Position numbers and translations under genes: made by a program
Notes under the pieces: generated by a model
The model's input: the letters and a program-made list of their open reading frames with translations, nothing else
What the model was told of the DNA's origin: nothing
Databases searched by the model: none
Shown here: positions 1-64,000 of the stretch, piece by piece
How positions within the stretch are numbered: the first letter of the stretch is position 1
Layout: the number at the start of each line of letters is the position of its first letter
DNA from: Eledone cirrhosa
Lineage: Eukaryota
Direction of reading: 5' to 3'
Length of the DNA stretch: 64,000 bases
Assembly (NCBI GenBank): GCA_964016885.1
Contig: OZ024744.1
Location: 43,648,001-43,712,000 of the forward strand

Positions 1-3000
1 AAACCACCAGCAGCAGAGATGGCAGCAACAACTGTAGCAGCAACAAGAGTAGCAACTGTAACAGCAACAACCCCAGCAACAGTAGCAAAACCAACACCAC
101 CACCACCCAACGCGCCAGAAGTAGCACCAGGGCCTACACCATCCACCACGCCACAACCAAAACCAACGCCTGTGGAGGATTTTCCACTCCCCGGCCTATC
201 ACAACTGGAGACAGATTGTGACGACGAGGAGTTGCAAAGGGTATCAGGAAAAAAGAAAAACGAAACCAAAAAAGAAAAAATTCTCTTCCTTCCCCCTCCA
301 AAAACAAAATACAGAGGGAAACATAAACTATCAAACAAAAAATTTAGGACAGATATGCCACCATCCACACCAGCATCACCAACCCCATCACCACAAACAC
401 CAACACCATCAACATCATTAACCCCAACACCACCATCACCAACACCACAAAAGTCACCAAAAAGCGAAACAGAAACAAACCCACAACAAACGCAAACAAA
501 GCAAAACAACCAAAACGATACACACTACACAGCAATAAATTTCAACAACAACCAATTATTACACTACATCCAACACAACACCAGCATGACAGAAAAAGAC
601 TACACAACAACCCAAAAGTTCACACCGCCTCCACACATACAAATCACTCGCATCACACAGAAAACGTACACGACACTAAAACAAAAATTCCCCAAAGACA
701 TGGGAGGCTTCCAACAAGCACTCTCCTGGAGGATTTATAAGGACATCCTTCCTGAGGAGGCCACAAGCAGTGAAAAGGATGGACAAACCATCCTTCCTCT
801 ACGAGAAGTAAGGTAAGTGGTCTTTCCCATCTTTTCCACTCCATTTCAACATGACCTCACTCAGAATAGGCAGCATAAATGCGCGTGGCTTGGGGTCGTC
901 ATGGAAGCAGGGCCACCTGCTCTACGACCTCAGGTCACTAAACATAGATGTAGTGGCCATCAGCGAGACCAGAATCTCCGAAGCACGGGCCTTCGCACCG
1001 ATCTTCGGCGGCTACGATGTGTACGCATCTCCCAGCCGTCCGGGATCAGGGGGGGGGGGTGGAGTTGCTTTGCTTTTTCGGAGAGGTTTGGATCTCGCCA
1101 TACGGGTCATCTTCCTGGATCCAGAAGGTAAGTTGGTGGTGCTGGACGTGACCAGCGGAGACGGGCAAGCTTTCAGGCTAGTGGCCGTCTATGCCCCGAC
1201 AGGAGCAGGGCGGCCTGATTTCTTCTGGCGTCTGGAGACTTTTCTTGGAACGTCCCGCTCTTTAGTGTTAGTGGGCGACTGGAACGGGATCTTAGATACA
1301 CGCTGGGACTGTGTGGCATTAGCAGATAGGGGAGGAGGGTGCAAGAGCTTTAACCAACCTGCTCAGGCGTTTTGAACTGTCTGACAGGTACCGATTGGAT
1401 TTCCCGACGTGCCAATGTGAACTTGGACAAATCGCATAGGGTCATCCAGATCATATCTAGATAGAGTATTTTGTAGGGAAATAGATAGGTCTAGCATAGG
1501 CTGTCCACAATTCAAGATAGTCAGCCACACGGACCACAAATTCGTGATCTGTGTGCTAGACTTAGATAGGCTTCATAAACGAGGACCCGGCTACTGGAAG
1601 CTAAACGCGTCCTTGCCAGCGCGCAAGGCCTACAGAGACCGGATTAGCGAACTAGTTAAGCGAGCGTTGACGGGGGCCATCGTCAACTACAAGTGGTGGT
1701 TTGCTCAGAAAAGAGCGATTAGAATAGAGTCCATTAGATTTAGTAAGGCTTTAGCAATAGAGAAACATAGAGCAGAGGGAGAACGAGTTAGAAAATTAGA
1801 CGATACGCTTTGCAAAGGCATCGCGACCGACGTACTTGCGGCGAAATTGGCCCTTGATCAATTCTTCAATGCAAAGAACGAAGGCTGCGTTGTCAGAGCT
1901 AGAGTGCGTGCTCTCAGACACAAGGTGACGAAAGGCGTTCAATGGGCCCGAATGACGGAAGCGCGTCGTGGCAACAAAGCCACGATCCGGTCTTTGGTGG
2001 ACCACGACGGGCGCATGCTACTCGATCCCGGGCAAATGAGTGAAGCTTTTCAGCGACAGTTCGCACAGCTGTTCGGGGGCAGCGGCGGGCCGAATCGAGG
2101 GATGGACTTTAGTGTCTATCTCGAGGGACTGCCGTGGCTCCCGGCCACTGAGGCGCAGTGTTGCGAAAAGCCGATAACAGCCGCTGAAGTACGGGAGGCA
2201 ATGACTGGCTGCACAAGGGGTAAATCGCCTGGTTTTGATGGTCTGCCCTATGAACTTTACGTACAGAGGCCAAACTTGTTCGGAAGCCTCTTGGCGGAGG
2301 TCCACTGCAACTCGCAACAGAACGGGAGAATTCCCAGCTCTGTGAGCCGAGGAGCGGTGGCACTGCTGAGAAAGGATCCGAACAAGGGCGATAACATTCC
2401 CGACAGATCCATCCACAACAACCTCGACCTCATGCGATACATCGTAGAGAGGGTAGCTAGGGAACCTGGCACGGGTGGGTCCTTGATCAATTTAGATCAG
2501 TTGAAAGTTTTCGATTGGGTCGACCATCGTTACCTAGCGGCAGTCCTGAGGGCGGCTGGCTTTGGGCCCGTCTTCAGAGGCTGGATCGCTGCCATGCACA
2601 GCGACATCTGCACTGTGGTGAGAGTGAACGGTCACCTTTCGGAACCGTTCGACATCATTCGCTCGGTTCGCCAAGGATGTCCCCTCTCGTCCCTCTTGTA
2701 CGTATTGACTCTCGAGCCATTACTGCACAAACTGGAGACGTTGAGGGGCGTCGTGCGCGAACTAGGATGCGGAAGATCCGTGTCAGCATATGCGGACGAT
2801 GTCACCGTAGCTGTGTCGAACGCCAAACATATCGAGGCGATCGACACTACACTAAGAGAATACGAAACGGTGACAGGAGCAATGATCAACCAGGAAAAGT
2901 CAGTGGGCCTGCAGCTCGGCACCTGGAGAGGCAGGTCCATGCCGTACAACAGCGTAGTCGGGCCCTGGACGGACGGACCGGTTAAATTGCTAGGGGTCTG

Positions 3001-4183
3001 GTTCGGTCCAGACCTCCAGACGGACAAAAACTGGGATGAGGTGACGAGCAGGGTGGCTTCTCTCACCCAGAAATGGGCGGAGAGGAAGCTATCCCTGAAA
3101 GGTCGAGCGGAGGTGGCTAACGCGTACATCGTGTCCGTCACCTGACCGTCGTACCTTGTCCTAAGCCCCGCCTGACTGCGCTGGAGCGTTTGCTCTTACG
3201 CTTTTTGTGGAAGGGACGCGCTCCGATGGTCAGGCGGTCCATCTGTTGTCAACACCCGCTACGTGGAGAGCTGGGCATGCCGTGGCTGATGATGCGCAGA
3301 CACGCGCTCAGGCTACGACATCTCCACCTCTTCCTCGACGGTGATCAGGTGTGGTCGCCGTTTGCTAGATGCGTCTTTCCCCAGCTCGTCTTCTTGACGG
3401 AGCTGCAGTCCTGGGTCAAGCGAAGACCGAGAGGGAGCGCTTGGAGACTGGAATGTCTTCAGGCGCTCACAACCCTCGACCAATCGGGAAATGTGATCGG
3501 TGGAAACTCCACCTTGGCGTTCTATAGAGGATTAGTGGGGAGGAAGGGCGACGACGTACTTCGAGAAACTCTAGGCCTCGACGAAAATCAACTAGCCAAT
3601 CTCTTTGGAATGACTTTGGGGCCGGGGCCTATGGACAACTTCCAGAAATCCCTGGCCTGGCAGTGCTACCGAGGAGCTTTGCCAGTTCGGGATAAACTCT
3701 ACAGGCATGGAGGTGCCGTCAGCCGGGAATGTGCGAGATGCTTGCAGGGCGACGAAACCGTCCTGCACGCAATCGTCCAGTGTCCGAGCATTGCTGACTT
3801 GTGGGTTTATGTCGAACACCTGCTGTCACGTGTAGGACGGAAGTGCTATCTTCCCAGCATTTTGTTGAAAGATGGGTGAGAGAAGCAAGTATGGCCCGAG
3901 TGAATGGGCCTACTCTGAGTATGTGTCTGTAAATTAAAGGTGGAAAACTGGGAGAGAGCACTTGCCCTGGTCGTCAGGGTCACTGTTGCCTTTTAATGGG
4001 CTTTCTCCACAAATGTCCCTCCGAAGTCTCCCCCCTATTGGGGAATTTTTCATTGTTATTTTTTTTGTTACATCCTCTGTTTTTGTTTTTTACACGCAGA
4101 AATGCCCATTTGTACCGTCCTGTATTGTCCTGTACTGTCCTTAATGTCTACTTTATGTAAACCCTTGTGGTTAATAAAGAAAA
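1..4183 (+). mobile_element. L1/Tx1-clade non-LTR retrotransposon, copy 1 (5' end outside window; defective)
   Basis: Pro/Thr-rich ORF1 end (19-816). ORF2 pieces: APE endonuclease (GSINARG, ISET, VYAP, GDWN, SHTDH), RT (QGCPLS, YADD) and C-terminal CARC...ETVLH...C zinc finger. Has frameshifts and internal deletions relative to copy 2; ends in (ATT)n. Confidence 0.93.
851..3932 (+). pseudogene. Disrupted ORF2 (APE-RT-zf) of LINE copy 1
   Basis: ORFs 851-1375, 1544-3145 and 3190-3879 are collinear with copy 2 ORF2; deletions near 2397, 3140 and 3840. Confidence 0.9.

Positions 4184-4241
<58 letters not shown>
4184..4241. repeat. (ATT)n tail of copy 1 / target site of copy 2
   Basis: Pure ATT run joining the 3' UTR of copy 1 to the 5' end of copy 2. 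Confidence 0.95.
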
Positions 4242-4449
4242 GTCGACCTACGTAGTAAATCGTATCATCGTGAGCTCCGCAAAGGTTTGTTATTTTCGTT
4301 TGTTAAAAATTGCCATTTATGGAAAATTTTATTGTTAACTGTTTATAAGCACACATACATTTTTTTCCGAAAAGGACACCCAAAAAGATTGGGGCCTTGT
4401 GCCCAAAATTTTAACTTTTATTATTATCCAAAAATTCCTTTGAAAAAAA

Positions 4450-6452
4450 ATGGCTAATTTGCCTCTGCACGAAGCAGCTGAAAGCCTTCCTCACAAAATA
4501 ACACCTCACACCGACACCACCATTGTAAATGTTACTACGTTTGCCAACACAAAAAAAAATATAAGCAGTAGCAATATTTTAAATTTGTCTCAGGCAGACA
4601 TTCATTTCCCGCCATTACCAATGACTGCAGGTGTTAAAGCCTCCACCACCACCACCACCACCGCGACAACCACCACCCCCACCACCACCGCGACAACAGA
4701 AACAAAAGAAGAAAAAAATAAATTAACTCGTGATGTCGAAATGAAATCAAGCAAAATGGACTCTTCCGCACCAAAGACGACTGACGTCACCACCACCACA
4801 ACTGAAACTAAAATTAAGATTAACACAAATAACGATAGCAACAACAACAACAATGACATTATAAAACCGACCCTCAGTTTCGCCATCGTAGCAAAACAAT
4901 TCGAAGCGTTCACGGTAACTCAAGAGGATTTAGAAAATGCCAAACAAATGGTAAAGAAAGATGGGTACAGGATCAGCCTCACCCCCCCCCCCCCCCACCT
5001 AATAAAATGGAGCATCGGCGCCTATGCACCGTGTCGTATAGAACAATAAATGTAAAATCGCGCCGAGTGGAACGGGCATCCGAGTCCCAAATCCAAAAAG
5101 CTTTGGGACATGTGTGGGCAAGAAAAACCCACATCAGACGTGGGCAAAAGTATGGAACCGTGGATGTGTTCTTTGAAACACCAGAGGAGGCTAGAGAACA
5201 CTCCATGGCCCCATTAAAAAGTGACGACTTCACACTCGTCCCAAGCTATTGTGGCCAGAGACTCGTAAAGATCAGGGTGACCCACGTTCCACCGGCCATC
5301 GAAATTCCCTGGCTAATAGCGGCTGTCCTAGCCGGCATCGAAGCCAACACGAAAATAATAGCAATAGCAAAAGAAAAGCAGGAAAACTGGTCCCGATCTG
5401 GGATGGAGCTCCTGATCCAAGCGGACCAAAAAAGCATTGAGGAGATCCCAGAGGTAATAGACCTCACTGACGGCAGCCACCTCACGGTAATTGTCGAGGG
5501 CAGAAGACCTAGTTGTGTGGTTTGTGGTGAAGGAACCCACCTAAGGGCTTTCTGCCCTCAGGCTAAAAGGTTGAGGCCACCTCTCCTACCCACCCCAGTG
5601 ACACAACCATCAACACCACCAGTAGCAGAGATGGCAGCAACAACTGTAGCAGCAAAAACAGAAGCAACTATAACAGCAACAACCCCAGCAACAGTAGCAA
5701 AACCAACACCACTACCACCACCAGCAAAACCAAAACCACCACCACCCAACGCTTCAGAACTAGCACCAGCGCCTACACCATCCACCGCACCACAACCAAA
5801 ACTAACGCCTGTGGAGGATTTTCCACTCCCCGACCTATCACAACTGGAGACATATTGTGACGACGAGGAGTGGGAAACGATATCCGGAAAAAAAAAAAGA
5901 AACCAAAAAAGAAAAAATTCTCTTCCTTCCCCCTCCAAAAACAAAATACAGAGGGAAACAAATAAACTAAGAAACAAATAGGTTAGGACAGATATGCCAC
6001 CATCCACACCAGCATCACCAACCCCATCAACCAAAACACCAACACCATCACCATCATTAACTCCAACACCACCATCACCTACACCACAAAAGTCACCAAA
6101 ATGCGAAACAGAAACAAACCCACAACAAACGCAAACAAAACAAAACAACCAAAACGATACACACTACACAGCATTAAATTTGAACAACAAGCAATTATTA
6201 CACTACATCCAACACAACACCAGCATCACAGAAAAAGACTACACAACCCCGAAATTCACACCCCCTCCACACATACAAATCACTCGCATCACACAGAAAA
6301 CGTACATGACACTAAAACAAAAATTCCCAAAAGTCATCGGAGACTTCCGACAAGCACTCTCCAGGAGGATTTATAAGGACATCCTTCCTGAGGAGGCCAC
6401 AAGCAGTGAAAAGGATGGAAAAACCGTCCTTCCCCTACGAGAAGTAAGGTAA
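4450..6452 (+). pseudogene. ORF1 (gag-like nucleic-acid-binding protein, zinc knuckle) of LINE copy 2, frameshifted
   Basis: ORFs 4450-5049, 5007-5981 and 5994-6452; breaks at poly-C ~4982-4996 and poly-A ~5887-5898. C-terminus matches copy 1 ORF 19-816. Confidence 0.85.
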
Positions 6453-6485
6453 GTGGTCTTTCCCATCTTTCCACTCCTTTTCAAC

Positions 6486-9400
6486 ATGACCTCACTCAGA
6501 ATAGGCAGCATAAATGCGCGTGGCTTGGGGTCGTCATGGAAGCAGGGCCACCTGCTCAACGACCTCAGGTCACTAAACATAGATGTAGTGGCCATCAGCG
6601 AGACCAGAATCTCCGAAGCACAGGCTTTCGCACCGATCTTCGGCGGCTACGATGTGTACGCATCTCCCAGCCGTCCGGGATCGGGGGGAGGAGTTGCTGT
6701 GCTTTTTCGGAGAGGTTTGGATCTTGCCATACGGGCCATCTTCCTGGACCCAGAAGGTAAGTTGGTGGTGCTGGACGTGACCAGCGGAGACGGGCAAGCT
6801 TTCAGGTTAGTGGCCGTCTATGCCCCGACAGGAGCAGGGCGGCCTGATTTCTTCCGGCGTCTGGAGACCTTTCTTGGAACGTCCCGCTCTTTAGTGTTAG
6901 TGGGCGACTGGAACGGGATCTTAGATGCACGCTGGGATTGTGTGGGATTAGTGGATAGGGAAGGAGGGTGCAAGAGTCTCACCAACCTGCTCAGACGTTT
7001 TGAACTGTCTGACAGGTACCGAATCGATTTCCCGAATGTACCAATCGCATAGGGTCATCCAGATCATATCTAGATAGAGTATTTTGTAGGGAAATAGATA
7101 GGTCTAGCATAGGCTGTCCACAATTCAAGATAGTCAGCTACACGGACCACGAATTCGTGATCTGTGTGCTTGACTTAGATAGGCTTCATAGGCGAGGACC
7201 CGGATACTGGAAGCTAAACGCGTCCTTACCAGCGCGCAAGGCCTACAGAGACCGGATTAGCGAACTAGTTAAGCGGGCGTTGACGGGGGCCATCGTCAAC
7301 AACAAGTGGTGCTTTGCTCTGAAAAGAGCAATTAGAATAGAGTCCATTAGGTTTAGTAAGTCTTTAGCAATAGAGAAAAATAGAGCAGAGGGAGAACTAG
7401 TTAGAGAATTAGACGAGGCGCTTAGCAAAGGCATCGCGACCGACGTACTTGCGGCGAAATTGGCCCTTGACCAATTCTTCAATGCAAAGCACGAAGGCTG
7501 CGTTGTCAGAGCTAGGGTGCGTGCTCTCAGACACGAGGGGACGAAAGCCGTTCAATGGGCCCGAGTGGCGGAGGCGCGTCGTGGCAACAAAGCCACGATC
7601 CGGTCTTTGGTGGACCACGACGGGCGCATGCTACTCGATCCCGGGCAAATGTGTGAAGCTTTTCAGCGACACTTCGCTCAACTGTTCGGGGGAAGTGGCG
7701 GGCCGGATCGAGAGATGGACTTTAGTGTCTACCTCGACGGACTGCCGCGGCTTTCGGCCACTGAGGCGGAGTGTTGCGAAAAGCCGATAACAACCGCTGA
7801 AGTACGGGATGCAATGACTAGTTGCACAAGGGGTAAATCGCCTGGTTTGGATGGTCTGCCCTATGAACTTTATGTACAAATGCCAAACTTGTTCGGAGGC
7901 CTCTTGGCGGACGTCTACTGCAAATGGTAACAGAACGTGAGAATTCCCAGCTCTGTGAGCCGAGGAACGGTGGTGCTGCTGAGAAAGGATCCGAACAAGG
8001 GGGATAACATAGATAATTTTAGGCCCATAACTCTGCTAAACACAGAGTTCAAGATTTTGGCCAAGGTGCTAGCAAAGAGGTTGGCGCTTGTCGTTGGTTG
8101 TCTGGTGGGAGAGGCGCATACATGCGCCATTCCCGACAGATCCATCCACGACAACCTCCACCTCATGCGATACATCGTAGAGAGGGTAGCTAGGGAACCT
8201 GGTACGGGTGGGTCTTTGATCAATTTAGATCAGTCGAAAGCCTTCGATAGGGTCGACCATCGTTACCTAGCGGCAGTCCTGAGGGCGGCTGGCTTTGGGT
8301 CCGTCTTCAGAGGCTGGATCACTGCCATGCACAGCGACATCTGCTCTGTAGTGAGAGTGAACGGTCACCTATCGGAACCGTTCAACATCATGCGCTCGGT
8401 CCGCCAAGGATGTCACCTCTCGTCCCTATTGTACGTATTGACTCTCGAGCCATTACTGAACAAACTGGAGACGTTGAGGGGGGTCCCGCGCGAAATAGGA
8501 TGCGGAAGATCCGTGTCAGCATATGCCGACGATGTCACCGTAGTGGTGTCGAACGCCAAACACATCGAGGCGATCGGCACTACACTAAGAGAATACGAAG
8601 CGGTGACAGGAGCAATGATCAACCAGGAAAAGTCAGTGGGCCTGCAGCTCGGCACCTGGAGAGGCAGGTCCATGCCGTCCAACAGCGTCGTCGGGCGCTG
8701 GACGGACGGACCGGTTAAATTGCTAGGGGTCTGGTTCGGTCCAGACCTCCAGACGGACAAAAACTGGGACGAGGTGACGAGCAGGGTGGCTTCTCTCACC
8801 CAGAAATGGGCCGAGAGGAAGCTATCCCTGAAAGGTCGAGCGGAGGTGGCGAATGCGTACATCGCATCCGTCATCTACTACCGCCTGACCGTCGTACCTT
8901 GTCCTAAGCCCCGCCTGACTGCGCTGGAGCGTTTGCTCTTTCGCTTCTTGTGGAAGGGACGCGCTCCGATGGTCAGGCGGTCCATCTGCTGTCAATACCC
9001 GCTACGTGGAGGGCTGGGCATGCCGTGGCTGATGATGCGCAGACACGCGCTCAGGCTACGACATCTCCACCTCTTCCTCGACGGTGATCAGGTGTGGTCG
9101 CCGTTTGCAAGACACGTTTTTCCCCAGCTCGTCTCCTTGACGGAGCTGCAGTCCTGGGTCAAGCGAAGACCGAGAGGGAGCGCTTGGAGACTGGAATGTC
9201 TTCAGGCGCTCACAGCCCTCGACCAATCGGGCAATGTGATCGGTGGAAACTCCACCTTGGCGTTCTATAGGGGATTAGTGGAGGGGAAGAGCGACGACGT
9301 ACTTGGAGAAACTCTAGGCGTCGATGAAAATCAACTAGCCAATCTCTTTGGAAGGACTTTCGGGCCGGGGCCTATGGACAACTTCCAGAAATCCCTGGCC

Positions 9401-9889
9401 TGGCAGTGCTACCGAGGAGCTTTGCCAGTTCGGGATAAACTCTACAGGCATGGAGGTGCCGTCAGCCGGGCATATCCGAGATGCGCACAGGGCGACGAAA
9501 CCGTCCTGCACGCACTCATCCAGTGTCCGAGCATTACTGACTTGTGGGTTTATGTCGAACACCTGCTGTCACGTGTAGGACGGATCCAGCTATCAGCTGA
9601 GTCCATCGTGAGGATTGCCCCACCCCCTTCCTTTAGCCGGGAAGGGCAGGCAGTTTTTATCTGTCTGGTGGCCATGGCGAAAGAGATAGTATGGTGGACA
9701 CGTTTGAAAGGGCTGAAGACGAGCACTTACCTCTTCGGTGATGCTCTGATTAACTTTTTCAAATTTCATTTGAAAAGGAAAATCAGGGTAGAGAGGGAAG
9801 TGCTCTCTTCCCAGCATTTTGTTGAAAGATGGGTGAGAGAAGCAAGTATGGCCCGAATGAATGGGCCTTCTCTGAGTATGTGTCTGTAA
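6486..9889 (+). pseudogene. ORF2 (APE endonuclease-RT-zinc finger) of LINE copy 2
   Basis: ORFs 6453-7052, 7157-7930 and 7937-9889; motifs NFRPITLLN, LDQSKAFDRVDH, YADD; small deletion ~7045 and TAA at 7928. Confidence 0.92.
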
Positions 9890-10131
9890 ATTAAAGGTGG
9901 AAAACTGGGAGAGGGCACTTGCCCTGGTGGTCAGGGCCACTGTGGTCTTTTAATGGGCTTTCTCCACAGATGTCCCTCGGAAGTCTCCCCCCTATTGGGG
10001 AATTTTTCTTTGTTATTTTATTTCAACCTCTGTTTTTTTACACGCAGAAATGCCCATTTGTACCGTCCTGTATTGTCCTGTACTGTCCTTAATGTCTACT
10101 TTATGTGAACCCTTGTGGTTAATAAAGAAAA

Positions 10132-10174
<43 letters not shown>

Positions 10175-10919
10175 TATTAACATTCTATTCTTAGAGCCAA
10201 GAGAGTGATTTTTGTTTATCATCTAATAATAATTAAATATATCATTATTGAGTTCGTAACTTCCCGCAAAAAAAAAAAAATGCGATTTATTGTTTCGGTT
10301 CCTCCTGTAATTACAACTAACATTGTTTAACCATTCTCGTTGCGGTTTTTCTCCGATTCTTCATTAATATTGTTGATGATGTATTTTGTAGCAAACCCTT
10401 GTAAGGTGAATTCAATATTTAGTCGGATATCTCTACGATATTGAATAAAATGTGTCCAATGAATATCACCATAAGAGTGTTCAGTTATTTACTAAGTCGT
10501 TAATTGTAGCATTACTGTTGGAGATATTATTCATCTTAAACTTCATGAATAGTCTTCGACGCCATATGTGCGTATATATGTATGTATGTGTGTGTGTATT
10601 TATGTATGTAAATATGTATGTATATATGTATGTATGTATGTGTGTGTGTATTTATGCATGTAAATATATATGTATATCCATATGTGTGTTCTTCTGGTTT
10701 TATAATTCTATAAATGTTTGCCAATAGAGAGAGAGTCGGTTTCTAACATAGACACAGAACTCTCTCATTATAATTTACACATCAACTAGGTAGATATGTA
10801 TGCAGGTCTGCATGCATATGTAGATATGCGTGTTATTGTATGTGTGGATGTGGATGTTTTGAATTGTATTTGTGCATGTTTATATGCTTTGTGCATGTGT
10901 ATATGCAGTTATTAGATGC

Positions 10920-11312
10920 ACAATTTTTGGAATGTTTTACATATTTTTACTGTTCCATTAATGGATTGTACTTATAATTTCCTAACTAGTTGTGTTCTTT
11001 CTGTTTCTGTGAAGCCTAGCTTCTCAAGATTTGTATTGAGGCAGTTACTAACATACCCCAGTGCCCCAATAATCACAGACATAAATCTGAAGGTGTAATC
11101 AGGTTGGAATATTTGCAGAGTTCTCATTAATTCTTCATAGATATTCTCCTTTTCACTAATCTTTGATATTATATTGGTTCTGCGGGACAGCTAACTTCCA
11201 CTACTGTGCATGCCTTCTTTTCCCTGTCCCATATCACAATATCTGGTCTGTTATGCCTGCATTTTATTGGGGTTTTTACTGGAACATTCCACCAGTGCTC
11301 TTTCATATTATG
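10920..11312 (-). mobile_element. 3' fragment of an RLE-type (R4/Dong- or NeSL-like) non-LTR retrotransposon
   Basis: Translation WWNVPVKTPIKCRHNRPDIVIWDREKKACTVVEVSCP...VIIGALG matches the restriction-like endonuclease motif RPD-x12-14-E. Confidence 0.8.
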
Positions 11313-11320
11313 TATGTATG

Positions 11321-11833
11321 GTTCTTGGTGAAGGGGGTGACTTTGGAAATCCTGCAGGACTAAAAGCAAAACCTGTCAAAGGGCAAAGGAGCTCTTAAGA
11401 GTCAATGGCCATCCAAAATCACTGGGAGAGATGACCCCTTAGCCTTTGTCAAGGCAGAATTCTAGGAGAAGGAAAACTCTGATATAACACCTGCAACCCT
11501 GATGGTATCCAATGATGTTGACTTGTTCTTCTTTTTGGTAAATATCATCTTGGTTAAGAGAGTGGGACTGGCTTTGTGCAGTGCCTTTGCTCACTATAAA
11601 AGCTTCACGGCACAGGCATTGCTTTATATCTGGAGATCTCTCTGCACTTGTCATCACATGGTACCATGGGCCCAGTGTCAGTAATTGTCACAAGTGTAGT
11701 GTTTGTACCAGAGTTTTCAAGTCGCTGGCTGGACTAAAAAGTCACACTTGTTCAGCGCATTGGTAGGGGTTCTCCAAAATGGATATAAAGTAGTGGCCGT
11801 ACTCGAAAACGAGTACGTATATGGCAGCCACCA
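11321..11833 (+). mobile_element. 5'-truncated copy of the ~600-bp RTE-derived non-autonomous repeat
   Basis: Near-identical to 30608-31210; 3' part encodes CSVCTRVFKSLAGLKSH (RTE-type C-terminal zinc-finger remnant). Confidence 0.8.
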
Positions 11834-12149
11834 TATATGTATGTATATACACTTTAATCCAGCTGCTTGTTCATACATATGTATATATATATAGCTATGT
11901 ATGTATGTGAGTATGTATGTGTATATGTATATATATTTTAATCTTTTACATCTGTTATTGCGTGCTTGCATGGGCATATTGTTGTTTTCCCACTCCCCAT
12001 TAACAGATTATGCATCCATTTTCTGCAGAGCATTTAATTTACCTTTTATTGACATAAAAAATGTTCAACACTTGTTCCAATTGTATGTGTATATATATGT
12101 ACATATATGTATCTATATGTGCTGTGGTAAATAAACATATGCATATACA

Positions 12150-12390
12150 TCAGTTCTGAACACGATGGTGCCAAACTCCCACTGTCACTGCCTTCGTCAC
12201 TCCCGCTTTCACCATCACTCATTATTATAAGCAAACAAGGGCCCACGCGCTGGCCACCCTACGGTCTCGGCGGACAGAATAGAGAAGGCGTTTTCCCGAA
12301 GGATGGTGAGGGAGACGCGCAGGAAGAGCCATTCCATCCCGTGAGGTTTCCACCTGCGAGTAGTCAACTCCGTGCCGATGGTAGTGAGTT
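12150..12390 (-). other. GC-rich island with possible first coding exon (MSDGESGSDEGSDSGSLAPSCSEL)
   Basis: CpG-rich non-repetitive segment, ATG at ~12222, acidic Ser/Gly peptide, then a GT-starting AT-rich stretch. No downstream exon found. Confidence 0.3.
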
Positions 12391-13149
12391 CCTTTTTAAA
12401 TATTTATCCAACTATTCTTAGTCATCACAACTTGCTAAATCAACATAATTTGCTTAGGAGATCGAATATGATCAAAACATACCCTTTGCTTTCACCCTCT
12501 TGGCTTGTAACCAAAGTCTAAGCTTGATGAAGCAGCTGAAGCTTAGAGAGTTTTCTCCCATGGTAGTTTCACATAACCTGAACATCTCTAAAAGTAATTT
12601 CTGTCTTGAAATTGAGAGGATAGACTTCGTATATTAACAATCACTATATTCAGATAGTATAACGTTATCTGTATGTATATACTTTATGTAGAACACTCCT
12701 AACAAGCACTTTCGTCTTACTCTGTGTTCACTCATTCCACTCATACACAAAACATACACATAGATATACACACAAACTCAACTATAAATGTGTGTGTCTG
12801 CGTGTGTGTGTGTGAAAAGGAAAAGAGCTCCTGGACTATGTAGTCCTGGATACATTCAGCATCGTTTTTACGTCCATATTTCCATGATGTGGTATAGTTT
12901 GGACATGGTATTACGATACACAATTTAACAACCAGATGCTTTTCCTCATCCAAACCTTTTAGGTTCTTCTTCCACTATACCTATTATAAAATATTGAGGT
13001 AATCACAGCAACGGGGATACGCTTATTATGTCTGTAACCAAGAGACAAGATGTTTCTTTTTCCGTATGTCTCCTCAATCAGAGAGGTACAGAACTAAATC
13101 AATAGCCAGAATCATTACATTTGATCACATATTTGTGTGATTTGTTCCG

Positions 13150-13230
13150 GCTCTCTGAGTTCAAATCCTGTTCAGATCAAATTTACTATTCATCCTTTTA
13201 AAGTAGACAATTAAAGTACCATTCTAGTGC
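13150..13230 (+). mobile_element. Decayed tRNA/Nin-domain SINE fragment
   Basis: ctctgagttcaaatcc...ttcatcc...aagtacca resembles 60421-60630. Confidence 0.6.
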
Positions 13231-13310
13231 TGGGATACATTTTTCTTCTATGTTTTTATCTCTCTCTTACACACGCAAGCACACACCCACACCCACATAC
13301 ACACACACAC

Positions 13311-13312
<2 letters not shown>

Positions 13313-13402
<90 letters not shown>
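13313..13402. repeat. (CT)n microsatellite
   Basis: Direct reading. Confidence 0.95.
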
Positions 13403-13406
<4 letters not shown>

Positions 13407-13489
13407 AGAAATTAGCTTTGATCAGACATCTTTATTAAATACCTTTAAACATTTTTCTCTTGTCATATAAAACTGTCTAACATAACTCA

Positions 13490-13605
13490 AGGTCAGAAAC
13501 TTTGTTGGCAATGTAAGTTGTTTAAATGAACCCCAGTACTTTGCTGTATTCTCTCAATACGAGAAAGATTTGTAAACTTGACATTGGTGTGATTTGAACT
13601 CAGAA
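13490..13605 (-). mobile_element. Decayed SINE fragment (same family)
   Basis: gatttgaactcaga (B box, reverse) and ccccagtac. Confidence 0.5.
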
Positions 13606-13889
13606 TATAAAGAATAGGAACAATTGGCACATTTTATTTAAACACTTTTGACGGGCAGGTGATGGTGTTTTGCTCAGAAGATTATCACTAATTAGGTCCC
13701 TTATTCTCAAAAATATTCACCAATCAGACCTACAGGTATCAAACAAGTTCAAATTTAACCTTAAAAATATTGAATATAAGAGTACGAAAAGCTTTACATA
13801 GTCTTTGAGATTTGGAATTCTTTCTTTGACTATGCAGAATTTTGTTAGGTTCAAAAGTTTTTAACAAACTGCAATAATTAAACAGTAGT

Positions 13890-14015
13890 TTCTAAGTTAG
13901 GTACAAGGCCAGTAATTTTTAGGAGGGAAGAAATTCAATTATATTGACCCTGGTATTTCAGTGATACTTTATTTTATCAGTCCCGGATATATGAAACCCA
14001 ATATTGACATCGGTA
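13890..14015 (-). mobile_element. Decayed SINE 3' fragment (same family)
   Basis: aaggccagtaatt...atactttattttatc, reverse of the SINE 3' half. Confidence 0.55.
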
Positions 14016-14533
14016 GTAGGTGTAATCAGGGAGTATAGAGTCAGAACAAATGTCACAAGGTTTTGTATATGATGTTTTATTGATTCTGTCCATCCACTGC
14101 TGTCCATCATCATTACCTTCATCATCATTGTCAACATCGTTGTCGTCATTATTTAACATCTATTTTTCTTGTTAGCAGGGATACTTGAATGTGTCAGCAC
14201 AGACCAAGTTAGTACTTAACATAAGCTTCCTACCTCTCAGATGGGCCAGAGGCTGACATATGTTCTCGCAATCTACCTAGTCCCCTGGGTACATATTATC
14301 CTAATACCAACACTAGGTAAGTTGTCATGTCTTTGATATATCATGAGTCTATTTGACTCATTGGCAAGTTTTCTAGCGCTGGATGCCTCTCCTTTCACTA
14401 ACTCCATCACAGAGTTTATTAGGTGTATATTTGATGTAACAAACAACAGAACATTTGTTGTTCTTTTGCCACAACAGATGAGACCAATCAAAATAATTTC
14501 TTTCTCAAAGATGAAAACTATATTTATACGTAC

Positions 14534-14691
14534 AATGATCCATGTATGTCAAAATAATCGAAGCCTGCACTGAGGTCAGTCCATGGTGCTTCTAGAAGTC
14601 TTGAATACTCGAACCAGCTGTAGATATCCGAATTTCTTCCGTTGAACCTTAGCGTCACATCATCTTGACCATCTTGAAGGACAACTTTTAC
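14534..14691 (-). CDS. Host gene exon (VKVVLQDGQDDVTLRFNGRNSDIYSWFEYSRLLEAPWTDLSAGFDYFDIHGS); uncharacterised invertebrate WF..RL..PW.DL-type domain
   Basis: Poly-T + ttccag acceptor, stop-free phase-0 frame, GTACGT donor; continues in frame from exon 60812-60987. Confidence 0.8.
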
Positions 14692-14979
14692 CTGGAATTA
14701 AAAAAAAAAAATGTAAGATTTTCTATTTCATTGGTTGAGATACAGAAATAAAAAAAAATATCGAATCAAGATTGTAATGTAGAAAGAAAAACATAGCAAT
14801 GGTGGTGAAGGAGTCACTGAGGTGGTGGTTGAGTGTCACTGACCTTTAGATATCTCTTGGTCACAAAGTTAAAAGTAAGAGAACTATGACAAGTTAATGA
14901 AGCAGAAAATGTGAACTACACAACCTGAATATTGTGTGAGACTCTGATGGTATATGTTGAGAGCCATAAGTATGTGAGA

Positions 14980-14983
<4 letters not shown>

Positions 14984-15067
<84 letters not shown>
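14984..15067. repeat. (GA)n microsatellite
   Basis: Direct reading. Confidence 0.95.
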
Positions 15068-15073
<6 letters not shown>

Positions 15074-15959
15074 TACTAAAGGTGTCAGCGAGGAAATTAG
15101 AGAGTGTAAGCAAATATAGTTTAGTAGGTGTTTCTGACTCAGGACCAATTATAGCAAGGGAATGATAGCAGTCCAGTAACTTACCTTAGTTAAGGTTTAG
15201 TGAGAATTGTGAAGGATGATTGTGTCTGTTTCACCTTTATAGGTGAGGACAACATGCTATATTTGGTCATTTGGCTGAAGTTTGTGCTAAAGATAGTTAT
15301 GTCAATACTTAAAATAAGGAAATAATCGTTGTTTTGGAAACAACAAAATGCCTATATATGATTTTGATACATTAGTAAAGTTTTATCAAACAATTAGTGT
15401 TATTTCATTCAGTTTCTTGAGTGACGGGGAGAAGCGACAGACTAAGGTTGTAGAGTTATGGGTTTATAGACATTGTTTTAAATATTAGCAATGTGTTGCT
15501 GTGTCCATGACCAATATATTTCGTTTAAACGATTTGTCACTAGTAAATAGTTACCATAATTGTGTGCACTTCTTTTGGTAATGACCATAAAATTGACAAG
15601 ATTTTTTTATATTGTATCATTGCGTTCTACTACCGTACATATACCTAGAATATGACTGGGTTCAATTAGTTATACTTTCAAGGGCTTATAAAGAACCCTA
15701 TTATAGCATATATTTATACGATTGAACTAGTTGTTTATAAGAAGATAATTAAATATGTTATGGAGATATTTATATATGTTAAATATAACTTCATCATTAC
15801 TCTAGCTGCTTCGTTCTCAACTGTTTATTAAGCAAACACAATATAAAGCAGTGAAGCAACTTTAAACTCATATATATGAATATTTGGCAGAGTTGTACTG
15901 CTAGAGTACGTGTTACAGGTGGCGGATAGCAATACGGCCGCTAGATATGATGGTTAGGT

Positions 15960-17345
15960 ATGATATGTGTAGGCACCTGCCGGACGAATAAGCAGCCCCG
16001 GTCCAACAGTGGTAAACTACTAGGGGAGATGGAGCAATGGGTGACACCTTCAACTCCAAAGAAATCTCCCACAACCCTGTTATGTAGCTATGACAACGCG
16101 AGTTATGGCCGCTTCTAAAAAGGCCTGGTCAACGAGGGTCTGAGAAAGTACCAGTTGGTGACTGGCACAGAAAACACCACAAAAACAGCAATATGATGAG
16201 AGGTAACAAAAAGAATCATACTGCATCGTCCTTCTACAGGTGGGAGTGGAGATACTCACAAGCTCATGGCTGTCAGAATCTGTTATGGACCGGATACCAT
16301 TAGGAGGGCGGATTTGCTTCTTGAAGCTTTGGCTGGAATATAGGTCTCTTTGGGTGGTGCAAGTTTATGCACCAAACAAGGAGTCTGAATACAGATCCTT
16401 ACGTGATTAATTTATTGCAGTGTTAGATGTAGTAATAACTGGGTCACATATCCTAATAGGGGACTTCAATACATATATAGCACGTTCCCCCTGAGTGATT
16501 GTAAAGATTGGCGATCCCTATCGAAAGAACACCGAAGAGACTTTATTAGACTTGTTCTAGCAATAGACTCTTGATTATGAACACATTGTCCAGCACAGAG
16601 ATATTCATAAATATTCATGGTATAAGGAGGATCGTGGAGAGAGATCAATAACTGATTTTATTATTGTCCCTGACCTTTTCGATTCCGTGCTGGATATTAA
16701 GAGAGGGGCTGAGCTCTCAGCTAAATACCATCTAGTTATCTGAAACTTGAGACTACCTAAAGCCAAAGAAGTAAAACCTAGCAGGTCGATCTACAGGATA
16801 AAGTGGGAAGCGTAGGGGAGTAAGGAAGCCAGGACCAGGTATGCAGATACCAAATTCAGAGAAATTCCTGAGAAAACTGAAGAGGTTAAACAGAGAAGAG
16901 ATTGTTCAGCACAGCAGTTTCTGCTTCAGCTGTTCAATGCTTGTGGAGAAAGAGTCTTGGTGTGGTACCAGATAGCAGGAGGTCCCCTTGGTTCAATCAA
17001 GCGGCCAAAGATGCCATCCGAGCAATGAAGGGAGCCTACAAAGCTTGGTTTCGAAATAATTATTCCTTCTTACACTTGTGATACATGCAGGCACGAAAAG
17101 TCGCATCAGTGACAGTAAAGGCATCCGAAGTTAAGATATAAGAGGACTTTGGTGTTAAGCTGGAATCCGACTTCAGATCAGCAAATAAAGTGTTCTGGCA
17201 GACCATCAAGCGACTTCGTAATAAGAAGCCCTCCTCCACGCTGGGTGTCTTGGGTTCTCCTCTCTTCAGAGGGTTTCATCCTTGTGGGGTGGAGAGAATA
17301 ATTTGCTGAACTCCTAAACCTGATGACAGCATCTTCTGATGTACA
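15960..17345 (+). mobile_element. Decayed RTE-clade (Expander/Rex3-like) LINE, 5' UTR + endonuclease region
   Basis: Fragmentary translations ILIGDFN, RSITDFIIV, KRGAELSAKYHLV, NKVFWQTIKRLR, WRE*FAELLN; many stops. Confidence 0.7.
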
Positions 17346-17879
17346 CGAGGTATACACACACACAACACACACACACACACATATATATATATCTATATAT
17401 ATATATCTATATACATATATCTATATCTATATCTATATATATAAATGGCCGGCTTTGCCACATTCAAATAATAATTTGTCGCTCGTATACAGGAAACTGA
17501 CTGGCCAGTCCGCTAATATGCAGATCTGACTGATCAGCCAGTCTGCTAATATGCAAATCAAGCCGATCAGTCAGTGTATATTTTAGAAAATAGCATATAT
17601 TTTCTCTAGCTCTGACAGTTGGCAGGTGAACAGTGAGCTGTACTGATGAAGCGTGATACCCAGAAACATTAGTGTCTTCAGTTCTCTTTACATGCCAACA
17701 CAAGAGCAAGAATGAAGGGTTCATTCTACTGACATGGCTTTAAAAATGAGGCTTGTTTGCATAATTGCAAAAAACGAATCAAATGTTATTATTAATATTC
17801 GAAAAACTCAGATTACATTTATTGTATTCAGCTATGTAGAGTGAAACATTTTTTATTATTATATATATTTAGATAACCG

Positions 17880-17923
<44 letters not shown>

Positions 17924-17925
<2 letters not shown>

Positions 17926-18022
17926 GTTTCTACTTTTAGGCATAAGGCCAGCAAATACCCAGTGCATTACTGGTACTTTATTTTATCGACCCCGTAAGGA
18001 TGAAAGGCAAAGTCAACCTCGA
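17924..18022 (-). mobile_element. SINE 3' half (Nin/Deu-domain family)
   Basis: Reverse complement nearly identical to ~60508-60628; abuts (TA)n. Confidence 0.8.
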
Positions 18023-18098
18023 TTCGTTTTTTGCAACTTAACACTTTCAATTTACCCGCCAAAACCCGGTGGTTGCTTCACTTGTTGGAAATAATACG

Positions 18099-18596
18099 TG
18101 TAGCGACGTGGTTAGTCAATCTGGTCACTACTTCTGATCAGATCAGAGAATAGCTCTTAGAAGGACTGTTATCGCATACGGTCTGATCAGATCTGAAGAT
18201 AGCCCTTAAAAGGACTGTTGTCGCATATAGCCCTTAAAAGAACTGTTGAGGATGGACAGACGAAAGCACAAGTTGAAAGGACGAAGCAAGGCGAGATGTA
18301 AATTCGATCAGCTATTTATTTTCACATGAATCGACGATACGAGGTACAAGGCGTGTGTGAGTGACAAAGCATGGCAGAGGCGAGGAACAACGATACGCTA
18401 CCTGACTCTGGCAAAAGTCGACTGGTGAAGTGTTTGGAACCACTCTATTTATACAGACATAATCGTTTGATGTTTAGCCGCTGTGTAGGCGTTTATTCTG
18501 GTAGTTTTTAAGGGCTGTTTGTTTCACGGTGAGGTAGCTAGCTAACAGGTAGATGGCGCTGTATATTTCACAGATGTTATTACCGGTGGCTGTACA
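18099..18596 (-). mobile_element. Solo LTR (498 bp, Gypsy-like)
   Basis: TG...CA ends (TGTAGCGAC / GTGGCTGTACA), 4-bp TSD TACG at 18095-18098 and 18597-18600, minus-strand TATAAATAG (~18450) upstream of AATAAA (~18320), internal short tandem repeats. Confidence 0.75.
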
Positions 18597-19518
18597 TACG
18601 TGACAATGAAATGTCTGAAGGCTGCCTTCTGTAGCGGTCGCATTTAGTTTGTTCACACCAGTTTGAGGCAGAATGGAATCCCTGTTGATGAAATGAATCC
18701 CCTGTTCGATCATGGAATACCACAAGCTTGCGTGTTACGTAAGTTGGATAAATGATATCGGATTCATAGAAACACTTCGGACGTACATCGTTCGATTTGT
18801 CCAGGTCTGTTTTTTAACCTGTTAGTTCTCTCGTTACTTTGGTATTGTGTGGTTTGGTTTTGCCTACCGCAATGTTCAATTTGTCAAGCTATTTAAACGT
18901 ATGTTATTACTCGAAGGACCTACGCTTATTGAGTGCTTTGCTAACTCATTCCTATTGTAGGTCCACTTTGCTTGGCCACAGCCAAAGCTTCGAATTTACT
19001 AAGCTTCCACTTGTATTTATAGATGTATATATATATAACCGTTGAAATAACTGAAATGAATAAACGATTTATGCAACATCTTTCTTATAGTAAATCGCCA
19101 TCGTAACTACAGAAATTATTTTGGTAAAAACAAGAACAAGCAGTAGAAAGATTTCTACATTCAAAGTGTGTGTATATATATATATATATAGAGAGAGAGA
19201 TATATAGATAGGTAAATATACACGGGTTAACACTTAGAATTTAATATTCTATCATACTATTTCATTATAATACCATTATATATATTTTAAAGGATTGTAA
19301 ATAAAACGAGTAAATCAGACAAAGTTGGAATTCCTCTTATTAATATATATATATATATATATAAGTAAGATGTATGGTAGGACGTATGTGAATCGCGATG
19401 ATCACGTCTGACTTACCAAATATGTGACGGTAGCTAGTTAAGCTCTATGCGTATACGCAGAGCAGAAATATTAGTGAAAAAGAACAAAGGAACTATTATG
19501 ACATTATAACAAGTTTAT

Positions 19519-19565
19519 TGCCGACAGCCGTTTCGTCCGACCCCATGGTGGGACTTATCAAGGCA
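19519..19565 (-). ncRNA. Hammerhead ribozyme, U3-A8 variant (inverted copy)
   Basis: Reverse complement of 26384-26430. Confidence 0.75.
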
Positions 19566-20484
19566 TATAACATGTGATTGCAAGATCATTGTTTACATCA
19601 ACGTATCACTCAAGGCTAGCAGTTTGAAATTGTTGTATACATCAGCAACTCCGCTTTAAGGGGGGCTCTTTTATATTAGTTGTCGGGGTCAGGGATTGAA
19701 GTTTAAAAATTAGACAAAAATATATAATTCACGCATCAACATTAAACCAAGAGACTTGGGGTCCCGTAGAAGCACCTCAGAAAATCCCTCAATGAGTGCA
19801 TAAAGGTTACAGGCTCCAATACACCTATTAGTCTAGAAGAAAATTAAGAGGCTAATAAAATAAGAAAATAAAAATATAAAGTTTCCCTAAAAAATATATA
19901 GAGTTCCTATGAAATTTCTTCTAGAGAAAAAAATTTTTCCCAAAGAAAAAAACCTTCTTCCCCCGAGATCACGTTTACAAAATTCAGAAAACTGAATTGA
20001 AAACTAGGTTGAAAGAAACTAATCAATTAGAGGTTAATTCAGAGAGCCTTCCATAAATCTCTCAGAAAAGCCCCTTTACTATTTCCAATAGGAACTTCTT
20101 CCGAGAGACATTTCGAAGAATTAAAATTTTAGAGAGCCTTTGAGGATAAATATAAAAACGAATTGAGGAAAATTATACATTAAAAGTTAAAAATTAAAAA
20201 TTACGGTATTTGGGATATCCGAGGAATTTTCAAAGGGCTGCTTCAACAGATGCAACTTAGGCATAATAGGTACAATAATCTAAGCAATTTAAGCAATTTA
20301 ATTAGGGAGCAATTCAAGGAGTTTATCAAGTTGGGCAAGATTAAAGAAAGTGGTAACTAAGAAAATACATAAGCAAAAAGACAATAATCATAAAATGTAT
20401 CCTTAAGAAGGTACAAGGTAGATTCCGTGATCTAACCCTGTATTATCACAAAAAAACATTCTAAAATTATTGATACAGGATTAA

Positions 20485-20635
20485 AAATTATTACAAAATC
20501 ATTACAAAATTACCACAAAATCATTACAAAATTATCAAATCATCACAAAATTACCACAAAATCATTACAAAACTATCAAATTATCATAAAATTATCGCAA
20601 AATTATTACAAAATTATCATAAAATTATTGCAAAA
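20485..20635. repeat. ~11-bp AT-rich minisatellite (attacaaaatc-like) in the PLE-A tail; mirror copy ~25312-25462
   Basis: Direct reading. Confidence 0.8.
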
Positions 20636-21574
20636 ATATAACAGGATGAACATTACTGGTGACCGTGTGGGCGCGATATCCATTCTGCCTATGCAGTCCC
20701 CTGCACAGCTCCAGCACGATATCCACTAGGCGTAAGCAGTCATCTGCATAGCTCCAGGCGCAGCTGGTCTTGTTTAGACGTTCATAGATCACCTGGGGTT
20801 CACTATTATCTGCGTGGACTCTCTGGGAGATGTACCTGTGGATCTAATAGCCAGTGGTTGCCGGATGTGGTCCGTTCGATCCTTTAGTTTCAGGGGTTGA
20901 ACGCTTTCGCGATAGACGAGCCTGCTGGTTCTAAGTCCAAGGTTTCGCCACGCATGATGTATTGGTCCACATGCTATATCGTTAAAAAACCAGTGTGGAT
21001 TTGACTGGGGTGGTATATTACGAACTCCAAGTCCACACGCGACTGGTCAAAATCGAAGGGCTGTCCTCTCTTTGTTTGCTGTATGGGTCGGTCCCAGCTT
21101 AGATGGTGGTCGTGTCATCCATATTCCGTCAGCCCTGTATATTCAAGACAGATCAGGGTATGTATTTGCGGGTATGGTCCTGCGTCTACGTTATCCAGAG
21201 GGTCTCGCTTGTGGTATTTTCAAGTTCGCATGTCATCTCCCGGTTAAGACTGCGCATGCTTCGGTGAATCTCAAGCATGGGATCTTAGGGTATCATATTA
21301 CACGGGGTGACCAGCAGAAAATATACATTCTATGCTATCGCGCACGCGCTGGCCTGTGGCTACGACCGTGTCCAGTCTCGGGTAGTAGCAGACAGCAGGT
21401 AGACCAGCTATACACACCCCTGATCAAGGGGCACAACCCCTAACTTATCGAGTGGTCAGACTTCAAGGGAGTCAACTCTCCAAGCCCATTATGTCGACCG
21501 TGGTGAAATACAAAAAAAATTCCTATTAGTAAAGAACTAATCACTGATAATAAAGAACCAGCTCAAATAGGACA

Positions 21575-23974
21575 TTTAGGAGCCCGCCCTATAACCCTCT
21601 GCTCGATAAATTTGAGAGTGACCTTTTGTCTCTCGTCCGGTCTATTAGATATAAAAGAAATAACTATAAGCGTAGCGGCTTCCAAACAAAGTTAGAATCA
21701 CTAGTTAAATCTTTTAAGGACAGAAAGGAGTGTATACTAGTACCCTCGGACAAGACTAGGAATATGTACAACCTGAGCTATGAGGAATACCGCGGCTTCA
21801 TATACAACGAGCTACATAAAAATTATAAAAAAACACTGTAGCCAACCTAGATGAGATTAACAGGGAGGCTAAAGTGATAGTAACGAAGCTAGGATTAGAG
21901 AAATGCACACAACCTTATACCCCCCGACAACCAAGGTTCACACTGAAAAACCATTAGGAGGACTTTGCAAGTAGCCCATCTGTCAGGCTCATTAGCCCCT
22001 CTAAATCTGACATAGGGATTATAAGTAAAAAAATACTAGATGAAGTCATACCGAAAGTTAAAGACAGGATTAGCCTGGACCTATGGGGAAACACTGCAGA
22101 AGTGATAAAGTGGTTCTCAAGCATTACAACCACAAGTCACTACGCTTCATCCAGTTCGATATAGACTCCTACTATACGTCTATATCCCCCATACTACTAA
22201 ATAAGGCGCTCATGTTGGCAATGCGGACGGGCGAACTCGCTAGATCCCAGATTGACATAGTCCTTGCCGCTCGTAAAACAATTATCACATTTGAGGATGA
22301 ATTGTGGACGCGAAAGAACACTCGTAACAATTTCGACATCACTATGGGGTCTAGCGACTCAGCGCAGGTGACAGACCTCGTCGGATTGTACCTGCTCAAG
22401 GAGCTCAACGAGCAGCTCCCACACCTCAGAGGTGGGCTATACCGTGACGACGCATTGCTTACTGTGGACTTTAAACGGCACAACCTAGAAAGAACTAGAA
22501 AGGACCTTTATAAATTCTTCAAGAATTTTAACCTATCAATAACTATGGATAGAAATAATAAGGTAGTCAACTTTCTAGATGCCACACTAGACCTAGATAA
22601 GTTAGAATATGCACCGTACCATAAACCTAACAAAAGGCTGACGTACGTCAATGCCGGCTCCAACCACCCAGGCTCAGTCCTCAAAGCAATAGTTAAGGGA
22701 GTATCTAGTAGGATTAGCGGACTATCTAGCAGCGTGACCGCATTTGAAGCGAACGCGGAATATTACAATAAGGCGCTAGCTGGGTCAGGGCACAAAGATA
22801 AACTCCATTATGTTAAGACAGGCGGCACCACCCCGCCACCCCAGCCCAGCACTGTAATCACGCACAATATGTCCATGGGAGTTGGAGGGAGAGCTAGAAA
22901 GACGAATAGGGACAATAGGAAGTTAGATAAGAACAGCAACACTCGCAACGCAGACACGGACAGGGCCCGCACGCCTGGTAAGCGCTATGCCGCCCCGAGC
23001 AAGTCCAACAGTGAAAACGGGGGACAGAGGCCTAGGAGACTTGAGACCAACGCACATACCACTGGGTGTACAGCAACCACACCTGGTGGAACCAGTAATA
23101 ATATAGACGAAGAGAGGGAAAACTGCATAGGGGATAGGAAATGCAGTGGAAGGAATAGAAGACGTGATAGTACCTTCTTTAACCCGCCCTTCAACTCTAA
23201 TGTTACTACAGACTTCCCCAAATCTTCTTTCTCTTTAATAGATAAGAACTTCCCCCCGGGTAGTAGGTACGGTAGTGTCATCAATAAGAATACTGTCAAG
23301 CTATCGTACTCTACAACCCCTAATCTGGCCTCACACCTAGCTAAGACCAATAAGAGTAAGATCAAAGAGGGACTTAAGGCCATCCGAAATAGTGAACCAC
23401 GCCAGCACACACGACAACACGGGACCAACACACTGAGTGAAAGAGCCAGGGGATATTAGGCAATAGAACCGGTCCCACTAGGCAGCCCCGCGGCCGCTTG
23501 GAGGGACATGCACCCCTGATTGAGGGGCATGTCCCTACTAAAGAGTGTAATTGCAGAAAGAAGGACAAATGCCCACTAGCTGGACACTGCCTTATCAGGA
23601 ACGTGGTATATGCTTGTAACGTAACCACAGGCACGTATACTAAGACGTACGTAGGATCAACCGCTAATGAGTTCAAGACGAGGTTCAACGCCCACCAGAA
23701 TAGCTTCCGTTATGAGAAGCTTAAAAATACCACGTCGTTAGCGGGGCATATACATAGCTTAAAACAAACAAAAACCCCCTACACACTCAGCTGGAGATGC
23801 CTTACTAAGGCTCCTCCATATAGCTCGTTGAGCAGGTGTTGTAGCCTGTGCCTATCTGAATCTCATGCCATAGTATTCTCAGGGCTCAACTTTCTCAACA
23901 GGAGATCAGAAATCTTCTCGTCCTGCCCCCATACCATACTTAGCTCTTTCTTTTTCTTCAGACCGGACACATAG
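21575..23974 (+). pseudogene. PLE-A polyprotein (RT, CxC...CPL linker, GIY-YIG endonuclease), frameshifted
   Basis: Motifs DKTRN, FDIDSYY, MGSSDSAQVTDLVG, YRDD, FLD, SNHP, CNCRKKDKCPLAGHC, VVY...YVGST, CSLCLSE, LNRRSE. Confidence 0.92.
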
Positions 23975-26383
23975 CCATGACACCACCCAGTCCTGCACGT
24001 GGCGGCCCCGCTGGCGTACAGGGTGCTCTGTGGTAACCCCGGCCGCATGGATGCCTCGGCTCCCCGATTGGCGATGGGGACTCTGGTGAGGAACAGACGA
24101 CCCTGTGTCCCACTTGCCAACCTGGGATTGGTGGCAACACTGTTGCTGGGCACACTGGGGCAGCTGATGCCTGCGATGCAGGACATTGTGAGGGCCTGGA
24201 ACCACGTTGACTAATCTGAGAGGGTGCCGTCGGAGATGTATGTCAACAAACTCGAGAACTGCCTAGGGAAACAGTAACAAAACACCCAATATGGCGGCCG
24301 CTCCCTGCCTATAGCAACTCACCCCTACCCCCTCCCCTAGTAAACCCCCGCCCAAATAGATGACCCCCCCCCATTCTTTTGAGCTGGTTCTTTATTATCA
24401 GTGATTAGTTCTTTACTAATAGGAATTTTTTTTGTATTTCACCACGGTCGACATAATGGGCTTGGAGAGTTGACTCCCTTGAAGTCTGACCACTCGATAA
24501 GTTAGGGGTTGTGCCCCTTGATCAGGGGTGTGTATAGCTGGTCTACCTGCTGTCTGCTACTACCCGAGACTGGACACGGTCGTAGCCACAGGCCAGCGCG
24601 TGCGCGATAGCATAGAATGTATATTTTCTGCTGGTCACCCCGTGTAATATGATACCCTAAGATTCCATGCTTGAGATTCACCGAAGCATGCGCAGTCTTA
24701 ACCGGGAGATGACATGCGAACTTGAAAATACCACAAGCGAGACCCTCTGGATAACGTAGACGCAGGACCATACCCGCAAATACATACCCTGATCTGTCTT
24801 GAATATACAGGGCTGACGGAATATGGATAGCACGACCACCATCTAAGCTGAGAACGACCCATACATCAAACAAAGAGAGGACAGCCCTTCGATTTTGACC
24901 AGTCGCGTGTGGACTTGGAGTTCGTAATATACCACCCCAGTCAAATCCACACTGGTTTTTTAACGATATAGCATGTGGACCAATACATCATGCGTGGCGA
25001 AACCTTGGACTTAGAACCAGCAGGCTCGTCTATCGCGAAAGCGTTCAACCCCTGAAACTAAAGGATCGAACGGACCACATCCGGCAACCACTGGCTATTA
25101 GATCCACAGGTACATCTCCCAGAGAGTCCACGCAGATAATAGTGAACCCCAGGTGATCTATGAACGTCTAAACAAGACCAGCTGCGCCTGGAGCTATGCA
25201 GATGACTGCTTACGCCTAGTGGATATCGTGCCTGGAGCTGTGCAGGGGACTGCATAGGCAGAATGGATATCGCGCCCACACGGTCACCAGTAATGTTCAT
25301 CCTGTTATATTTTTGCAATAATTTTATGATAATTTTGTAATAATTTTGCGATAATTTTATGATAATTTGATGGTTTTGTAATGATTTTGTGGTAATTTTG
25401 TGATGATTTGATAATTTTGTAATGATTTTGTGGTAATTTTGTAATGATTTTGTAATAATTTTTAATCCTGTATCAATAATTTTAGAATGTTTTTTTTGTG
25501 ATAATACAGGGTTAGATCACGGAATCTACCTTGTACCTTCTTAAGGATACATTTTATGATTATTGTCTTTTTGCTTATGTATTTTCTTAGTTACCACTTT
25601 CTTTAATCTTGCCCAACTTGATAAACTCCTTGAATTGCTCCCTAATTAAATTGCTTAAATTGCTTAGATTATTGTACCTATTATGCCTAAGTTGCATCTG
25701 TTGAAGCAGCCCTTTGAAAATTCCTCGGATATCCCAAATACCGTTATTTTTAATTTTTAACTTTTAATGTATAATTTTCCTCAATTCGTTTTTATATTTA
25801 TCCTCAAAGGCTCTCTAAAATTTTAATTCTTCGAAGGGTCTCTCGGAAGAAGTTCCTATTGGAAATAGTAAAGGGGCCTTTTCTGAGAGATTTATGGAAG
25901 GCTCTCTGAATTAACCTCTAATTGATTAGTTTCTTTCAACCTAGTTTTCAATTCAGTTTTCTGAATTTTGTAAACGTGATCTCGGGGGAAGAAGGTTTTT
26001 TTCTTTGGGAAAAATTTTTTTTCTCTAGAAGAAATTTCATAGGAACTCTATATATTTTTTAGGGAAACTTTATATTTTTATTTTCTTATTTTATTAGCCT
26101 CTTAATTTTCTTCTAGACTAATAGGTGTATTGGAGCCTGTAAGCTTTATGCACTCATTGAGGGATTTTCTGAGGTGCTTCTACGAGACCCCAAGTCTCTT
26201 GGTTTTATGTTGATGCGTGAATTATATATTTTTGTCTAATTTTTAAACTTCAATCCCTGACCCCGACAACTAATATAAAAGAGCCCCCCTTAAAGCGGAG
26301 ATGCTGATGTATACAACAATTTCAAACTGCTAGCCTTGAGTGATACGTTGATGTAAACAATGATCTTGCAATCACATGTTATA

Positions 26384-26430
26384 TGCCTTGATAAGTCCCA
26401 CCATGGGGTCGGACGAAACGGCTGTCGGCA
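26384..26430 (+). ncRNA. Type I hammerhead ribozyme with U3-A8 core variant
   Basis: UGCC-UUGAUAA-GUCC...GGAC-GAAAC-GGCU-GUC^GGCA: stems I, II and III pair. Confidence 0.78.
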
Positions 26431-26474
26431 ATAAACTTGTTATAATATCATAATAGTTCCTTTGTTCTTTTTCA

Positions 26475-26540
<66 letters not shown>

Positions 26541-26615
26541 GAAGGAAATGTGGTAAGGAACCAGGTGGACCATAACGCACCAAAGTACTCAATACTTGAG
26601 GTAGTAGAGTGGGTA

Positions 26616-26739
26616 ATAGGAACCAGTAAGACCCCGACAGCTGAGCTCAAGCCGTTTCGACGGCTAATTCTGGACTAATTCTAGTCCATAATTAGCCGTC
26701 GAAACGGCATGAGCTCAGCTGTCGTGTCTTACTGGTTCC

Positions 26740-26742
<3 letters not shown>
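26616..26742. repeat. ~127-bp fold-back palindrome between (TA)n tracts
   Basis: ataggaaccagtaagac...gccgtttcgacggctaat / attagccgtcgaaacggc...gtcttactggttcctat. Confidence 0.9.
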
Positions 26743-26801
<59 letters not shown>

Positions 26802-26806
<5 letters not shown>

Positions 26807-29800
26807 GATAACAAGTTATCGTTATAGGTAATCCAGTTAGAGGTTGTGAGTACTCTGCGTCGTGGATAGTTTTAACGTACGGCTTTGTTTGACTCAACAA
26901 GATGTTTCCATAGTTAGACAGCGAGTTCGCGGGAATTCCTATGTAGGTTATACTTGGAGTAATAATAGTGAAAGAATGAAGAGTAACATGGTTCGCTGTA
27001 CAACAAGGGGCTTTATTTCAGGTATTAACAATTGTTTCATTGACCAGGTGAGTCTAGAGGCCGCTAATCGCTCGAAGTTGCGTCACTCGATCTCCATTAC
27101 ATTATTTACCTCTGATCAAATCCTCGGAATACAAATATTATTCATACATGGCAAGATATATATAGAGAAATAGCGTATAATCAAAACAATAACATCAATA
27201 ATAAAATATATATATGATAAATAGGTAAAGAAGTTACAGATATAAAAAGTAAATGGTAATAGATACAGTAAAAATGTAAAAGAATGGAAAAATAATAGAA
27301 ATATAAAGAAATAAGGATAAGTGATAGCATATAAGTACAGAATATGAGAGGGGTGGTGGTGAGTAAGTGTCCGTTAAAGGATGGTGTAGTGGATTTAGTG
27401 CTAACATGAAAAGTCATATTCGAAACATGCATAAATACGTGCAGAGAGTCCGAGGTAGTGACAGATAAAAGAAAAAGCAATAAATTAGAGATTAATTGGG
27501 AGATACTAGTATGAGACCCAAGGGCTAAGGGTGGATGGTGAAGGGAGGTTTGACAATTGTGTGTGGTAAACGTTTTGATGATTGTCTTGTCTTAATGGGG
27601 TTGATGCGGTTTCAGGGAGAGAGGGTGGAATAGATGTTAAGAGATTTATGATCTAGTGACCAGTCGGCCGCTTGACAGCTAATAGCGGTGTGATGGTATG
27701 TATTCAATACGTTAAAATCCAGGTGGTTCTGTTCTTATTTTGGGATTGCTGGCTCGAATCATGGCGGTTTAAAATTTGTGAACTTGGTAGCTATTTTATG
27801 CCTACAGAAAATTGATCTTTCTATTTTGCTGTTAAGCAGCATCTTATCGTACCTTAAAATATGGAATAGCTCCATATTTCAAAGTCCGCAGTGGGACATT
27901 CCATTGTTGTATGCCCTTGCTCCCGATAATTTTGACCAGCTAATCCTATATTCCTGGTTTGTGTTTTTAAGCTGCCAGATTTTATTGGCGAGCCTTGTGG
28001 AATTCTCCAGTCTACGGTTCGTCATGGAGTGTCTGTGAACGTACCACCTTTTTTTTAACTCCCCAGCCGTGGAACCTATGTAGTGCCAAGTAAAGTTGTC
28101 TCAATTTACAGTACACAGGCACCATACTCGAATCCAGGCATCTATTTTCTAGTGGGCACTTATCCGGTAGGTGGCAGTTACTGTTGGAGGCTTTTCTGTG
28201 TGCACATTCTCCGTTGCGGTTTTGTATGTTGTTGTGGGTGGGTTGAGATTTAGGCATATTAGTGTTTTGTTGTGATGCGCCCTGATGTGTTTGTGGTTGT
28301 GATGTTGTTATGTGTTTGCGTTTTGTATTTGGTGCTATGGCGTATGTTGGTAGGTTATTTTCTTTAGAGATATTTTGGTGGTTGATTTTATGTATGCGTG
28401 ACTCTATGTTGGCTGCAGTAGAGTTTCATAGTTTGATAGTTCTTCTATTAAAGATTCTATGGTATTTATGTAGTTTAGGGAAGTGTTTGTCGATTAGATT
28501 AAAGAATGTAGAAGGTAGTTTAGTTTTTAAAGAAGAGTTGAATATTGGATTGAACCATAAGTATTTCCTATCTCTGGATTTTCTATAGTTCTTAGGGATC
28601 TCTATATTAGGGTTCGGTTCAGTTATTTTTGGTGCTCGTTGTCTAATTCTATGTTTAGTCCTCTGTTTGTTATTTCTATAGGTGTGGGTAGTGTAGTTGC
28701 CGTTAGGTTTGTTGTTGCTGTCTCTATCTGGTATATATTAGTGCCCCACTTTATGTCCTGCCTTATGTAAAGCTACTCTATCTAGTATATACTCTAGTAT
28801 TACTCTATCTAGTATATACTTGCTAATTCTACCTATATCCGACTTCGATGGGCATATTAATCTAATTGCGTGGTCTGTTTCGAAATTATTTTTGTGATCC
28901 TTTAGGTTAAATGTGGGGTTAAAAGGGCTTAGATGCTCAGTTCTATCAAGATATTTTCAGTTTTTTTACAATGCCAAGTCCTTCCTTATTAATGCTAGTG
29001 AGTGCAGATTGTGTTGTTTTCTTGTATGTTTTGTGCAGTCCACGGCGTATAAAGTTATTGTATGTATTAAGGCTCATGGTGTATACGCTTGATGTTTGTC
29101 AGATTTTACTATAATACGGTTGGTGCTGCGTAGTTTTTTTAGTAGTACATTGATGTCATTTTGCAGTTTGTTGTGATGTGTCCGTTTTCTGAATTTGGTT
29201 TCACTTATCATGTTCATGAATTCGAGTTCGAAGGCTTCAAGCTGGGGGTTATTTGGTGGACTTTTGCAGGATTTGAATCCGTATTTTTCCCTAGTTAATT
29301 CCTCCGTGTAATTAGCGTGTCCTTTATTGCAATGATAGGCCTTCCATCGGATTCGACGGATGAAGTCATTAGTACGCTGTATCATGCCGAGTGTATAGTC
29401 CTTGTTTGTAGGTATAGGTATATTTTTCAAGGACATGTGGTGCTTTTCCATGTTAGTGCCGTGCGTTAATGTTGTTGCTCAATCTAGTGGGAGCTGGGTA
29501 TATGGGATAACAAGTTATCGTTATAGGTAATCCAGTTAGAGGTCGTGAGTACTCTGCGTCGTGGATAGTTTTAACGTACGGCTTTGTTTGACTCAACAAG
29601 ATGTTTCCATAGTTAGACAGCGAGTTCGCGGGAATTTATATGTAGGTTATACTTGGAGTAATATATAGTGAAAGAATGAAGAGTAACAAGGGGCTTTATT
29701 TCAGGTATTAACAATTGTTTCATTGATCAGGTGAGTCTAGAGGTGGCTAATCGCTCGAAGTTGCGTCATTCGATCTCCATTACATTATTTACCTCTGATC

Positions 29801-29880
29801 AAATCCTCGGAATACAAAAATAATTCATACATGCCAAGATATATATAGAGAAATAGCATATAATCAAAACAATAACATCA
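26802..29880 (-). mobile_element. Penelope-like element with direct pseudo-LTRs (26802-27199, 29500-29880), RT core deleted
   Basis: ~390-bp direct repeats. ORF start 29451 (MSLKNIPIP..., RIRWKA, KSDK, LKDHK, SKSDIG) jumps to the thumb/linker near 28780; WFNP, CHLPDKCPL and EN remnants to ~27750. Confidence 0.88.
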
Positions 29881-29897
29881 TATATATATATATATTG

Positions 29898-30507
29898 TGT
29901 CAGGTCACCAGTTGGTGCTACTGGTAACATGTATCCCAGTACAACCTGTCACATGGTCGGGTCGTTGGCGACTAGACTGGCAACCCCACCAACGTTTCTT
30001 GGTGAGGAGGGTGACTTTGGACATCCTGCAGGACTAAAAACAAAACCTGTCAAAGGGCAAAGGAGCTCTTAAGAGTCAATAGCCATCTAAAATCACCGGG
30101 AGAGATGACCCCTTAGCCTTTGTCAAAGCAGAATTCTAGGAGAAGGAAAACTCTGATATAACACCTGCAACCCTGATGGTATCCAATGATGTTGACTTGT
30201 TCTTCTTTTTGGTAAATATCATCTTGGTTAAGAGAGTGGGACTGGCTTTGTGCAGTGCCTTTGCTCACTATAAAAGCTTCACGGCACAGGCATTGCTTTA
30301 TATCTGGAGATCTCTCTGCACTTGTCATCATATGGTACCATGAGCCCAGCACTATGTGTCAATAATTGTCACAAATGTAGTGTCTGTACCAGAGTTTTCA
30401 AGTCGCTGGCTGGACTAAAAAGTCACACTCGTTCAGCGCATCGGTAGGGGTTCTCCTACGTGGATATAAAGTAGTGGCCATACTCGAAAACGAGTTGGCA
30501 GCCACCA
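29898..30507 (+). mobile_element. ~600-bp RTE-derived non-autonomous element, copy 1
   Basis: Direct repeat of 30608-31210; RTE-like 3' zinc-finger remnant; TA/TATG flanks. Confidence 0.8.
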
Positions 30508-30517
30508 TGTATATATG

Positions 30518-30567
<50 letters not shown>

Positions 30568-30607
30568 TGTATATGTATATGTGTGTACGTATATATGTAT
30601 GTATATT

Positions 30608-31210
30608 TGTCAGGTCACCAGTTGGTGCTACTGGTAACATGTAGCCCAGTACAACCTGTCCCATGGTCGGGTCGTTGGCGACTAAACTGGCAACCCCACC
30701 AAGGTTTCTTGGTGAGGAGGGTGACTTTGGACATCCTGCAGGACTAAAAACAAAACCTGTCAAAGAGCAAAGAAGCTCTTAAGAGTCAATGGCCGTTCAA
30801 AATCACCGGGAGAGATGACCCCTTAGCCTTTGTCAAGGCAGAATTCTAGGAGAAGGAAAACTCTGATATAACACCTGCAACCCTGATGGTATCCAATGAT
30901 GTTGACTTGCTCTTCTTTTTGGTAAATATCATCTTGGTTAAGAGAGTGGGACTGGCTTTGTGCAGTGCCTTTGCTCACTATAAAAGCTTCACGGCACAGC
31001 CATTGCTTTATATCTGGAGATCTCTCTGCACTTGTCATCACATGGTACCATGGGCCCAGTGTCAGTAATTGTCACAAGTGTAGTGTTTGTACCAGAGTTT
31101 TCAAGTCGCTGGCTGGACTAAAAAGTCACACTTGTTCAGCGCATTGGTAGGGGTTCTCCTACATGGATATAAAGTAGTGGCCGTACTCGAAAACGATTTG
31201 GCAGCCACCA
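30608..31210 (+). mobile_element. ~600-bp RTE-derived non-autonomous element, copy 2
   Basis: Direct repeat of 29898-30507 and of 11321-11833. Confidence 0.8.
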
Positions 31211-31228
31211 TATATATATATATATATA

Positions 31229-31381
31229 CCGTATTTCCCGGCGTCCTTAAGGACGCACCATAATTTTGCAAACCAAAAATTTGAGAAAAAAATTAAACAA
31301 CGTTAGGCCCACAGGACGCATGGGAGATTTTTTAGACTCATTTTAGGAAAAAAGAAGCGCCCTCGACGCCGGGAAGTATGG
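31229..31381. mobile_element. Tc1/mariner(pogo)-type MITE, 153 bp
   Basis: TIRs CCGTATTTCCCGGCGTC / GACGCCGGGAAGTATGG flanked by TA within (TA)n. Confidence 0.8.
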
Positions 31382-31596
<215 letters not shown>

Positions 31597-31855
31597 GAGG
31601 GTGTGGTAAGATACCAGGTGGACCATAACGCTCTGCCATTGGGGTCCTGATTCTTTACCTATATATATATATACGCATAAAATATATTAATAAATGGAAA
31701 CTTTATTTATAAAACCATATTTATTTTATTATATATTTTTCAAGGGCGACCAGGGCAAATTATGGTGCGCTTTCATCATATAAAATACAGATTTGTTTTA
31801 TAAATAAATATTGACATACCCGGAAAAAAAATCTCAACAAATTAAATATAACCTC

Positions 31856-31930
<75 letters not shown>

Positions 31931-31993
31931 GTCCCAAAGCTCTGATACCATCAACACCATAAACACAGAGCTTACATATCTAAGAACTGACTA

Positions 31994-32049
31994 ACTGCCT
32001 GATGAGATCATAGCCATTCAATGGCTATCATCGAAATATATATAACAGT
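31994..32049 (+). ncRNA. Type I hammerhead ribozyme in a ~170-bp cassette between (TA)n
   Basis: ACUGC-CUGAUGA-GAU(C)AUAGCCAU/AUGGCUAU(C)AUC-GAAAUAUAUAUA^ACAGU. Confidence 0.75.
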
Positions 32050-32090
32050 AAATAAAGGATTATGAGTTTATGCAATTGACTTATGTTTCG

Positions 32091-32127
<37 letters not shown>

Positions 32128-32404
32128 TTAAGGGTACTATTTATGGTTATGTATGCAATAAAACCTTTGATGGTAATATATTATATATACACAAACCCTA
32201 AATAGTGAGAGATAGTCTTTAATTACTATCCTATGCGCATATGTTTTATGTGTCTCTTGGGTTGAAAGGAGGTCAAGTATGTTATAATTAGCTGCTCCGA
32301 AGAATCCAAACCTCGGTTTGGAGGAAACAATTTTAAGCAAATAAATGACTTAAACTGAACTTTGATTACTGTAATCTCTCTCTCTCTCTATATATATATA
32401 ATAT

Positions 32405-32766
32405 AAAACGAAAAATCGGTGATGCATCTGGACTTAATTTATTGTGTATTACAATTGTTTCGCCGGCAGACAGCTCGAGACACGATCATTGTATGGATCT
32501 GTCTGATTCTAGAACTGCAGGTTCGTCGGACACTTGTAATAATTTCGGACCAAATTTTCTCACTGGGATTTTAGTTTCAAAAAACATCTTCCTCGCTTGT
32601 CCTGCTGTTGGCTGTTGTTTTTCTACATCATAAATTCTGGCCAATATTTGCTGCCATACTCTCCATCAGCTACTGTCCGTTCGACACACTTCAATGAATT
32701 TATGCTGGGTTGGGTATTTCACAAGTCACTCACACACACATATACACACACATTCACGCACACCCG

Positions 32767-32818
<52 letters not shown>

Positions 32819-33570
32819 CACACATACACACACATGTACATATACACACCCATATCCATATACACACACACTCACATACACACACGCCCACGACCATATA
32901 ACTAACAACATATGCCGCCACAAGCGCCTGCCTACATGCCCTCGTACATCAGCTCTCACACGCATATATATATATATATACATACACACGTATATTACTG
33001 ATAGTGATGGTAACTAAGGAAAAATCACAGTCGCGACCATCGCCATTATGAAGCGGGTCATAATAGAGGTGGGGTGTGGGAGAAAAGTTGATATATGTTC
33101 GAGTTATATAGTTTATCCATTCTACCATTCCGAAACAGAACTGGTTTGTAGGCTCTATATGTTATGTTTGTTTTATACATTGATTTAGGAGAATTTGTTC
33201 AGGATAGGACCCTTGGCAAAGAATATCTCGTAGCTCTCTGAGATAGATAAACTACAGCTCTTATGCCCACTAGTGTATTTTCCATTTTAGCTTGAAGAGG
33301 ATGGACTGCATTCTATACATAAGTGGCCAGTAGAGATTTGATTTGTCTAGTCGTCTAAAGTAGTGGGAATGGGGGAACCGTCGCGTCTTAAAATTGTTAG
33401 AGGTGATGCAAATGAATTTTCTTTTTGTTGTTACTTGATATTTCGTCACTTTTGTAAATGATGTCGTCCATCAAATATTTGTTTTCCAGTGGGTAGGTGT
33501 CATTGTTTGGACAGTTAGACAGTGCCCTATTACGGGCTTGGGTTTCGGAAGTTGTGGACGTATTTACTAT
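32405..33570 (-). mobile_element. Decayed PLE 3' fragment (GIY-YIG remnant + tail)
   Basis: Minus-strand NCPNNDTYPLENKYLMDDIIYK, SNNFKTR, ISESYEI; degenerate HHR in the tail. Confidence 0.55.
32446..32533 (-). ncRNA. Degenerate hammerhead (core CCGACGA, long stem II)
   Basis: GUGU-CCGACGA-ACC...GGC-GAAAC-AAUU-GUA^AUAC. Confidence 0.5.
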
Positions 33571-33789
33571 TAATATATATATATATAAAGCATGCTTTCT
33601 TTATAAACAGCGAAGATTGTAAAAATAGCTAGTAATGTGTGCTTACGCCGTATTTAATTAAATATATTAATCTATTAGTTGGGAATGGAAAAAAGGATGA
33701 GAATTGACGTACATGGGATAGGAAGCCACATCTTTGGTTTGTGCCAACAATTTACACCAATACGACCCCACACACATTATTCTATTTAA

Positions 33790-33985
<196 letters not shown>

Positions 33986-34072
33986 TATACAGAGAAAAAT
34001 ACACAAAGAGGTTAGTATTCAGTTTTGGCTTTAAGTTTTACCGGTTCCGCATTTCTAATGCTTTTCAAAAAT

Positions 34073-34222
34073 AATTTTGAGATAGAGCGTCCGTGATGTT
34101 TGCTCTGATCTGATTAGTTTTGGGAATTCTACCGGTTTTCTACCTGTTTTCGTAGAAAACAGGTAGAATTCCCAAAACTAATCAGATCAGAGCAAACATC
34201 ACGGACGTTCTATCTCAAAATT
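34073..34222. repeat. ~150-bp fold-back palindrome
   Basis: aattttgagatagagcgtccgtgatg...ctacc / ggtag...catcacggacgttctatctcaaaatt. Confidence 0.9.
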
Positions 34223-34275
34223 TTCTATTCCGTTTACCAATATATAATAACTTGTGTGTTACACCTCTATTTTTT

Positions 34276-34378
<103 letters not shown>

Positions 34379-34384
34379 ATGAAA

Positions 34385-35070
34385 ATTTATCGCTCTACAT
34401 GGCTAAATTGAAAAGGAGGCGATTGTGGTAAAGGATGAATTGGATAAGGGATTGGGTGAGAAAAGGGTGGCAAGTCGAGGAGAGATGGGGGTAGGCTTTG
34501 GGGAGATCTCGGTTGAGAGAACGGATTTGGGCGAGAGTTGATCGAATGGTCGCCCGCATGAGGTGGCGAGAGGAACGGGTAAGGATGGGCTTAGTGGTGG
34601 GAGCAGCGTATGAGCTGGGGTGAAAATTGAGGCGGATCCCTGGGGAATGAGGTGGTGGTGGAGACAGTGACTTAAAAATGTGATGTCACTGTTGTATTGT
34701 GTTTTGGTGAAGATGAGGTTGAAGAGATGCAGCGAGCATTGGATGCATATTGGGGAGAGGTTGGAGGAAGCGGAGAAAAGATTTGAGGAATGGAGCTGGC
34801 GGAGAAAAGATTTGAGATTGGGCATACTGAAGGTACTAGGGTGGGAGTGAAAAATAGACGGCTGAGAAGAAGAAGGTGGTGTAAAAAGATTGAAGTAGAG
34901 GAAAAGTGGTAGAGAGTCGTGGAATATTTAAATGCAAGAAGCAAAGAAAATTTGAAAGATACGAAAGATTTCCTGGTGGAAGTTCAGGTGTACTCCGGGT
35001 TGGTATCCAGTTTCGAGGTGAAAATCCAATCGGAAAATCCAACGAATTTTGAGAGGTCCACGTAAGCGCT
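34385..35070 (-). mobile_element. PLE 5' fragment (N-terminal region of ORF)
   Basis: HLFNLIFTKTQYNSDITFLSHCLHHHLIPQG resembles the PLE N-terminal FL..C....LIP.G motif; bounded by (TA)n. Confidence 0.55.
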
Positions 35071-35182
35071 GATATATATATATATATATATATGTAAAAG
35101 GTAAACAGAAATAACAACACAATCGGTACAGTATATTGAAGGGATATATTAGGTTAACGCTTGATATAGCAGGAAGCGGCTA

Positions 35183-35201
35183 TATATATAAACTAGACAG
35201 A

Positions 35202-35257
<56 letters not shown>

Positions 35258-36315
35258 TTTGGCAACCATTCAGAGTGTGGGTCAATGACGAATTAATTAA
35301 TTAAATAATTAACAATCAGAGCAATATATAAGAAAGTAAGTCCATAGAACCATTTGATAAAATATATACAGTATTTCATCTCCCAATCAGCATAATCAAT
35401 CACATAAAAAATCAATTAAACGAGGCTATAAGTTGAAAATGTACCTATGAAGAAACAATAGATAAATGATAGCTATTTTATCCGCGATCCACAGCCACAG
35501 AAGATGTACCTAGTATTTCTAATAGCCCGTAGAAATTGACTAGACATATAGTTAACCATACTGTATATATTTTATCAAATGGTTCTATGGACTTACTTTC
35601 TTATATATTGCTCTGATTGTTAATTATTTAATTAATTAATTCTTCATTGAGCCACACCGTGAATGGTTGCCAAAAACATATATATATATATATATATATG
35701 GCTCTGTCTAGTTTATGTATATGTAAACCTCTATATTGTATATACTTCCGTAAGGTTGAGTAAAACTTTAGGCAGCATTCGGCTGTGCTTTCCAGCAACC
35801 AACCTACTCGCCATCAGGCACCAATCACGAGCTTTCTGACTTGACCACTGGCCATGTGACAATTCTTAGCCATTTTGAATTCGTTTCTGGCGGGGATCAT
35901 TTAGGAAAAATCTTTGTCCAATTGAGTTTGTTTCCTGATGATTTCGAAACTCGTTGATTTATCCATGATCGGATATTTCCAAAAAGCGAATCAAATCTCT
36001 GGGGGTAGAAACATGATTTTGGTATGTTTATGTACACATTTTCTTCTAACTTTGATTTTGTACCTAATTGTGTATGGTTAGCTATATGTCAAGTCAATTT
36101 CTACAGGCTATTAGAAATACTAGGTAAATCTTCTGTGGCTGTGGATCGTGGATAAAATAGCTATCATTTATTTATCTATTGTTTCTTCATAGGTACATTT
36201 TAAACTTATAGCCTCTTTTAATTGATTTTTTTATGTGATTGATTATGCTGATTGGGAGATGAAATACAGTATATATTTTATCAAATGGTTCCATGGACTT
36301 GCTTTCTTATATATG
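35183..36315. repeat. Overlapping inverted duplications (35183-35373 vs 35558-35722; 35325-35560 vs 36072-36315)
   Basis: Reverse-complement matches read directly. Confidence 0.85.
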
Positions 36316-36329
36316 TATATATATATATA

Positions 36330-40925
<4,596 letters not shown>

Positions 40926-40995
40926 CTGCTCAGTCGTTAATATACATAAGGAAAGTATATACATTCAGACGTTCAATCATCTGACAGAAAAGTAT

Positions 40996-41038
40996 ACGTT
41001 GCTGACGATAGCTAATAAGCTTGAAACTAGTGCATCGT
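40996..41038 (+). ncRNA. Minimal hammerhead (cleavage triplet mutated to GUG)
   Basis: ACGUUG-CUGACGA-UAGCUAAUAAGCUU-GAAACUAGUG-CAUCGU. Confidence 0.7.
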
Positions 41039-41428
41039 TCTTGTGTCAGTGTTGAACAAAAAGGCGACGATGGTTGCCTGAACACTGTACGGCGTAATTA
41101 GGGCTGTTTGTTTACAAACAAACCGAACATTATAATAAATGTTCGGTCAACCTATACGTACATATATATATGTGTGCATGTATGTATATATATACATAAT
41201 GCTGTACGTCTGTATACATATATGTATGTACGTATACATACATACTAACATTTAAGTATCAGCCGTACTAAGAGTGAGAAATGAAATGTCGTTTCATTCT
41301 TTTCCATTTATCGTATTCGGTGCGCCCGGCCGACTAGCTCACTCGATATGCAAATTAGGCTGCTCAGCCGTTAATATGCATAGGAAATTATATACTTTCA
41401 GACGTTCAATCATCTGTGAGAAAGGTAT

Positions 41429-41471
41429 ACGATGCTGACGATAGCTAATAAGCTTGAAACTAGTACAGCGT
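41429..41471 (+). ncRNA. Minimal hammerhead with palindromic stem III (ACUAGU)
   Basis: ACGAUG-CUGACGA-UAGCUAAUAAGCUU-GAAACUAGUA^CAGCGU. Confidence 0.8.
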
Positions 41472-41784
41472 TCCTGTGTCAGTGTTGAACAAATGAGCAG
41501 CGATGGTTGCTAGACACTGTACGGCTTAATTCGGGATGTTTGTTTACAAACAAACCGAACATTATAATAAATGTTCGGTCAACCCATACGTACATATATA
41601 TATGTGTGCATGTATGTATATATATACATACTACTGTACACCTGTATACATATATGTATGTACGTATAAATACGTATATGTATGTACGTATAAATACGTA
41701 CTTACATTTAAGTATCAGCCGTACTAAGAGTGAGAAATGAAATTTCTTTTCATTCTTTTCCATTTATATATATATATATATATA

Positions 41785-42612
41785 GAAGTGGTTACACAAC
41801 AGTTAGTTCACCATACCGAGGATAATTGTTTCACCTTAGCGGATCCTCAGTTCGTAAACGGAACTCGAAGGACAACGACACGAACACGCATGCGCAGAAA
41901 CCGTCTCTTCACACAGGCAATACTAAAAAGCGTGCAGGAGGTGTAAGGGATATAACTGCAAAAGTCCGAAAAATTTCTAATTGATAAGAAAATTAGGATG
42001 TTTTTGTGATTCAATCCGGATCTTTGTTGTTATGTAAGAGGTGTTTCGAGACGTGTGGACAACGTGGGAAGAACTCATTTCTCGTGTTTAGGCAATCACT
42101 ATTGCATAATCTCTTTAGAATATTTATTCGTTCATCAATACATAGTCCTCACGACGGATTTCCCCTTGCGTATGGCTTTGACTTAGTGATGGCTTTTCAT
42201 TGAATGGAGTAGTCTATACTTGAGTCCTTGAGGGACCATACGTGGCTCGCGAGTTTTTGTGGATGAACGTCTGTCCGGGTACCTAAAGGTCGACTGGAGG
42301 TTCAGGAAGCGTTCCTTAAATCGGCCGTCATACCCACATAAGACTTGACCTCCTGTGGTTGGTTTGGTCGGTTGGAAGTGACCACAGCTTCATAAATTAC
42401 AGCGGGTGTGTTGCATTGCTGTTGAAGAGGACAAGCTTCGAGCTTACGGCAAGAGCACCCTGGTGGGGTGTTACTCTTAGGGCTGTTGGTGATGTGAGCC
42501 TTCATGATCTTAGCGCAGGAGTATCCTAGTTTTACTTTGTGTCGGTTAAAGATGGAGCGGTATTTAGTACCTATGGGAAAGTGTCTATCTAAGATGGCTA
42601 GAAATTTTTTGA
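41785..42612 (-). mobile_element. PLE 3' fragment (thumb end, linker, GIY-YIG, tail with degenerate HHR at 41817-41854)
   Basis: CSCRKLEACPLQQQC, VIY...YVGMT; CUGAGGA-UCC...GG-U-GAAAC on the minus strand. Confidence 0.8.
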
Positions 42613-42648
<36 letters not shown>

Positions 42649-42677
42649 ATTATGTAATAAACAACATAAGGCAATTA

Positions 42678-42737
42678 TTCCATTTACCAGTGGTTTCTTA
42701 AAAGCAAAATGTTTTGCTTTCAATCATCTGAACGGAA
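42678..42737 (-). ncRNA. Hammerhead, core mutated (CAGAUGA); mirror of 53781-53840
   Basis: Reverse complement of the 53781 HHR with a U4A change. Confidence 0.65.
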
Positions 42738-43022
42738 AAAGCTGGTTTGTTTATTGAATTTGGATTACAAAACCAAAAATGCAATCTATATGAAAGTGAG
42801 GCTGGAGAAGGGAGAAGGAAAGGAAAAATAAAATAAAACAACGCATGCAAACACACACACAAAAAAACCCCAAAAGCATACTTACACACACATACATATA
42901 TACATATATATATGTACGCATACATATATACATATACACATATATATAAAACGTACACTTACCTACACAAACACATATATACACACATATACACATACAT
43001 ACATTAATACATATACACACAT

Positions 43023-43092
<70 letters not shown>

Positions 43093-43119
43093 GCACATAT
43101 CCACACACACATATATATA

Positions 43120-43163
<44 letters not shown>

Positions 43164-43360
43164 TATACACATATACACACATACGCATACACACACATAC
43201 ACATGTGTGTGTACAAGCATACACATACACAAACATAGCCATACACACACACATATATATACACATACATACATTCACACGAACATACAAAACGTACATA
43301 CATACACATACATGAATGCACTCCTCTACATATTCACACACGCAAATAAATATAAGAAAA

Positions 43361-43406
<46 letters not shown>

Positions 43407-43446
43407 GATATTAAATAAATGGAAACTATATTTATAAAACCATATT

Positions 43447-43512
43447 TATTTCATTATATATATTTCAGGGATATCATATTAACAATATGTTATGCCTTCT
43501 TCAGACAAAATA
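43447..43512 (-). ncRNA. Hammerhead (inverted copy of 47206-47271)
   Basis: Reverse complement read directly. Confidence 0.75.
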
Positions 43513-43705
43513 CAATATAGACAGTTTTATAAATAAATAGATTTGACATACCGTTCAACATCGACTTGTATTTGAAAAGTTGATTTGGCAGTGAAAAATT
43601 GTAAACAGAAAGAAAGAAAGAAAGAAGGAAAGAAAGAAAGAAAACGAAGAAAAAATGCATGCAACTAACTACAGAGATGTATGTATATATGTGTGTTTAC
43701 GTATA

Positions 43706-43742
<37 letters not shown>

Positions 43743-43769
43743 TTATATTTTTGTATATATATATATATA

Positions 43770-43824
<55 letters not shown>

Positions 43825-46800
43825 ATATGTGTGTGTGTGTGTATATAATTACATATCTGTATATGCGTGTGTGTGTGTATATAATTACATATCTGAATTT
43901 GAAAACGATATAATTTCTATCATACAAGGAGTCAAATTCAAGAGAAACTTCAAAGGCCAGGAATATCTGAAAGGCATTAAGGATAATATTGAGAGCTTAG
44001 AGAAAACTGAGAAGATCTTGGTAAAATCTGACAAGACCAACAACCTCTATGGAGTGCAGAAAGATATGTATAATGGCCTCATACTGAAAGAACTGAGGAA
44101 AAAGTACAAGGTAGCAGATAAGGCCGAGCTTGAGAAAATGAATGTTGAAGCATCTTGTATAATGCACGAGTTGGAAATTGAGAACAGAACACAACCTTTC
44201 GTGCCCAGGAAACCGAAGATCAATATGAAAGATCACAAAAGGAATTTTGAAAATGACTTGCCAGTTAGATTGATCGCACCATCAAAATCGGACCTGGGTA
44301 AATTAAGCAAAAACATTCTTGACAGGGTGATACAGCAAATTAAAAACTTGGATTGTTTACCTAACCTGAGCTTGTGGAAGGGAACTGGAGAGGTTGTTGA
44401 GTGGTTTAAGCAAATTAAATATAACAATAATAATAAGTTTATTCAACTTGATATTGCTAACTATTATTCTTCTATTACCCCTAATCTACTAAATAAGGCA
44501 CTAAATTACGCATTCAAACATACATACCTAACTAGCAATGAAATGCACATTATATTATCGGCTAGGAAAACATTGATAGAATTTAATGACCAACTATGGA
44601 CCAGAGCAGATAGAGATAGCAATTTTGACATTACTATGGGATCATCCGACTCAGCTCAGGTAACTGACCTTGTGGGCTTATTTTTAATCAATTCGCTGCA
44701 TAGGAAATTACCTGGTACTACCGGAGGTTTATATAGAGATGACATGCTTTTACTTATTGATAATAATAACTCTGAACTAAATAGAAAAAGAAAACAAATT
44801 ACACAATTTTTTAATTACTTTAATCTAAAAATAGAAATTGAGAATAACCATAGAATAGTCAATTTCCTAGATATAACATTAAATCTCAACACATGTCTTC
44901 ACTATCCATTTCACAAGTTGAATGAAAACTTAAACTATGTCAGCTTTAACTCTAACCACCCCAGATCTGTTAAAAATACTATAGTAAACTCTGTTCAAAA
45001 ACGTATTTCTAGAATCTCGTCTAATAGAAAGATTTTCGACGAAAAAGCCCAGTACTACAATGAAGCGTTAGCTAGAGCAGGATATAGTGATAAAATTATG
45101 TACATAGATAATGATAGACAAACTAAACAAAATAACAACTATTTGAATTACGGCCACAACCTTAACAACTATAATAGAAAGCATTACAATAATTCCAAAA
45201 GCCAAAAAAGAAATAGAACTAGGAACATAATATGGTCCCCCCCCCTTTCTCACTAAACATTAAAACCCACATCGCTAAACTATTTTTTAAAGCTCTTGAT
45301 AATCGCTTCCCTAGAACACATAGGTATCACTCAATTTTCAATAGACATACTATAAAATTAACCTACTCATCCACCAAAAATTTAGCACAAAATATTAATA
45401 GAATAAATAATAGGAACTTAAAACCTAGCGATAATAGCATAAATAATATACAGGTTAACAAATGTAACTGTAGAGATAGATCTAAATGTCCGTTAAATAA
45501 CAACTGCTTAGTTAAAAATATAATATACAACTGTAATGTTAAAACAGACTCTAATTCTTTTAACTACGTTGGTTCCACATCGACGGAATTTAAACTTCGC
45601 TATAATAACCACAAGAATTCTTGCACAGATCCAAGCAAAAAATCTTCAACAGCACTATCAGGCGTACTCTGGCAACTTAGGCAAGATAACGTTAGATATT
45701 CGACGGCTTGGAATATAGTCTCAAGAGGTATTCCTTTTAATTCATCCTCTGAGACATGTGACCTCTGCGCGGAGGAGATATTCTTTATACTAAAATCTAA
45801 AAATTCCCTTAATCTACGGACAAATTTATTCAGTTGCTGCAAACATAGATTGAACTCAACTTTTAAATATAAATTTAAATTTAAAATGTAGTATATTTAG
45901 TTTGATTTGTAATTATTTATGAAACTAGCCGATAAATCTTTCGATTTCTTCTTTTTATTCTTCTTTTTATTTTAATTTTAAACATTCTTCATGAAAAATT
46001 AAACTACCCTTAAACTACCCTAAAAGTTGATGCTCCAAATATATCGAATAAATGTTACACTAGATAAACTTCTATATTAAATATAAGAACATATGTAGAC
46101 CAAATGGGTATCCTAAACTTTTGAAATGATTTCTGCTAGACGTGATTTGGTAAATAATTTTTAGTTTTATCTGTTTTCGACTCTGATGCTTATAATGAAC
46201 TTGGCAATATATTGTCAATTAATTTTGAAGGGTTGATCTTTGTGGTCGATTTGCGTGGCATACTATGTTTTTATTTTTATTATTTTAATATTTTTTAATA
46301 TTTTTAATATTTTAATTTTTAATATGTAACATTTTTTAGTTTTCTGTTTTATTTATTTATTATTATTTTTTGTTTTTGTTTTTGTTTCTGATATTTTTAT
46401 TAATATATTGAAATCTGTTCTCTATTTCTGCTTGATAGATAATCATGTAGAGTAAAGACAAGAATAGTATTGTTAAAATTAATATAGACTCTATATATAT
46501 GTGTATATATACACATATATGTATACTTAAATTTTTATAGCACAATGAGAATGTTCTCCGTGTGAAATAGGAGTTTGCAGGGTTGATCACGTAAATTCAC
46601 ATCGATGTTTGTAGTTATCATATAAACATATGAATTTTTAAAACTAGACATAAGATCATTACTTTTCACACATTATAGATACGTGTCTCATTCATGAATA
46701 CTGATATTTACATTATAGTGCCTGTTTTTTATACGAACTAATATTTCTACATTGAAACATAGGGTTTTTAAATTCTGCCTCGCCTATGTCTGGTTACTTT

Positions 46801-47205
46801 TCATTTTTTCACTCTATATAACGGCTGGTTTCTCTCCTAACCACATATATCTCCCTTACATTAATACTAGAGCTAAATAAATAAATAAATAAATAAATGT
46901 ATCATTGATACGTCATTCAACGGATGTTCAACTACCTACTTTTCTCTATATATATCTATCTCTATCTATTTCCTCTCCCTATATATCTCTCTCTGTTTCT
47001 TTACATGAAGTTCTTCTCTTTATCTATCTTTCCATCTCTGTATTTAGTTGCATGCATTTCTTCTTTTTCTTCGTTTTCTTTCTTTCTTTCCTTCTTTCTT
47101 TCTTTCTTTCTGTTTACAATTTTTCACTGCCAAATCAACTTTTCAAATACAAGTCGATGTTGAACGGTATGTCAAATCTATTTATTTATAAAACTGTCTA
47201 TATTG

Positions 47206-47271
47206 TATTTTGTCTGAAGAAGGCATAACATATTGTTAATATGATATCCCTGAAATATATATAATGAAATA
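47206..47271 (+). ncRNA. Type I hammerhead ribozyme in the PLE-B tail
   Basis: UAUUUUGU-CUGAAGA-AGG...CCU-GAAAUAUAUAUA^AUGAAAUA; 8-bp stem I. Confidence 0.8.
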
Positions 47272-47662
47272 AATATGGTTTTATAAATATAGTTTCCATT
47301 TATTTAATATCGTAAATATACTCCAAATACTTGTTGAGTGCTTTTATATCAGTTATAAATATTTACTAGTTGTAACCCAACAATTTAAATATAACTTTCC
47401 ATAGATATATATATATATATATTTTAAAAATTTTTGACAGCGATACATGACCCAGCTAACAGGACAGACACGCGTGGTAAGTAATACACACAAAAAAGCA
47501 CGTATACATACGTACGAAATAGTAAACACATACACACTCTCATACATAAATATACATAAACAAATACAAAAACACATACATACACATACATACACAAACA
47601 CGCACACGTATACATATTAAACACACACACATATGTATATGTAATTATATACACACACACAC

Positions 47663-47717
<55 letters not shown>

Positions 47718-47744
47718 TATATATATATATATACAAAAATATAA

Positions 47745-47811
<67 letters not shown>

Positions 47812-47976
47812 TATACGTAAACACACATATATACATACATAGCTAAACAATTATACACATGCAAATACGTATATATCAAAAACACGCACAACCAAAAACA
47901 AATACACACACACACACACACATACATAAAAAAAACACACATTTATAAACACACACACACATATACATACATACAT

Positions 47977-48043
<67 letters not shown>

Positions 48044-48209
48044 TATACATACACACACATACACACATACGTACATATACACATGTGCATACACATACAC
48101 ACACACATATACATGTGTGTATGTGTAAAACTCAGTATTAGAAAAGACAAATGAACCTTACATAAACGTATATATAGTAGTAAGGTAATAAAGCAACATA
48201 AGGCAATTA

Positions 48210-48269
48210 TTCCATTCACCAGAGGTTTCTTAAAAGCAAAAAATGTTTCCTTCAGTCTTCAGAATGAAA
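48210..48269 (-). ncRNA. Degenerate hammerhead in the PLE-C tail (GUG triplet)
   Basis: UUUCAUU-CUGAAGA-...-GAAACCUCUGGUG-AAUGGAA; paralog of the 53781 HHR. Confidence 0.6.
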
Positions 48270-48361
48270 AAAAGTGAAAGAAACCTGGTTTATCCACATA
48301 TACATACATATACACACACAAATATACATATATATACACATACACAAACACACACATACAA

Positions 48362-48396
<35 letters not shown>

Positions 48397-49990
48397 TATA
48401 TACATACACATATACATATATATATATATACACACATATATATACACACAAAAATACATACACATACACATAGGTATGTGAAGGGCAAAACAAAAAGAAT
48501 ATATGGGGGGGGGGGGGGGGGCTAAGAGGAGGTAAAAATATAAGGGGAGGTAAGAGAGAAACAAAATGTTAAATATACAAGAGTACAGAAGGTAGAATCA
48601 GCAAAATAAAAACCGTAGCAGAAGTAAAGAGTAGAGAAGGAGTTCAAGGCGGTTGATTTATCATAGGAGTGTCAATCCAGTTACAGATCAGATGCGATTT
48701 CAGATGAGGACAGCATCTGAAGATCTCAGTCTTTGAGTTAAGGCAAGCGGAAGTGGCTCTCTAGTTTAGCAAAATCCTATACTTTTCTGTGGTACACAAA
48801 GAACAATTCTTTGTGCCCCTTTGGTACTCTCTCGAATGGTTTAATATAGACCAATCAATAGAGTACGGGATATTACTATCCTTGAGATCCCATACCTTAC
48901 TTGCGAGGGCCGTTGATGTTCGTTTATCAGAGTGCTTAAAAGAAGCGACATGTGAGTAAAATCTGGTTTTAAACCTGTCCTGGGTCATACCGACATATCG
49001 CTCACTCCTGGCTGGCTGGTTGTTGATAACTGGCGTTATCTTAGCCTCATAAACGACAGATTTTGTGTTACATTTACCCTGCAATGGGCATTCATCCGGC
49101 TTCCTGCAACTGCATCCTGGATTTATCCTCGTACGGTTTGAACTGGTGATTTTGGACTTCATGGATGGGCAACAAGAGTAGCTGATCTTAACTACATTCC
49201 TATTAAAAATCTTATAATATCTATGAATAGGAGGAAAACGTTTGTCTAATAGTTCAAGGAATTTCCTTCCTACATTAGTTTTGACATTTAGAGAGAAGGG
49301 GGGTGTGAACCAAATAATCTTCATTTTCCTGTTATTATGGTTAGTTTTATGGGGGGGGGGGGAGTAGGTAAATAAGAAATATTTTCTGTAAAACCGCTGT
49401 TCTTAAGGGCTTTATTATAATAAGGGGCGGCTTTATTAAAAATGTCTATAAACGAAGATAAGGTAGAAATCCTACGGCTAATGTTAGGAATAAGATTATT
49501 AAAAACTATAGGGGGATGGCAAGACTCTTTGTGTATATACCTAAGATTTTCATTAGGTTTATGATAGGGTTTAAAAGAGGCAGTAAGTAGATCAAGATTA
49601 ATATCAAGAAAGTTAGCATTAGTAAGGTTCGTATCTATAGTAATTTTAAGGTTAAGATTAGCAAAAGTACTAATTAAATCTTTACGGAATTTATCAAGAT
49701 TATGGCCGTTGGTGGTATGAGAAACTGCTAATCCGTCATCACGGTATAAACCGATATTATGGGACGGAAATTTCTCTTTGAGTGTGTGGAGAAGGAATAA
49801 TCCTACTAAGTCGCACACATCTTTTTTTCTCTCTTACCTCCCCTTATATTTTTACCTCCTCTTAGCCCCCCCCCCCGCATATATTCTTTTTGTTTTGCCC
49901 TTCACATACCTATGTGTATGTGTATGTATTTTTGTGTGTATATATATGTGTGTATATATATATATATATATGTATATGTGTATGTATATA

Positions 49991-50021
<31 letters not shown>

Positions 50022-50113
50022 TTGTATGTGTGTGTTTGTGTATGTGTATATATATGTATATTTGTGTGTGTATAGGTATGTATATGTGGATAAACCAGGT
50101 TTTTTTCACTTTT

Positions 50114-50173
50114 TTTCATTCTGAAGACTGAAGGAAACATTTTTTGCTTTTAAGAAACCTCTGGTGAATGGAA
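50114..50173 (+). ncRNA. Degenerate hammerhead (mirror of 48210-48269)
   Basis: Same motif on the plus strand. Confidence 0.6.
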
Positions 50174-50784
50174 TAATTGCCTTATGTTGCTTTATTACCT
50201 TACTACTATATATACGTTTATGTAAGGTTCATTTGTCTTTTCTAATACTGAGTTTTACACATACACACATGTATATGTGTGTGTGTATGTGTATGCACAT
50301 GTGTATATGTACGTATGTGTGTATGTGTGTGTATGTATATATATGTATATATATATATATATATATACATGTATATGTATGTATGTATGTATATGTGTGT
50401 GTGTGTTTATAAATTTTTTGTTATGTATGTGTGTGTGTGGTTGTGTGTGTGTGTGTGTGTGTGTGTATTTGTTTTTGGTTGTGCGTGTTTTTGATATATA
50501 CGTATATATATATATGTATATGTGTGTGTGTGTGTATATAATTACATATACATATGTGTGTGTGTTTAATATGTATACGTGTGCGTGTTTGTGTATGTAT
50601 GTGTATGTATGTGTTTTTGTATTTGTTTATGTATATTTATGTATGAGAGTGTGTATGTGTTTACTATTTCGAACGTATGTATACGTGCTTTTTTGTGTGT
50701 ATTACTTACCACGCGTGTCTGTCCTGTTAGCTGGGTCATGTATCGCTGTCAAAAATTTTTAATATATATATATATATATATATA

Positions 50785-53138
50785 TGGAAAGTTATATTTA
50801 AATTGTTGGGTTACAACTAGTAAATATTTATAACTGATATAAAAGCACTCGACAAGTATTTGGAGTATATTTACAATATTAAATAAATGGAAACTATATT
50901 TATAAAACCATATTTATTTCATTATATATATTTCAGGGATATCATATTAACAATATGCTATGCCTTCCTCAAAATACAATATAAACAGTTTTATAGATAA
51001 ATAGATTCGACATACCGTAACAACATCGACTTGTATTTGAAAAAGTTGAATTGGCAGTGAAAAAATTGTACACAGAGAGAAAGAAAGAGAGAAAAAAGGA
51101 AAGAAAGACAGAAAACGAAGAAAAAGAAGAAAAAGAAGAAATGCATGGAACAAAATAGAGAGACGGAAAGATAGATAAAGAGAAGAACTTCATGTAAAGA
51201 AACAGAGAGAGATATATATATATAGAGAGAGAGAGGAAATAGAGATAGATACATATATATAGAAAACTAGGTAGTGGGACGTCTGTTGAGTAAACGTATC
51301 AATGATACATTTATTTATTTATTTATTTAGCTCTAGTATTAATGTAAGGGAGATATATGGAGAGAAACCAGCTGTTATATATATATAGAAAAAATATATA
51401 GAGAGAAAAAATTTAAAAATAACCAGACATAGGCGAGGCGTAAAAACCCTATGTTTTAATGTAGAGGTATTATTATGTATAAAAACCAGCCACTATATTG
51501 TAAATATCAGTATTCCTGAATGAGACATGTATCCATAATGTGTGAAAATTAATGATCTTTTGTTTAGTTTTTAAAAAAAAAATTCATATGTTTATGTGAT
51601 AACTACAAACATCTATGTGAATTTACATGATCAACTCTGCAAACCCTAAGTTCACGGAAAACATTCTCATTTTGGTATAAAAATTTAAGTATACATATAT
51701 GTGTATATATATATACACACAAATATATATAGAGTCAATATTACTATTCCTGTCTTTACTCTACAAGATTATCTATCAAGCAGAAATAGAGAGCAGATTT
51801 CAATATACTAATAAAAATATATATCAGAAACAAAACTAAAAAATAACAATAATAATAATAAGTAATAATAAAATAGAAAACTAAAAAATATTACGAAAGA
51901 ATATTACATATTAAAAATATTACATATTAAAAATATTAAAAATAAAAATATTAGAAAATACTACAATAATAAAAATAAAAATAAACCACAAAGATCAACC
52001 CTTCAAAATTAATTGACAATATATTGCCAAGTTCATTATAAGCATCAGAGTCGAAAAACAGATAAAGCCAAAAATTATCTATCAAATCGCATCTAGCAAA
52101 GATCATTTCAAAAAGTTTAGGATGCCCATTTGGTCTACATGTGTTCTTATATTTAATATAGAAGTTTATCTAGTGTAACGTTTATTCGAAATATTTGGAG
52201 CATCAACTTTTAGGGTAGCTTAATTTTTCATGAAGAATGTTTAAATAAAAATAAAAATAAAAATAAAAATAAAAATAAAAAGAATAAAAAGAAGAAATCA
52301 AAGATTTATCGGCTAGTTTCCCATATAATTATAAATCAAACTAAATATACTACATTTTAAATTTAAATTTATATTTAAACGTTGAGTTTAATCTATGTTT
52401 GCAGCAACTGAATAAATTTGTCCGTAGATTAAGGGAATTTTTAGATTTTAGTATAAAGAATATCTCCTCTGCGCAGAGGTCACATGTCTCAGAGGATGAA
52501 TTAAAAGGAATCCCTCTTGAGACTATATTCCAAGCCGTCGAATATCTAACGTTATCTAGCTTAAGTTGCCAGAGTACGCCTGATAGTGCCGTTGAAAATT
52601 TTTTGCTTGGATCTGTGCAAGAATTCTTGTGGTTATTATAGCGAAGTTTAAATTCCGTCGATGTGGAACCGACGTAGTTAAAAGAATTAGAGTCAGTATT
52701 AACATTACAATTGTATACTATATTTTTAACTAAGCAGTTGTTATTTAACGGACATTTAGATCTATCCCTACAGTTACATTTGTTAACTTGTATATTATTT
52801 ATGCTATTATCACTAGGTTTTAAGTTCCTATTATTTATTCTGTTAATATTTTGTGCTAAATTTTTGGTGGATGAGTAGGTTAATTTTATTGTATGTCTAT
52901 TGAAAATTGAGTGATACCTATGTGTTCTAGGGAAGCGATTATCAAGAGCTTTAAAAAATAGTTTAGCGATGTGGGTTTTAATGTTTAGTGAGAAAGGGGG
53001 GGGGAACCATATTATGTTCCTAGTTCTATTTCTTTTTTGGCCTTTGGAATTATTGTAATGCTTTCTATTATAGTAATGCTTTCTATTATAGTAATGCTTT
53101 CTATTATAGTAATGCTTATTGTAATGCTTACTATTATA
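50785..53138 (-). mobile_element. Penelope-like element B, copy 2 (shorter: linker + GIY-YIG + tail)
   Basis: ORF 52350-53162 is nearly identical to copy 1 C-terminus; tail is diverged; HHR core lost at 50915-50976. Confidence 0.92.
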
Positions 53139-53157
53139 GCAAATAAATATAAGAAAA

Positions 53158-53193
<36 letters not shown>

Positions 53194-53453
53194 TTTTCTT
53201 ATATTTATTTGCGTGTGTGAATATGTAGAGGAGTGCATTCATGTATGTGTATGTATGTACGTTTTGTATGTTCGTGTGAATGTATGTATGTGTATATATA
53301 TGTGTGTGTGTATGGCTATGTTTGTGTATGTGTATGCTTGTACACACACATGTGTATGTGTGTGTATGTGTATGTGTGTATATGTGTATATATATGTATA
53401 TATATATATATATACATGTACATATATATATGTGTGTGTGGATATGTGTGCGC

Positions 53454-53499
<46 letters not shown>

Positions 53500-53780
53500 G
53501 TGTATATGTATTAATGTATGTATGTGTATATGTGTGTATATATGTGTTTGTGTAGGTAAGTGTACGTTTTATATATATGTGTATATGTATATATGTATGC
53601 GTACATATATATATGTATATATGTATGTGTGTGTAAGTATGCTTTTGGGTTTTTTTTGTGTGTGTGTTTGCATGCGTTGTTTTATTTTATTTTTCCTTTC
53701 CTTCTCCCTTCTCCGGCCTCACTTTCATATAGATTGCATTTTTGGTTTTGTAATCCAAATTCAATAAACATACCAGCTTT

Positions 53781-53840
53781 TTCCGTTCTGATGATTGAAA
53801 GCAAAACCTTGTGCTTTTAAGAAACCACTGGTAAATGGAA
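53781..53840 (+). ncRNA. Canonical type I hammerhead ribozyme
   Basis: UUCCGUU-CUGAUGA-UUGAAAGCA...UGCUUUUAA-GAAA-CC-ACU-GG-UA^AAUGGAA; all three stems pair. Confidence 0.85.
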
Positions 53841-53880
53841 TAATTGCCTTATGTTGTTTATTACATAATAATAATAATTA

Positions 53881-53942
53881 AGCTCTGTTGCCTACATAGA
53901 GCACTCTTTTTTCCTGGACTTTTCCGATGGAATTACTTCATT

Positions 53943-54028
<86 letters not shown>

Positions 54029-57000
54029 GGAGCGGAGGCACACGAGTTAGGATATATATATATGAAAACAGGGACAAAGAGACGTTGTGAGGAAGAAAAA
54101 TATATATGTTTTCCTTTTTTTGTCTCTCTCTCTCTCTTATCTGGATTAGAGAATGATTAAAACGGAATGTTTTACTCTGTGTGGAGTGTTAAGGTATTAG
54201 TTGATTTATTTATTATTTAACGATGGCATTTATTTATCTATTTATATATTTAATTATTGTCTATTACCGGTTTCTGCATTTATATGCATTATCAAATGAT
54301 AGTGAAATGTATTAGTGTGGTGTCGCACATGTTAAACAGAAGGTGCAGAAAGAATAATGTTATATACAAACAAGGTTTAAGAAGTGAAAGTGAAAAGGAA
54401 CAAGGAAAAAAAAAACGTGCATAATGTGGAACGTAAAAAATCAGTGTGGAAGAAAAGTTAATGTTATTTACAAGCACAGTCATTGAAGTTAAGCAGTTCA
54501 AAATGTGTTAATATCGCAAGAGTGTTTAGTTGAACCATGGTTCCGTGAAGGGGCAAATGGTGGACTGTGGTTTGATATGATTTCCCTTTTTAGAGAGTTA
54601 ATATGCAGGGGAAGCAATTCTTGCTGGGTGATATTTAATTTATTTAAGAAAAAGGATTAGGTAGGGTGTGAGGGAGGTAACTCTTGTAAATATTTGATGG
54701 TTTGTTGCAGTTTTAGAAAGGTCCAAATTTCAGGGCATTGAGTACTGGTTGAAATTTATTAATGAAATGTGTTTCCTTATTGGTGCGTTGGATGAAAGTA
54801 GCGTTGTCTATGAATTTGTAAATGGGGAAAATTTTAAAGTTTGGAAGTTGGTTGAGAGCACAATTGGCGATATGTTCACTAATTGCAATCTTTCTGTATT
54901 CCTGTATTTTAATTTGTGATTTATGGACGGTCAGTCGTTGACGGAGGCTGTTTTTTGTCTGTCCTATATAGTGCTCTAGACAACCTGAGCAAGTCAAAAC
55001 ATAGATAAGGTTTTCAGATGCACATGTAAAGTTGTGTTTAACTGTGAAACGTTGTCCTTGTTTAAAATGGAATGTTGAACCTTCTATTAGATTTATGCAT
55101 ATGCCACAGTTGGGCCTTCCTCATTTTGTTACTGTAGGGTTTATTGTGAAGGTTTGTTGGATTTTGGCTTGTGTGAGGATGTTTTTTATGGATTTGGGTT
55201 GTCTTTTACTCTTTATGATGTTGTGTGTTTGGAGGATATTGTTCATTCTTGGAGGATATTGTTCATTCTTGGGTCTCTTTTTAGTAAAGGAATGTTCTGG
55301 AGGATGGTATCGAATGCCTCATTGTTGAGGGGGTTGTGTGTGGAGATGTATGGTAGAGTTTTTTGTTGCGGTTCACTCCTGGGTTTGGGGTGTCTGAGTT
55401 CCTGGATGTCTAGTTTTAGGGCACGTTGGAATCCGTTGGTTATTAGGGATGGTGGGTAGTTTCTTCTGATAAGGGTGTTTTTTAATTCTTCTTGTCGTGT
55501 GTAGCATGTGTATTTATCTGAAACTATTGTGCAGATCCTTCTGACTAGGTTATAAGGAATTGCCAATTTGGTGTGTCTAGGGTGGCACGAGTTGAATGGA
55601 AGGTATTGTTTGGAGTCTGTGGGTTTGTAGTATATGTCTGTTTCAATTTTGTTGCTTGTTTTCTTGTTGAGGATGTCGAAGAAAGGGCTGTCATCCATTG
55701 TGAATTGTAAGTTAGTGTTGAGTCCATTCAGAAGGGTTTTAAACTCAAACAGTCTATCTATACTTTCATGCCAGAGGATGAAGCAGTCGTCCAGATATCT
55801 CGTCCAGTTCTTTTCTATGTGTTGGTAGAATTGGTTGCCGTATTTGTCTAGAGCTTTGCGGTAGAGAATGGTTTCCACGTATCCCATGACAAGGTTGGCG
55901 TATGAGGGGGCCACTTTTGTGCCCATGGCAGTCCCAGATTTCTGTCTGTAGTATTTGGCATTGAATTCGAAGAAATTATTTTCCAAGATGAATTTGAGTC
56001 CCTCCAACACAAATTCTTTAGGGATGCGCTGTGGAAGTTCACTGGGGAAGCTTTTCATCCAGAATTGTATTGCCTCTATACCTAGGTTGTGTGGGATATT
56101 GGAATATATATTGATGACATCAAAGGTTACTAGTAGGGTATGTCCATTATTGAGTGTTGTTGGGAGGTGGTTGAGCATGTCAAGGTCGTCCCTTATGAAG
56201 CTTTTTATGTGTTTTAGGAAAGGTTTAAGCAGAATATCTAGAAAGTTGCCTAGGCTGTGTGTTTCACATGTAGTGCCTGCTATTATGGGTCTTAATTTAA
56301 CGTCATCAGGAGGGGCTATATTGATGTAAACGTCTGTGGCTTGCTTGCAGGCCCTGCCTATTACTTCGCCTTTGTGTGTCTTGGGGATACGTCCTACACC
56401 CTCCTACACCCTCCTATACGCTCCACACAACTATCACACGGACTCCCAAGCAACAAATATAGTAATAGAGAAACATCAGCTACAAGATAGATACTACAAC
56501 TTCCCTCCAACCAGGAGAAACCATAACCTCCCCCCCCACACACACTTACAACCCCCCTAATATCCCCATACAACAAACCCACAACCATCATTACTTCCAA
56601 CATAGAACCCAAAATACACAACTACCACACATGTCACACAGGGCCTCACAACCACACACCAGCTATAAGGAAACCCTAATCTACCCTCCGCCACTTACCA
56701 CACCCTACTATAACAACACCAGCAGGGGACAATACAACCACACGAGACACCCTAACCACTACAACCACCATAGCTACACACCATATAACAGCAACAACAG
56801 GATTCAATATGAACACACAAGACAACCCTACTACAACTACCACCAAGTCTACACACCCTACAACAACAGCAGTACTCAACACAACCACACGTTACAACCC
56901 AACTTCAACAACCACCACAACTTCACACCCTATAACTACGTCCTTCAAATCTACACACCCTACAACAACATCAGCAGGGCTCAATAAAACGACACGATAC

Positions 57001-60000
57001 AACCTAAACTCAACAACCACCACAGCTACACACCATCTTACAACAACAGCAGGAGCCAACACAACTATAAGAAACATCCAAACTTCAACAGCCATCACAA
57101 CTTCCGTAATCATTTTTTAGACACAGCACACAGACACAGGATTACAAGATAACACAAAACACACAGGAGACACAAAATACAATAAAAATTGTCAATTTAA
57201 CCTCCAAAGAATTAACAACAGACCAAATCAACATACTCTCCAAAGGTCTAAAATTTACACCAACTCCCCAACAACCAAACTACCCCTAAATGAAGGAAGA
57301 TATTGCAGAATTCTGTAGAAAACTAAGACTCAGCGAACAACTATGCAACAAATACAATGAGGATGACTCAATAGCCAGAAATAGAAGCAACTACACCCCA
57401 CCAAAAGGCAAGAACAAGTTCCTCGATCAATTCTGCGAACACATTACTAATTACCCATACCACCACCTACACAGACATAAACAAAAACCTAACCTAAGCA
57501 AAAAAGAATGGAATGGTCTTAACAGTCTAAAAAACGACAAAACCCTAACAATCAAAGAGGCAGATAAAGGGAGTGCAGTAGTCCTTATCTAGAAAACCAA
57601 ACATATTATGAAAAGGTCCAACACTACACACAACAGAAAATAATGAGAAACCTAAAATCCCTAACAACCCTTTACAAAGAAGGCCTTACAGACAAGGAAT
57701 ACAACTACATCACCAATTTCAAAAGCAGAACCAGCCTCTTCTACGGTATCCCAAAGACACACAAAAGCGAAGTAATAGGCAAGGCCTGCAAGCAAGCCAC
57801 AGACGTTTATATCAATATAGCCCCTCCTGACGACCTTAAATTAAGACCCATAATAGCATGCACCACATGTGAAACCCACCGCCTAAGCAACTTCCTAGAT
57901 ATTCTCCTTAAACATTTCCTAAAACATAAAAAGCTTCATAAGGGACGACCTTGACATGCTCAACCACCTCCCAACAACACTCAATAACGAACATACCCTA
58001 CTAGTAACCTTTGATGTCATCAATTTATATTCCACTATCCCACACAACCTAGGTATAGAGACAATACAATTCTGGATGGAAATTTTCCCTAGTGAACTCC
58101 CACAGCGCATCCCTAAAGAATTTGTGTTGGAGGGACTCAAATTCATCTTGGAAAACAATTTCTTCGAATTCAATGCCAAATACTACAGACAGAAATCTGG
58201 GACTGCCATGGGCACGAGAGTGGCCCCCTCATACGCCAACATTGTCATGGGATATTTGGAAACCACTGTCTACCGCAAAGTTCTAGACAAATACGGCAAC
58301 CACTTCTACTAACACATAGAAAAGAACTGGAAGAGATATCTGGACGACTGCTTCATCCTCTGGCATGAAAGTACAGATAGACTGTTTCAAACAGTCTATC
58401 TGTACTTTCATGCCACTTTCATACTTTCTGAATGGACTCAACACAAACTTACAATTCACAATGGATTACAGCCATGAACAACTCCCTTTCCGCGACATCT
58501 TCATCAAGAAAACAAGCAACAAAATAGAAACAGACATATACTACAAACCCACAGACTCCAAACAATACCTTGCATTCAACTCGTGCCACCCTAGACACAC
58601 CAAAATGGCAATTCCTTATAACCTAGCCAGAAGGATCTGCACAATAGTTTCAGATAAATACACAGGCTACACACGACTAGAAGAAATAAAAAACACACTT
58701 ATCAGCAGAAACTACCCACCATCCCTAATCACCAATGGATTCCAACGTGCCCTAAAACTAGACATCCAGGAACTCAGACACCCCAAACCCAGGAGTGAGC
58801 CGCAACAAAAAACTCTACCATACATCTCCACACACAACCCCCTCAACAATGAGGCATTCGATACCATCCTCCAGAACATTCCTTTACTAAAAAGAGACCC
58901 AAGAATGAACAATATCCTCCAAACACACAACATCATAAAGAGCAAAAGACAACCCAAATCCATAAAAAACATCCTCACACAAGCCAAAATCCAACAAACC
59001 TTCACAATAAACCCATCAGTAACAAAATGCGGAAGGCCCAACTGTGGCATATGCATAAATCTAATAGAAGGTTCAACATTCCATTTTAAACAAGGACAAC
59101 GTTTCACAGTTAAACACAACTTTACATGTGCATCTGAAAACCTTATCTATGTTTTGACTTGCTAGAGCACTATATAGGACAGACAAAAAACAGCCTCCGT
59201 CAAAGTATGACCGTCCATAAATCACAAATTAAAATACAGGAATACAGAAAGATTGCATTTAGTGAAAATATCGCCAATTGTGCTCTCAACCAACTTCCAA
59301 ACTTTAAAATTTTCTCCATTTACAAATTCATAGACAACGCTACTTTCATCCAACGCACCAATAAGGAAACACATTTCATTAATAAATTTCAACCACTACT
59401 CAATGCCCTGAAATTCGGACCTTTCTAAAACTGCAACAAACCATCAAACATTTACAAGAGTTACCTCCCTCACACCCTACCTAATCCTTTTTCTTAAATA
59501 AATTAAATATCACCCAGCAAGAATTGCTTCCCCTGCATATTAACTCTCTAAAAAGGGAAATCATATCAAACCACAGTCCACCATTTGCCCCCTTCACGGA
59601 ACCATGGTTCAACTAAACACTCTTGCGATATTAACACATTTTGAACTGCTTAACTTCAATGACTGTGCTTGTAAATAACATTAACTTTTCTTCCACATTG
59701 ACTTTTTACGTTCCACATTATGCACGTTTTTTTTTCCTTGTTCCTTTTCACTTTCACTTCTTAAACCTTGTTTGTATATAACATTATTCTTTCTGCACCT
59801 TCTGTTTAACATGTGCGACACCACACTAATACATTTCACTATCATTTGATAATGCATATAAATGCTGAAACCGGTAATAGACAATAATTAAATATATAAA
59901 TAGATAAATAAATGCCATCGTTAAATAATAAATAAATCATCTAAGACCTTAACACTTCACACAGAGTAAAACATTTCGTTTTAATCCTTTTCTAACCCAG

Positions 60001-60072
60001 AAAAGAGAGAGAGAGAGACAAAGTGAAGGAAAAAAAAATTTTTCTTCCTCATAATCGTCTCTTTCTCCCTGT

Positions 60073-60080
<8 letters not shown>
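53881..60080 (+). mobile_element. Penelope-like element D (Neptune-like) with ~2.3 kb inverted duplication of its 3' half
   Basis: Plus copy 56391-60080: LSKGLKFTPTP, EADKGS, YGIPKTHK, LRPII, GTAMG, YLDD, CGRPNCGIC, LIY...YIGQT. Arm 54060-56390 is the reverse complement of 57745-60080. Confidence 0.92.
56700..57115 (+). repeat. ~75-nt coding-like tandem repeat (Asn/Tyr/His-rich) in the PLE-D 5' region
   Basis: TPYYNNTSRGQYNHTRHPNHYNHHSY / TPYNSNNRIQYEHTRQPYYNYHQVY / TPYNNSSTQHNHTLQPNFNNHHNF... Confidence 0.75.
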
Positions 60081-60120
<40 letters not shown>

Positions 60121-60420
60121 TCATCATCATCATCATCATCACCGTTTATATATATATGTATATATATATATACACATTATATATATATATATATATGATC
60201 ATAGTTTTTAATTGAGTGGATTAAATTGTGGGTGGAATGGTTAACACTTGGTTAACATTTGTCAGGTAGACCAAGGGTGTGGGTTCGTGTCCTATGTACG
60301 GCACTGCTCATCCTTTTTCACATTCAGAGGGTTTTTTTTAAAATCCCAACTAACAGACGAACTTATATAGTCAAATACGGTGTAAGCACATGTTACTAAC
60401 TATTATATATATATAATAGT

Positions 60421-60630
60421 GGCGGTGGATTGGCAGTATCGGTAGAGGGTCGGATGCCATGCTTTCCAGCATAGTTACGTCCCTTTACGGTCTGAGTTCA
60501 AATCCCGCCGAGGTTGACTTTGCCTTTCATCCTTACGGGGTCGATAAAATAAAGTACCAGTAATGCACTGTTAAACACTGGGTAATTGCTGGGTAATTGC
60601 TGGCCTTGTGCCAAAAGTAGAAACAATTAT
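60421..60630 (+). mobile_element. tRNA-derived SINE with Nin/Deu-type core
   Basis: A box TGGCAGTATCGG, B box GAGTTCAAATCC, core gccgaggttgactttgcctttcatcc...ggtcgataaaataaagtaccag, TA tail. Confidence 0.85.
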
Positions 60631-60768
60631 ATATATATATATATATGTGTGTGTGTTATTAGCTGTTATATATATATAGAGAGAGAGAGATGAGAGTAAG
60701 AAAAGAAAGAAAAGTGGAAATATACGAGATAAATGATGTGTCGTTACTCAAAGTTATGGAAAAGATAA

Positions 60769-60799
<31 letters not shown>

Positions 60800-60811
60800 C
60801 ATAAACCTTAC

Positions 60812-60987
60812 CTCTACTATAGGTAGTTTCTCCCAAGAATCCATTAGAGAACTTCGATAAAAATGTGGACATGTCTCCTTCTCACAGCTGGCGTTTCCAA
60901 TATAGTGATATCGATCTACCGTTGCTTTGTAGGCAAATCCGAAGATGACAAAACTATATGATTTCAACATAAATGTTCTATACCAAC
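60812..60987 (-). CDS. Host gene exon (GWYRTFMLKSYSF...SCEKETCPHFYRSSLMDSWEKLPIVE)
   Basis: ttttttatacag acceptor, stop-free 176 nt (phase 1 to phase 0), GAG|GTAAGG donor; joins the 14691 exon in frame. Confidence 0.8.
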
Positions 60988-61639
60988 CTGTATAAAAAAT
61001 TGTCATGGAAAATGTATTTATTTATTAAGTATAATTGATATTCATATTTTTCAATTGTTAAAGTAAAAACATTAAAGTGATTAATTAGAAACCTTGCAAC
61101 ATGCTTATTAGATCCTTTTTCACATGGTTTTTAGTTTGATCTCACATTGCAATAATGTCAGGAAGTACCTTCTACGAAAACATCAAATCGACCCTAATAT
61201 TGTGAGGGAAATTGTGAAGACAGAAACTGTGTGGATGTTCACGGAGGAACCACTCCTAATCCTAATTAATTGGCTGGTTTAACACCACTGCCAGAAAACC
61301 CCAACTATTCCCTTTTAACTTTCAGAACATTGAAATAATTTTGTACAAAATGTCTCACAACAGAGCCGTTAATTCAAATGTTTATGCTATCTTTACTAGA
61401 GGACATATTCTTCTGAAAATTTGTAGTATCAAATATTTTAATTTTCCATGTGATGTAGTCATAGTGCTGTTTTCTACATTTTGACTAAAACAGTGTATAT
61501 ACATCATAAAGAGTAAAAATACATTACTATCTGGAATGGCAGGAAAAGGAAAAAAGCTGATCAATTCCTTGAGATTCTGGTCGATTTAGCAACAAACAGT
61601 ATATTAAAATATACAATAAACAAAAAAACTAATAGTCCA

Positions 61640-64000
61640 ATCAAAAAGTGTTTGAAAAAACTGAGTAAACCTTTTTTGCCATTGGCATCTTACACAGGGA
61701 AACCTCCTGTCCATCCAGGCCAGAAGAAGGCGGCGGGGTGATCCTCACGATGAATCGACCGATAGTCAGATCCTGTACATGAGAACATATCTGTTCGACA
61801 AAACTGCAGAAAACATTAATGCACGGACACTGGGCGAGTGTGTACAGAACGGCTTCATTGCTCAGCGCGCATCGTGGACAAGTCCGTCTAGCAGCACTTC
61901 CATGCCTATGGAATATGTTTCGAAACGGTAGAGTTCCCTGGTAGCGTTCCAAACCAGGGATTTCTAGTAATTGTCCATAGACTCCGGCTCAAAAGTTCTA
62001 ATTAATTCGAGTTCGTTGAGGCCCAAAATTTCTACGAGAATATCGTCTCACTTACCCATCACTAGTCCCCTATAGCACGCTAACGTGGAATTCTTTGATA
62101 CCACTTCGCACTCCATCAGAGTGATGCTGATAATCTCAATGTGTTTGATGTTCGACACAAATAACGTGATACAACCTTGAAAATGTACCCACAGAACTGG
62201 CAATCGTGCCATTTGCAGTAGACGTCTGACAGAGGTCAGCAGACATGACTTGGCATGTAGGCGTATAACACTTAGGGCAAACTATGCTTACACAATGACG
62301 TACCCCCCGGACAGTTATGTTGCCTCCCGTATCTTAGTGGTTGTTATTAGCTTTCCCAATACTCCGCCTCCATGGCTGAAAGCCAGGTAGGCTGTCAAGG
62401 TCCATTCTGTGATCCGGCCCACCACGGCTCCCGAACAGTGTTGCTGAAAATTCGCACAAATCTACTTGGGATTGAGTACCATGCGACCCTCATGTTGTTC
62501 CAAACACCGCATTCTGGCTCTTTTGCTACCTTGTGCCTCTGCTGCTCGAGTCTATTGAACGACTTTCGTCCTCTCCTGTCTAAGAGCCCATGTCCTCGTT
62601 AGCGATTTCTTGATGCCATTGCATTGAAAGATTGTTCAGGACGTAATCTCGTTAATAGCACGTGAGTTTTGTTACATTTCCTTAACGCTTCTTCTTGTTT
62701 TTTTAACTAGCTCACCCTCTAGTCTAGTTTCCGCAATCGTTTCTACTTTACTAAACCTAATCGATTGTACACTAATCGCCCTTTTTAGGGAAAACCACCA
62801 ATTGTTGTGAAAGCCTGCTTAATTAATTCACCAATCTATTGGCAGTCAAGAAATCCATTCGGTACCTGCCTGAGGCTTTTACACCCCTTTCTGCTACATC
62901 ATCACAGTCCAAAGCTGCGTCTAAGATACCGCTCCAATCGCGCACTAACACTAAAGAGAAATAAGTTTTGAGAAACGTCTCACGGAGCCTGGTGAAATCT
63001 AGATATTCGGCCCCTGTCGGGGTATAGACAAGCTTAAAGGCATACCGTTCACTGCTGGTCACATTTAGTACCACCATCTTACCTTCTGGGTCCTGGAAGT
63101 TTGTCCTTTTCGTGAGATCCAAGCCTTTCCGAAACAACAAGTGACTTATCCTCCAGATTCTGGACGGCTTGGAGATGTGTACACCTTGAAGCACCCATAA
63201 ATGAGTGCGAAGGCTCAAGCGGCGGAAATTTGGTGTCTTTTATGGTCACCACACTTATATTCAGTGACCTGGGGTCGTTGAATAGGTAGCCTTGTGTTTA
63301 TGACTCTATAATTTGTGAAGGTTGTGTCTTTTTGTTGGCTTAGTATTTACTGTTGTTGCGGAGGCTGGATGACGATGCTGGTGCTTGTGATATCTGTTGT
63401 TGTGTCAATTGTGGTGCTGATAGCGCTGTTGTTATCTCAACTGCTTTTGTTGTTGATGTTTCAGCTGTTGTTATTATTGTTATAGGTACAGTTGTTGTTG
63501 TTGGTACTGTTGATGCTGCATATTTTTCTCGGATAAAGGAAGCGGTGGGTCAATCTTCACAGTGGACTCATCTGATAGCCGGTTACGTCCCGTAACAGTA
63601 GGTGTTCGATGTAAATCTACATGTCAGCAATACATGGATACTGGACGATTGCATGCTGGACGGTTTCGTCACTCTGAGAGCAGCTCGGACAGTTGTGATT
63701 TTTAGCATGTTCTGTTCTTCCTCGTGTTGTTATTTTTAGTGTTGGTGTTGGTGTAGATGTTGGTGAGCTGATTGTGGCCACCGGTTGTTTTGATGACTTT
63801 CTCTTGAAATATTGATTTAGAATGCTGGGTGGGGGTGGTGTCTTTGTTTCCTTCGTTGCTTGTTATGGGCAGAAAGTCTTGAAGTGGGTTTTTGAATCAC
63901 GTGTGTGCACTTTGGACTTCTGTCCACAACGGTCAGGCGGAGGTGGGTTCCGTCCACATTGTCTATTATATCGAGTTTGGCTTCAGTATTTTCTCGATTC
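61640..64000 (-). mobile_element. Old, internally deleted relative of the L1/Tx1 LINE
   Basis: Remnants of ORF1 (DGTHLRLTVVDR), EN (LFRKGLDL...DPEGKMVVLNVTS, LVLVRDWSGILD) and zinc finger (TCPRCALSNEAVLY); RT core missing. Confidence 0.85.

Follow-up and report, generated by a model that had tools for sequence, protein, structure and literature searches.

Which events place two copies of one PLE family in the equivalent (TA)n tract of both arms of another, inverted PLE? This question is raised by a locus of Eledone cirrhosa (GCA_964016885.1, contig OZ024744.1), which we analysed within a window of 64,000 nt (43,648,001-43,712,000, forward strand; positions below are those of the window). We refer to the inserted family as PLE-B and to the one that holds it as PLE-C; T2 is the TA tract, equivalent in both C arms, that holds B, X is the distal module of the C tail and Y the proximal flank. 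In the reading we prefer, to which we assign a probability of about 0.8, an inverted C pair received non-sister B copies in T2, likely by two later and separate integrations, the tract being long and easily cut.

Architecture of the locus

Self-alignment of the window confirmed the nested mirror structure described at 42645-53880 in the initial annotation and resolved it into three inverted arm pairs (42642-43392/53162-53876, 45168-47927/50269-53074 and 47705-48569/49817-50656). As proposed there, the C ORF remnant (48569..49815, minus strand; end of the RT, linker and GIY-YIG) forms the spacer of the inverted pair, with the tail mirrored on both sides. The left proximal tail (47423..48568, minus strand) comprises Y, an inner hammerhead-like module (48185-48272) and the 3'UTR, and its right counterpart (49817..50761, plus strand) has a ~184-nt deletion in Y. 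Left X (42645..43364, minus strand) has no tail extension, and the core of its hammerhead-like motif (near 42670-42742) is changed in this arm alone; left X abuts a TA tract (42615..42643), the left C target, which adjoins a 5'-truncated third PLE ('A'). Right X (53190..53941, plus strand) has an intact hammerhead-like motif and a 60-nt tail extension (53881-53941) found on this arm only, which moves the C boundary, initially placed at 53880, to a true 3' end at 53941. The TA tract that follows (53943..54022) serves as the right C target and at the same time bounds another inverted PLE pair ('D') on its left. The two hammerhead modules of the C tail are 83-85% similar to each other.

In each arm T2 is split by a B copy, in agreement with the initial annotation: the left arm retains 43365..43405 on the X side and 47405..47421 on the Y side, and the right arm 50762..50784 (Y side) and 53162..53188 (X side). 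Since X-(TA)n-Y with an empty site is the usual C tail in other C copies, it is B that splits the C tail. The B copies are mirror-oriented and unequally truncated at the 5' end, as had been noted. The left one (43896-47404, plus strand) consists of an ORF (43896..45891; 5'-truncated RT and GIY-YIG endonuclease with Hydra-clade motifs and one frameshift near 45235) and a 3'UTR/pLTR (45892..47404) with a hammerhead-like motif (47214-47283) and a ~90-nt tail extension. The right one (50785..53074, minus strand), which begins at the equivalent of ~45168, has an open endonuclease frame and a 3'UTR, and belongs to a B lineage unlike that of the left copy.

The assignment of B and C to the Hydra clade is based on motifs. 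According to the translations, the GIY-YIG endonuclease of B lies C-terminal to the RT, and neither B nor C has the CCHH motif, as the segment from the GIY equivalent to the YIG equivalent lacks a cysteine pair in both. The linker contains CxCX5C (CNCRDRSKC in B, CSCRKPDEC in C), and the C-terminus CxxC and CxH (CDLC and CKH in B, CSLC and CPH in C); in B, the DKG motif is replaced by DKT (SDKT in the left B ORF), and three natural B sequences with a full-length start show RWR as the N-terminal RWK-type motif. The N-terminal RW region is truncated away in both window B copies, and the RWK/DKT region is missing from the C remnant. Features of Neptune/Nematis (CCHH, CX2-5CxxC linker) are absent from B and C and present in the neighbouring element D. 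A pattern search with folding predicted hammerhead-like core motifs with stems in the pLTRs of B and C; an Rfam search returned no hammerhead, only microsatellite noise. A Pfam search matched 1/7 ORF fragments, weakly (GIY-YIG, in a related window ORF), and none of the B fragments. The C ends adjoin TA in the arms inspected.

Relationship between the two PLE-B copies

The initial impression that the B tails are more diverged than the C arms was borne out by substitution counts outside microsatellites: the C arms differ at 13/961 sites (1.4%), and the two B copies at 18/662 sites of the endonuclease region (2.7%), 80/711 sites of the 3'UTR (11.3%) and 9/231 sites of the last 370 nt (3.9%), with p ~1e-18 (Fisher) for the B 3'UTR against the C arms. 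In a tree of 10 long copies the nearest relative of each window copy is a different, unlinked one, and the AU test rejected their sisterhood (p=8.6e-58); 38 short B 3' ends repeated the non-sister outcome. Moreover, the 215 codons compared contain 13 synonymous and 5 nonsynonymous differences (P=1.7e-5 under neutrality, dN/dS ~0.12), a signature of purifying selection. The non-sister tree and the mostly synonymous differences argue for independent insertions, one of the scenarios put forward initially; the opposite pattern, uniform divergence of the B and C parts with the B copies as sisters, is contradicted by the AU test and by the 11.3% against 1.4%.

The second copy of the locus

A near-identical copy of the locus lies ~1 Mb away, with flanks 0.4-1.2% apart. 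The C inversion junction recurs there, and the C arms of both copies agree in one left/right-specific variant. The T2 tracts of this second copy contain two short B inserts of sequence types unlike those of the window, one of them reversed, and a third family is inserted in another C tail tract; B thus occupies T2 in 4/4 arms of the locus pair. Pairs of stretches sampled at 43.3, 43.5, 43.76, 43.85 and 44.0 Mb showed no collinearity, an outcome that drift of the offset could likewise produce. In 22 flank tracts aligned between the two copies we found no copy-specific insertions.

Junctions, tail extensions and a probable conversion

Local flank is copied at both B 5' junctions. On the left, an inverted arm (43406..43679, minus strand) reproduces the element's own tail (47033-47312) minus its last ~90 nt, with 0 substitutions in 190 sites, and is followed by an inverted copy of local flank Y (~47636-47840) with a short repeated start (43680..43895, minus strand); the latter was likely templated during integration. 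The right junction (53075..53161) consists of ~21-nt tandem micro-duplications followed by a ~24-nt inverted copy of the neighbouring X end. The tail extension measures ~60 nt in C and 84-92 nt in B; that of C occurs on a single arm in 8/8 two-armed C loci for which both ends could be inspected.

Where palindrome arms undergo gene conversion, the two arms of a copy come to share derived variants. Two variants of this kind are common to both window X arms and missing from both arms of the paralog, and the one at the tract edge was found in 0/175 occurrences of the motif across the retrieved loci, some of which entered twice. Arm-to-arm conversion, another of the initial proposals, cannot explain the B copies; a short conversion of C beside T2 is likely on these two markers. 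Compared with palindrome-arm conversion in general, it would be a short tract of ~250 nt inside a retroelement pair.

T2 occupancy and target choice

The genome contains at least 647 C arms and at least 2,793 B ends. B 3' ends were located by pattern count, and their context was assessed in a sample of 70, of which 66 adjoin TA and the remaining 4 are tandem pLTR-ORF joints. B occupies T2 in 6/30 other arms of the young C subfamily (median empty tract TA11.5), in 2/28 arms of a second subfamily (TA7) and in 0/81 further arms with a short tract (TA4 among 67 empty arms classed by script). Not only tract length but also age and subfamily vary between these samples, and lengths were taken from empty arms only. 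The rate at T2 (8/58) exceeds that of the four remaining tracts in the tails of these arms (5/175; p=0.004) and that of random TA tracts (1/174). Two other families fill T2 in 4/58 arms, and the Fisher table of T2 against random tracts is 12/58 vs 4/174. Control tracts around other C copies are biased, as 2/6 of these loci were picked because they carry B.

The other TA tracts of the C tail, initially described as unused, are empty at this locus only and are used across the family. Likewise, neither a fixed orientation of B (8:4, p=0.39) nor a single specific microsatellite as its target was upheld: T2 accepts other families, B enters other C-tail tracts, and it is absent from T2 in the 81 further arms with a short tract. 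A per-base model predicts an occupancy of only 0.05-0.3% for a 25-nt tract; length by itself probably falls short of the whole T2 excess, and something further would be involved. Two double hits among 12 inverted pairs have P ~0.02, and 4/4 is high even for the young subfamily. We rejected palindromes as break-prone hot spots, because at ten other two-armed C loci 2/20 T2 tracts are filled, none by B (0/20). A B-rich contig region is also unsupported: none of 32 TA tracts in 13 further stretches contains B, and the 22 aligned flank tracts lack copy-specific insertions. Duplication of the whole target tract is weak (rho 0.41, p=0.02, n=32).

Proposed history and alternatives

We propose that C inserted as a head-to-head pair of its 3' end, of which one copy has the extension and the other lacks it, as the anatomy indicates; reverse transcription was probably primed at both of the ends left by a broken TA tract. 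Such an integration duplicates every tail tract in mirror image. The locus now exists as two copies, by duplication or as two haplotypes. B copies of different lineages entered T2 independently, two per copy and presumably later, and the third family entered its own tract in the paralog. T2 would be hot mainly at ~(TA)10 or more, in the young C subfamily and at loci open to the endonuclease. The flank copies at the B junctions may reflect fold-back or templated repair in place, and conversion between arms may have homogenised X beside T2.

It is unlikely that B instead recognises a sequence or structure at T2 (A-run, TA, T-run) and targets C on purpose. The excess at T2 over both sets of control tracts, the filling of all four arms of the locus pair and the T-runs after the tract (13/66 B 3' ends vs 43/704 background ends) speak for such recognition, but many of these T-runs are only interruptions in imperfect TA arrays, and an ATT boundary is not significantly enriched at B tract ends (21/66 vs 197/815, p=0.18). 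Furthermore, the 81 short-tract arms without B at T2 carry 9 or 10 B inserts in their other tracts, only 2/66 random B ends lie in C-family tails, both orientations occur, and other families use T2 as well. Element-on-element targeting would place most inserts in one host element, at one site and in fixed orientation, and B does not show this distribution. We therefore regard T2 as a hot TA tract and disfavour dedicated PLE-on-PLE targeting. According to a tentative and rather doubtful proposal, the long TA tracts that a young PLE subfamily has made between an A-run and a T-run would be cut by Hydra endonucleases at tens of times the rate of TA tracts of equal length.

A single B insertion, duplicated with the arms or copied across and then eroded by deletion, would explain the mirror orientation in the window, and the X variants do point to local conversion beside T2; it is nevertheless very improbable given the AU test, the signature of purifying selection between the copies and a B divergence 2 to 8 times that of the surrounding C arms. 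We give as little credence to a chimera of C and antisense B mobilised as one RNA, also suggested initially, in favour of which Y borders on B 3' ends at further loci and the two similar hammerhead modules of the C tail hint at an older capture. One RNA would yield two sister B copies. Length, junction and lineage vary among the B inserts compared at T2, and this lack of shared junctions argues against a mobile chimera; window and paralog have the C insertion in common, but each has B inserts of its own. Scarcely more probable is an assembly artefact. Public short-read contigs over 47100-53100 bridge nothing, and the right B 5' junction has no coverage in short-read and reduced-representation runs; however, substitutions and indels distinguish the arms, the paralog combines the same inversion junction and the left/right-specific variant with other inserts, and the ten other two-armed C loci have junctions of their own. 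Separate integrations of non-sister B copies into a hot tract thus remain our preferred history.

This history requires no new kind of element. It shows that TA-targeting PLEs can strike one homologous tract repeatedly, with four hits in two locus copies that are less than ~1% apart, which makes the presence or absence of an insertion unsafe as a marker of shared descent, and that TA tracts are far from equal as PLE targets. The T2 series of varied length offers natural substrates for studying how PLE endonucleases choose microsatellites, and a two-ended integration is consistent with tails on one side only and with junctions templated by the flank. If the preference for a T2-class context is true, one retroelement seeds preferred landing sites for others, its junctions record two-ended integration with flank-templated repair, and the tracts form a substrate series for PLE target choice.

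Comparison with known systems

In the literature outside subscription papers we found no description of PLEs nested in a single tract, and the available parts of PMC13282606 and of bioRxiv 10.64898/2026.07.22.740005 contain nothing on it. The available part of PMC8557442 describes insertion of Hydra-clade PLEs into (TA)n, and its account there mentions neither nesting nor unequal use of TA tracts. B and C resemble the clade as described in that part in the GIY-YIG domain without CCHH, in CxCX5C and CxxC/CxH, in the RW motif and DKT of B, as well as in a predicted hammerhead-like tail motif and the (TA)n insertion, but have long microsatellite-rich tails, B reaching ~3.8 kb with its tail against a length there given as generally <3 kb. 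The same part reports for PLEs an inverted, 5'-truncated second copy and a one-sided tail extension of 30-40 bp; C and B each conform with an inverted partner arm and an extension at one end, although their extensions are longer and the extension-bearing arm of this C copy has no ORF. MuTAnT Mutator elements (PMC4486113, as far as available) likewise use TA tracts as targets, but are DNA transposons of a plant host. According to the accessible part of PMC11167929, the purified anole Poseidon PAc cuts AT-rich DNA and extends both strands in vitro, with two reverse-transcription start sites on the RNA that define the tail. This chemistry fits two-ended priming of the inverted pairs, although PAc belongs to another clade and its ATT cut preference is not significant at B ends. 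Since PLEs are already known from published work to target (TA)n and to carry inverted second arms and tail extensions, the nest is largely ordinary.

Architecture of the locus and origin of the PLE-B copies

Self-alignment bore out the nested inverted structure originally read from the sequence of the window (G000:C28:43.648-43.712 Mb in the 3.0-Gb assembly): the tail of PLE-C, a Penelope-like element (PLE), is mirror-duplicated around its ORF remnant (48569-49815), and in each arm a copy of a second element, PLE-B (left, 43896-47404, plus strand; right, 50785-53074, minus strand), occupies T2, the TA tract between the distal tail X (42645-43364 and 53190-53876) and the proximal tail Y (from 47423). 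X-(TA)n-Y is uninterrupted in other PLE-C copies, thus the PLE-B insert breaks an already existing PLE-C tail. PLE-C ends at 53941 (3' end), with a 60-nt extension on the right arm only, and among two-armed PLE-C loci with both ends in view the tail extension is confined to one arm in 8/8. The inversion point varies among unlinked PLE-C loci, which argues that inverted pairs arise anew with each insertion. None of the short-read contigs bridged the locus. Two hammerhead-like modules, 83-85% alike and each followed by TA, are found in the PLE-C tail (42636-42740 and 48169-48272), of which the distal one may be the captured end of a related element.

The two PLE-B copies are independent, as one of the readings in the initial annotation had it. 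Of the 70 sampled copies, 8 were long enough to enter a tree with the two from the window, and in it each of these two is nearest to an unlinked copy. A second tree, built from 38 short ends with 10 still shorter rows dropped, gave the same outcome. A single insertion that was later duplicated would make the two copies sisters; this is refuted by the rejection of the sister constraint (p-AU 8.6e-58) and by the substitutions outside microsatellites, with 80/711 sites in the PLE-B 3'UTR vs 13/961 in the PLE-C arms (PLE-B endonuclease region: 18/662). Within the ORF, synonymous differences outnumber nonsynonymous ones 13 to 5 (P=1.7e-5 under neutrality), as expected when copies descend from different active masters.

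The window and its surroundings, at least 122 kb in all, match, inverted and at 97-99%, a paralogous stretch of the same contig (G000:C28:43.60-43.72 Mb vs 44.68-44.80 Mb), which is either a duplication or an uncollapsed haplotype; flank distances are 0.4-1.2%, and the PLE-C inversion junction is common to both. PLE-B insertion at T2 recurs there: each T2 tract contains a short PLE-B insert whose sequence type differs from those in the window, the 3' end of one facing X, and ~5 kb of another family fill a Y tract. Since the inserts in the window and the paralog are different, five insertions are younger than the split. No copy-specific insertions were seen in 22 aligned flank tracts (3/~10 vs 0/22, p=0.024), and two large blocks elsewhere differ between window and paralog.

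Other elements of the window were also delineated. One TA site bears a stack of elements spanning 41800-60198: A, a truncated Hydra-type PLE ending at 42614, the PLE-C pair with its PLE-B inserts, and D, an inverted Neptune-type PLE pair (53942-60198; arms 92% alike) with CCHH and a CxxC linker. A further inverted PLE pair (19468-26481; 2.1-kb arms 99% alike, Hydra-like RT in the spacer) sits within a 14-kb block missing from the paralog. The short hairpin insert between TA tracts at 31660-31882 represents a PLE-B-related family (78% alike) that recurs at other loci, and a direct duplication of a GC-rich element (3-9685; 92-95% alike) lies in a block that differs in the paralog.

Use of T2 and other TA tracts

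The proposal that PLE-B specifically targets T2 was borne out in part. A Y-anchored pattern yielded 36 arms, of which 4 belong to this locus pair, 30 others were scored and 2 were left out; PLE-B occupies T2 in 6/30 and two other families in 4/30, while a variant pattern (28 arms) gave PLE-B in 2/28; in the occupied arms L048, L065 and L119, X was not seen past the insert. Among 174 TA tracts in twenty fixed-position 10-kb control stretches, PLE-B is present in 1 and any of the three families in 4. Against specific targeting, only 2/66 random PLE-B ends lie inside PLE-C-family tails, and PLE-B is found at T2, here a short tract, in 0/81 new arms from an X-anchored pattern (647 arms; 90 of 98 on contig C1 scored). 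A script called 67 of these 90 empty, found PLE-B in 1 (at the locus of L106 and hence not new) and a different insert in 1, and matched no Y in 21; by eye, the 21 resolved into 12 empty sites with diverged Y, 1 foreign insert and 8 truncated or ambiguous arms that were dropped. Empty T2 tracts have a median of TA11.5 in the Y-anchored set, TA7 in the variant-pattern set and TA4 among the 67, which alongside the respective frequencies argues that occupancy tracks tract length and subfamily. Ten other two-armed loci have PLE-B in 0/20 T2 tracts. Occupancy of T2 is far above the per-base expectation of 0.05-0.3%, an excess beyond that model.

TA tracts are thus used unevenly, and the suggestion that the other tracts of the PLE-C tail are unused does not hold family-wide: in the other four tracts of the same 58 arms (scored by eye) PLE-B was found in 0/53, 4/48, 1/42 and 0/32, and the 81 X-anchored arms carry 9 or 10 more. 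Nor is orientation at T2 fixed (8 toward Y, 4 toward X, p=0.39). Co-mobilisation of a PLE-C/antisense-PLE-B chimera, likewise envisaged earlier, is not favoured, because the junctions of the compared T2 inserts differ. The same PLE-C tail tracts also take two more families, E and F, which insert into TA and have inverted ends (L048, L073, L057, L071 and the paralog, L032/L033).

Junctions and conversion

The left PLE-B carries, between its inverted arm and body, an inverted ~215-nt copy of Y whose source lies 230-430 nt beyond the insertion site; at its end the right PLE-B has 24 nt copied in inverted orientation from the neighbouring X end, along with short duplications in tandem. No flank copies were found in 38 random PLE-B inserts, the single match being PLE-B-subfamily sequence present in another insert too. 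The flank copies would have formed in place when a double-strand break was repaired by fold-back or from a template, and as such would independently support local insertion; such a process would resemble polymerase-theta repair.

Arm-to-arm conversion, a further earlier suggestion, is refuted for the PLE-B copies by the rejected sisterhood, but a short stretch of X in the window has likely been converted, judging from two markers only. These variants, which lie at the T2 edge and ~250 nt from it, occur in both window X arms and in neither paralog arm; the T2-edge variant was found in 0/175 occurrences of the motif across the loci retrieved, some of them retrieved twice, and the outer end of X retains a left/right-specific variant.

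Classification and possible mechanism

By motif reading, PLE-B and PLE-C are putative members of the Hydra clade (CxCX5C linker, no CCHH, CxxC, CxH), using the motif set in section 11 of PMC8557442; RW and DKT are found in PLE-B, and the PLE-C remnant does not include that region. Sense tails of both contain hammerhead-like cores, which an Rfam search did not call. The exact 30-mer of the PLE-B 3' end occurs 2,793 times. We sampled 70 ends, all from C1 (the first 30 listed and 40 of the next 48), so this sample, like that of X-anchored arms, represents one contig; 66/70 adjoin TA, 4/70 are tandem pLTR-ORF joints, and in 38 the stretch retrieved includes the start motif of the inverted arm. Several PLE-B lineages appear to have been active at the same time. 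Long copies form a ladder in the tree, and divergence is much faster in the PLE-B 3'UTRs than in the ORF or the last 370 nt.

Literature searches listed no description of PLEs nesting repeatedly at a single tract. The locus is real and is explained by known PLE behaviour together with a hot tract, though the excess over the per-base expectation remains. T2 would be cut in a length-dependent way, PLE-B junctions would reflect templated repair, and conversion probably took place between PLE-C arms. Inverted pairs could arise by two-ended priming, which is consistent with the purified PLE described in PMC11167929, which cuts and extends both strands and has two RNA start sites.
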